Assembly: GCA_050013255.1 (NCBI GenBank) | Contig: JBEKFP010000001.1 | Coordinates: 65,417-97,416 of the forward strand | Length of the DNA: 32,000 bases | Direction of reading: 5' to 3' | Source of the DNA: Candidatus Bathyarchaeia archaeon | GTDB lineage: Archaea; Thermoproteota; Bathyarchaeia; 40CM-2-53-6 | Shown: in pieces, positions 1-32,000 of the stretch | Layout of the letters: each line of letters opens with the position of its first letter | Numbering within the stretch: the first letter of the stretch is position 1 | The notes under the pieces: generated by a model | Database searches by the model: none | Told to the model about the DNA's origin: nothing | Seen by the model: the letters and a program-made list of their open reading frames with translations, nothing else | Translations under genes and position numbers: made by a program

Positions 1-778
1 TGACCGCATCGCACGTTTTCAACCCCTTCTTCAGAGCGGTCTTAATGCTAGCTTCACGATCCTTGACGATACCCAAATCTACAGCATCTGCCCCCAATTC
101 CTGAAGCATACAAGATAACATCGCCCTGTTGATGTCGACCACTCTGGCGACGCTGCATCTACTAATTGAATCCACGAGCTCGTTACCAGTTGACAGAACT
201 GCCACGCGCGGCTTTCTTGAAACGTAGACCTTTGCCAATCCAAGTGCCTTCAACATGCCAATATCCTGTGGCCGGAGGTGCGCCCCTTTCCTGAGAACTA
301 CTGCACCTGGGGTGACGTCCTCACCTTTCCTCGCTATGCTCTGCCCCGCCGTTGCGGGGGCATGCACCGCGATACTGCTTGAAGAGAGTCTGGTAGTTCT
401 CTCGACTATCACGACAGTGTCTGCACCGGAGGGAACAAGGCTCCCGGTTGCGACAGCAACAGCGTCACCCTGACCGAGCTGCATCCGAGGCATTACGCCT
501 AACCTGCTTTCCCCAATGACCCGGAGGGTTACTGGGTTTTCTTGAGAAGCACTCTTCACGTCTTCAACGCGAACTGCGTATCCGTCCATAACCGAACGGT
601 CAACCGGTGGCAAGTATTGGTCTGCAACAACATCTTTTCCAAGACACCGTCCCAAAGCCCGTTGCACAGGCAGCAATTCTAGTCTGACAGCCCGCTCTCC
701 TAAAGCATCAAGAAGAATCCCGAGCGCTGGGTCCACCTTAGTTAGTTTCTGAAACCCCACGGTGTGTAGATGGTCCAT
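1..778 (-). CDS. moeA: Molybdopterin molybdenumtransferase MoeA, N-terminal part (gene runs off the left edge)
   Basis: This ORF is absent from the supplied track because it is edge-truncated. My minus-strand translation from the ATG at 778-776 gives MDHLHTVGFQKLTKVDPALGILLDALG...LPPVDRSVMDGYAVRVEDV...GDAVAVATGSLVPSGADTVVIVE...LRPQDIGMLKALGLAKVYV...VAVLSTGNELV. That is the typical MoeA N-terminal and MPT-binding pattern. Confidence 0.8.
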   Translation of the reverse strand, partial: MDHLHTVGFQKLTKVDPALGILLDALGERAVRLELLPVQRALGRCLGKDVVADQYLPPVDRSVMDGYAVRVEDVKSASQENPVTLRVIGESRLGVMPRMQLGQGDAVAVATGSLVPSGADTVVIVERTTRLSSSSIAVHAPATAGQSIARKGEDVTPGAVVLRKGAHLRPQDIGMLKALGLAKVYVSRKPRVAVLSTGNELVDSISRCSVARVVDINRAMLSCMLQELGADAVDLGIVKDREASIKTALKKGLKTCDAV

Positions 779-839
779 GGATTGAACATTCACTCGACGG
801 GAAGATATTATCTGCGGAGGTATCTAACACAAGCTGACG

Positions 840-1121
840 ATGGCCGCCATGGTTGATACGTTGACCGTTTCTATTGCCATTCTTGCAGTGGTCGTACTAG
901 TTGGCATAATTTTCTGGTTTCAAAGGACTCGCCGAAACGAACTCGGCATACCTGTAATCGAACTTGAAAAGCTGGTCAAATGCAATTCCTGCGGTTCTCA
1001 AATTCCGGAGGGTGCCCGGAAATGCGCTTTTTGTGGCGCCTGGCAACGCCCACTCGATTCCGGAGAACAAATAAAGGCCTCACAGCGAAATGGCACGAAC
1101 GCCGCCGACGGATCACACTAG
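840..1121 (+). CDS. Small membrane-anchored zinc-ribbon protein (hypothetical)
   Basis: 93 aa with an ATG start. It has one hydrophobic helix (VSIAILAVVVLVGIIFWF) followed by a CxxC-x9-CxxC zinc ribbon (CNSCGSQIPEGARKCAFCG). It is divergent from moeA, and its TAG stop (1119-1121) touches the first base of the tRNA. Confidence 0.5.
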   Translation: MAAMVDTLTVSIAILAVVVLVGIIFWFQRTRRNELGIPVIELEKLVKCNSCGSQIPEGARKCAFCGAWQRPLDSGEQIKASQRNGTNAADGSH

Positions 1122-1256
1122 CCGCCGTATGCGCATTCTCGCAGACGACAGCTCAGTGGTGGAGCAGCGGACCCTTATTGGAAAGGGGCTGAAGCTGTTA
1201 AGCGGGCAGACGCAGCTACCCGTTGGTCGCAGGTTCGAGCCCTGCCGGCGGCGCCA
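1121..1256 (+). tRNA. tRNA-Asn (anticodon GTT) interrupted by three introns, with genomically encoded CCA
   Basis: The exons are 1121-1129, 1151-1170, 1194-1200 and 1218-1253, followed by CCA at 1254-1256. They splice to a 72-nt cloverleaf: GCCGCCG TA GCTC AGTGGTG GAGC A GCGGG CTGTTAA CCCGT TGGTC GCAGG TTCGAGC CCTGC CGGCGGC G. The acceptor stem is a perfect 7 bp, with U8, a GG D-loop, a TTCGAGC T-loop and discriminator G73. The intron at 1171-1193 sits in a strict hBHBh' motif, and the intron at 1201-1217 sits at the canonical 37/38 position with a 4-bp central helix. Confidence 0.8.
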
Positions 1257-1305
1257 ATAAATTCTAGGCTAACGTGTGTGAACGAGAGGAGTTGCCTTCA
1301 GGCAG

Positions 1306-1722
1306 TTGCATGTCCGCGAATTTCAACTCGCAGATTATGAAGATGTACTAGGTCTTTGGAAGATGGCCGGCCTAATTCTGCGGCCAGGCGATGAACTTGA
1401 CGGAATCAAGACGAAGTTACGGAGAGACCCTGATCTATTCTTAGTCGCTGAAGATGGTGGCGAGATCGTTGGGGTTGTCATGGGCGCTTGGGATGGAAGG
1501 CGTGGCTGGATCAATCATCTTGCAGTCACACCCAACCATCAACGAAAAGGAATAGGTCACGCTCTCGTCGAAGAGCTTGAGAAGCGCCTATTTAGAAAAG
1601 GGGCAAAGAAGGTCAACGCGCAAATCTATCGATCGAACACAAAATCATTCGATTTCTTCAAGTCATGTGCTTATGAGGTTCATTCCGACCTCGTAATGAT
1701 TGGGAAGCAACTCAAAGGGTAG
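1306..1722 (+). CDS. GNAT family N-acetyltransferase
   Basis: 138 aa with a TTG start. The acetyl-CoA binding core reads INHLAVTPNHQRKGIGHALVEELEKRL (the Q/RxxGxG/A motif). Confidence 0.85.
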   Translation: MHVREFQLADYEDVLGLWKMAGLILRPGDELDGIKTKLRRDPDLFLVAEDGGEIVGVVMGAWDGRRGWINHLAVTPNHQRKGIGHALVEELEKRLFRKGAKKVNAQIYRSNTKSFDFFKSCAYEVHSDLVMIGKQLKG

Positions 1723-1737
1723 ATGCCTATCCTGCGG

Positions 1738-2802
1738 CTACGTTACAGCTCCTTCAGGAACGGGCACATAATCGCAGATGCTTGAAGGCTTTTCAAGGAT
1801 ACGGTTTATTGTGACTTCGCCGACGATGCGGCAATATTTGCCGATTTGGCTAAGGTTCCAGATTATGATTCTTATGCTCGCCGCTGCAGCGACATCTCTC
1901 ACGTTCGCGAGAACCTTCTGTGTCAACTTTCTCTCTTCGGCCTCCAGTGTTTCCACCATTTCAACAGCTTCATTGGACATCGAAATATCGCCCGTCAGGA
2001 GTGCTTTGATGGTGTGATCTGAAGTCTTCATTATTTGGTTGCTGAATTTCGCTATGTCGTTGAGTATAGCTTCGGTCGGTATTGCTCGATCTTTCAGCAC
2101 TAGCACTTCGTTGGCGATATTTTCTGCTGAGTCAGCCATCTCTTCGAGGGTCTTGGCGACCACCCTGTTGCCTGGTATGTGAACCGGCGACTCGATGCCT
2201 ATCTTTGTTCCCACACTTCTGTCCCGTATCGCGAGTAGTAGTTGCCTAACGATGAGCCAATAAATGCGATCGGACTCCTCCTCCATGTGTGTTACCTCGG
2301 CCGCAAGTTCAGGCCTTCTTTCGACAAGTGCCTTGATCGACACGTCGATCATTGAGTTAATTATGATATGCAAACGCCGCATGAGGCCGTAGATCGGAAA
2401 CCGGGTAGGGTCAACGAAGCTCTGCAGCGTGACTTGCTTCAAGGTCTGCTCAACAATGCTGAGGCCTGTCAGCCGCTGAGTTGTGGCCCGAATCTCCTCA
2501 AGGTGAACTTTCTTCAACTCATCTTTAGCCACGATTTGTATCGTATCATGGCCGAGAATATAATTCGCCGTTATGACTCTGGTCAGTATGTTCCGTGAAT
2601 TGCAGAGGTCTGCATTGACAATACAGTCCTTAATCTCCTCTCTTTTGTGCTCTGTTCCCGGGATGAGTTTCAGTGTTCCGTCGTCTTCGCGTTTGATTGA
2701 GACAATGTCGCCCGCTTTCAGTTTGACGTCTTCAACCCATTCCCGCGGAAGTGAAACGGTTAAGGTGGAATATCCAACTCTCTGAACTTTGCGAGCTTCC
2801 AA
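1738..2802 (-). CDS. AbrB/SpoVT-domain plus PhoU-domain regulator (archaeal PhoU-like), paralog 1
   Basis: 354 aa with a TTG start. The N-terminus RKVQRVGYSTLTVSLPREWVEDVKLKAGDIV is a swapped-hairpin AbrB motif. It is followed by two helical PhoU-like repeats (EESDRIYWLIVRQLL, and others). Confidence 0.85.
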   Translation of the reverse strand: MEARKVQRVGYSTLTVSLPREWVEDVKLKAGDIVSIKREDDGTLKLIPGTEHKREEIKDCIVNADLCNSRNILTRVITANYILGHDTIQIVAKDELKKVHLEEIRATTQRLTGLSIVEQTLKQVTLQSFVDPTRFPIYGLMRRLHIIINSMIDVSIKALVERRPELAAEVTHMEEESDRIYWLIVRQLLLAIRDRSVGTKIGIESPVHIPGNRVVAKTLEEMADSAENIANEVLVLKDRAIPTEAILNDIAKFSNQIMKTSDHTIKALLTGDISMSNEAVEMVETLEAEERKLTQKVLANVRDVAAAASIRIIIWNLSQIGKYCRIVGEVTINRILEKPSSICDYVPVPEGAVT

Positions 2803-2834
2803 ATTTCTGCACAGAATTAACGTTAGGTCACTAG

Positions 2835-2842
2835 AATATATA
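2835..2842 (-). promoter_or_regulatory. Candidate TATA box for the AbrB-PhoU paralog 1 gene
   Basis: The gene-sense sequence is GAAGTATATATTCTAG, centred about 36 nt upstream of the TTG start at 2802. That spacing fits an archaeal TATA box with a short leader. Confidence 0.3.
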
Positions 2843-2937
2843 CTTCAGCATCGTTTGTCATAGCCTGTACTATCGCTTACTACTATAGAGATTCATGCCG
2901 TGTACGCAGTGCATATTCGGAAGGCTGATTGTAACTA

Positions 2938-4161
2938 CTACCTTGCCACCGAGAAGGCATATGAAAAAACATATTCACCGATGCGTTTTACACCTTGCTC
3001 GATACGTTGCTCGGGCTCACTGACGAATGTCATCCTAACGTGTCCTGCGCCTTTTTCACCGAAGAAAGACCCTGGGATGACGACCACTCCCTTCCTGGAC
3101 ATGAGCCGGTTGCAGAACTCCTCTTCGTTTCGTTCCATTGACTTCAGATATCGCCTCATGTCGACGAAGAAATAGAAGGCGCCTTCTGGCCTGACAGTTC
3201 TCGCTTCGGGCAAGGACTCCCTGATCGCTTTCTCCATGCAGTCTCTTCGTTTCATGTATGTCGGAATTACGATGTTTTGCAAGTATCGCTCCTTTACCCC
3301 ATCGCTCAAGAAGCGAATCATTGCATTTTGGCTCAGGGTATTCGGTGCGAGAGTCGTGTACTGCTTTACCTTTTCCATGCCATCAATCACGTCCGCTGGT
3401 CCGAGCGCATACCCCAGCCGCAAGCCCGGCGCTGATGCTTCCTTTGAGAAGCTACCGACGGAGATGACTCTCTCTCGTGCACCCGGCAGGGTTGTAATTC
3501 TAGGCTGATTGTCCTTTCCGTAGATGATATCGCGGTACGTCGAGTCGTTGATGATCCAAAAGTCGTGGTCGACCGCCAAGTCAACTAGCCCCTTGACAAA
3601 GTCAGGTCGGACTATCCGGCCGGTGGGATTGTCCGGGCTCAGGAGGACAATAGCCTTCGTACGTTTGGTCACCAACGATTTAAGTAACTCAAGGTTGGGT
3701 TGGTACCCGTCTTCTACGCTCACAGGCAGTTTTATCATGCGTGCCCCTGCCAATTGAGCCGATTCTAAGTACCCGAGGTAAGTTGGGTCGGTTACTATGA
3801 GCTCGTCGTTCTTGTTGAAAATGGACAAGTAAGCGGTGAATATGGCTTCAGTGGCACCATCGGCTAGAATAACTTCCTTTTCCGGAGTATATTTCGTCCC
3901 TTGGTGTTTTTCCCAATCAGCAGCAATGAGTTTCCTCAAGTCTAAGTATCCGCGGGTTCCGGTGTAGGCCGAAGTAGCCTGCGGATCCTCTGTGATTCTC
4001 TTCACAATTTCCTCAGAAACTTCCTTTGGCGGTGGTAGGCTTGGCCCTCCGCCGCCGAAGGAGACTAGCTCCTTTCTCTGGCTTGCCTCGGCCAAAAGAG
4101 CTGTAACGCGGCGGATGGGTGAGATGTGAAGGGCGGTAACACGGTCAGAGAGAGTTACCAT
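2938..4161 (-). CDS. Pyridoxal-phosphate-dependent aminotransferase, class I/II (aspartate/aromatic type)
   Basis: The PLP-lysine motif is SFSKEASAPGLRLGY. From the ATG at 4161 the N-terminus MVTLSDRVTALHISPIRRV matches the usual family start. The track ORF extends to a GTG at 4203, adding 14 aa that are not typical of the family. Confidence 0.85.
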   Translation of the reverse strand: MVTLSDRVTALHISPIRRVTALLAEASQRKELVSFGGGGPSLPPPKEVSEEIVKRITEDPQATSAYTGTRGYLDLRKLIAADWEKHQGTKYTPEKEVILADGATEAIFTAYLSIFNKNDELIVTDPTYLGYLESAQLAGARMIKLPVSVEDGYQPNLELLKSLVTKRTKAIVLLSPDNPTGRIVRPDFVKGLVDLAVDHDFWIINDSTYRDIIYGKDNQPRITTLPGARERVISVGSFSKEASAPGLRLGYALGPADVIDGMEKVKQYTTLAPNTLSQNAMIRFLSDGVKERYLQNIVIPTYMKRRDCMEKAIRESLPEARTVRPEGAFYFFVDMRRYLKSMERNEEEFCNRLMSRKGVVVIPGSFFGEKGAGHVRMTFVSEPEQRIEQGVKRIGEYVFSYAFSVAR

Positions 4162-4291
4162 CTCACGATGCCTGCATACAAGCGCGGTTTGACTTAGGCT
4201 CACTATAAGCTTTCCAACTTAATGTAATTACACTAAATGCCAAAAATAATAGGACGAAGAGCAACAGGAAAACACGAGGGGAAAAGAAGCG

Positions 4292-4732
4292 TTGTGCCTA
4301 AACTTTGTTGAGGGCGGCGACTGTCACCTGACTGGCGGAAAATGCCTCCTCGGACTGAGCGGAGCTTCAGCAGAGAATCGCAATTGCGACTGTGAGTTCC
4401 ACGGGAATTTTGATGTCTGGGTCACACAGAAGAACCAACTTCTCATAACAGATATGGGTTTTCCATCCGAGGAACCAAAACAATGTTTAGCGCTCGGCAT
4501 CAACGAAACCCTAGCAAGAAAAATCGCGTCGGACAAAGTGGATAAGCTCCGAACATGCATACTAACAACTGAACGCAGATGTTTGAAATGTAGTCGGCAG
4601 TTTTGGATAACTCAGCATACATCCAAGCCTGGCCTTCTCGAAACTGGAAAAGGCTACTTCTGCCCCGACTGCATTGGCGAAGGCAGAAGTATCGAGGAGA
4701 GGCTGGGTGTTCTAGGTTATTGGTGCGGTTAA
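4292..4732 (+). CDS. Hypothetical Cys-rich protein with a C-terminal zinc ribbon
   Basis: 146 aa from a TTG start, with an internal ATG at 4454 that gives 92 aa. The C-terminus has CLKC-x22-CPDC. This is the only sizeable ORF filling a 535-bp gap, and I recognise no family. The start site is uncertain. Confidence 0.35.
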   Translation: MCLNFVEGGDCHLTGGKCLLGLSGASAENRNCDCEFHGNFDVWVTQKNQLLITDMGFPSEEPKQCLALGINETLARKIASDKVDKLRTCILTTERRCLKCSRQFWITQHTSKPGLLETGKGYFCPDCIGEGRSIEERLGVLGYWCG

Positions 4733-4738
4733 TCTGGT

Positions 4739-5371
4739 CTATTGAGCTGCCCACGTTGGGACACAGTGGAACGGCGATTTGGCTTTGAATTCTGTTGTCG
4801 GGTTGTTACGAACGAATTCTCTACCCTTCGTCAGTGCTAGGTGATTCAATGGCATTAGGGTTTCTTTCTTGCCAGCAAGAAAGTGCTTCAGAGATTCCTT
4901 AATGCGATCGTCAGTGACCTGTGGGTGGCACAGTTCGATAAACGCGCCGAACATTACTGCATTGGCGAACATTTTCGTATCTTGCGTCTCGGTTGGAGAA
5001 TCATTCTTCAACTCATCTGCTATCTGGGTTGCCGGAATCCCGAATGCTTTGACATCATCACGGTCAATTTCGGTCCCGATCAGCGTCGTGTTGTAGAGGA
5101 CTACTCCGTCCGGGCGAAGGTAATTGAGGAAGTCCAGTGAGGGTTGATTCATTATTATCTCAATGTCGGGTTCTTCTGCTATTGGGTTGTCAACTTCATC
5201 GTCTGATATCACGACGTAGCACTTTGCCTTGCCACCCCGCGTCTCGGGGCCGTACGATGGGGTGTACGCAACATGTTTGCCTTCTAGCATGGCAGTGTAG
5301 GCTATGTAATCACTGAGCAGCAGGACGCCCTGGCCACCGTGCCCAGCTATCAGTACCTTAGTTTTTGTCAT
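4739..5371 (-). CDS. 2-oxoacid:ferredoxin oxidoreductase, gamma subunit
   Basis: 210 aa. The N-terminus IAGHGGQGVLLLSDYIA...YGPETRGG is typical of the gamma subunit. It overlaps the beta gene by 4 nt. Confidence 0.9.
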   Translation of the reverse strand: MTKTKVLIAGHGGQGVLLLSDYIAYTAMLEGKHVAYTPSYGPETRGGKAKCYVVISDDEVDNPIAEEPDIEIIMNQPSLDFLNYLRPDGVVLYNTTLIGTEIDRDDVKAFGIPATQIADELKNDSPTETQDTKMFANAVMFGAFIELCHPQVTDDRIKESLKHFLAGKKETLMPLNHLALTKGREFVRNNPTTEFKAKSPFHCVPTWAAQ

Positions 5372-6168
5372 TGCTTCTCAACTCCGAAGGTATCTTTGTA
5401 GACACCTAGCGGGAACTTCTTCGCCATGTGCTCGTACACGAAGCGTTTGGCGTCTAGGATGGGCATCTTCCAGTTAATCGAGCAGGTGCTTAGCAGTTCG
5501 ACGAAGGCGAAACCGCCCAGGGCTTGGACTTTGAACGCGTTCTCCACCGATTTCTTCGCGTCAAGCAAATTCTTGATCGTATACACCTTGCCCCTCTGGC
5601 TTGAGAGCTCTTGAACTGCCAAGCTTGCACGTTTCACGTAGGCTGCACCGTCTATTCCTGAGAGGAGTTTTGAAACATCGAGCTCAGTCCCTGTCATTGC
5701 TGCATTTCTTCCGAATGGCGTGGTAGTAGTTACCTGACCTTCGAGTGTGGTTGGGGCCATTTGGCCGCCGGTCATACCGTAGATTGCGTTGTTCACGAGG
5801 AAGACTGTGATCGGGGTGTTTCTCTTCGCTGCGTACACCAATTCCAAGAGCCCGATGGAGGCGGCGTCTCCGTCGCCCTGAACTGTGAAGACGGTAAGTT
5901 CAGGCTTAACCCTCTTCAGGCCTGCGGCAACCGCAGGAGCTCTTCCGTGAGGCGCCACGATGTGGTCGCAGTTGAAGTAATTGTAAGCCAGGACACTGCA
6001 GCCTACTGAGTCGATCATAACCGTTTTTTCACGAATTCGTAGTTCATCCATTGCGGCGGCGATCAACCGGGTGAGCGTGCCATGTTCGCATCCTGCGCAG
6101 TAGTGCGTTGGGTTATCGGTCAAAGATTCCAGTTTGCCTATCTTTACTTTGAGAGAAAGTTGACTCAT
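5368..6168 (-). CDS. 2-oxoacid:ferredoxin oxidoreductase, beta (TPP-binding) subunit
   Basis: 266 aa. It carries the CAGCEHG cysteine motif and the GDGD...N TPP/Mg motif (VQGDGDAASIGLLE...NNAIYGMTGGQ). Confidence 0.9.
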   Translation of the reverse strand: MSQLSLKVKIGKLESLTDNPTHYCAGCEHGTLTRLIAAAMDELRIREKTVMIDSVGCSVLAYNYFNCDHIVAPHGRAPAVAAGLKRVKPELTVFTVQGDGDAASIGLLELVYAAKRNTPITVFLVNNAIYGMTGGQMAPTTLEGQVTTTTPFGRNAAMTGTELDVSKLLSGIDGAAYVKRASLAVQELSSQRGKVYTIKNLLDAKKSVENAFKVQALGGFAFVELLSTCSINWKMPILDAKRFVYEHMAKKFPLGVYKDTFGVEKQ

Positions 6169-7241
6169 GCCGCTAACACCTCCAGATGTCGCAGCTTACT
6201 TTCTATTTCAGCTTCGGTCGGGACGATTCCGCCCCATTTGCCTAGAAAGTCAACAGTTACACCATCGCCGACTGCGAGCTTCACATCCTCATACATTTGA
6301 CCGGTGTTCAACTCAACATCCAAGAACTGCTTTCCTTCCGAAGCGAGTTTTCTCAGGGCGAGTTTCGGAAAAGGCCAAAGCGTAATTGGCCTGAAGAGGC
6401 CGACCTTGACACCCTTCGAACGAAGTTTGTTAATGGCGCCCTTTGCGATTCGTGACACAATACCGAAGGCAACGATCACTTTCTCAGCATCTTCAGTTAA
6501 GTAAGACTCAAACCTAACCTCGTTCGCTTCTGCCAGCTTGTATTTCTCGAAAATTCTGCCCACGTGTTTGTAGTGCTTCTGGTAGTCGAGTTCTAGCGAG
6601 TTGAGTATGTGTGGCCCGCGGCCCTTAGCCCCTGTAGCAGCCCAGGAGGACACATCGTACTTTGGTGGCGTGAACTCCGGGAACTCCACGTCCTCTTTCA
6701 ATTGGCCTGTGAAAGCATCTCCCAAAATCAGTGTTGGGTTTCTGTACTTGAACGCCAAGTCGAATCCAATTCTTGGGAAGAGGGCCATTTCTTGAACTGA
6801 GGCCGGAGCTAAAACGAATAACCGGTAATTGCCGTGCCCGCCTCCTTTGGTCGCCTGGAAGTAATCGCTCTGTTCCGGGCCAAGGTTGCCTAGGCCTGGC
6901 CCCGCTCGGCAAATATCAACCACTAGGAATGGAAGTTCCATCCCAGCCGCATATGACAACCCCTCCTGTTTCAGGCTGAAACCTGGGCTAGAGGTCGCAG
7001 TCATCGCGCGTACCCCGCCGGATGCAGCTCCAAGGACCATGTTGATGGCCTCTAGTTCGCTCGCGGCTTGCAAGAAGTATTTGTATTCTGGGTATTTTTT
7101 GTTGCCAAACTCCTTTGCTAGGGTTTCTGGGATTTCGCTTGATGGGGTTATTGGGTATGCGAAGTACGCATTGAGGCCTGCTTCGAGCGCGCCGTATGCC
7201 ACAGCCTCGTTACCCTTTAGGTAAACTCGTTGTTTCGACAT
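6165..7241 (-). CDS. 2-oxoacid:ferredoxin oxidoreductase, alpha subunit
   Basis: 358 aa. The N-terminus LKGNEAVAYGALEAGLNAYFAYPITPSSEI is typical of the alpha subunit. Confidence 0.9.
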   Translation of the reverse strand: MSKQRVYLKGNEAVAYGALEAGLNAYFAYPITPSSEIPETLAKEFGNKKYPEYKYFLQAASELEAINMVLGAASGGVRAMTATSSPGFSLKQEGLSYAAGMELPFLVVDICRAGPGLGNLGPEQSDYFQATKGGGHGNYRLFVLAPASVQEMALFPRIGFDLAFKYRNPTLILGDAFTGQLKEDVEFPEFTPPKYDVSSWAATGAKGRGPHILNSLELDYQKHYKHVGRIFEKYKLAEANEVRFESYLTEDAEKVIVAFGIVSRIAKGAINKLRSKGVKVGLFRPITLWPFPKLALRKLASEGKQFLDVELNTGQMYEDVKLAVGDGVTVDFLGKWGGIVPTEAEIESKLRHLEVLAA

Positions 7242-7493
7242 CTATGCTTTCACCAGGATCTCACTTATGGCGAAGTCTGGGCAGACCCAGTAACATATGG
7301 CGCATCCCGTGCACTCTCCCTTCGTTCCTCGATACGTGAATTCCGCTGGGTGGAAGCCAGCATGATTCAGTTTGGTGGAGAGCTTGAGGTTGCCCTGTGG
7401 GCAAACGACGACGCAGAGCTCACAGGCTTTGCACCGCTCATCCAAGATCTTAACTGAAGCCCTAGGTTGAAGGACCGTTGTAGTTTCGGTCAA
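7242..7493 (-). CDS. 2-oxoacid:ferredoxin oxidoreductase, delta subunit (2x[4Fe-4S] ferredoxin)
   Basis: 83 aa with a TTG start. It has two cluster motifs, CKACELCVVVCP and CTGCAICYWVCP. Its stop codon directly abuts the alpha-subunit ATG. Confidence 0.9.
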   Translation of the reverse strand: MTETTTVLQPRASVKILDERCKACELCVVVCPQGNLKLSTKLNHAGFHPAEFTYRGTKGECTGCAICYWVCPDFAISEILVKA

Positions 7494-7909
7494 GCCTTTA
7501 CGACCTCCTTTCTCTCAACAAAATTCTCCAATACGTAGCGCAGCATCGCGTAATGCTGCTCTTCGTCTAATGCGAGCATCGTGAGCAGGGTCTTTAGGTG
7601 CGGGTCTCTGACCTGTTCCGTTGCTGAAGTAAATAGGCGTAGGGCATTCTCTTCCATGTCCATAAGTCTCAGCAATTCTTCCCGGCTTTCATTGACGGGT
7701 GCAAGTAGTTCCCACTGGTTTGTGGCGAGGTAGTTGATTGCGCAGTTGATTACATCGGCGTGTTGCATCGTGTCCCGCATGAGTTTGGCGTAGAGAATCT
7801 TAACGACGCTATGCTTGGTTTCCCTGACCTTCTTGGCATATACTTCGGTTTCATGTTCCTCGTGGTCTAGCTGATCCCGTAGTAATGTCAAGAGCTCCTG
7901 ATTTCGCAT
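7490..7909 (-). CDS. Ferritin-like / rubrerythrin-like four-helix-bundle protein (putative)
   Basis: 139 aa and all-helical by sequence pattern. It contains acidic/His motifs LDHEEHETEVY and LDEEQHYAML (ExxH). Its TGA stop overlaps the delta-subunit TTG start in a TTGA arrangement. Confidence 0.6.
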   Translation of the reverse strand: MRNQELLTLLRDQLDHEEHETEVYAKKVRETKHSVVKILYAKLMRDTMQHADVINCAINYLATNQWELLAPVNESREELLRLMDMEENALRLFTSATEQVRDPHLKTLLTMLALDEEQHYAMLRYVLENFVERKEVVKA

Positions 7910-7993
7910 ACGCCTGTCGCAAGAAAAAGCCAGGTAATTACTCTTAGCGATTCTGTTGATATTCTATGTATTGTATCGACCCGCATGTTGGAA

Positions 7994-9214
7994 TCAGTCT
8001 GTTCTTTGGGGCCTGATTAGGAGCACAGCCGAGACCGCCCCAAACAACGCCGCCGCACTCCCGGCCATAAGCGCAAAGAAGAAACTCTTCGTAACCTCTA
8101 GGATGTAACCCGTCAAAACGGCGACGACGATTCCAGCAACATTTCCTCCAAAATTCTGAACACCCCCCATTGTCCCCGTGAAGCGTCTAGGAGTCGCCTC
8201 AACGAGCGCAACCCAGAGTGACGGGGTCGAAAAGCCGAGTGCGGCTCCTGCCAGGCTCAAGGAAATCAAAGCGAGATAGGGCCCAGGGGCGTATGCGGTA
8301 GCAAACAGCATGATTGAAGCTGCCACCATCCCGACTGCAAAGAGCTTGCTGCGAAGACCAACCGGAGAACCGCCTCTCTTCACAAGAAAATCCGAAAGCA
8401 CGCCGCCAACTAGAATCAATGTCACAACCGCGGAAATCAGCGGAAGAGTTGAGAAAAACCCTGCATTGAGAATTGTGAACTTTTGTTCTCGAACAAGATA
8501 CGTCGGCAGCCAGAGGTTCAAGTAGTAGGCCACATACCCTTGACCGAAGCTAGCTAAGGTAAGTCCCAATCCCAGGGGGCTGATTACTACTGGGAGGCTT
8601 TTGCGAATGCTAATTTTCTGTTTCGGTTCTTTTCTTGGTGCGCGGCTTAGAGGGTTGTCCTGAAAGACGAAAAGCCAGACGACACACCACAAGAGTCCAA
8701 GGAGGCCCGTAGCGAAGAATACCCATGGCCAGCCGTAACTGACGGCCAACCAAGCTGCAAACGGAAAAGCTAGCACGGGACCTAATCGGCCTCCTGCGAT
8801 CCAAATTGATGTTGCTCGCGCTCGCTCTTCCTTCTTGTACCATCCGGAGGAGGTTACTTTTGCCCCAGACACGAAATTGGGTGCCTGAGTAACACCGAGA
8901 GCTGCCCTTAGCGCGAAGAGGGCAAGGAATGAGTTTGCAAAACCTGTGAGTATGGTGATTACCGATGTGGCTAACCCACCCACAAATAGACTTCGTTTCG
9001 CGCCGAACTTGTCTGTAACAAGCCCAGCGACCGGTTGAAGCATCGTGTAGATCCACAAGAATGCGGAGAGCACCAGTCCAAGTTCGAAATCCGAGAGATG
9101 CAAATCGCGCTGAAGGAGTGGTGCGACTGGCGACAAGTTCACTCGGAGAACGAATGTTACGAATATGCCTGCACTTGTGAGAATGGCCATGGTCCAACGG
9201 TTGCGTAGTGGCAT
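7994..9214 (-). CDS. MFS transporter
   Basis: 406 aa with about 12 hydrophobic segments. The loop 2-3 motif is GLVTDKFGAKRSL. It lies 22 nt downstream of the unknown gene at 9237-10028. Confidence 0.85.
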   Translation of the reverse strand: MPLRNRWTMAILTSAGIFVTFVLRVNLSPVAPLLQRDLHLSDFELGLVLSAFLWIYTMLQPVAGLVTDKFGAKRSLFVGGLATSVITILTGFANSFLALFALRAALGVTQAPNFVSGAKVTSSGWYKKEERARATSIWIAGGRLGPVLAFPFAAWLAVSYGWPWVFFATGLLGLLWCVVWLFVFQDNPLSRAPRKEPKQKISIRKSLPVVISPLGLGLTLASFGQGYVAYYLNLWLPTYLVREQKFTILNAGFFSTLPLISAVVTLILVGGVLSDFLVKRGGSPVGLRSKLFAVGMVAASIMLFATAYAPGPYLALISLSLAGAALGFSTPSLWVALVEATPRRFTGTMGGVQNFGGNVAGIVVAVLTGYILEVTKSFFFALMAGSAAALFGAVSAVLLIRPQRTD

Positions 9215-9236
9215 TTCGTCCCCTCAAAACGCGAGT

Positions 9237-10028
9237 CTATTGCGGGACAGGAACCATGTTCGCAAGCGCCATATCCGAAAGAGTGTACTTCCTTAAGTTG
9301 GCTACCTGTGTTGGGGTCAGAACGGTACAAGCGAAACCCCAGTGGAAAGATATCCAATCCCCCACCTTAGAGCCGGCCACGAAACTGCGGCCTTGCACCT
9401 CACCGAGGACGCTTGTCTTAGTTGGAGCCCCTAAGAACAACTTGCCCTCCCGGCGCAACACGGGCTCATACTCGACGCTAAGATTTCCCCTACCATCACT
9501 TCCGAGTATTTTTCCCCAAGAGATACGGCACTTGTCCATCATTCCACCGACCACATCGTCAGGTCCGCTTGCGTTCGCAAGCGAATCCCGCACCGTACCC
9601 ATCATTGAGAACGCGTTGAAGACATGTAACGCGTGGTGGGGAAAAGCCGCGTATGGCTGCGCGTCGAAAAGTTTCTTTACTTGTTCTTTCGAGAATTTCG
9701 TCTTCAGCCTGTCCCTTAGGTGGTCATAGAATTCCCCGGGTGAAATCTTTTCGAGGAAATCGTTCCCAATCCAGTAGGCTTCGACGGCGCGGTAATCGAA
9801 TGGGTCGCTTGCTCCAACCGATTGAGCGATGAACCGAAGGTAGGGGTAGGCAGCTTGAAAGCCAGTTAAGGCTTTTATCAATTCCTGGCTTGGTTTGTTG
9901 TTCAAACACGCATCGAGCAGTACTTCGTTTTCATCTGGCCCACAGTAGCCCAAGCGGTTAGGCATGAAACTATGGCGCGCCGCTAGGATCGCTCCGTCAA
10001 TCCTTGGTGAACTCAAACTCATATCCAC
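9237..10028 (-). CDS. Uncharacterised protein with a C-terminal HypC/HupF-like domain
   Basis: 263 aa from a GTG start at 10028, with an alternative ATG at 10022. I do not recognise the N-terminal 165 aa, which include the motifs MPNRLGYCGP and AFPHHALHVF. The C-terminal CRISWGKILG...LSVEYE...VGDWISFHWGFACTVLTPTQ aligns by eye with HypC (MCLSFPGKVVAI...SVDYG...IGNYVLVQGGFAIRVLS). Confidence 0.7.
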   Translation of the reverse strand: MDMSLSSPRIDGAILAARHSFMPNRLGYCGPDENEVLLDACLNNKPSQELIKALTGFQAAYPYLRFIAQSVGASDPFDYRAVEAYWIGNDFLEKISPGEFYDHLRDRLKTKFSKEQVKKLFDAQPYAAFPHHALHVFNAFSMMGTVRDSLANASGPDDVVGGMMDKCRISWGKILGSDGRGNLSVEYEPVLRREGKLFLGAPTKTSVLGEVQGRSFVAGSKVGDWISFHWGFACTVLTPTQVANLRKYTLSDMALANMVPVPQ

Positions 10029-10031
10029 ACT

Positions 10032-10259
10032 TTAACTTCCTTGGAGTTCACGAATAACCCTCCAAGCTTCCAACGCTTCCTCCGCCTCTCTGTCGGATAG
10101 GACTCTGATTGCGAAACCACCCTGAACAAGAACGTAATTGCCTATCTGAGCTTTTACGAGCGAGAGGTTCACATTGTCTCTAATGCCGTCTGCGCCATAA
10201 TCCACCGATGCAGACCCTCCCCTAATCGCCACGACCTTGCCGGGGAAACTGAGACACAC
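10032..10259 (-). CDS. hypC: Hydrogenase maturation chaperone HypC
   Basis: I set the start at the GTG at 10259-10257 so that the product begins M-CLSFPGKVVAI, because the family requires an N-terminal Cys after Met removal. This gives 75 aa, the typical HypC size. The track ORF carries a 40-aa upstream extension with no family resemblance. Confidence 0.85.
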   Translation of the reverse strand: MCLSFPGKVVAIRGGSASVDYGADGIRDNVNLSLVKAQIGNYVLVQGGFAIRVLSDREAEEALEAWRVIRELQGS

Positions 10260-10402
10260 GGCGGCACACCCATATCGATACTCGTTTTCCAATGCTATAT
10301 GTTTGTGATGCCGTTCCCAAGAGTGGGATAGAGATTTGATAAGGAAACCAGCAACCACCTTCATAACCCAAGGAACCACAGCCCGATTTAGGTGCGTTCC
10401 AC

Positions 10403-11086
10403 TTGACTAGGCCTCCAGAAGTCATAACCTCTGCGGAGGGCGAGGTATTCGACGTGGAACTTGAGATTGACATCCTAAGAGAGAACCAACGCCTCGCCGA
10501 CGAGAACAAGAAAAAGCTAGATGCAAACAAGATCCACGCAATTGATGTCATGGGTTCGGTGGGGTCAGGAAAAACCTCCCTCATCAAGGCTATCGTTTCT
10601 AGACTGAAGAACAAACACCGGATCGCAGTAATTGAGGGAGACGTAACTACAACGATTGATTCTGAGCTCATCGCCTCTGAGGGAATCCCGACCGTTCAGG
10701 TCAACACAGGCAAAGAATGCCACCTGGATGCGAACCTCATCAGGAAGGCCTTGGACCGAATGCCATTGGACCGGCTTGACCTGATCTTCATTGAGAATGT
10801 AGGAAACCTGATTTGCCCAGCCGAGTTTCCGCTTGGGTCCGATAGACGATTGGTCGTGATCAGCGTGACGGAGGGCCCCTACATGGTTCTCAAGCACCCG
10901 ATGATGTTTCTCGGCGCCAAGGTTGTGGCCATAAACAAAGTAGACTTGGCCAAGGCGATGGATGTTGAACCCGAGAAGCTAAGCGCCGATGTTGCCAAAC
11001 TGAACCCAAAGGCGGTTACTGTTCCCACAAGTTGCAAGAACGGAAAAGGCATCGAAGAAGTCATCAAAGCACTCGGGTTGAGTTAG
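10403..11086 (+). CDS. hypB: Hydrogenase nickel-incorporation GTPase HypB
   Basis: 227 aa with a TTG start. The P-loop is MGSVGSGKTSL. It also has the ENVGNLICPA motif and the NKVDL (NKxD) motif. Confidence 0.9.
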   Translation: MTRPPEVITSAEGEVFDVELEIDILRENQRLADENKKKLDANKIHAIDVMGSVGSGKTSLIKAIVSRLKNKHRIAVIEGDVTTTIDSELIASEGIPTVQVNTGKECHLDANLIRKALDRMPLDRLDLIFIENVGNLICPAEFPLGSDRRLVVISVTEGPYMVLKHPMMFLGAKVVAINKVDLAKAMDVEPEKLSADVAKLNPKAVTVPTSCKNGKGIEEVIKALGLS

Positions 11087-11097
11087 TGGTTTAGAGT

Positions 11098-11514
11098 ATG
11101 CATGAGTTCTCTTTTGCCACATCAATTGTAGAGTCGCTTCTCGACCTCGCAAATAAGCAGGGGGCGAGTAAGGTGTTGGGGGTTCACATGAGAATTGGAA
11201 AACTCAGAGCTCTATCGACCGAGCAGTTGAGCTTCTCGTATGGCATACTTGCCAAGGGCACCATTCTCGAAGGCTCCAAGTTGACGGTAGAGGAATCGGC
11301 CGGAAGCCTAAGGTGTACTCACTGCGAGTATCACGGAGAATTCGACCCCGAAGGTGATTTGTCCTTTCACTTTGGAATACCGCCCCTCATCTGCCCGCAA
11401 TGCGGTAGCGGTCTGAGTATCGAAGGCGGTGATGAATGCACGATAACAAGCGTTCGGATGCTTCTACCGACAACCATGAAAGAAAGTGAGCCCGCAGCCG
11501 AGACCTCGAATTGA
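11098..11514 (+). CDS. hypA: Hydrogenase nickel-insertion protein HypA
   Basis: 138 aa. It has the N-terminal MHE nickel-site motif and the zinc site CTHC...CPQC. Confidence 0.9.
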   Translation: MHEFSFATSIVESLLDLANKQGASKVLGVHMRIGKLRALSTEQLSFSYGILAKGTILEGSKLTVEESAGSLRCTHCEYHGEFDPEGDLSFHFGIPPLICPQCGSGLSIEGGDECTITSVRMLLPTTMKESEPAAETSN

Positions 11515-11563
11515 GGAAGCTGGCAGCCACGCGACGCCTATTCTCTATATAGAAAAGCGGCGG

Positions 11564-11572
11564 AATATATAA
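11564..11572 (+). promoter_or_regulatory. Candidate TATA box for the AbrB-PhoU paralog 2 gene
   Basis: The sequence GGAATATATAACTGG lies about 55 nt upstream of the ATG at 11623. A second TATA-like element, TCTATATAGA, is at 11544-11553. Confidence 0.25.
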
Positions 11573-11622
11573 CTGGCCTCTCCAGCTGACAGTAGTTTCG
11601 ATTTCCGCACCACATCAGAGTA

Positions 11623-12738
11623 ATGACCAGAGTGAAAGCAGAATTGGAGATAAGAAAGGTCCAGAGAGTCGGGCATTCGACCTTAACGGTCTCCCTTCCC
11701 AGAGATTGGGTTAGGCAAGTTGGACTAAAGCAGGGGGGCGTAGTCACCCTTCGCCTTTCCGAATTCGGCGAACTCATTGTTACCCCCGGCAGCGAGATGG
11801 AATCTGAAGAGATGACGGTCTGCAAAATAAACGCTGATGCCTGCAGGGACCGAGACTTTCTTTCAAGAATGATTACGGGCAACTACATCCTGGGCCGCGA
11901 CACTATCATAGTGTCATCAACCACAGAACTAAAGGCGGAACAATTGGCTGAAATCCGGGACTCAACACGAAGGTTGAGCGGTCTAGGTATCGTTGAGCAA
12001 ACACCAAAGGAGACCGTGATTCAATGCTTTCTTGACCCTTCCAAATTCACGGTCACCGGCCTACTCACACGCCTACACAAAGTAGCTGTCTCAATGCTCG
12101 AGACGGCCATGCAGGCCTTGAAGGACAGAAAGTTTTCCCTAGCCCTAGAAGTGTTAGAACTTGAGAACGAAGCCGACCGCCTATACTGGCTGATCCTGCG
12201 GCAAATATTCAGGGCGATTTCGAAGATACCGCTCTCGCGACATGTCGGAATAGAATCAGCAACCCACGCTGTAGGCTATCGGGCTGTGTCAAAGTACCTC
12301 GAAGAGATGGCTGACTGTAGTGAATCGATCGCCAACCTAGTTCTCTCCATGGCCGATGAGAACTGCCTTGAATACTCCTCAGTAATAGACGAAGTGTGCA
12401 AGTTTGGAGCTGAAACCATCGCTATATCGAAAAGTGGAATGGATTCACTTAGCATGCTGGATGTCGAAATGGCAAACGCAATCGTGGCCCGCTCAAAACA
12501 CGCTGAAGAAATGGAAAAAGAGGTCATAGAACTCGTTGTGTCATCGGTTCAAGAACCCAAGCTAGCATTGGCACTAAGGGGCATCGTATGGAACCTCGCG
12601 GAAGTATCCCGCTCCGCTCAAATGGTCGCTGAGATCGCAATCAACCGCTACCTTGAAAGCAATAGCGACATGTGTCAATTCTGGAAAGAGCGGAAGAGCG
12701 GGGGAGACGTTCAATACCTAAGGAAGGTCGTAGCCTAG
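11623..12738 (+). CDS. AbrB/SpoVT-domain plus PhoU-domain regulator, paralog 2
   Basis: 371 aa. RKVQRVGHSTLTVSLPRDWV is nearly identical to the N-terminus of paralog 1. The helical repeats are colinear with paralog 1 (ENEADRLYWLILRQIF versus EEESDRIYWLIVRQLL). Confidence 0.85.
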   Translation: MTRVKAELEIRKVQRVGHSTLTVSLPRDWVRQVGLKQGGVVTLRLSEFGELIVTPGSEMESEEMTVCKINADACRDRDFLSRMITGNYILGRDTIIVSSTTELKAEQLAEIRDSTRRLSGLGIVEQTPKETVIQCFLDPSKFTVTGLLTRLHKVAVSMLETAMQALKDRKFSLALEVLELENEADRLYWLILRQIFRAISKIPLSRHVGIESATHAVGYRAVSKYLEEMADCSESIANLVLSMADENCLEYSSVIDEVCKFGAETIAISKSGMDSLSMLDVEMANAIVARSKHAEEMEKEVIELVVSSVQEPKLALALRGIVWNLAEVSRSAQMVAEIAINRYLESNSDMCQFWKERKSGGDVQYLRKVVA

Positions 12739-14192
12739 ACTCATTCTTTGACCCCAAATCCCTAGCCATTGTTGGTGCATCGTCCACACCCCTCCGCATA
12801 GGCTACGTCATGGCCCAAAACATGGTGGCCAATCATGCGAGAGGAATTTTCAAAGGCGAAGTTTACCTAGTAAACCCGAACCACGACGAAATCCTCGGCC
12901 AGAGGAGCTACCCTTCCATCTCGGCGATCAAGAGGCATGTTGAGACAATCGTGGTGGCCATCCCCGCTGCAGGCGTCCCAGATGTGATCGAAGAAGCTGG
13001 AAAAGCCGGGGCTAACGCAGCGATAGTAATATCGTCGGGATTCGCGGAGGTCGGCAACAGAGCATTAGAAGATAAACTCGTAGACGTAGCGAGAAGATAC
13101 GGAATCAGGGTAGTAGGGCCGAACTGCCTGGGAATCTATGACGCCTATACCGGCATGGACACGCTTTTCCTACCGGAAACAAAATTCCTCTCGGACGGGC
13201 GCGAAGTCGTCGCGACCCCACGGCCGAGACCTGGTTCAGTCTCGTTCCTAACCCAGAGCGGGGCATTCGGTGCAGCGGCGTTAGACTACATGGCAGGCCA
13301 TGGGATGGGCATACGTGGATTCGTTAGTTATGGGAATAGGTGCGACGTGACAGAGGATGAGTTCCTTGAATACTTCACGAACGACGGCCAAACCAAAGTA
13401 ATCCTGATGTACGTTGAAGGCCTCGCCAAAGGAAGAGAATTCCTTGAAAGGGCAAAGGAGGCCACAAGAAAGAAACCGGTCGTTGCGCTCAAGTCAGGTA
13501 GGACAGAGGCGGGAACTAGAGCCGCCGCATCACATACCGCAGCCCTAGCCGGGATCGAGCAGATTTACGAGGGAGCGTTCAAGCAAGCAGGAATCATAAG
13601 GGTGCGAAACGTTGAAGAGCTATTCGACTTCGGGCGTGCGTTAGCCCTTCAACCCCCAGCATATACGCAAAGCGTAGCCGTTCTGACGAACGCTGGCGGA
13701 CCAGGAATTATTGCGGCTGACGCACTGGAAGAATCTGGGTTGAAGGTGCACAAGTTTTCTGAACGAATCATGTCGAAATTCGATGACTTCAAGGCGAAGA
13801 AGCTGCTTCTGCCAGTTCTTTCAGGGTTCAATCCCATGGACCTTTCGGCAGAGGCCACGAGCGAGATGTTTGCGCTCGCCATATCAACGATCTTGGACGA
13901 TCCCGAAATAGGAGGGCTTGTCTTGATTACGTTGCACCACGCTCCGACGATACTTGATGATGCTGTGGATAAGATCGCGAAAACTATACCAAAATACGGA
14001 AAACCTGTTACAGTATGCGACATGGGCGGAACGGAAATGGCGGAGACAATGAGAATGGCGTTTGAGAAGAGGGGCATACCATCCTACTCGGTGCCCGAAA
14101 GGGCCGCTCGTGCACTCTGGGCATTGTCATACTACGGAACTTATTTGCAAGACCATGGTGTTGTAAGGGCCGCAGGGGAAATCGCAGCTTAG
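12672..14192 (+). CDS. acdA: ADP-forming acyl/acetyl-CoA synthetase, alpha subunit (CoA-binding / succinyl-CoA-ligase-like)
   Basis: 506 aa. The CoA-binding N-terminus is PKSLAIVGAS, and the phosphohistidine loop is AASHTAALAG. The GTG at 12672 is the only in-frame ATG/GTG/TTG upstream of the conserved IVGAS motif. No beta (ATP-grasp) subunit lies adjacent. Confidence 0.85.
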   Translation: MSILERAEERGRRSIPKEGRSLDSFFDPKSLAIVGASSTPLRIGYVMAQNMVANHARGIFKGEVYLVNPNHDEILGQRSYPSISAIKRHVETIVVAIPAAGVPDVIEEAGKAGANAAIVISSGFAEVGNRALEDKLVDVARRYGIRVVGPNCLGIYDAYTGMDTLFLPETKFLSDGREVVATPRPRPGSVSFLTQSGAFGAAALDYMAGHGMGIRGFVSYGNRCDVTEDEFLEYFTNDGQTKVILMYVEGLAKGREFLERAKEATRKKPVVALKSGRTEAGTRAAASHTAALAGIEQIYEGAFKQAGIIRVRNVEELFDFGRALALQPPAYTQSVAVLTNAGGPGIIAADALEESGLKVHKFSERIMSKFDDFKAKKLLLPVLSGFNPMDLSAEATSEMFALAISTILDDPEIGGLVLITLHHAPTILDDAVDKIAKTIPKYGKPVTVCDMGGTEMAETMRMAFEKRGIPSYSVPERAARALWALSYYGTYLQDHGVVRAAGEIAA

Positions 14193-14205
14193 GATAAGAC
14201 TCCTT

Positions 14206-15369
14206 TTGTTAGTCACAAGTTTGCCCAAGTATGTTGAGGAGCTCAAAAGCCACCCCTTAGATCCACTCGTTTCGAGCCTGGTTGACTCCTCAGCCGACAG
14301 CAACCTCGCCAAGATAGTAGGCTTGCTGAGGGAACGCGGTGTTTACGAAGTCTTCGTTCCGGAAGGCACTCGGTGCGGAATGATATGCGCGAGGGACGTT
14401 TTGAAGACAACTAACATTGAAACTACGAAAACCAGTGCCGTTATGTCATACGTCCCTTCGCTTGAGAGAGATGCGTTAGTCAGCGAAGCGGCTAGGCTGA
14501 TGACGGACTACAGAGTAAGAGCCGTGCCCATTTCTGACGGTCGCAAAATCATTGGTCAAGTAAACTGCGGGCGCATCCTCCTGGAATTGAAAGGTAAGCT
14601 CGGTGGTGACCTACGAATCGCTTCTCTTGCGACAAAGGATCCTATAACGGTCGACGACACGGCGCCGGTTGGGAAAGCGAGAGAACTCATGGTTCGGAAG
14701 CGAATCGACCATCTACCAGTGACTACAAGAGGCAGAATAGCTGGAACCATAACGTCCTTTCAAATCCTCACAAGCATGGCCCCACCAGAACGGGTTGGAA
14801 GCAAATCGACGAAACCCGAAATCCGGCGCAACCTCGAGTATCTAGTTGGCGATGCGATGGAGCGAGACCCTTTGACCTGTTCCCCTGAAACTAGCGCCGA
14901 ACAAGCTTTGGATATGATGCTAAAGAGCCAAAGAACTTGCATTCTCGTCACACAATGGGAGGAACTCCAAGGAATAGCCACCCAAAGAGATTTCATGGCC
15001 CTCCTTGCTGAGGCAGAGCCTGAACCTGAAGTCCCGGTCTTTATGGTTGGACTTCCCGAGGATCCGTTCGAGGCTGAGGCAACGAAAGCGAAGTTCAAAC
15101 GAACCATTACTCAGCTCCACCGGAGTTTTCCTGACATTCTCGAAGCGAGGTCTGTCATAAAATCAAAATTCACGAAGCCCGGTAGGGAGCGAGGTCGGTA
15201 TGAAGTGACGGTTCATATCAAGACGCCTAGGAACGCTTACAGTTACTCAGAAGGCGGTTATGAACTCCCAGTCATATACGACCTGATAACGGACAGACTT
15301 AAACGCCTACTAACGCAGAAACAAAAACGCCGAAGAACGCGCGAGAGGGAGCGACAAGAAGCAGTCTAG
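14206..15369 (+). CDS. Four-CBS-domain protein with a C-terminal HPF/RaiA (S30AE)-like domain
   Basis: 387 aa with a TTG start. I read four CBS repeats at roughly aa 20-70, 78-130, 137-190 and 210-265. The C-terminal 110 aa follow a beta-alpha-beta-beta-beta-alpha pattern. The segment VTVHIKTPRNAYSYSEGGYELPVIYDLITDRLKRLLTQKQKRRR parallels E. coli RaiA [40 protein letters not shown]. Confidence 0.8.
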   Translation: MLVTSLPKYVEELKSHPLDPLVSSLVDSSADSNLAKIVGLLRERGVYEVFVPEGTRCGMICARDVLKTTNIETTKTSAVMSYVPSLERDALVSEAARLMTDYRVRAVPISDGRKIIGQVNCGRILLELKGKLGGDLRIASLATKDPITVDDTAPVGKARELMVRKRIDHLPVTTRGRIAGTITSFQILTSMAPPERVGSKSTKPEIRRNLEYLVGDAMERDPLTCSPETSAEQALDMMLKSQRTCILVTQWEELQGIATQRDFMALLAEAEPEPEVPVFMVGLPEDPFEAEATKAKFKRTITQLHRSFPDILEARSVIKSKFTKPGRERGRYEVTVHIKTPRNAYSYSEGGYELPVIYDLITDRLKRLLTQKQKRRRTRERERQEAV

Positions 15370-15400
15370 TTCGCTTTGAACTATCAGGAGTAATTACTAC

Positions 15401-17425
15401 TTGCTGCTGCCTACCAGAATGAAGAGGGTTGAGATCATTGTCCCGCAAAGAAAGTTCGATGACGTCATGCTCTACCTCCGCGAACAGAACGCGATTGAAC
15501 TCCTTGACGTTAAGGAAATGATCAAGGGGTACGGTGGCGGCGTAACCTCAACAACAGTCTCGGATAGACTCTACCGACTTACGACACTTGAATCAAAAAT
15601 CAATTCAATCATAGCAGCACTCCAACTCACATCGCTGCAATCGAAACAAGTTCAAGTGGACCGAAGAATCTCTGATGAGCAAATCGCCGAAATCGAGAAG
15701 CGAGTGGCCGAAATCGAACAGCAAGTAACCACACTCACAAACGAATCCCAAGCCATCGAATCATTGATTTCCTACGCAGAGCGACAGCTGCACGCCAGCA
15801 TAGAGGAAATCACGAAAATCGAGAACGTAAATTCACCCGAAGGAAGACATAGGCTCGAAGAAATCGTCGCCGGTATCTTCCAGACGCTTAAACCTTCAGA
15901 GATTAAGATCACTGGGCAGCTTGAAGAAATAGTCCAAGCTAAGGCATTGGAAGACGCCGTTGTCAAGGACATTTCAGATAATGTGGCCAAGATCCTAGCC
16001 AAAAAGCGTGACGAAAAAGCGATTGCTGACGCCATCACGCAGACGCTAGGCCTCAAACTGAAGGCCGCGGGTCGAGGCAAACGGTTAGCATATGAGGACA
16101 CTAGTAGAATTGAAGAGTCGAAGCAGAGACTCAGGGAACTCAAAGAAAAGCTTACTGAAATAAGCCGAACCGATGGCGATTTCCTTCTAATCAACAGGGA
16201 GATTATCGGCGCAGAGAGAGCCTTCGAGCAGGCCAAGGCGTACACAGGCAAAACAGAATCGACTTCTATGATTGAGGGGTGGATGCCCGCCTCAAAAATC
16301 AACACAATCAGATCCGCGCTTCAAGAGATGTGCGGCGGGGAAGTGATAATGAAGGATTGGGTGAGTAAAGATGCGCCGACTAATGTCTCGAAGCCGAAAC
16401 TCCCAGTGCTTCAGATTTTCGAAAAGCTGACCCTTGGCTTCGGCGTCCCAAACAGTGATGAGGTTGACCCCACGGTATTGTGGCTCGTCACCTACCCACT
16501 CTTTTTCGGATTCATGTTTGGCGATGTGGGTAACGGGTTTGTAGTGATGGTTGTTTCAACAATATTCTGGATCAAGAAGAGGCAGGGGTTGGTTATTTCG
16601 GACAATGCTTACGGCGGTTTAGGAGGAGTATTCAGCATGATAATTCAAGGAGCACCATTACTCGTGCTCAGTGGCGCCTCAGCGCTCGTTGTAGGATTCC
16701 TCTACGGGACGGTTTTCGGCAGCGTCGCATGGTTCCGAATGGTCACGGGCCTCCCGGGACCTCTATGGTTCGAACCTTTCGAGAATATTCGGCTGATGCT
16801 GAGGCTGTCCATTACTATCGGGGTAATCCATATCATGTCAGGCCTATGCTTGGACATATTCAACAAGGCCTACGCTAGGGAATATCACGAACTAGTTTCT
16901 GGCCCGCTCGTTTGGCTCTGGTTCTACGGCGCTTTTGGGATTACGTTGCTTCAATACGGGCTGCGATTTCCAAATTACCTCTTCGACTCCAAGAACACGG
17001 TCGACATCTTCCTTAGGATAGGACTCCCGCTCATCGCCATGATGGTGCTGAAGCTTTGGGCAGAAGGGTCCATGGGTCTTATGCACGGCTTCGAAAATCT
17101 CTTGTCGTCCCTGTCCCACACGATTTCCTATGTTCGAATTTTAGCCATGAAGTTGATCGACGACGTCTTTCTCCGGCTCTTCCTCGGAGTTCTCGTCTTC
17201 TTCATGGCTTGGGGCAATGTTGCTGGGACAGTTCTAGGGTACGTGCTTTTCTCAGCCTTAACGATCGTACTAATTCTGATTTTGGAAACAGCTTTTGTGT
17301 TCATGCAGTCGCTTCGACTTCACTGGGTCGAGTGGTTCATGAAATTCTATGGTGGCAACGGGACAGCCTTCAAACCATACGGCGCCGAGCGGGCTCACAC
17401 GAAGGTTCGTACAGGCGCACAGTAG
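15401..17425 (+). CDS. atpI: A/V-type ATP synthase subunit I (a-subunit, proton channel)
   Basis: 674 aa with a TTG start. The family-typical N-terminus is MLLPTRMKRVEI. A long coiled-coil cytoplasmic domain precedes a C-terminal membrane domain with the essential-Arg motif HTISYVRILAMKL. Confidence 0.9.
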   Translation: MLLPTRMKRVEIIVPQRKFDDVMLYLREQNAIELLDVKEMIKGYGGGVTSTTVSDRLYRLTTLESKINSIIAALQLTSLQSKQVQVDRRISDEQIAEIEKRVAEIEQQVTTLTNESQAIESLISYAERQLHASIEEITKIENVNSPEGRHRLEEIVAGIFQTLKPSEIKITGQLEEIVQAKALEDAVVKDISDNVAKILAKKRDEKAIADAITQTLGLKLKAAGRGKRLAYEDTSRIEESKQRLRELKEKLTEISRTDGDFLLINREIIGAERAFEQAKAYTGKTESTSMIEGWMPASKINTIRSALQEMCGGEVIMKDWVSKDAPTNVSKPKLPVLQIFEKLTLGFGVPNSDEVDPTVLWLVTYPLFFGFMFGDVGNGFVVMVVSTIFWIKKRQGLVISDNAYGGLGGVFSMIIQGAPLLVLSGASALVVGFLYGTVFGSVAWFRMVTGLPGPLWFEPFENIRLMLRLSITIGVIHIMSGLCLDIFNKAYAREYHELVSGPLVWLWFYGAFGITLLQYGLRFPNYLFDSKNTVDIFLRIGLPLIAMMVLKLWAEGSMGLMHGFENLLSSLSHTISYVRILAMKLIDDVFLRLFLGVLVFFMAWGNVAGTVLGYVLFSALTIVLILILETAFVFMQSLRLHWVEWFMKFYGGNGTAFKPYGAERAHTKVRTGAQ

Positions 17426-17483
17426 GCTATTCTGAAATTGAACTAGCTTCGAAAGTCTGATTCCATGTCGTCGGTCAAACTTT

Positions 17484-18878
17484 TTGAAGTCTTGGCGCAC
17501 GGGTTTATATGAGCCTTGTCGCTTCCGTATCAGACAATTCAGGCGAGGCGCACAATCAACGAGCCATACGGCTTCAATCCAAGTACAAGCGGTCAACGAC
17601 ATTGTCGCGCAGCTACAGGATTATGGATTAACCCGCAATGAGGCTCGCGTCCTAGTCTTCCTCGCCAAGACCGGGCCCTCAAAAGCCAGTGAAGTGGCTC
17701 GCGCAGTGCAAATCAACCGCACGGAAACTTACAGGACAATACGGAACCTTCAACGCCGTGGACTGGTGGAAGCCACGCTCGAAAGGCCGGTGCGCTTCCA
17801 ATCCGTTCCATTTGACAGGTGCCTGCGCATCCTAATCGACGAGAGAAAGGCGAGGTTGAGGATTCTCGAGCAACGCGGCGAAGATTTGCGCCGCCAATTC
17901 GATGATGTGCGCGTCGAACCTGTCAGTCAAGAAGTTGAACGATTTCAAGTAGTGGGAGGAAGGCTTCGAATTGAGCAACGATTGCACGGTATGTACACCC
18001 AAGCCCAGAAATCGATCATGACTGTTCTATCACCATCGGAAGTGATACGGGCCGATACGTCAGACCTGTTTGACTTGCTTGGAAACGCAGCGAAGAATGG
18101 CCTTCGCGTCCGTGTGATTACAGCGATCAATCAAAGCAATTTACAAATTGTAGAGAAGTTCCGCGAGAGGATCGAGATAAGGCATCTCGACCTAAAGGCG
18201 AAACCGATCCCTAGGGTTTCTATAATCGATGATAGTGAAGCCCTCTTCGAAATTACAACTGTCGACGAGAGCCCGAGAACCGAGGAAGAGGTTGCACTAT
18301 GGATCAACAGCCGCGCCTTCGTGAGAAACCTCCAAGCCTACTTTGAGGAGATGTGGAATTCAGGCACGCCAGCTGAAGGCCGTTTAGAGGCAGTGCGAAA
18401 AGGAATACCCCCTGACGACCTTAGAATATTCAAAGGAAGACCAGAAGTAAGCGGCAAACTCAACGAGATGATCACATCAGCCAACCAGAGCGTTGAGATA
18501 TGGACGACGATGAGGGGAATCCAGGCTCTCGCGGACTTCCACTTCGGCCAGCTCAAGGAAGCAAAGGCTCGAGGAGCAAAGATACGCATCATTGCACCCA
18601 TCACAAGCGAGAATACAGAAGGTGCACGCAAGCTCGTGCCCGTCTCCGAATTACGTTATTCTGAAGCTCTTGGCCCGGCGGGAATTGCGATTGCGGACCA
18701 AAGAGAGTTAATGCTGTTCGAGAGACTGCCCGACGACAATAACGCCGAGGTGGGCGCTGACGTGGGTTTCTGGACCAATAGTACCCGCTTCATAGAAACT
18801 ATGAGCAGAGCTTACGATGCGTTGTGGAAAGGCGTATTTGCGATTTACACGCCAAAGCGCCGCGTGCTGCGCAGCTAG
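17484..18878 (+). CDS. TrmB-family transcriptional regulator with tandem C-terminal domains
   Basis: 464 aa, with a TTG as the only in-frame start. The wHTH reads YGLTRNEARVLVFLAKTGPSKASEVARAVQINRTETYRTIRNLQRRGLV. It is followed by two similar modules of about 150 aa. Confidence 0.75.
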   Translation: MKSWRTGLYEPCRFRIRQFRRGAQSTSHTASIQVQAVNDIVAQLQDYGLTRNEARVLVFLAKTGPSKASEVARAVQINRTETYRTIRNLQRRGLVEATLERPVRFQSVPFDRCLRILIDERKARLRILEQRGEDLRRQFDDVRVEPVSQEVERFQVVGGRLRIEQRLHGMYTQAQKSIMTVLSPSEVIRADTSDLFDLLGNAAKNGLRVRVITAINQSNLQIVEKFRERIEIRHLDLKAKPIPRVSIIDDSEALFEITTVDESPRTEEEVALWINSRAFVRNLQAYFEEMWNSGTPAEGRLEAVRKGIPPDDLRIFKGRPEVSGKLNEMITSANQSVEIWTTMRGIQALADFHFGQLKEAKARGAKIRIIAPITSENTEGARKLVPVSELRYSEALGPAGIAIADQRELMLFERLPDDNNAEVGADVGFWTNSTRFIETMSRAYDALWKGVFAIYTPKRRVLRS

Positions 18879-18941
18879 GCCATGAGCCTGTACTCCTGCG
18901 AAACCCAGCAGCTACAATTGGAGCCTTGTCGTTTGCCCAAA

Positions 18942-19802
18942 ATGAGGTTTGGATGCCAGCTTCCCCAAGACCTTGATGACTTTGACCGCCTAGTGGACGT
19001 GGCGAAAAATTGCGAGAGGCTTGGATATGACAGCCTGTGGACCTATGACCACCTTTCACCTTTCTGGTCGCGCTCCGGCCGAGGGTTAGAGTGCTGGACC
19101 ACTCTGTCGGCAATTGCTGGACGCACGGAGACCGTAAAGGTGGGTACCCTAGTTACGAACATTGCCCTACGCAATCCGAGTTTGCTCGCCAAAATGTCGA
19201 GCACCGTCGACAACATCAGCGGCGGCCGGCTCATACTCGGCCTAGGAACTGGAGACAAACTGAGTCGTAAAGAATTGAACTCTTATGGCTATGGATTTCC
19301 AGGTCTAGATGAACGAATGGAACGCCTAAAGGAAAGCATTCTCATTCTGAAAGCCCTGTGGACAAAGAATGAAGTCACTTTTCAAGGAAAGTATTACAGG
19401 ATTACAAAGGCCGTAAACGTTCCTAAGCCAAAGCAACGCCCCCATCCCCCAATCTGGATTGGAGGGAAGCATCTCAGGATTTTGGATATTGTTGCAGAGT
19501 TTGCTGACGGATGGAACCATTGGGGCCTCCGTAAGGATGAGTTGGAACGACGCAGCAGTTATCTCGCTAAGAAGTGCGCCGAATTCGGGCGTAATCCACG
19601 CAGTATCGTCAAATCATGGTCTGGAACCTATCGGCAACTTGCTCAGCCAACAAGGAACTATTCAGAATTGGTGGAAAAGATGTCTAGGAACTTGCGGGAC
19701 CAGACTGACCCGGAGACGAGTTATTTCATTGCATGTTTTGACTCGCGGGCCGAACAAGAGAGTTATCAAGCCTTTGCTGATGCCGTGAAGAGTTTGGATT
19801 AG
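18942..19802 (+). CDS. Luciferase-like (LLM-class) flavin/F420-dependent oxidoreductase
   Basis: The family-typical start MRFGCQLP is at the ATG at 18942. The track ORF begins 20 codons earlier, at the ATG at 18882. The sequence contains YDSLWTYDHL and GGRLILGLGTGD. Confidence 0.8.
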   Translation: MRFGCQLPQDLDDFDRLVDVAKNCERLGYDSLWTYDHLSPFWSRSGRGLECWTTLSAIAGRTETVKVGTLVTNIALRNPSLLAKMSSTVDNISGGRLILGLGTGDKLSRKELNSYGYGFPGLDERMERLKESILILKALWTKNEVTFQGKYYRITKAVNVPKPKQRPHPPIWIGGKHLRILDIVAEFADGWNHWGLRKDELERRSSYLAKKCAEFGRNPRSIVKSWSGTYRQLAQPTRNYSELVEKMSRNLRDQTDPETSYFIACFDSRAEQESYQAFADAVKSLD

Positions 19803-19809
19803 AATACCC

Positions 19810-20529
19810 ATGCACTCCCTCGATCATCATAGAATAAAGACACGTCAAGTTACGTTGGCCGCGTCCTTCGCCGCAGTCTACTTCGTGCTTCGAACCATTC
19901 CCACTTTTCAAATGGTCGGCATATCCGGCCGATTCAGTGCAGCCGATTTCCTGCTGACCACGATTGCCATGCTGTGCGGCTTATGGGGCGGCGTACTTTC
20001 CGTAGTGATTGGGACGATCTTGGCTTATGGCTTGAGGCCCCCTATTTTCTTCGGCCTCGATTTCCTACCCGCTATCGCGAACGTAGCTATAGCTGCCCTT
20101 CTGCTCAAAGGCCGCTATAGAACAGCGCGGGGCATTTATGTCGCAATCTTTTTCGCGTTTGTACTCAGCCCGTACAGTCTGTTGTTTGAATATGGGTATG
20201 TGCCTTACACGTGGCTTCATATTGTTGCACTAATCGTTCTCCTATCACCAATAGCGGTCAAGGTTCCTGCTTGGTTGAGCGGCTATGGTTACCGGCAGAT
20301 TGTCGCCATAGGCACGTTGGCCTTTGTGGGAACAATGGGACAACACCTTGTAGGAGGACTTCTTTACGAATTAGCCGTCGGAGTGGTTGGGGGAGTTAGC
20401 CCATCAAATTTGGCTCTTACTTGGCGTATCATTTTCTTGGCTTACCCAATCGAACGACTCCTCACCGTGATCCTTTCAACGATCATGGCGCTTGCCGTGC
20501 AGCGTTCCATCAAGAAATGGATGCCCTAG
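19810..20529 (+). CDS. Integral membrane protein (possibly ECF-transporter S-component-like)
   Basis: 239 aa with 6-7 hydrophobic helices. The N-terminus TRQVTLAASFAAVYFVLR resembles S-component starts. It lies 7 nt after the oxidoreductase gene. The product assignment is tentative. Confidence 0.6.
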   Translation: MHSLDHHRIKTRQVTLAASFAAVYFVLRTIPTFQMVGISGRFSAADFLLTTIAMLCGLWGGVLSVVIGTILAYGLRPPIFFGLDFLPAIANVAIAALLLKGRYRTARGIYVAIFFAFVLSPYSLLFEYGYVPYTWLHIVALIVLLSPIAVKVPAWLSGYGYRQIVAIGTLAFVGTMGQHLVGGLLYELAVGVVGGVSPSNLALTWRIIFLAYPIERLLTVILSTIMALAVQRSIKKWMP

Positions 20530-20569
20530 CTTTCTTCGCCTCATAGCGAAAATGGTGATAGCTTGGAGT

Positions 20570-21682
20570 TCAGCCGATTTCTTTCAGTTTGGCTGGCAAA
20601 TATTTGTCTACGATGTAGGCCAACCCGTATCGGCTGAAAGCTTCTTGTTCTGCTTTTTTCTTAACTTTCAGGAATGTTGCAATTTCATCTTTCCATAGCT
20701 TTCCGTTGTACCTAGGGTCCTTCTCAAGTTCATAGAGCCTCTTTATGTCGAGGTCTGTTAGAGGGTCGCTTGGAAGTTTGTAATCTACGATATCAGAGGC
20801 CCACACCCCCGCCCATTTGGCGTCTGGCGTGTTTAGTTCCCGAAGGTGGGCGGCGTTTGCTGAGCCGGATATTATTACATTGGCGATGTGCATTCCCCAG
20901 GGGTCTGCGTCGCAGAAAATGTACACTGGGAGCCCCAATTCTTTGTTCAATCTTCGAAGGAGCGCTCGTGTTGCGCGCGGTGCCTGGCCTGCAGTGTGAA
21001 TCAATAAAGCCTTGTACTTCTCGTGAACCCTCTCCTCAATAAAACGTGTGAAGAGCCCGCCTTTCTCGATAGCAATAATCTTGTCAGCTTTACACTCAGC
21101 AAATTCTGCGTTCGTAAGCGCTGGGCCGATCATCATCCCGTCTGGGTGCGACGATAGGTTGAGCTCCTTACCTTCATATCCGCGAACGGTATACTGGATG
21201 GTTAGATCGCCGAAGATTGCGCTACGCTCCTCAGGAAATACGTTAAAGTCCTCTCTAGAATACCCAAGAACTGTTTCAAGGTCAGTGATTATATCGTCAC
21301 TTTCCGCTTGATCTGCGAAGCTCATTTCGTAAGCTTGCGCTGAGTAGAATACGTCTCTCAAGGTTGAGGTCTTCCCTTCGCGTGCCAGTTCGTCGACGAA
21401 GGACCCGGTCCAGACGAGCTGCGTTAGTGGCCTGATATGCCTTATGTTTCGGGCGCTACGCCTCACGTAATGTTCGCCGAGCACGTATTGCCGGGTTTTT
21501 TCATCGTAGCGTATGTTCTTTATCGACCGGCTGGGCATTCGGACCGAGGGCCATTGCTTCTGGGAGAGTTGCGAGTAGATTTGGTTACCCAAAGTTTTGA
21601 GGCTGTCTAATACCAAGCCTCTTCGTTGCTCGACTCGACTAGACCTGCTCTCCTTGGTCGTCTTCACTTTCCTCTTTTTCAT
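20570..21682 (-). CDS. top6A: DNA topoisomerase VI subunit A (Spo11 family)
   Basis: 370 aa. It has a Toprim region (IAIEKGGLF...IFCDADPWG) and a 5Y-CAP region with RDVFYS. A start at the ATG at 21682 overlaps top6B by 44 nt; an alternative TTG is at 21616. Confidence 0.9.
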   Translation of the reverse strand: MKKRKVKTTKESRSSRVEQRRGLVLDSLKTLGNQIYSQLSQKQWPSVRMPSRSIKNIRYDEKTRQYVLGEHYVRRSARNIRHIRPLTQLVWTGSFVDELAREGKTSTLRDVFYSAQAYEMSFADQAESDDIITDLETVLGYSREDFNVFPEERSAIFGDLTIQYTVRGYEGKELNLSSHPDGMMIGPALTNAEFAECKADKIIAIEKGGLFTRFIEERVHEKYKALLIHTAGQAPRATRALLRRLNKELGLPVYIFCDADPWGMHIANVIISGSANAAHLRELNTPDAKWAGVWASDIVDYKLPSDPLTDLDIKRLYELEKDPRYNGKLWKDEIATFLKVKKKAEQEAFSRYGLAYIVDKYLPAKLKEIG

Positions 21683-23225
21683 GCCTCAAAACACTCCTGA
21701 GTAAGGGCGAAACATCTGGGGGCTTACCCTTCTTAGCAAGCTTGGCCGAGAAAGAAGCGATCTTTGGAAGGTATTTCTGGAACACGTCAAGCCTGTGCTT
21801 GTCATGTGCCAAGTGAATCTTTTTCGAAAGGAATAACGAGAGTCTACGTGCGACCTCACGAACTGCGTTAAGCACTTCACGTTCTACGTCGGGGCGATCG
21901 GCGATGAATTCCTTGCCCACAGTTTTGTACGGGACCTTCGTGGAACAAATGTGAACGAAAACCGCTATCGGCATCTCAGGCGAGGCTTTGTAGTGCCGCC
22001 AGTCAACCTCCGTGTTTACAACTTTCCATGATACGTCACTCGCCTCGTCGAAGAGCAACGGAATCTTATTGGCGAATCTGAAAAGCTTGATTCCTCCACC
22101 GGCCTCAATTTGCCCGCCGTAGGCGACGCCCACTTCAACAATGAATGGAAAACCGGAGTAGGCCGATGGTTTTCTTTGATAAACGGCTACGAATTCAGGA
22201 GCGAGTTCTTTCTTGATTCCGGCTTCAAGCAATTCTTCCCCAAGCGGTGACAGGCAACTTGCATCTGGGGCTAGGAACTTGTAGTTTTTCATTGCGTTTA
22301 CGATTTTGACGATCTCTTCAGGTGTCAGTTTCTTCGGGTTTTTCTTGACGGGGAGGTCTACTTGTGTCAGGAATGAGGTGGCGATTGTGCGGCCGACTCT
22401 GTGAAAGTGAGTTTTCATGAAACCGACGAGCGTATGTTCCTTAGTTAATTCGATAAGGCGCGTGATCGTTTCGACGTCGACGCCGTACGGGTGTGGTAGG
22501 GTTTCTTGCGGCGGTTTCGGCATTTGGACTGTGCCACGATCGAACCTGTAGAGCCTGCCCCTCGGGTCTACGTAGGTTATAGTTGCGTATGGAGCGACAA
22601 TCGCGGTTGCCATTAGATAGTCGAGAATCTTGGACATCGCCCGGGTGTAGTCTGCTTCGGTGGAGAATTCGACAACGGCCCCGTGCCAATGATTATCGTT
22701 TGGGTGCGTCTTGTGCTTGATAATGACTGGTTTGTTCTTTTGGATGTCAATCATCAGATCGTATTGGTGTATCTTTGTTCGACCAGTGCTGGACATGATG
22801 GTTGCTGTGCCGTGGGTCGTGACCTGGCCGTAAAGTATGGCCATCTTGCCGCCCAACCCGAAGGTTCCTCGGGTCTGTCGAAGCTTGTATTTGGATCCGT
22901 AGAGAACTTGGCCGAAGGCGGAGGGTATGATATCGTGAGGTATCCCAATGCCGTTGTCTTCAATGTGGACCCTGTAGACACCAGGCCCATCTGTCGGACC
23001 CGATTCGTGCGACACTCGCAGATAGATGTCAGGAGGAATTTCACGTGTTTCGCAGGCGTCGAGTGAATTTTCGACTAACTCACGGATAGTAGAGTAGATA
23101 GCCCTCGTTGGGTTCGTGAATCCTGCGATGTCCCGGTTACGGTAGAAGAAATCTGCCGCCGATATTTCCTGGAATACTTCTTGGAGGGCCATCAGGGTTC
23201 GCCTATCTTGTTGAAGGTGGGGCAT
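21639..23225 (-). CDS. top6B: DNA topoisomerase VI subunit B (GHKL ATPase)
   Basis: 528 aa. The Bergerat-fold motifs are ELVENSLDA, DNGIGIP and GTFGLGGK. Confidence 0.95.
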   Translation of the reverse strand: MPHLQQDRRTLMALQEVFQEISAADFFYRNRDIAGFTNPTRAIYSTIRELVENSLDACETREIPPDIYLRVSHESGPTDGPGVYRVHIEDNGIGIPHDIIPSAFGQVLYGSKYKLRQTRGTFGLGGKMAILYGQVTTHGTATIMSSTGRTKIHQYDLMIDIQKNKPVIIKHKTHPNDNHWHGAVVEFSTEADYTRAMSKILDYLMATAIVAPYATITYVDPRGRLYRFDRGTVQMPKPPQETLPHPYGVDVETITRLIELTKEHTLVGFMKTHFHRVGRTIATSFLTQVDLPVKKNPKKLTPEEIVKIVNAMKNYKFLAPDASCLSPLGEELLEAGIKKELAPEFVAVYQRKPSAYSGFPFIVEVGVAYGGQIEAGGGIKLFRFANKIPLLFDEASDVSWKVVNTEVDWRHYKASPEMPIAVFVHICSTKVPYKTVGKEFIADRPDVEREVLNAVREVARRLSLFLSKKIHLAHDKHRLDVFQKYLPKIASFSAKLAKKGKPPDVSPLLRSVLRHEKEESEDDQGEQV

Positions 23226-23249
23226 AAAGCTGATGATGGTTGCTCCTCG

Positions 23250-23828
23250 TCACGTAGGCGGTTTCTCCCATAGCTCAAGGGTTTCTCTTTTCTTGCTCTC
23301 GCTCTTTATCTTTCTAAGCAGTTTGTACACGGTGGAATGCTGTTTACCTTTGAGTAATAGTTCAATTGCTTCCCTCGCAGCAGTCACGTCCTCATATTCG
23401 CCGATCGTAGAAATAGTATGGCCGTAGACCGAAACTTTCGCATCAGTCATTTCCTCTATTAACCTGCGAATCTTCCCCTCACGCCCAATCACCCGGCCCT
23501 TTAACCTCGCAATATCGTTTTCGTTTCTTCCGAACGTTTCCCTTAGGTCGATGATATCGAGAACGATGTCGTCATCGACAAGTTCCATAGCTCGTTCTGG
23601 CGAAAAGCCACGGCCAATCGCGAGAACCACATCGCGGGCGCGAAGGATTGTGGTCGGGTCGTCCGAATCTCCTCTGGGAACGATTTCTACGACGCCGCCT
23701 TGGCTTTGGATTAGCAGGCGTGCTTTGAACGCGTGTTCAATCTTTCTTTTGGTGGAACCTTCCTTTCCGATAAGCACACCCATGCGCTCGAAGGGGATTG
23801 TTGTGCTAATTCGTGTCGACATCTTCAC
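23250..23828 (-). CDS. KH-domain RNA-binding protein (archaeal Dim2/Pno1 homologue)
   Basis: 192 aa with two KH modules (GVLIGKEGSTKRKIE and GRVIGREGKIRRLIE). The start is a GTG at 23828 or an ATG at 23822. The gene overlaps the 3' end of the Rio kinase gene. Confidence 0.85.
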   Translation of the reverse strand: MKMSTRISTTIPFERMGVLIGKEGSTKRKIEHAFKARLLIQSQGGVVEIVPRGDSDDPTTILRARDVVLAIGRGFSPERAMELVDDDIVLDIIDLRETFGRNENDIARLKGRVIGREGKIRRLIEEMTDAKVSVYGHTISTIGEYEDVTAAREAIELLLKGKQHSTVYKLLRKIKSESKKRETLELWEKPPT

Positions 23829-24603
23829 CGGTCACCCACTTCGTCAATCTCTCGATGGGGGGTACGGTCACACCGATTCGTGAGAAATATGTGTTCATGC
23901 GAACCAAGTCCCTCTCAAGAAAGCTATGGGCCATTGGGTGTTCCGGAGGAACGGCTTGGGCAAAGTCAAAGATTACCGGTTCGAGGTCAACTAGCATTAT
24001 GTTATATTCACTTAGGTCGCCGTGTACGAGTCGCGCCTTTTGGTAGAGCGTTTTTACGGCTCCAACAATCTTGTCGTAGACCAGGGCTGGGTGGTCGAGG
24101 GGGGTTTCCCTTAACAGCGGAGCGGGGGTTCCGTTTCTACCGATAAATTCCATTAGCAGCACGTTTCCCTCAACCTTCAATGCGACCGGCACTCGGACGC
24201 CCGCGTCTCGCGCCTGTTGCAGGTTCCTGAATTCCTTCAGGGCCCAAAGGTTGACGAGCGACCTTGTATCCTTTCTAGTGTTCTTGAACCTTTCATCGCC
24301 TTTTATGTACTTCATCCTCCCGCCGACGAATTCCGCTGATGTTGTCAAGAAAATCTTAATCGCCACTAATTTTTTTCTTCGACCTACGCCCCAATACAGG
24401 CGCGATTCTTTGCCCGAGCGCACTACCCCATTGATGTTTGAGATATATCCACGGTTTAAGAGGCGATATACTATCATCAGCGTCGATTTGTCGAAGACTT
24501 CTTCGAGAGATTCCATTTCCTCGCTACGTTTATTCCTCATTAGCCGTTTTTCCTCGTAGCGTGCAACCTTACGGCGTAGCTTCTGCTCGGCTAAGGACTC
24601 CAC
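23806..24603 (-). CDS. rio1: RIO-type serine/threonine protein kinase (Rio1-like)
   Basis: 265 aa with a GTG start. It contains GKESRLYWG, a catalytic HGDLSEYNIM segment and a metal-binding IFDFAQAV segment. Confidence 0.9.
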   Translation of the reverse strand: MESLAEQKLRRKVARYEEKRLMRNKRSEEMESLEEVFDKSTLMIVYRLLNRGYISNINGVVRSGKESRLYWGVGRRKKLVAIKIFLTTSAEFVGGRMKYIKGDERFKNTRKDTRSLVNLWALKEFRNLQQARDAGVRVPVALKVEGNVLLMEFIGRNGTPAPLLRETPLDHPALVYDKIVGAVKTLYQKARLVHGDLSEYNIMLVDLEPVIFDFAQAVPPEHPMAHSFLERDLVRMNTYFSRIGVTVPPIERLTKWVTGEDVDTN

Positions 24604-24635
24604 CTATATCACCAAACAAGCTCATCTAATGATGG

Positions 24636-24941
24636 CTAAGCAACCAGACGGCCCTGGTTTCTTAGCCAGTTTGATTGGCTTTCCGTGTACCGCCAGAGGA
24701 TGTCGCCCCTCGAGTCGGTTTGGAAATCCCATGGGGCGACCAAGACCGTGTCGCCGACTTTGATCCAGACTCGGCGCTTCATCTTGCCGCGGATACGGCA
24801 CACTCTTTCGTGGCCATCTCCACATTTGACCATAAGCCGATCGTAGCCCAGCATCTGGGTTACGATTCCGAGCAGTTGCCCCTCGTCAGGCATGACCATT
24901 TCCCGGAGATCCCCTTCACTCAGAACCTTCTTTTTACCCAC
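24636..24941 (-). CDS. eif1a: Translation initiation factor aIF-1A
   Basis: 101 aa with a GTG start. The S1/OB core reads RIRGKMKRRVWIKVGDTVLVAPWDFQ...GDILWRY. Confidence 0.9.
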   Translation of the reverse strand: MGKKKVLSEGDLREMVMPDEGQLLGIVTQMLGYDRLMVKCGDGHERVCRIRGKMKRRVWIKVGDTVLVAPWDFQTDSRGDILWRYTESQSNWLRNQGRLVA

Positions 24942-25032
24942 ACTCTTCCACCGAGGTTACGGCGCGATAATAATTCGGCCAGCCTAAATAAGGCTATTAG
25001 ACTTTTGCCAGCGTTTCCCCTTTCAGCGTAAT

Positions 25033-25344
25033 TCACATGCGAACTATTTGGACGTGCGGAACGCCGCCGATATGGACGATTGCGGAAGGACTTACGAATC
25101 CCTTCTGAACTGCAGCTTCGACTATGCCCTCGCCGACTAGGTTGGCTATGTCAGCCGCACCGATCGCCTGAAGAGCGTCGTGGATATTGGTGGAAACGCC
25201 CCTGTAGAAATCTACCTTTACCTCTAGCTTCAACTTTCCCTCGCGAAAGATTGCCCCGAGTAGTTCGGAATCGCAGGCGGCTACGAGAGTATACTTTGTG
25301 TCCTTGAAAACACGGAGATAAACCTGATTCAAGTAGGGGTACAC
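25033..25344 (-). CDS. DUF424-family archaeal protein
   Basis: The core VAACDSELLGAIFREGKLKLEV...FYRG...GVPHVQIV is typical of this family. I chose the GTG at 25344, which lies 4 nt after the aIF-2beta stop. A TTG at 25332 is an alternative. The track ORF's TTG at 25422 would overlap aIF-2beta by 74 nt. Confidence 0.7.
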   Translation of the reverse strand: MYPYLNQVYLRVFKDTKYTLVAACDSELLGAIFREGKLKLEVKVDFYRGVSTNIHDALQAIGAADIANLVGEGIVEAAVQKGFVSPSAIVHIGGVPHVQIVRM

Positions 25345-25348
25345 TTTC

Positions 25349-25759
25349 TCAGACGGGAAGTATGGAAGACTTCGCGCCGCAGGCTTCACAGCGGAGGAAA
25401 AGGTACCGCCCCTCTTTCTCAATCTTCGTGTCAGGCCGATTGCATATGGGGCAGATTACATACCGCTGGGCGTAAATGTTGAGAAGCCGCGTAACGGTTC
25501 CAACATCGAACCTGCCCTGGAATATCGCCCTCGCCCCATCCAGGGATGCAGCAGTCGCGAGTTCTCTGGATAGAAACTTGAGCAAATGGTGAGGCTCACG
25601 GTTGATCTTGTTGCTTATATCACCAAAATTCTGAATAATAGTTCTCCTACCCATCCGTATACCAACGACTCTCGGTATCTCGAACCTTTCCCCCGTTCCA
25701 GCTGCCTTAGGCAGGTTGGCATAGGCTCGTTCAAGTAGCTTGTTGTAATCTCCGCTCAA
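25349..25759 (-). CDS. eif2b: Translation initiation factor aIF-2 beta subunit
   Basis: 136 aa with a TTG start. The conserved N-terminus is MSGDYNKLLERAYANLP, and the C-terminal zinc ribbon is CPICNRPDT...CEACGA. Confidence 0.9.
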   Translation of the reverse strand: MSGDYNKLLERAYANLPKAAGTGERFEIPRVVGIRMGRRTIIQNFGDISNKINREPHHLLKFLSRELATAASLDGARAIFQGRFDVGTVTRLLNIYAQRYVICPICNRPDTKIEKEGRYLFLRCEACGAKSSILPV

Positions 25760-25959
25760 GGTTGATTTCCAGCGGTAGATTATGAACAGCCATATTTCTT
25801 CGTTCCCCTTTGGGAAAGATATGTTAATGTGGTTACGGGGAGGCTAGCTTGAGGAAGCTGTCGGAGGGGCCGCATCTAAAGGTCATCACAAAAAGGCACG
25901 AGAAGAACTCACTGCTTTCGAGTTCTTTGGAATGCGGGGCCGGCTGGAGATGGTCATGA

Positions 25960-27594
25960 ATGGGTAAATGGATTATCAACTCTGCTTGGCCTTACGTAAA
26001 TTCAGTTCCCCACCTTGGAACATTCATCCACCTCCTCAGCGCGGACGTCTACACCAGATACCTCCGCCTCAAAGGCGAAGAAGTTATAGCAGTAACTGGC
26101 TCGGACGAGCATGGAACACCGATTGAGGTAGAAGCGATAAGCAAAGGTGTCCCACCGAAGCAGTTGACGGATGAAATTCACAAGCAAATCTGCAACTTGT
26201 TAGATGTGTACAATATACGATTTGACAATTACACAAGGACCGAAAACCCCGTCCACATCCGGTATACCCAAGACCTCTACCGAAAAGTATACGCGAATGG
26301 TTATGTGTATACGGAAAATGTCAACCTACCTTACTGTGAAAGGGACCAAAGATTCCTCCCCGACCGCTTTGTTGAAGGCACGTGCCCCCACTGCGCGTAC
26401 GAACAAGCTAGGGGAGACCAATGCGAATCATGCGGCCGCGTACTAGACCCACTTGAATTAATCCGCCCAAAATGCGTTTTTTGCGGCTCAACGCCTACCG
26501 TTAAGTCGTCAACACACTGGTTCTTTGACCTCCCGAAGTTCCGGGATAAGCTCCTAAGACTAGTCCAAGAAAACAAACAGCTCCCGGAGAACGCCCGCAA
26601 CTTCTCACTAAAATGGCTCGAAGAAGGACTCAAACCTCGAGCATTAACTAGAGACAACAAGTGGGGGATTCCAGCACCGTTTCCTGGAGCGGAAGGAAAA
26701 ACCATCTACGTCTGGTTGGAAGCCGTCCTAGGCTACGTTTCAGCATCGATAGAATGGGCGGAAAAATCAGGAAAGCCCGATGCTTGGAAGGAATTTTGGT
26801 TCGACAAGCAGACCAAAAACGTGCATTTCATCGGGAAGGATAACATACCCTTCCACGTGATCATTTTTCCAAGCCTCCTCCTAGCCACGCATGAGGACTA
26901 TGTGCTGCCATGGCAAGTCTCCTCAACCGAATTCATCTTGTTTGAGGGGCAGAAATTCTCGAAGAGCAAGAAGGTAGGAGTCTGGATTGATGAAGCGTTG
27001 AAAGTTGCCCCGGCCGAGTATTGGCGCTACATACTCATCGCTATACGACCGGAAGCTCGAGACGCAAACTTCACGTGGCGTGACTTCGAAGCCCATATCA
27101 ACAGCGAACTAAACGATGTACTCGGAAACTTCGTTCACCGCACCCTCACATTCGTCAACAACCAGTTCGATTCAAAAATCCCCGAGCCGCACGAGCTGGA
27201 CGAGAAGGATGAGGCTTTGAAGAATCGAATAGAGTCATCACCGTTGAAGGTTGGCTCACTGTTCGACCAATTCCAGTTGAGGAGTGCCCTTGGAGAAATC
27301 ATTGAACTTGCCCGGGCAGGTAATCAATACCTTAGTGAACGGGAACCCTGGCACCTCATAAAGAAGGACAAAGACAAAGCGTCTACAACGCTTTACTTCG
27401 CCACGCAACTCGTCGGATCGATTAGCATCCTAATTTCCCCCGTCCTTCCGGAAACGGCCCAGCACATACGCGATCAACTCAACTTGACACATGATGTGAA
27501 GTGGTCGGACGCGGGAAAACTTGAGTTGGAAGTCGGCCACATCATAGGGAAAGCCACACCGCTCTTTCACAAGGTTTCAGCTCCAGCCCAGTGA
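25960..27594 (+). CDS. metG: Methionine--tRNA ligase (no C-terminal tRNA-binding appendage)
   Basis: 544 aa. The HIGH-region variant is PHLGT, and the KMSKS variant is KFSKSK. The zinc knuckles read CPHC...CESC...CVFC. Confidence 0.95.
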   Translation: MGKWIINSAWPYVNSVPHLGTFIHLLSADVYTRYLRLKGEEVIAVTGSDEHGTPIEVEAISKGVPPKQLTDEIHKQICNLLDVYNIRFDNYTRTENPVHIRYTQDLYRKVYANGYVYTENVNLPYCERDQRFLPDRFVEGTCPHCAYEQARGDQCESCGRVLDPLELIRPKCVFCGSTPTVKSSTHWFFDLPKFRDKLLRLVQENKQLPENARNFSLKWLEEGLKPRALTRDNKWGIPAPFPGAEGKTIYVWLEAVLGYVSASIEWAEKSGKPDAWKEFWFDKQTKNVHFIGKDNIPFHVIIFPSLLLATHEDYVLPWQVSSTEFILFEGQKFSKSKKVGVWIDEALKVAPAEYWRYILIAIRPEARDANFTWRDFEAHINSELNDVLGNFVHRTLTFVNNQFDSKIPEPHELDEKDEALKNRIESSPLKVGSLFDQFQLRSALGEIIELARAGNQYLSEREPWHLIKKDKDKASTTLYFATQLVGSISILISPVLPETAQHIRDQLNLTHDVKWSDAGKLELEVGHIIGKATPLFHKVSAPAQ

Positions 27595-27609
27595 TGGTGG
27601 CCCTAAAAG

Positions 27610-28239
27610 ATGCCTTCACTCAAGTTCGATTTGCATGTCCACACGGTCGGCTCGTACGACGGCCACACAAAACGCGAAGACTTGCCCCAGATTATTAGGA
27701 GCAGAGGGCTGGATGGCGTGGCGATCACAGAGCACGATGTTTTCGACCCGCCAAAACTTCAGAACGCATTGCTCTTGCCTGCAATCGAGGTTTCTTCGGA
27801 GGAAGGGCATGTGTTAGGTCTTGGTGTTCGTGAACTTATCCCTGCAGGGCTTCCTGCGGATGAAACAATTCGCAGGATCCATGATCAAGCTGGAGTGGCG
27901 ATAATTCCCCACCCGTACGACCCCGTCTGTGAATGCGTGAAGCTTGCCCGATTGAAGGTCAGGCCGGACGCTGTGGAGACTGTAAACGCTGACGCCCTGT
28001 CGTTCTACGTTTCAAAGTGGTTGGCGCATAAAGACGCGCGCAGGTTCAACCTTCCAGAGGTCGGCGGTAGCGACTCTCATATCCCCCAGACTATCGGCGA
28101 CGCCTACACCGTCATCGACGCTGCTTCCAGCGACCTCAAGGATATCATTGATGCCATTAAGTCTGGGAAGGTTCGCGCGGAAGGACGCCCCACATCCGTG
28201 AGAAACAAGTTACGTAAACTAAGTTACAAGTTCAAGTGA
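27610..28239 (+). CDS. PHP-domain metal-dependent phosphoesterase
   Basis: 209 aa. It has the N-terminal DLHVHT motif, plus AITEHD, IIPHPYD and GGSDSH motifs. Confidence 0.85.
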   Translation: MPSLKFDLHVHTVGSYDGHTKREDLPQIIRSRGLDGVAITEHDVFDPPKLQNALLLPAIEVSSEEGHVLGLGVRELIPAGLPADETIRRIHDQAGVAIIPHPYDPVCECVKLARLKVRPDAVETVNADALSFYVSKWLAHKDARRFNLPEVGGSDSHIPQTIGDAYTVIDAASSDLKDIIDAIKSGKVRAEGRPTSVRNKLRKLSYKFK

Positions 28240-28600
28240 GCTTAGGTTCGATCTGGTCGAGGCCTAGGTTTAGGTTAAGATGTTCCTCATCCGCGGATTC
28301 CGGCTCCATTTCGAACAAGTCGAAGGAACGGAGCATGTCCCGGAGGGAAAAGACTTGAGTCAACTTATCACCTGAGGTTGCTGAAACATTTCTCCTGGAG
28401 ACCGGTCGGACTATATTTGGAAGGAGGTCTCATCGGTGGGCGTTTTGGCCATCATGAAGGTTGGTCGAAGGGCCCAAATCACGTTTAGGCCCTCGATATT
28501 TCTCCATGAATCAGGAAAGATTCCCTGTCCGAACATCAGAGTTTGCACTGTGTGTGCCTAGTTTTGGTTACAGGAGATTGGCCATATTCACGGATAACCT

Positions 28601-28885
28601 TCAGCCTCCGCCGACGGGGGGTATGATTGCGAGGGTGCTCCCCTCCCTTAACAGTGTGAAGAATCCGTCAGTTTGGGAGATTGATTTCTCGTTCAGAAGG
28701 AATTGGAGGTATTCACGCGGGTTTCCAGTGTCATCGAGGAGGTATTCCTTCAGTTTGTCTCCATGCTTTGCGGTCAAAAGGTCGAGGAGGTTTCGCACGT
28801 TCGCCCCAGCTGGAACGTCGATCGTCTCTTCACGTAGGTTAACTAATTCTCGAACTGAAGCAAAGTATTGGATTTTCACTTTCAA
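28601..28885 (-). CDS. MoaD/ThiS-family ubiquitin-like sulfur-carrier/SAMP-type protein
   Basis: 94 aa. The start is a TTG at 28885 or a GTG two codons downstream. It has a beta-grasp-like N-terminus (MKVKIQYFASVRE) and a C-terminal diglycine (IIPPVGGG). Confidence 0.85.
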   Translation of the reverse strand: MKVKIQYFASVRELVNLREETIDVPAGANVRNLLDLLTAKHGDKLKEYLLDDTGNPREYLQFLLNEKSISQTDGFFTLLREGSTLAIIPPVGGG

Positions 28886-28918
28886 AGGTTCTCACGTAAT
28901 CGAATCCTGGTTCGGGAG

Positions 28919-30436
28919 TTACTTGCGTTTGGATATGTTCTTCTTCCATGTCAATTGCATCGACTTTGGCCTGTTGGCCTTGGCTTCGTCTATTCTTGTC
29001 ACACTCGTTGCATGTGGGCTTGTTGCAGGTTGGTCGGAATTTGAGTAAGCTTCCTCGCTAATCTTGGCGAAGCCGTCGATCATTGCGTCAAGTTCCTCTT
29101 TGGCTACGGTTTCGGTTGGCTCAGCCATCATGGCCTCCTCTATGATTAAGGGGAAGTAGACCGTTGGCGGGTGTACTCCAAAATCCAGCAACCTCTTTGC
29201 TACCTGAAGTGCTGTGACGCCCGTTTCCTTTGCGAGTGCTGACGCGGACAGGACGAATTCATGTTTCCTAGGAATCCCTTCTCCGTACGGAAGCGAGAAA
29301 CCTTTGATTTTTCGAAGTTTTTCTGCCATGTAATTGGCGTTGAGAACAGCAATCTCCGACGCTGTTTCTAGGCCTTCCTTTCCATGAAGAAGAATGTAGG
29401 TGTAAGCACGAAGGACTACGGCGGCGCTGCCGTGAAACGCTCTGACCTTCCCGATACTTTTCGGCCTGTTGTAGTCAAGGTAGTACCTCTCTCCGTCAAA
29501 TTCGACAGTCGGTACGGGCAAGTAGTCCTCGAGACGGCTCGTGACCCCAACTGGGCCGGCGCCCGGCCCACCTCCCCCGTGCGGTGTTGCGAAGGTTTTG
29601 TGCAGGTTGATGTGAACAATATCGAAGCCCATGTCGCCTGGTTTAGCCTTCCCCATGATCGCGTTGAGGTTTGCGCCGTCGTAGTAGAGCAGCCCGCCAG
29701 AATCATGAACTATGCCTGCGATTTCGAGGATCTTCCGTTCGAAAATCCCAAGTGTGTTTGGGTTTGTTACCATTAGGCCGGCCGTATTCGGTCCGACGGC
29801 GCTCTTTAGCGCCTCCGTATCCACGCAGCCCTCTGAATCTGAAGGAACCTCAACCACTTTGTAACCAGCCATTGCTGCGCTGGCAGGGTTCGTCCCATGG
29901 GCTGAATCAGGAACGATTATCTCATCACGCTTTGTGTCAGCCTTGTCGCGATGGTACGCTCGCATCAGCATGACACCAGTGTATTCCCCGTGTGCTCCGG
30001 CCGCGGGTTGCAACGTTATCTTCTGCATCCCAACAATGTTCGCTAGAAAGTTCGCAGCCTCATAGAGGATTTGAAGAATGCCCTGTACGGTCCTCAGGTC
30101 TTGGTATGGGTGTAACTCTTGGATTTTATGTGAAGCAGCTACGAGATCACAAAGTTTCGGGTTGTATTTCATTGTGCAGCTTCCGAGCGGATAAAGGCCG
30201 AGGTCGACGCCGAAGTTTTCTTGCGAGAGTCGGGTGAAGTGACGAACTACTTCAATCTCCGAGACCTCAGGCAGCGATAATGGTGCAACGCGCCGAAGCT
30301 TCAGTGGGACACTTTCTAGGGCTGCATCGCGCTCCTTAGTGGAGGAGAGCGTATGGAAGCCGACTTTTCCTGGTCGGGACAATTCGATGATGGGGGGTTC
30401 GTCCCATTTCGCTTGACCATAGCCCATTAGTCTCAA
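28919..30436 (-). CDS. gcvPB: Glycine dehydrogenase (decarboxylating) subunit 2 (P-protein beta)
   Basis: 505 aa. The PLP-lysine motif is HINLHKTFATPHGGGGPG. The start is a TTG at 30436, in a TTGA overlap with the gcvPA stop, or an ATG at 30427. Confidence 0.95.
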   Translation of the reverse strand: MRLMGYGQAKWDEPPIIELSRPGKVGFHTLSSTKERDAALESVPLKLRRVAPLSLPEVSEIEVVRHFTRLSQENFGVDLGLYPLGSCTMKYNPKLCDLVAASHKIQELHPYQDLRTVQGILQILYEAANFLANIVGMQKITLQPAAGAHGEYTGVMLMRAYHRDKADTKRDEIIVPDSAHGTNPASAAMAGYKVVEVPSDSEGCVDTEALKSAVGPNTAGLMVTNPNTLGIFERKILEIAGIVHDSGGLLYYDGANLNAIMGKAKPGDMGFDIVHINLHKTFATPHGGGGPGAGPVGVTSRLEDYLPVPTVEFDGERYYLDYNRPKSIGKVRAFHGSAAVVLRAYTYILLHGKEGLETASEIAVLNANYMAEKLRKIKGFSLPYGEGIPRKHEFVLSASALAKETGVTALQVAKRLLDFGVHPPTVYFPLIIEEAMMAEPTETVAKEELDAMIDGFAKISEEAYSNSDQPATSPHATSVTRIDEAKANRPKSMQLTWKKNISKRK

Positions 30437-31821
30437 GCCCCCACGGTTTGCCGAAGCTTATCGGCGAGCATCTCGATGTCTCCGTGCGCGTGAACTTCCG
30501 TAAAGCAGTAAAGTGCTGTCTGGCCTAATTCCGGAAAATAAGCGCTCACGTCTAATCCGCCTTGGATCCCTGCCTTCAACAAGGCCTCATTTACCTCGGC
30601 TACTTTCTTCCCACATTTATCGAAGTTCACCGTGAACTCCATGAAGTGGAATGCCTCAAAACCCGGGGCTGACACCCCTCGGATTTTCCGTAACTGTTCA
30701 ATTGCGTACGAGGTCCTATCCAAGATTGTCGCGCAAAGCTCCCTCAAACCCTTCGGGCCTTGAAGAGCGAGGTACATTGCGGCAGCTAACGCCAAGAGAG
30801 CCTCATTTGTGCAAATGTTCGATGTGGCCTTCTCTCGACGAATGTGTTGCTCACGCGTTTGTAACGCCATGCAGTAGGCGTCCTGCTTACCATCTTGTGT
30901 TGTTGTTTTTCCGATGATTCGGCCTGGCATTTGCCTGAGGAGCGGATCGCCTTTGCATGCAAAAATGCCCAGTAGGGGCCCGCCATAGTTCATATGGTTA
31001 CCAAGCGGCTGCCCTTCACCAACAACTATGTCCGCGCCCACCTCTCCTGGTGCTTTCAAAACGCCTAGCGAGATAGGTTCGCATCCAACAAGAAATAGAG
31101 CCCCGCTCTTGTGGGCCAGTTGAGCTATCTCTTCGCACGACTGTTCAACGAAACCAAGAAACGACGGACATTCCAAGTAAACCCCGGCGGTACGGTCGGA
31201 CACCTTCCTCTTCAGATCGGTAAGGTCAACGGCCCCTGTCCGTTTATCCTGTTCAACCTCAACGATCTTGATGTCTGCAGGTTCGCAAAAAGTTCTCAGA
31301 GTTGAAAGACGTTCAGGGTGAATGAAGTGTGGCACAATGAACTCGGAACGGTGAGTCACTCTCGAAGCCATCCTAGCTGCCTCTCCCAGCGCAGTCGACC
31401 AATCGTACAGCGAGCTGTTGGAGTAGTCCATTGCGGTTAGCTCGCAGATCATGCTTTGATATTCGAACAAGGCTTGTAGCATTCCTTGCGAGATTTCCGG
31501 TTGGTATGGCGTGTAAGAGGTTAGGAATTCGCCTCTGCTGATAATCGCGTCCACCGCGGCTGGAACATGGTGCGGCCAGATACCCCCTCCGAGAAAAGAT
31601 AGCACATCACGGGTTGAGAGGTTCTTGTTCAGAAGCCCTTCGACATGACGTCTAGCCTCCATCTCCGAGAGCTTCGATGGAATCGCTAGGGAGCCCTTCG
31701 TTCGTACGGCAAGTGGGATGTCTTTGTAAAGGTCCTCAATTGTTCGAGCGCCAATCTCCTTGAGCATCTGGCGCGTAATGGATTCCTCAGCATTCGGAAT
31801 GTACGGATGAGGTTTCGACAA
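30433..31821 (-). CDS. gcvPA: Glycine dehydrogenase (decarboxylating) subunit 1 (P-protein alpha)
   Basis: 462 aa with a TTG start. The family-typical N-terminus is MSKPHPYIPN, and the sequence contains TSYTPYQPEISQGMLQALFEYQ. Confidence 0.95.
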   Translation of the reverse strand: MSKPHPYIPNAEESITRQMLKEIGARTIEDLYKDIPLAVRTKGSLAIPSKLSEMEARRHVEGLLNKNLSTRDVLSFLGGGIWPHHVPAAVDAIISRGEFLTSYTPYQPEISQGMLQALFEYQSMICELTAMDYSNSSLYDWSTALGEAARMASRVTHRSEFIVPHFIHPERLSTLRTFCEPADIKIVEVEQDKRTGAVDLTDLKRKVSDRTAGVYLECPSFLGFVEQSCEEIAQLAHKSGALFLVGCEPISLGVLKAPGEVGADIVVGEGQPLGNHMNYGGPLLGIFACKGDPLLRQMPGRIIGKTTTQDGKQDAYCMALQTREQHIRREKATSNICTNEALLALAAAMYLALQGPKGLRELCATILDRTSYAIEQLRKIRGVSAPGFEAFHFMEFTVNFDKCGKKVAEVNEALLKAGIQGGLDVSAYFPELGQTALYCFTEVHAHGDIEMLADKLRQTVGA

Positions 31822-31856
31822 GTTATCGCGTCCTCGCGCCGGCCTTTACCTGTTGT

Positions 31857-31866
31857 ACATATTATT
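31857..31866 (-). promoter_or_regulatory. Candidate TATA box for the gcvPA-gcvPB(-moaD-like) transcription unit
   Basis: The gene-sense sequence CCGAATAATATGTACAAC lies about 40-45 nt upstream of the TTG at 31821. Confidence 0.25.
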
Positions 31867-31895
31867 CGGTTTTGGTCATCTGAGAGAATGGGAAA

Positions 31896-32000
31896 TCATT
31901 CATCGTTCAGATTCATGCTAGAGGCTACCTTCAGTTCTTCCGGGATTCCTATTCTACGCTTAAACTCGTAGATTGTCTTAGTTGTGGAGATCGGCTTTGT
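31896..32000 (-). CDS. 3' end of an unidentified gene running off the right edge
   Basis: This is the only open minus-strand frame at the right edge. It reads ...TKPISTTKTIYEFKRRIGIPEELKVASSMNLNDE*, with the TGA at 31898-31896. I recognise no family. It is co-directional with the gcvP genes. Confidence 0.3.
   Translation of the reverse strand, partial: TKPISTTKTIYEFKRRIGIPEELKVASSMNLNDE

Follow-up and report, generated by a model that had tools for sequence, protein, structure and literature searches.

We propose that positions 1121-1256 (plus strand) of the analysed window, a 32,000-nt stretch of DNA from a Bathyarchaeia archaeon to which all coordinates below refer, are very probably a functional tRNA-Asn(GUU) gene which, to judge from its sequence, is interrupted by three introns at tRNA positions 8/9, 30/31 and 37/38. 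Archaeal tRNA genes with several bulge-helix-bulge (BHB) introns are a known class, to which this gene belongs. What may be new is a short element in the leader that is complementary to the 3' end of the tRNA; it is found with the 8/9 intron and has apparently not been described before.

The two acceptor halves, GCCGCCG (1121-1127) and CGGCGGC (1246-1252), lie 118 nt apart, the latter being followed by G73 and a genomically encoded CCA (1254-1256, read from the sequence). Cutting out three segments leaves a 75-nt cloverleaf that ARAGORN calls as tRNA-Asn(gtt). In this spliced parse, exon 1 comprises G1-U8 (1121-1128, the same as in intronless orthologues), exon 2 A9-G30 (1150-1170), exon 3 G31-A37 (1194-1200, with the anticodon GUU at 1197-1199) and exon 4 A38-G73 (1218-1253); they are separated by intron A (21 nt, 1129-1149, position 8/9), intron B (23 nt, 1171-1193, position 30/31) and intron C (17 nt, 1201-1217, at the canonical position 37/38). 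An earlier note on this DNA had already drawn a tRNA-Asn(GUU) cloverleaf after three removals, a reading borne out by the ARAGORN call and by intronless orthologues with a GTT anticodon. Unspliced, the gene escapes both ARAGORN, which calls no tRNA in the window, and Rfam at the gathering score. With permissive filters, the Rfam tRNA model reaches 28.3 bits against a threshold of 29 over 1141-1253; the D-arm, the T-arm and the 3' acceptor strand are recognised, and GCAGACG within intron A is taken as a false 5' strand.

To obtain orthologues, a degenerate 3'-exon pattern was searched over GTDB species representatives, resulting in 95 loci whose titles are almost all Bathyarchaeota, Bathyarchaeia or Hecatellales. 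NCBI places this class in the kingdom Thermoproteati, phylum Bathyarchaeota, and not in the order Thermoproteales; the "Thermoproteales-like" setting that the earlier note had assumed thus has to be replaced by one in which the relatives are Bathyarchaeia. The intronless orthologues show the exon sequence predicted for the window, including the anticodon GTT, and the spliced window sequence is identical to the intronless gene of locus L015 at 68 of 72 positions. For covariance scoring with Rfam, intronless orthologues stood in for the spliced window sequence, and three of them (L015, L017 and L058) score 71-76 bits on the tRNA model (gathering score 29). This exon match settles the parse and argues that the gene is not a pseudogene.

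The orthologous precursors span 73 to 213 nt and contain zero, one, two or three introns, at exactly the three sites seen in the window. Counting the window itself, 51 loci carry all three introns, 23 those at 8/9 and 30/31, and one those at 8/9 and 37/38; nine have the 30/31 intron and three the 37/38 intron as their only one, and eight have none. BHB geometry and covariation of all three introns are conserved over about 90 species-level relatives. CCA is encoded at 72 of the 75 loci with intron A and at 13 of the 20 without it. An identical tRNA locus with its flanking acetyltransferase gene occurs on nine independent metagenome contigs, including one of the NCBI MAG GCA_049586655.1; in the nearest relative, L045, introns A and B are identical to those of the window and intron C is 11 nt long.

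The introns were measured against a strict hBHBh' motif, with an outer helix h of at least 2 bp, a central helix H of 4 bp, an inner helix h' of at least 2 bp and two 3-nt bulges; according to a passage in PMC7714728, outer helices of at least two Watson-Crick pairs define the canonical hBHBh'. Intron B is strict in every respect: h pairs 1163-1164 with 1195-1196 (2 bp), H 1165-1168 with 1188-1191 (4 bp) and h' 1172-1176 with 1183-1187 (5 bp), and the bulges are GGA and AAG. The central helix, CAGC/GCUG, is fully paired (4/4) in all but one of the 73 unique orthologues. Covariation is strong in h', whose second pair is U-A in 34, C-G in 30 and U-G in 8. In a neighbouring tRNA-Met we observed an arrangement like that of intron B, with its own complementary strand.

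Intron C has a relaxed motif, of the hBH type. Its central helix joins 1195-1198 to 1212-1215 (4/4 pairs, one of them G.U), the bulges are TAA and CTA, and the anticodon stem serves as the outer helix, which exists only once intron B is gone; h' comprises a single base pair. The intron strand of the central helix varies among orthologues (GCAG, GUAG, ACAG, GCGG and ACGG), with 4/4 pairing to CUGU in 33 of 40 unique sequences.

For intron A, the 8/9 register (1129-1149) is the sole one that fits all 75 orthologues with this intron. In this register it forms a near-canonical BHB: h pairs 1120-1122 with 1151-1153 (3 bp, including A-1:U12), H 1123-1126 with 1144-1147 and h' 1130-1133 with 1140-1143 (4 bp), and the bulges are GUA and ACA. 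One C.A mismatch leaves 3/4 pairs in the central helix of the window, through which the intron misses the strict definition and counts as relaxed. The same strand, GACG (3/4 pairs), is present in 36 of 62 unique orthologues, whereas GGCG or GGUG (4/4 pairs) is found in 25. Again h' covaries, its first pair being U-A in 31 and C-G in 26 unique sequences. The earlier note had wavered between 8/9 and 9/10 and could draw nothing beyond a relaxed motif for this intron; the orthologues fix 8/9, and in this register the motif is near-canonical.

Introns B and C compete for the same nucleotides. Intron B takes C25-C28 for its central and C32-U33 for its outer helix, intron C takes G27-G31 for its outer and C32-U35 for its central helix, and with G27, C28, C32 and U33 thereby shared, the two full motifs are mutually exclusive. 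Since the full motif of intron C needs the anticodon stem, which is present only after removal of intron B, intron B is probably spliced before intron C. Ordered splicing as an idea is not new and has already been described for multi-intron tRNAs. The motifs of introns A and B do not conflict and could form simultaneously, intron C following only after removal of B. Going by known archaeal tRNA splicing, EndA would release each intron by cutting 3' of the second nucleotide in both 3-nt bulges, and the exons would be joined by an RtcB-type ligase. Here the earlier note has held up well: its coordinates and pairings are all present in the sequence, every pair of its hBHBh' for intron B could be verified, as could the central helix with one G.U pair and the bulges of intron C at 37/38, and the exclusivity of B and C was confirmed base by base, with the order B before C as a plausible inference.

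Upstream of the gene lies an element, CGCCGCCG (1100-1107, plus strand), that is an exact complement of the tRNA 3' end and can form eight Watson-Crick pairs with C66-G73 (1246-1253). It is separated from the mature 5' end by the spacer ACGGAUCACACUA (1108-1120, plus strand), whose sequence differs between clades and is not conserved. A complement of 7-11 nt to the tRNA 3' end (positions 66-76) is present, 4-25 nt before +1, at 75 of 75 loci with an 8/9 intron; in many of them it reads UGG(C/U)GCCGCCG and covers G73 and CCA as well. Among the 20 loci without intron A, four have the element and 16 nothing comparable (Fisher's exact p = 9e-15 for element versus intron A, a value uncorrected for phylogeny, the loci not being phylogenetically independent). 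These four are B-only loci, three of which keep 10-11 bp; L088 has 10 bp by virtue of two C-to-U changes. A further B-only locus of the same clade, L101, has lost the element and is counted among the 16. All five are related to a clade whose A+B loci carry TGGCGCCGCC.

Among the orthologous loci, substitutions in the core of the element are all C-to-T, by which G.U pairs are kept; G-to-A does not occur. At L090 the 3' end is CUA, and the leader has a matching AG. The neighbouring multi-intron tRNA-Met genes contain no 8/9 intron and no such leader element, and for the other tRNAs in the 95 loci we found no nearby second copy of an acceptor strand, tRNA-Asn being the only one to have it. Metagenomes were also scanned for tRNAs that combine a GGGCCCG acceptor with an 8/9-type intron (pattern GGGCCCGTN{12,40}GGGCNNAGCTCAG). 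The 120 hits are all false positives, in which an upstream match apparently due to chance precedes an ordinary tRNA 5' end, probably from a bacterium, such as GGGGCGTAGCTCAG; CGGGCCC occurs within about 230 nt downstream in only 8 of the 120. A fourth intron, separating the upstream GCCGCCG copy from the true acceptor strand, was considered and rejected: no register offers a 4-bp central helix, and no conserved U8 follows the upstream copy.

A putative promoter at 1058-1075 (plus strand), consisting of a BRE-like TTCCGGAGAAC and a TATA-like AAATAAA (1069-1075), is suggested by conservation and spacing. In the clade of the window, the reading frame of the overlapping upstream ORF differs between loci, yet the promoter DNA is conserved. 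Across the loci, the conserved TATA box reads TTTAAATA, TTTTAATAAA or AAATAAA. Where intron A is present, the A/T box ends 20-24 nt (mode 22-23; window 24) before the leader element; where it is absent, the box ends mostly 22-30 nt before +1. By this spacing, the primary transcript should begin with the leader element.

In ViennaRNA folds of 1098-1256, the helix between leader and 3' end is part of the minimum-free-energy structure (-68.4 kcal/mol, versus -59.0 kcal/mol if the true acceptor stem is forced), and it is favoured in 73 of 74 loci with a probability of about 0.98. The unconstrained fold of the window sequence avoids the BHB of intron A, whose register reaches -61.7 kcal/mol when forced. 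The nearest-neighbour model still favours the leader helix after in-silico splicing, so its resolution needs a factor outside the model, be it tertiary folding, RNase P or a nuclease. In the minimum-free-energy fold of the window, CACACUA of the spacer pairs with U12-G20, which lengthens the outer helix of the intron A motif. As a general extension of this motif, we rejected the pairing of spacer and D-arm: it is strong (z -3.5 to -5.3) in one other clade only (L043, L037, L038, L077, L089, L096 and L014), and the window is no better than shuffled sequences.

The BHB of intron A needs nt 1-6 of the acceptor 5' strand, and we propose, as a model whose chances we put somewhat below even, that the leader acts as a placeholder for that strand. 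The primary transcript would start at the leader element, some 20 nt before the mature 5' end, and the element would pair with the 3' acceptor strand and G73, in many relatives with CCA as well, standing in for the real 5' strand in a non-cloverleaf fold. Nucleotides 1-6, thus set free, would pair with intron A and, with the participation of G10-C11, give rise to the intron A motif, so that splicing would precede maturation of the 5' end. After splicing, the true 5' strand would displace the leader, which RNase P would then remove. Three B-only loci keep the element in full, so it may have a role beyond intron A. In the literature that we searched on tRNA introns of Bathyarchaeia and on pairing between leader and acceptor strand, nothing specific was found, nor was there a description of a cis-acting leader that enables an intron near the acceptor stem.

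Alternatively, the upstream GCCGCCG might be no RNA partner of the 3' end at all and instead be left over from a duplicated or ancestral 5' end of the gene, or be a promoter-proximal element acting at the DNA level. The copy is indeed identical to the 5' acceptor strand, and its retention at three loci devoid of intron A would fit such an origin. In several clades, moreover, a second A/T box lies directly upstream, about 27 nt before +1; if this were the promoter, the element would be left untranscribed in those clades. Yet the element has been preserved in each of the 75 lineages, next to a spacer that has diverged past recognition, its substitutions are without exception compatible with G.U pairing, and a strongly conserved TATA box (TTTAAATA or AAATAAA) keeps a fixed distance of about 22 nt to the element, not to +1. 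Finally, many loci extend the match to complement G73, C74, C75 and A76 (TGGCGCCGCCG), which a copy of the 5' strand would not do. On balance we regard a relic or DNA element as unlikely.

A different question is raised by the resemblance of introns A and C, which match at 12 of 13 positions (1141-1153 versus 1206-1217), a degree reached by 16 of 5000 shuffles (p about 0.003). The two introns could be homologous, having arisen by duplication or transposition inside the gene, as the earlier note had hinted, and intron transposition has been documented in Thermoproteales (Fujishima 2010, as cited in PMC4033280). The match itself is present; the hint at duplication is weak. In A the matching stretch enters exon 2 by 4 nt, whereas in C it is entirely intronic, and the roles differ, being h' and H in A as opposed to the old H, a bulge and the new H in C. 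Relatives sharing intron A score 4-9.5, compared with 10.5 for the window, and the 11-nt intron C of L045 does without half of the match. CAGC and GCUG recur in this gene because several helices pair the same anticodon-arm bases, and we regard the similarity as mostly a by-product of this; a common origin of the two introns is quite improbable.

That the gene might be a decaying tRNA pseudogene, with insertions that merely resemble introns, could be argued from the failure of standard tRNA finders to detect it and from the mismatch in the central helix of intron A. We consider this highly improbable. The exons are intact and near-identical to those of intronless genes scoring above 70 bits, three insertion sites together with covarying BHB helices have been kept in 51 species-level lineages, and in most MAGs the single tRNA-Asn locus recovered is this one.

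The anticodon loop allows one more parse. With introns at 1171-1187 and 1195-1217, that is, with the joins 1170^1188 and 1194^1218 and CUGAAGA as the anticodon loop, ARAGORN accepts the gene as tRNA-Phe(gaa), and the alternative 37/38 intron could make 3/4 central-helix pairs. The earlier note was right on this formal parse; it went too far in calling the loop a decoy. CUGAAG consists of the GCUG strand obliged to pair with C25-C28 and of the 3-nt bulge of intron B, and this bulge is AA in 52, AG in 17, AC in 2 and AU in 2 unique orthologues, so that the putative Phe anticodon would be GAA, GAG, GAC or GAU rather than a conserved GAA. A middle base varying between A, G, C and U speaks against any decoy function, and the "Phe decoy" is, on the sequences compared, merely the central-helix strand and bulge of intron B. 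Archaeal tRNA-Phe has A73. A tRNA-Phe(GAA) gene is practically out of the question and is refuted by the orthologues, given that the 1187|1188 boundary lacks a BHB, the discriminator here is G73, GTT is read in every intronless or partly spliced orthologue, the middle base of the "anticodon" varies on an otherwise identical tRNA body, and loci without intron C cannot yield the Phe parse in the first place.

The closest known systems are the multi-intron tRNAs of Thermoproteales (Pyrobaculum, Thermofilum and Caldivirga), in which up to three BHB introns occur per tRNA gene (PMC4033280, PMC8450103, PMC3218864). The tRNA-Asn gene reaches this known per-gene maximum, and like these tRNAs it has three short introns, one at the canonical and two at non-canonical positions, with strict or relaxed BHB motifs, one of which is possible only after removal of another intron (PMC4033280, PMC8450103, PMC3218864). 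It differs in its host, which belongs to the Bathyarchaeia (phylum Bathyarchaeota), and in keeping its three sites across many species, in contrast to the lineage-specific scatter in Thermoproteales. A further difference is that a conserved leader complementary to the 3' end goes with the 8/9 intron, a combination for which we found no description in the literature searched; there, we likewise met no published description of three-intron tRNA genes in the Bathyarchaeia lineage.

In split and permuted tRNA genes (Nanoarchaeum, Caldivirga and Thermofilum), leader and trailer pair to build a BHB (PMC4090602, PMC4033280). The proposed placeholder would resemble them in that sequence absent from the mature tRNA pairs with the precursor so that a splicing substrate can form. 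Unlike these genes, the tRNA-Asn gene is contiguous and collinear, and its leader would pair with the mature 3' acceptor strand and thus rival the real 5' strand; the leader forms no BHB of its own, and at the boundary of leader and exon none was found in any register. In eukaryotic pre-tRNAs, pairing of leader and trailer extends the acceptor stem. The tRNA-Asn leader would likewise pair, as a 5' leader, with the 3' region of its precursor, but it would replace the acceptor stem instead of extending it.

The finding means that heavily interrupted tRNA genes are not peculiar to Thermoproteales: a three-intron tRNA-Asn is conserved over a large part of the Bathyarchaeia, which are among the most abundant uncultured archaeal groups. 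As the common tRNA finders miss this gene, estimates of MAG completeness and of the tRNA complement can be wrong for these genomes. The orthologues with zero to three introns at fixed sites form a clean natural series in which the gain and loss of introns can be studied. Should the leader indeed act as a placeholder, this would account for the splicing of an intron that depends on the acceptor 5' strand for its BHB, and would offer a directly testable case of RNA-encoded control of processing order.

In intron C of the tRNA-Asn(GUU) gene (1201-1217, at the canonical 37/38 site), positions 1206-1217 read GCAGAC followed by GCAGCU. Judged from sequence, this intron looks like the 11-nt intron of the nearest relative (L045) enlarged by a 6-nt duplication of the segment comprising the central helix plus bulge. 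The apparent duplication gives rise to a second potential 3' splice motif, a non-productive one, at 1206-1212.

Upstream of the gene lies an open reading frame for a membrane-anchored zinc-ribbon protein (840-1121, + strand; the protein contains ...IELEKLVKCNSCGSQIPEGARKCAFCGAWQ...), the stop codon of which overlaps position +1 of the tRNA. The C-terminal tail of this protein is not conserved and spans the putative tRNA promoter as well as the leader element, a short stretch complementary to the tRNA 3' end. In most relatives, the reading frame stops inside the putative TATA box, 47-51 nt upstream of +1. Elsewhere in the window, 27420-27481 (- strand) weakly matches sR32, a family of archaeal C/D-box sRNAs (20.7 bits at E = 0.15, the gathering score being 40), and may represent a divergent C/D-box guide RNA.

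Among the orthologous loci, L048 (CAZBGY010000004.1, match at 5698-5732, - strand) encodes a tRNA-Asn that lacks both the 8/9 and the 30/31 intron and carries at 37/38 an intron of 139 nt with long inverted-repeat ends, whereas the 37/38 introns of the other loci measure 11-28 nt. The metagenome-assembled genome JZ_bin_23 (JAGTQB01) has two tRNA-Asn genes (L067 and L072), one with 8/9 and 30/31 introns, the other with the 30/31 intron only and still preceded by an 11-bp leader element. They may be paralogues, or faulty binning may have placed them together.

Adjacent tRNA-Met(CAT) genes in Bathyarchaeia (at loci L063, L030 and L103) are likewise multi-intron genes. For the one at L063 (CAZHMI010000087.1, + strand, ~104 nt ahead of the T-arm at position 4627), our candidate parse of the sequence appears to yield three introns, located in the D-loop, at a 30/31-like site and at 37/38. 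As in tRNA-Asn, the 30/31-type intron has at its end a strand complementary to nucleotides 25-28, after which comes AA|G.

Follow-up and report, generated by a model that had tools for sequence, protein, structure and literature searches.

The 32,000-nucleotide stretch of bathyarchaeial DNA analyzed here (the window) contains a gene for a 263-aa protein between a hypC gene and a gene for an MFS transporter, and the question raised by this locus is what such a protein does beside genes for the maturation of [NiFe] hydrogenases. The route of nickel and iron to the Hyp machinery and the extra factors used in non-model anaerobes are poorly resolved parts of [NiFe]-hydrogenase biogenesis, and a 2025 review names several open questions in this field (PMC12134894).

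A preliminary description of the locus presented the protein as unknown. It is in fact already catalogued, matching the Pfam family DUF6390 (PF19927) with 188.5 bits where 25 are required (E = 1.8e-55) over profile positions 4–239 of 244, and judged by this match it is a full-length member of the family. Relatives comprise 268 close homologues, with the same DUF6390 assignment in the precomputed Pfam annotation, and the family, with 1299 clusters at 50% identity, is large and present in environmentally important lineages. Its hosts include Bathyarchaeia, Chloroflexota, Dehalococcoidia, Patescibacteria, and Nitrososphaerota of the non-ammonia-oxidizer type with group-4-like hydrogenases. Nothing relevant to DUF6390 or PF19927 was found in the literature searched. 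The proteins of this family are named 'hydrogenase maturation factor' by some pipelines and 'hypothetical' by others; the DUF6390 assignment would correct the annotation of both.

The DUF6390 gene and its operon

The features of the window used below are the following.

9237–10028, minus strand: DUF6390 gene, the subject of the analysis (ORF listing, PF19927 with E = 1.8e-55, homologues)
9531–10028, minus strand: N-terminal all-helical domain, aa 1–166 (AF2 secondary structure)
9237–9530, minus strand: C-terminal HypC-like OB domain, aa 167–263 (hhalign, PDB profile matches, Foldseek)
10032–10259, minus strand: hypC paralogue, 75 aa, GTG start at 10259 (Pfam HupF_HypC, E = 1.7e-18; TIGR00074 above cut-off)
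7994–9214, minus strand: MFS transporter gene, 22 nt 3' of the DUF6390 gene and in the same apparent operon (Pfam MFS_1, E = 1.9e-55)
10403–11086, plus strand: hypB, nickel-insertion NTPase, divergent from hypC (Pfam cobW/HypB/UreG, E = 1.6e-23)
11098–11514, plus strand: hypA, nickel metallochaperone (Pfam HypA, E = 5.2e-25)
7490–7909, minus strand: rubrerythrin-like gene, downstream on the same strand (Pfam Rubrerythrin)
7242–7493, minus strand: ferredoxin-like delta subunit, downstream (cysteine motifs only)
6165–7241, minus strand: 2-oxoacid:ferredoxin oxidoreductase alpha (homology to L028 and L001 genes with POR_N and TPP_enzyme_C)
5368–6168, minus strand: 2-oxoacid:ferredoxin oxidoreductase beta (homology to L028 and L001 genes with POR_N and TPP_enzyme_C)
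4739–5371, minus strand: 2-oxoacid:ferredoxin oxidoreductase gamma (Pfam POR)

The DUF6390 open reading frame is a real, expressed-looking gene. In the ORF listing it starts with GTG at 10028, giving a product of 263 aa; an alternative ATG at 10022, two codons in, gives 261 aa, as in the closest orthologue (L001). Gaps of 3 nt to the hypC stop (10032) and of 22 nt to the MFS start (9214) flank the gene, so the ORF coordinates bear out the position and spacing given earlier. Co-transcription with hypC, which had also been proposed, is very probable in view of the 3-nt gap; no terminator-like site was found in a search between hypC and the MFS gene. A 173-aa ORF on the plus strand (9208–9729) was rejected as a gene, being a shadow of the conserved DUF6390 gene.

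The hypC ORF of 115 aa produced by the mechanical call is over-extended. Translation starts instead at the GTG at 10259, and the resulting 75-aa protein begins with MCLSFPGK. The NCBIfam models that come closest to the MFS neighbor belong to organic-anion symporter subfamilies, and none of them reaches its cut-off (TIGR00893, 228 bits, sub-cut-off). The genes at 4739–7909, from the rubrerythrin-like gene to the oxidoreductase gamma subunit, are conserved context, probably outside the DUF6390 module itself.

Domains and conserved residues

The C-terminal region (aa 163–263) was compared with an alignment of HypC proteins by profile-profile hhalign, with a probability of 95.7% and E = 8.6e-9 over 62 columns. 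The aligned blocks (C-RISWGKILG with C-LSFPGKVVA, LSVEYE with ASVDYG, and VGDWISFHWGFACTVLT with IGNYVLVQGGFAIRVLS) are identical to those matched by eye in the preliminary description, whose alignment is thus statistically real; the insertion within the domain is about 18 aa by hhalign, not about 25 aa as estimated there. The single sequence does not reach the curated HupF/HypC threshold: HupF_HypC (PF01455) reached only 12.7 of the required 28.5 bits (E = 0.15, aa 217–244), and no NCBIfam model, TIGR00074 included, matched the window protein. Only profile-to-profile comparison brings out the homology.

In a search of the PDB with a 26-sequence family profile, the top two matches were HypC of T. 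kodakarensis (3vyr/2z1c, E = 0.011). The AF2 model (overall pLDDT 82.8) gives this domain as a beta-barrel with a C-terminal helix; the strands span residues 170–237 and the helix residues 239–258 at pLDDT 90–96, which is the arrangement of HypC, an OB barrel followed by a helix. OB folds were the only matches found by Foldseek for this model. Among them, HypC (2z1c_B, probability 1.00) had the best target-normalized TM (0.59, to HypC) and the best identity (20%). Similarity to the HypC OB fold was therefore found by profile as well as by structure comparison, and the C-terminal part of about 100 aa is a genuine HypC homologue, an OB-fold domain descended from the HypC chaperone.

In HypC, C2 is essential, and the conserved residue H51 may be a ligand of Fe (PMC12134894). 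C167 of the window protein aligns with HypC Cys2, and H229 aligns with His51, the histidine of TkHypC and EcHypC; H229 lies in SFHWGFA, and the conserved HypC histidine in the motif V-H-x-G-F. The internal position of C167, pointed out earlier for the window protein, is found in all members (133/133), where this cysteine is invariant. It is preceded by a helix (157–167, AF2) and is not the exposed N-terminal cysteine of HypC.

The N-terminal domain is all-helical in the AF2 secondary structure, and the loops bearing C29 and H132 have low pLDDT. The earlier impression that this domain resembles nothing known was confirmed: no Pfam or NCBIfam match besides DUF6390, no credible PDB sequence match in the family profile search, and no Foldseek match in the PDB (best E = 3, TM < 0.25) were found.

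Conservation was computed over 133 DUF6390 representatives with mutual identity at or below 50%. Four residues stand out: C29 (99%, codon 9944–9942, motif LGYCGP), H132 (100%, codon 9635–9633, motif FPHHALHVF), C167 (100%, codon 9530–9528), and H229 (98%, codon 9344–9342). All fusion and actinobacterial forms of DUF6390 keep these four residues. Additionally, a third cysteine, C234, is partially conserved (69%), and conserved aromatic residues are found at Y63, Y85, W86, W171, and W230. Asp, Glu, Lys, and Arg are absent from positions conserved at 85% or more in the same representatives, and thus the pattern fits binding rather than acid-base catalysis. Entries that appear to hold just the N-terminal or just the C-terminal domain (P0122, P0147) seem to result from truncation or frameshift in the gene calls.

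Neighborhoods, transporters, and fusions

A total of 80 DUF6390 loci, 55 non-actinobacterial and 25 from Actinomycetota/Dormibacteria, were compared. Genes were picked with GC3 guidance for Actinomycetota, and neighbor genes were identified by seed-based phmmer/HMM searches. Single-linkage clustering of the raw ORFs in these loci was set aside, because antisense and over-extended ORFs of the high-GC genomes confounded it.

In 52 of the 55 non-actinobacterial loci, hypC was found on the same strand within 1.5 kb, just upstream of the DUF6390 gene. The window HypC keeps Cys2, and Gln occupies the position of the histidine otherwise conserved in HypC, which is present in all four solved HypC proteins of the alignment. 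The same histidine is missing from 56 of the 58 DUF6390-adjacent HypC proteins of non-actinobacterial loci. DUF6390 is genetically coupled to a dedicated His-less HypC paralogue.

The genes hypA/hypB are directly downstream or divergent in many loci, hydrogenase genes are also frequent neighbors, and some DUF6390 copies lie inside hydrogenase structural operons (Patescibacteria, Dehalococcoidia). In Bathyarchaeia, hypB is conserved in 12 of 14 loci and the MFS gene adjoins DUF6390 in 11 of 14. The gene for 2-oxoacid:ferredoxin oxidoreductase alpha is found nearby in 12 of 14 bathyarchaeial and 9 of 15 nitrososphaerotal loci.

No hyp, hydrogenase, or transporter neighbor was found in any of the 25 Actinomycetota/Dormibacteria loci, so a tie to hydrogenases does not hold throughout the family. 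These copies are 47–49% identical to hyp-linked bacterial copies, co-cluster with them, and keep all key residues, by which a distant paralogous subfamily was ruled out. Thus, the linkage of homologues to hyp genes holds for the non-actinobacterial loci and fails in the others. The accessory role in hydrogenase assembly proposed at the outset can fairly be drawn from the hypC linkage and from the copies within hydrogenase operons.

Transporter genes on the same strand were found within 300 nt of DUF6390 in 34 of the 55 loci: MFS in 14, EamA in 12, a NikA-like binding protein in 6, and an Opp/Nik permease in 2. The model matched by the EamA neighbors is 'carboxylate/amino acid/amine transporter'. 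The ABC binding proteins near DUF6390 score best against nickel_nikA, all below curated cut-offs; resemblance to Opp, Gsi, and CntA was seen as well, and their substrates could equally be peptides, opines, or glutathione. Additionally, one relative is an EamA-DUF6390 fusion located beside Nramp and a hydrogenase.

DUF6390 has been fused independently to five HTH families: XRE, PadR, GntR, ArsR, and MarR (relatives P0130, P0136, P0142, P0143, P0169, and P0259). The HTH-fused genes adjoin ABC uptake operons, and NicO was found near an ArsR-DUF6390-MFS locus. No DNA-binding domain is present in the window protein itself, whose sole above-threshold Pfam match is DUF6390.

These findings bear on the more specific proposal of the preliminary description, a HypC/HupF-type scaffold for Fe(CN)2CO with a new catalytic or ligand-delivery domain, acting in the iron branch of maturation and possibly in anaerobic formation of the CO ligand. 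Such a scaffold would agree with the retention of both HypC iron-site residues in the C-terminal domain and with the pairing of hypC and DUF6390. The oxidoreductase conserved beside the module in two archaeal lineages might be added; its link to CO2 release is speculation. However, the cysteine is internal after a helix, and the free N-terminal cysteine that defines HypC chemistry is absent. The iron-branch partners are almost never nearby: hypD/E/F motifs occurred once in 94 loci, and hypD motifs were absent from 93 of them. The linkage is instead to hypA/hypB, the His-less hypC, and transporter genes, and no conserved acidic, basic, or nucleotide-binding residues point to catalysis. The HTH and EamA fusions, hard to square with a dedicated scaffold, point to binding and sensing of a ligand or metal rather than to catalysis or ligand delivery during the assembly of Fe(CN)2CO. 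With the unlinked Actinomycetota as a further count against it, this scaffold is unlikely, and a CO-ligand role, which has no support among the findings, is pure speculation.

The interchange of three unrelated transporter families beside DUF6390 raises the possibility that the protein binds, or acts as an enzyme on, the organic substrate carried by its neighboring transporter, for example a carboxylate resembling an amino acid, a peptide, or a chelator of the metallophore type; the hydrogenase link would then be only indirect. The EamA model, the organic-anion symporters closest to the MFS protein, and the likeness of the binding proteins to Opp, Gsi, and CntA are in line with this, as are the HTH fusions, which typically sense a transported metabolite, and the actinobacterial copies outside any hyp context. 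Yet the C-terminal domain is specifically HypC-like with its metal-site residues kept, and the invariant residues are Cys and His instead of the Arg/Lys typical of carboxylate binding. Given also the adjoining hypC and the copies within hydrogenase operons, an organic substrate appears improbable.

A sensor of redox state, O2, or a gas, carrying an Fe-S cluster or haem on the Cys/His residues and regulating the expression or maturation of hydrogenase with no traffic of metal ions, would account for the two invariant Cys and two invariant His and for the recurrent fusion to DNA-binding domains. The third cysteine and the conserved aromatic residues, which could line a cofactor pocket, fit it too, and a rubrerythrin-like gene is found in the window operon. 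Such a sensor would leave the dedicated HypC partner and the coupling to transporters, including the physical EamA fusion, unexplained; no similarity to known Fe-S or haem sensor folds was found. It is accordingly considered a poor prospect.

Proposed role and comparison with known systems

The neighbors suggest a role for DUF6390 in the binding or sensing of a metal, with nickel as the probable one, for the building of [NiFe] hydrogenases. The reading tentatively preferred here is that DUF6390 may be a HypC-derived Cys/His module for metal binding and sensing, with nickel favored, which together with the dedicated His-less HypC and a transporter supplies [NiFe]-hydrogenase maturation. C29, H132, C167, and H229 would form a putative interdomain metal site, for nickel by preference and for iron as the alternative. 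In the bathyarchaeial operon hypC-DUF6390-MFS, divergent from hypB-hypA, DUF6390 and the His-less HypC would receive, buffer, or sense the metal at the transporter and would then feed or gate the HypA/HypB/HypC maturation route. In the HTH-fused relatives, the same module would be the effector-sensing domain of one-component regulators at Nik-like and other uptake operons.

It is conceivable, with greater doubt, that DUF6390 and the His-less HypC constitute an unrecognized and widespread system of metal handling for [NiFe] hydrogenases, spread over uncultured archaea, Chloroflexota, Patescibacteria, and other lineages, in which the Cys2His2 module docks on transporters of the MFS, EamA, or Nik type and passes nickel (or iron) to HypA/HypB/HypC, the HTH-fused forms being a new class of metal-sensing transcription factors.

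Several points count against nickel or against a metal altogether. MFS transporters of the organic-anion type and EamA transporters are not known to carry nickel ions, and HypC itself is a chaperone of iron, not of nickel. The MFS gene of the two archaeal lineages may simply serve the adjacent 2-oxoacid:ferredoxin oxidoreductase. The metal-handling reading is also weakened by the 25 of 80 loci that have no hyp, hydrogenase, or transporter neighbors in spite of their 47–49% identity to hyp-linked copies.

It is very improbable that the protein is a pro-HypC, cut by (auto)proteolysis between Lys166 and Cys167 to free a HypC-type chaperone with an N-terminal Cys: C167 does coincide exactly with Cys2 of HypC and follows a conserved D-x motif (D165, 77%), and canonical HypC requires a free N-terminal Cys (PMC12134894), but the N-terminal domain is equally conserved (C29, H132, AYWxGN motif), as a working domain and not a pro-peptide, and the apparent domain-only proteins have the look of faulty gene calls. 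For the metal-handling module, the invariant Cys/His residues, the His-less HypC partner, and the transporter and HTH fusions lead to testable hypotheses of metal binding, partner binding, and metal-dependent DNA binding.

Among known systems, the closest are HypC/HybG/HupF (PF01455, TIGR00074), the maturation chaperones of [NiFe] hydrogenases that carry Fe(CN)2CO and associate with HypD and the precursor of the hydrogenase large subunit. They share with DUF6390 the homology and fold of the C-terminal domain, the equivalents of Cys2 and His51, and the setting in a hyp cluster. DUF6390 differs in its internal Cys (167), the additional domain of 166 aa, the insertion of about 18 aa, and the lack of hypD/E/F linkage, and it can be fused to an HTH domain or a transporter.

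HupF/HoxL, which act with HupK/HoxV in the maturation of O2-tolerant hydrogenases, are likewise HypC-derived, carry extra sequence, and coexist with a second HypC-type protein (PMC12134894). In HupF the Cys remains N-terminal and the extension is short and C-terminal, whereas DUF6390 has a large N-terminal domain. The hosts of DUF6390 are mostly anaerobes or uncultured lineages, in contrast to the O2-tolerant setting of HupF/HoxL, and no HupK/HoxV-like gene was seen near DUF6390.

HypD offers a conceptual parallel only. Its C41 completes an iron site shared with HypC C2 (PMC12134894), and C29 and H132 of the DUF6390 N-terminal domain could similarly join the HypC-like Cys and His in one site. 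With the DUF6390 profile, no HypD chain of the PDB was matched even at E ≤ 10, and the Fe-S motifs of HypD are absent from the all-helical domain.

CooT is a small beta-barrel of CODH maturation whose position-2 Cys binds Ni(II) with nanomolar affinity (PMC6006190), which shows that nickel proteins exist among barrels of HypC size that bear this cysteine. CooT consists of one 7-kDa domain, carries its Cys at the N-terminus, and is encoded in CODH operons, whereas DUF6390 has an internal Cys and a hyp context; the CooT profile did not match the window protein in the Pfam scan at E ≤ 1.

NikR, RcnR/InrS, and NmtR are nickel-responsive one-component regulators. Their sensor folds are entirely unlike DUF6390, and the window protein is without a DNA-binding domain. 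The likeness to these regulators lies in the HTH-fused forms of DUF6390, in which a Cys/His-rich effector domain is joined to a DNA-binding domain beside NikA-like ABC uptake operons and hypC.

Gene, family and operon

The DUF6390 gene and the hypC gene beside it were located as follows:

9237-10028, minus strand: DUF6390 gene, 263 aa, from the ORF listing
10032-10259, minus strand: hypC, 75 aa, protein starting MCLSFPGK (GTG at 10259, then TGT CTC AGT TTC CCC)

The DUF6390 ORF starts 3 nt past the hypC stop codon and ends 22 nt short of the MFS transporter gene; both distances, reported in the preliminary description, were confirmed from the ORF coordinates. No terminator-like site was found in the stretch between hypC and the MFS gene. 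An alternative DUF6390 start, ATG at 10022, lies two codons downstream and gives 261 aa, matching the closest orthologue. A 115-aa hypC ORF (10032-10379, minus strand) was rejected as an over-extended mechanical listing. A TATA-like AT-rich stretch, ACATATAGCA, is located approximately 40 nt upstream of the hypC start, within the 143-nt divergent region common to hypB. The loci closest to the window, also from Bathyarchaeia, are 82% identical and have the same synteny.

The protein, initially described as unknown, is a full-length member of the Pfam family DUF6390 (PF19927, E 1.8e-55), and no NCBIfam model matched it in the profile scan. In total, 268 close homologues were found, and the family includes 1299 clusters at 50% identity (E <= 0.001), nearly all members having 230-270 aa and both domains. 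Neither DUF6390 nor PF19927 is mentioned in the literature searched; the family is catalogued yet unstudied.

Genomic neighborhoods

The genomic context was surveyed in 80 species-level genome loci, including 55 non-actinobacterial ones (Bathyarchaeia, Nitrososphaerota, Dehalococcoidia, other Chloroflexota, Patescibacteria, Armatimonadota, and others) and 25 from Actinomycetota and Dormibacteria. As to whether homologues always sit beside hyp genes, 52 of the 55 loci had a same-strand hypC at most 1.5 kb away, but no hyp or hydrogenase genes were found nearby in any of the 25. Gene orders representative of these lineages are as follows (OFOR, 2-oxoacid:ferredoxin oxidoreductase):

Bathyarchaeia: hypA and hypB (divergent), then hypC-DUF6390-MFS-rubrerythrin-like-OFOR
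Nitrososphaerota: OFOR-MFS-hypC-DUF6390, convergent to a group-4/complex-I-like membrane hydrogenase
Dehalococcoidia: hydrogenase small subunit, large subunit, HycI, hypA, hypC, EamA, DUF6390
Patescibacteria: DUF6390 within a hydrogenase operon of Fer4, NAD-binding, small-subunit, and large-subunit genes
Several bacteria: hypC-DUF6390-hypA-hypB

By gene content, the patescibacterial operon looks like group 3b. Diagnostic motifs of hypD/E/F occurred once among 94 loci. The DUF6390 proteins of Actinomycetota and Dormibacteria are 47-49% identical to the hyp-linked bacterial ones and cluster with them. Linkage of DUF6390 to hypC, hypA/hypB, and hydrogenases is strong and lineage-dependent.

Additional features were observed around these loci. 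In four Acidimicrobiia loci (L057, L078, L023, and L043; approximately 6200-11800), DUF6390 stands alone at a conserved position, with a divergent FtsH-like AAA protease gene on one side, convergent L,D-transpeptidase and MurJ genes on the other, and no hyp, hydrogenase, or transporter partner beside it. An OFOR cluster adjoins the MFS-hypC-DUF6390 module on the same strand in the window (4739-7909, minus strand, including the rubrerythrin-like gene) and in locus L028 (3855-6342); this association was found in 12 of 14 Bathyarchaeia and 9 of 15 Nitrososphaerota loci, with differing gene order. Two contigs, from MAGs labelled as bacteria (L003, Acidiferrales; L012, Methylomirabilota), have a locus of the Bathyarchaeia type (66-70% identity; the same hypC-DUF6390-MFS or rubrerythrin-like synteny) and are probably archaeal contigs that were mis-binned. 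In a Bathyarchaeota MAG (L013; 7893-8785 and 8808-10025), the DUF6390 and MFS genes are each broken into two ORFs, the cause being either pseudogenisation or frameshifts introduced by long-read sequencing. In the window, the region is flanked by two paralogous regulators (1738-2802, minus strand; 11623-12738, plus strand) that combine a PhoU domain with an N-terminal domain of the AbrB/MazE type; one of them directly follows hypA. A 239-aa ORF (19810-20529, plus strand) downstream of a luciferase-like monooxygenase gene matched no Pfam family at E <= 0.001.

The HypC-derived domain, its conserved residues and its putative partner

The single DUF6390 sequence matched HupF_HypC at E 0.15 only. 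With a 26-sequence DUF6390 profile, the two best PDB sequences were those of Thermococcus kodakarensis HypC (TkHypC, E 0.011), and comparison of aa 163-263 (106 sequences) with a HypC protein alignment by hhalign gave a probability of 95.7% (E 8.6e-9, 62 columns), placing Cys167 on HypC Cys2. In the AlphaFold2 model (pLDDT 82.8, pTM 0.83), strands cover 170-237 and a helix 239-258; Foldseek matched only OB folds in the PDB, ribosomal S17 and the HypC chain 2z1c_B, the latter with the top target-normalised TM (0.59) and identity (20%). These results bear out the preliminary by-eye alignment and its internal HypC-type cysteine; the insertion noted there is present, but has approximately 18 rather than 25 aa. 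Thus, the C-terminal domain is HypC-derived and carries an internal invariant cysteine. The protein is not a canonical HypC-family member, because it falls short of the profile threshold, the cysteine is not N-terminal, and there are two domains.

The N-terminal domain is predicted by AlphaFold2 to be all-helical. As the first reading had it, this domain resembles nothing recognised: profile and PDB sequence searches gave no Pfam, NCBIfam, or PDB similarity, and the domain modelled alone (pLDDT 71) had no Foldseek PDB match (best E = 3, TM < 0.25).

In an alignment of 133 diverse representatives, the polar residues found to be near-invariant were C29 (99%), H132 (100%), C167 (100%), H229 (98%), W230 (98%), and H135 (85%), together with the aromatic Y63, Y85, and W86; the positions conserved at 85% or more include no acidic or basic residue. 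This pattern suggests a putative Cys/His binding site common to both domains, rather than a conventional catalytic center. The residues are retained in all contexts examined, fusion proteins and copies from Actinobacteria among them.

In HypC, C2 is essential and the conserved H51 is a possible iron ligand (2025 review, PMC12134894). In the profile search, His229 (SFHWGFA) aligned with the TkHypC histidine (VIVHTGFA), and all four solved HypC proteins have histidine there. Where a HypC is encoded next to DUF6390, the H51 equivalent is absent in 56 of 58 cases, across phyla (replaced by Q in 22, F in 15, N, S, and Y in 5 each, A in 3, and E in 1); the window HypC has Gln (VLVQGGFA). Since the histidine is missing from the neighbor HypC yet present in the DUF6390 C-terminal domain, the two may act as a pair. 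The His-less HypC (10032-10259, minus strand, and the compared loci L001-L091) looks like a distinct HypC subfamily.

Transporters, regulator fusions and possible function

Of the 55 hyp-linked loci, 34 have a same-strand transporter gene within 300 nt of DUF6390 (MFS, 14; EamA, 12; NikA-like binding protein, 6; Opp/Nik-type permease, 2), against 1 of the 25 actinobacterial/Dormibacteria loci. EamA is placed between hypC and DUF6390 in some Dehalococcoidia and Patescibacteria; in L068/L072 this position is taken by a complete ABC system of the Nik/Opp type. An EamA-DUF6390 fusion occurs in one protein, whose gene adjoins Nramp and a hydrogenase. The ABC binding proteins best match nickel_nikA, far under the cut-off, with Opp, Gsi, and CntA models close behind. 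DUF6390 is thus coupled to transporters. The MFS proteins resemble organic-anion symporters; that DUF6390 binds an organic transporter substrate is nonetheless rather unlikely.

Among the best 150 family representatives, N- or C-terminal fusions to XRE (twice), PadR, GntR, ArsR-like, and MarR DNA-binding domains were found:

GntR-DUF6390, then an ABC importer
PadR-DUF6390, then a 394-aa gene, then a NikA-like ABC system
hypC-XRE-DUF6390, between two NikA-like ABC systems
hypC-DUF6390-MarR
ArsR-DUF6390-MFS, adjoining NicO, [NiFe] hydrogenase, HycI, and HypA

The 394-aa gene (L085, 2466-3650, plus strand) has no Pfam/NCBIfam match and is kept in three contigs. Independent fusions to five HTH families are what is typically seen for input domains that bind an effector, and DUF6390 is used here as a sensor-type domain. 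An Fe-S or haem sensor is as doubtful a reading of the protein as the binder of an organic substrate.

Our tentative preference, at somewhat under even odds, is that C29, H132, C167, and H229 bind a metal, and that DUF6390 and the His-less HypC would sense or relay it between the transporter and the Hyp machinery. The hydrogenase accessory factor proposed in the preliminary description is supported in part: it agrees with the HypC-derived domain and the hypC/hypA/hypB/hydrogenase linkage, but not with the 25 unlinked loci. Its more specific role, an Fe(CN)2CO scaffold or ligand delivery, is about as improbable as the two readings just named, and the CO-ligand speculation found no specific support. 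A self-processing pro-HypC is scarcely credible.

The family is large and ecologically widespread and lends itself to direct experiments on how [NiFe] hydrogenases obtain their metal. For metal relay or sensing, iron is conceivable, since HypC is an iron chaperone. Nickel would be favored because DUF6390 is linked to hypA/hypB, not to hypD/E/F, has NikA-like and NicO neighbors, and has a precedent in CooT. CooT is a small barrel protein in which Cys2 binds nickel (PMC6006190).

Follow-up and report, generated by a model that had tools for sequence, protein, structure and literature searches.

The window analyzed here is a 32,000-nucleotide stretch of a contig from a Bathyarchaeia archaeon (JBEKFP010000001.1). 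Within it, a gene for a CBS-domain protein is found in the local gene order hypB - hypA - AbrB/PhoU-like - acs alpha - hibA - atpI - trmB-like. The hibA gene begins 13 nt after acs alpha and ends 31 nt before atpI, and both the reading frame and this spacing had been given correctly in an earlier sequence-only reading of the DNA. An AGGAG sequence occurs at 15386–15390, ahead of atpI, and TATA-like boxes are found upstream of the PhoU-like gene. A JGI contig, Ga0208321_1000081, matches the window at ~100%. The features of the locus are listed by window position.

12672..14192, + strand: acs alpha, ADP-forming acyl-CoA synthetase type alpha subunit (Pfam CoA_binding_2, Succ_CoA_lig, Ligase_CoA_2)
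14206..15369, + strand: hibA/AHA-family gene, 387 aa, TTG start, TAG stop at 15367–15369
14206..15000 (aa 1–265), + strand: CBS tetrad, two Bateman modules (Pfam CBS, AlphaFold, Foldseek)
14776..14835 (aa ~191–210), + strand: extended basic CBS3 loop, APPERVGSKSTKPEIRRNL..., low pLDDT, at the position of the HibA/AHA "PTC loop"/"loop 3"
15001..15036 (aa 266–277), + strand: acidic linker, LLAEAEPEPEVP, pI 4.1, no K or R, pLDDT <50 in the full-length model
15037..15285, + strand: HPF/RaiA-fold domain core (AlphaFold pLDDT 86.5, Foldseek, profile, hhalign)
15286..15366 (aa 361–387), + strand: continuation of alpha2 and basic tail, ...KQKRRRTRERERQEAV, K+R = 11/27, pI 11.8
15401..17425, + strand: atpI, A/V-type ATPase subunit I (Pfam V_ATPase_I, E = 7e-38)

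Domain architecture of the protein

The sequence-only reading had assigned residues 1–265 to four CBS repeats and proposed a profile search to check the assignment. Pfam CBS matches the protein with E = 2.7e-30, reporting three stretches only, and the AlphaFold model contains four beta-alpha-beta-beta-alpha units at approximately residues 17–65, 75–128, 135–190, and 211–265. The full-length model has pLDDT values mostly above 85 over residues 11–190 and 211–270. Foldseek matches it in the PDB to CBS-tetrad proteins: SSO3205 with AMP, ribosome-bound Sri proteins of M. acetivorans, MJ1225, AMPK-gamma, and Dri. The four-repeat assignment is therefore upheld by both profile and model. By homology, the tetrad is predicted to contact the large subunit and to bind adenine nucleotides.

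A flexible loop with low pLDDT separates CBS3 from CBS4 (residues ~191–210, pI 10.9) and aligns to P. abyssi HibA residues ~190–207 in the family profile (PMC13324472 section 7). Among close relatives, the loop residues R196 and G198 do not vary. CBS4 carries the motif G256-I-A-T259-x-R-D262, of which G256, I257, T259, and D262 are each at least 90% conserved family-wide. As read from the sequence, CBS2 and CBS3 do not have the canonical Asp and carry N-C-G-R and T-S-F-Q instead.

The C-terminal domain is harder to recognize. Neither its 118 residues alone nor the whole protein matched PF02482 in Pfam, and the whole protein scored 17.7 bits against TIGR00741 (yfiA), below the cutoff of 40.9. 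A phmmer search of the PDB with the domain alone found neither HibA nor HPF, and pairwise BLASTP against E. coli RaiA gave no meaningful alignment (E = 0.077, wrong register). Because single-sequence searches with the 118 residues were not significant, profiles and a structural model were needed. A phmmer search against 1.84 billion cluster representatives returned 128 proteins at E <= 1e-3. Two of these (P0189 and P0243) were tandem-repeat artefacts (DUF5801 and CBM_14 repeats) and were removed. The remaining 126 true relatives include 52 proteins shorter than 200 aa and 58 of at least 330 aa, and in these 58 the domain is C-terminal, at approximately positions 260–380.

A profile of 48 relatives of the C-terminal domain retrieved bacterial HPF chains from the PDB with E values of 5.8e-6 to 7.5e-4, including HPF from S. 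aureus (5.8e-6), T. thermophilus (1.5e-4), E. coli (5e-4), and Listeria. Matches of the same profile to Q-beta coat/A1 protein are confined to a beta-hairpin of 28–32 residues and were rejected as chance. With hhalign, the profile aligned to E. coli HPF (E = 1.3e-5, probability 81%) and to E. coli RaiA (E = 9.4e-4). The PF02482 search suggested for this domain thus had a mixed outcome, with no match for the single sequence and matches for 14 of the 48 relatives (E <= 0.01).

The domain was modelled alone with AlphaFold, using an alignment of 48 diverse relatives (pLDDT 86.5). The model consists of beta1 (278–281), alpha1 (287–307), beta2 (313–321), beta3 (331–339), beta4 (344–351), and alpha2 (354–386), with alpha2 through the tail forming a single long helix. 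In the full-length model, built from a shallow alignment of 39 close homologues, the domain has pLDDT <50. A Foldseek search with the domain model, a check that had also been proposed, returned HPF, RaiA, pY, plastid pY, or PSRP1 for all of the top 34 PDB matches (probability 1.00, TM 0.51–0.69). [quoted passage not shown]

The accompanying motif claim fared less well. The segment I-x-TP-x6-S-x5-[LM]-x2-[AV]-I-x-[DE]-L-I-x-[KR]-L-x-R-x-L-x-K, said to match E. coli RaiA/HPF nearly position for position, does match E. coli RaiA, but it matches neither E. coli HPF nor, literally, the window protein, where it can be fitted to residues 338–372 only by letting the spacing slip by one residue at three positions. 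The likeness is real at the level of profile and fold only. At that level, the domain shares fold, topology, and profile homology with bacterial HPF, RaiA (YfiA), and plastid pY (PF02482, TIGR00741), and it is predicted by homology to bind the decoding site and mRNA channel of the 30S subunit. Its 30S binding site is presumably the same as that of bacterial HPF/RaiA.

There are several differences from the bacterial proteins. The window protein falls below the curated family thresholds, and its identity is ~16%–19% to E. coli RaiA/HPF (hhalign) and 8%–21% across the HPF-family Foldseek matches. The domain lies behind a CBS tetrad in a protein of 387 aa, whereas bacterial HPF is standalone (~95–115 aa). 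Unlike long HPF, the window protein has no C-terminal dimerization domain and has the CBS tetrad at its N terminus. It also has a conserved GLP[ED]DPFEAE after beta1 and a longer beta2–beta3 loop than bacterial HPF.

Membership in the HibA/AHA family

In a phmmer search of the PDB with the window protein, residues 61–377 aligned to residues 50–376 of 9sr9_H (E = 2e-9). This chain, PDB 9SR9 chain H, was deposited as "Dehydrogenase" but is P. abyssi HibA. The best single-sequence PDB match was SriA (E = 5e-18). A full-length family profile was then built from 54 members gathered through the C-terminal domain of the window protein. With this profile, 9sr9_H ranked first (E = 2.1e-46), with positions 63–366 aligned to 63–374 across both domains. 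The second match was 9l96_a, a CBS protein of 406 aa, which aligned end to end (E = 9.5e-44), and SriA ranked below both (2.9e-38). The profile of the 48 C-terminal relatives did not retrieve 9sr9_H from the PDB at E <= 1. Homology to P. abyssi HibA is thus based on the collinear alignment of the full-length proteins, in which the CBS domains dominate.

Every element of HibA that can be recognized in sequence is present in the window protein: the CBS tetrad with its CBS3 loop, the linker, and the HPF core followed by the long basic helix and tail. The proposed fusion of a CBS tetrad to an HPF/RaiA domain is supported by the models, by Foldseek, by the profiles, and by full-length homology to HibA. 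Its architecture, fold, and homology to characterized proteins are established, and the gene very likely encodes a Bathyarchaeia orthologue of HibA (= AHA), the ribosome hibernation factor of archaea.

This family is already known, and the window protein is another member. The architecture was reported in archaea by three groups in 2025–2026 (PMC13324472, PMC12934967, PMC13454478). HibA has a CBS module at residues 1–269 and an HPF/RaiA-like domain at 270–392 (Madru et al., Nat Commun 2026; PMC13324472). AHA was described from H. volcanii (HVO_2384) and found in 2,723 of 6,968 species (Souza et al., bioRxiv 2026; PMC12934967). HibA and AHA are two names for one family, which was reported in 47% of archaeal genomes (PMC13324472) and in 42% of species (Nissley et al., PMC13454478). 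The view, taken in the sequence-only reading, that archaea have HPF rarely or not at all is outdated. The main texts of the HibA and AHA papers mention neither Bathyarchaeia nor gene neighborhood (PMC13324472, PMC12934967), and the HibA survey covered 149 Bathyarchaeia genomes, which its source data list with no calls for individual genomes (PMC13324472).

HibA of P. abyssi (Q9UYR4; PDB 9SR9–9SRF, 9T7H) and T. barophilus (F0LKU5) has the same architecture as the window protein. Domain boundaries are nearly the same (1–269 and 270–392 in HibA, 1–265 and 278–387 in the window protein), the extended CBS3 loop is in approximately the same position, and the alignment is collinear over both domains. 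Identity is low, with a single-sequence E value of only 2e-9, and the C-terminal domains have diverged so far that a search with that domain alone does not connect them. The two also differ in lineage, as HibA is from Thermococcales and the window protein, known from sequence alone, is from Bathyarchaeia (Thermoproteota). AHA, by its published description, combines an AMPK-gamma-related CBS tetrad with an HPF domain that has a longer terminal helix (PMC12934967 section 6). The model of the window protein is similar in its long alpha2 (354–386) and its AMPK-gamma-like Foldseek matches, whereas the AMP occupancy and knockout phenotypes come from AHA alone, a haloarchaeal protein.

Other archaeal CBS proteins share only part of this architecture. 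The CBS tetrad is homologous to those of other hibernation factors, SriA-D/ARC-A,P from Methanosarcina and Methanolobus and Dri from Thermoproteota. The Sri and ARC proteins consist of a tetrad only (~270–340 aa), have no HPF domain, and act as separate partners, whereas the window protein carries its own HPF-like domain. Sri proteins are usually encoded in sri gene clusters, and a Pfam scan of 20 neighboring ORFs in the window found no other CBS domains near hibA. Dri of Thermoproteota has two CBS tetrads in 655 aa, compared to one in the 387 aa of the window protein.

Predicted action on the ribosome

Cryo-EM showed HibA on hibernating 70S ribosomes; the protein also blocks translation in vitro and maintains the pools of 70S particles in vivo (PMC13324472). 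Its H. volcanii orthologue, AHA, acts in a similar way (PMC12934967). Deletion mutants of either gene recover slowly from stationary phase (PMC13324472, PMC12934967); ~60% of 70S ribosomes are lost in the T. barophilus hibA deletion (PMC13324472), and ribosomal proteins are depleted in stationary phase in the H. volcanii AHA knockout (PMC12934967). By analogy with these homologues, the window protein would bind ribosomes, inhibit translation, and bind nucleotides.

The proposed mechanism has the C-terminal HPF/RaiA-fold domain lodged at the decoding site, within the small-subunit channel for tRNA and mRNA, as expected from homology. The long basic helix and tail would extend toward the mRNA exit, and the tail of HibA extends to the mRNA exit channel (PMC13324472 Fig. 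2 legend). The N-terminal CBS tetrad would dock on the 50S subunit over the tRNA sites, and the extended basic CBS3 loop could enter the peptidyl-transferase center. Because one polypeptide would hold both subunits, the idle 70S ribosome would be kept assembled, silent, and protected in starvation or stress. The tetrad is likely to bind an adenine nucleotide at the predicted site, the interface of CBS3 and CBS4.

The sequence-only reading had gone further and suggested that the fusion couples adenylate charge directly to translational shutdown, which is plausible as a switch, is unproven, and goes beyond the published evidence. Such a switch would keep the AMP-bound form on the ribosome and release it when ATP occupies the CBS tetrad, so that translation follows energy status; we consider this possible but on balance unlikely. 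The CBS module of HibA prefers AMP over ADP and ATP (Kd of 12, 65, and 113 µM, respectively), but under saturating AMP or ATP, the conformational landscape of ribosome-bound HibA stayed largely the same overall, and ATP produced only one weakly populated extra uL5 state (PMC13324472). Ribosome-bound AHA has two AMP molecules at CBS3/CBS4 (PMC12934967), whereas native HibA–ribosome complexes contain no bound nucleotide (PMC13324472). The non-fused CBS factors ARC-A and ARC-P are related and are reportedly mobilized by ATP. For the window protein, the family-wide CBS4 motif and the resemblance of the modelled tetrad to AMPK-gamma and AMP-bound SSO3205 are consistent with a switch, but nucleotide binding is a prediction from sequence, and the canonical Asp is absent in CBS2 and CBS3. 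The authors of the HibA study stop short of concluding that ATP drives release (PMC13324472). Given this and a conformational landscape that is largely insensitive to AMP and ATP, the switch is best regarded as plausible and unproven.

Gene neighborhood and conservation

The earlier reading also saw an energy theme in the genes flanking hibA. Related loci (n = 87) were compared, all from one Bathyarchaeia clade, and 77 of them have enough downstream sequence to be scored. In 76 of these 77, atpI comes immediately after hibA, and in 44 of 60 loci acs alpha comes immediately before it. Five distant HibA-family loci have unrelated neighbors and no atpI adjacency. As all related loci belong to one clade and the five distant members differ, the theme is synteny of this lineage rather than a trait of the whole family. 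With gaps this short, co-transcription of acs alpha, hibA, and atpI is plausible as a prediction from the sequence, and there is no obvious oligo-T terminator. Tentatively, and at low confidence, we suggest that in this clade hibA became part of a fixed transcription unit that includes an isolated atpI and often acs alpha. If this is true, a hibernation factor would be co-expressed with parts of the energy-conserving machinery. The main texts of the HibA and AHA papers contain no discussion of a lineage-specific hibA–atpI arrangement (PMC13324472, PMC12934967).

The same neighborhood could be taken to mean that the protein acts off the ribosome as a CBS regulatory subunit of the acyl-CoA synthetase or the A-type ATPase, its HPF likeness being a convergence of fold. 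Tight adjacency to atpI and frequent adjacency to acs alpha would suit such a role, as would a single sequence that scores under the curated HPF thresholds. However, homology to HPF extends beyond fold to sequence at the profile level, and the full-length protein is collinear with one that was seen on ribosomes by cryo-EM. The five distant family members have no conserved neighborhood, and the basic tail and basic CBS3 loop suit RNA binding. We therefore consider regulation of the neighboring enzymes highly improbable and retain the assignment to HibA.

Conservation of the gene was assessed in a search of 5.8 billion protein sequences, which identified 383 relatives at E <= 1e-5. The best 120 of these 383 are mostly 378–390 aa in length and share the start MSVxxLPKYVEEL. 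Some of the 120 have ATG at the same position, which supports the TTG start called here. An alignment of 39 relatives (62%–80% identity) has 60 invariant columns distributed across both halves of the protein, and length and domain order are kept in homologues down to 49% identity. Peat and soil MAGs of Bathyarchaeia are the closest genomes, with 91% identity for the window protein. Close homologues carry the IMG label [quoted passage not shown]. These patterns indicate that the ORF at 14206–15369 is a real gene under selection. A chance reading frame or decayed pseudogene, for which a non-ATG start and a 13-nt upstream gap with no clear Shine-Dalgarno sequence might be cited, is ruled out by 387 codons with no stop, by the ~380 homologues of preserved length and domain order, and by the invariant columns.

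The sequence-only inference of a CBS–HPF fusion was correct. This architecture pairs a universal ribosome-silencing domain with a CBS module that binds nucleotides, and the window adds one member of the family from an uncultured lineage of peat and sediment, the Bathyarchaeia. The near-invariant adjacency of hibA and atpI in this clade offers a small starting point for asking how hibernation might be co-regulated with energy conservation.

Gene order around hibA and a candidate promoter

The gene directly downstream of hibA is atpI, which codes for subunit I of an A/V-type ATPase. This direct adjacency is preserved in 76 of the 77 related Bathyarchaeia loci with enough downstream sequence (from L001–L087). 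A TrmB-like regulator follows atpI instead of the usual c-subunit gene, and a Pfam scan of 20 neighbouring ORFs in the window identified no ATPase subunits besides atpI. Two close relatives (a MAG and a metagenome contig) carry atpI as two ORFs, with the split near the 5' end of the gene (L001 7169-9211, L010 5686-7410), which could reflect a shared frameshift or stop, or else assembly error. The acs-hibA-atpI gene string is headed by one of two paralogous proteins with an AbrB/MazE-type N-terminal domain and a PhoU domain.

Features of the gene string and the two paralogues (window coordinates)
1738-2802 (-), AbrB/MazE-PhoU protein
11545-11572, two TATA-like boxes (ctatatag and aatatataa)
11623-12738 (+), AbrB/MazE-PhoU protein
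15401-17425, atpI

The TATA-like boxes lie 50–75 nt upstream of the PhoU-like ATG, and the PhoU-like/acs/hibA/atpI string may have its archaeal promoter here. As listed, the acs GTG start (12672) produces a 67-nt overlap with the PhoU-like gene and may be placed too far upstream.

Wider surroundings

Ordinary housekeeping genes surround hibA in the window, including topoisomerase VI A/B, glycine cleavage P1/P2, MetRS, HypA/HypB, and 2-oxoacid:ferredoxin oxidoreductase subunits.

Surrounding gene regions (window coordinates)
5368-7241 (-)
20570-23225 (-)
28919-31821 (-)

Divergence of hibA and its distant homologues

Two proteins from the search with the HPF-like domain (P0189 and P0243) were rejected as false positives. 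Both are long repeat proteins (7 x DUF5801; 16 x chitin-binding CBM_14) whose E < 1e-3 comes solely from adding up numerous weak matches to the repeats.

Comparisons of three related loci (L005–L007) with window 10403-18878 yielded identities of 49%–64% for hibA versus 69%–82% for acs, atpI, and the PhoU-like and TrmB-like genes. hibA diverges faster than its syntenic neighbours in these loci. In one distant lineage, a separate CBS-only protein of 276 aa is encoded directly upstream of the hibA homologue.

CBS-only gene (locus coordinates)
L092 2235-3065
L093 841-1671

This arrangement is consistent with the clustering of CBS-module genes mentioned in the HibA paper.
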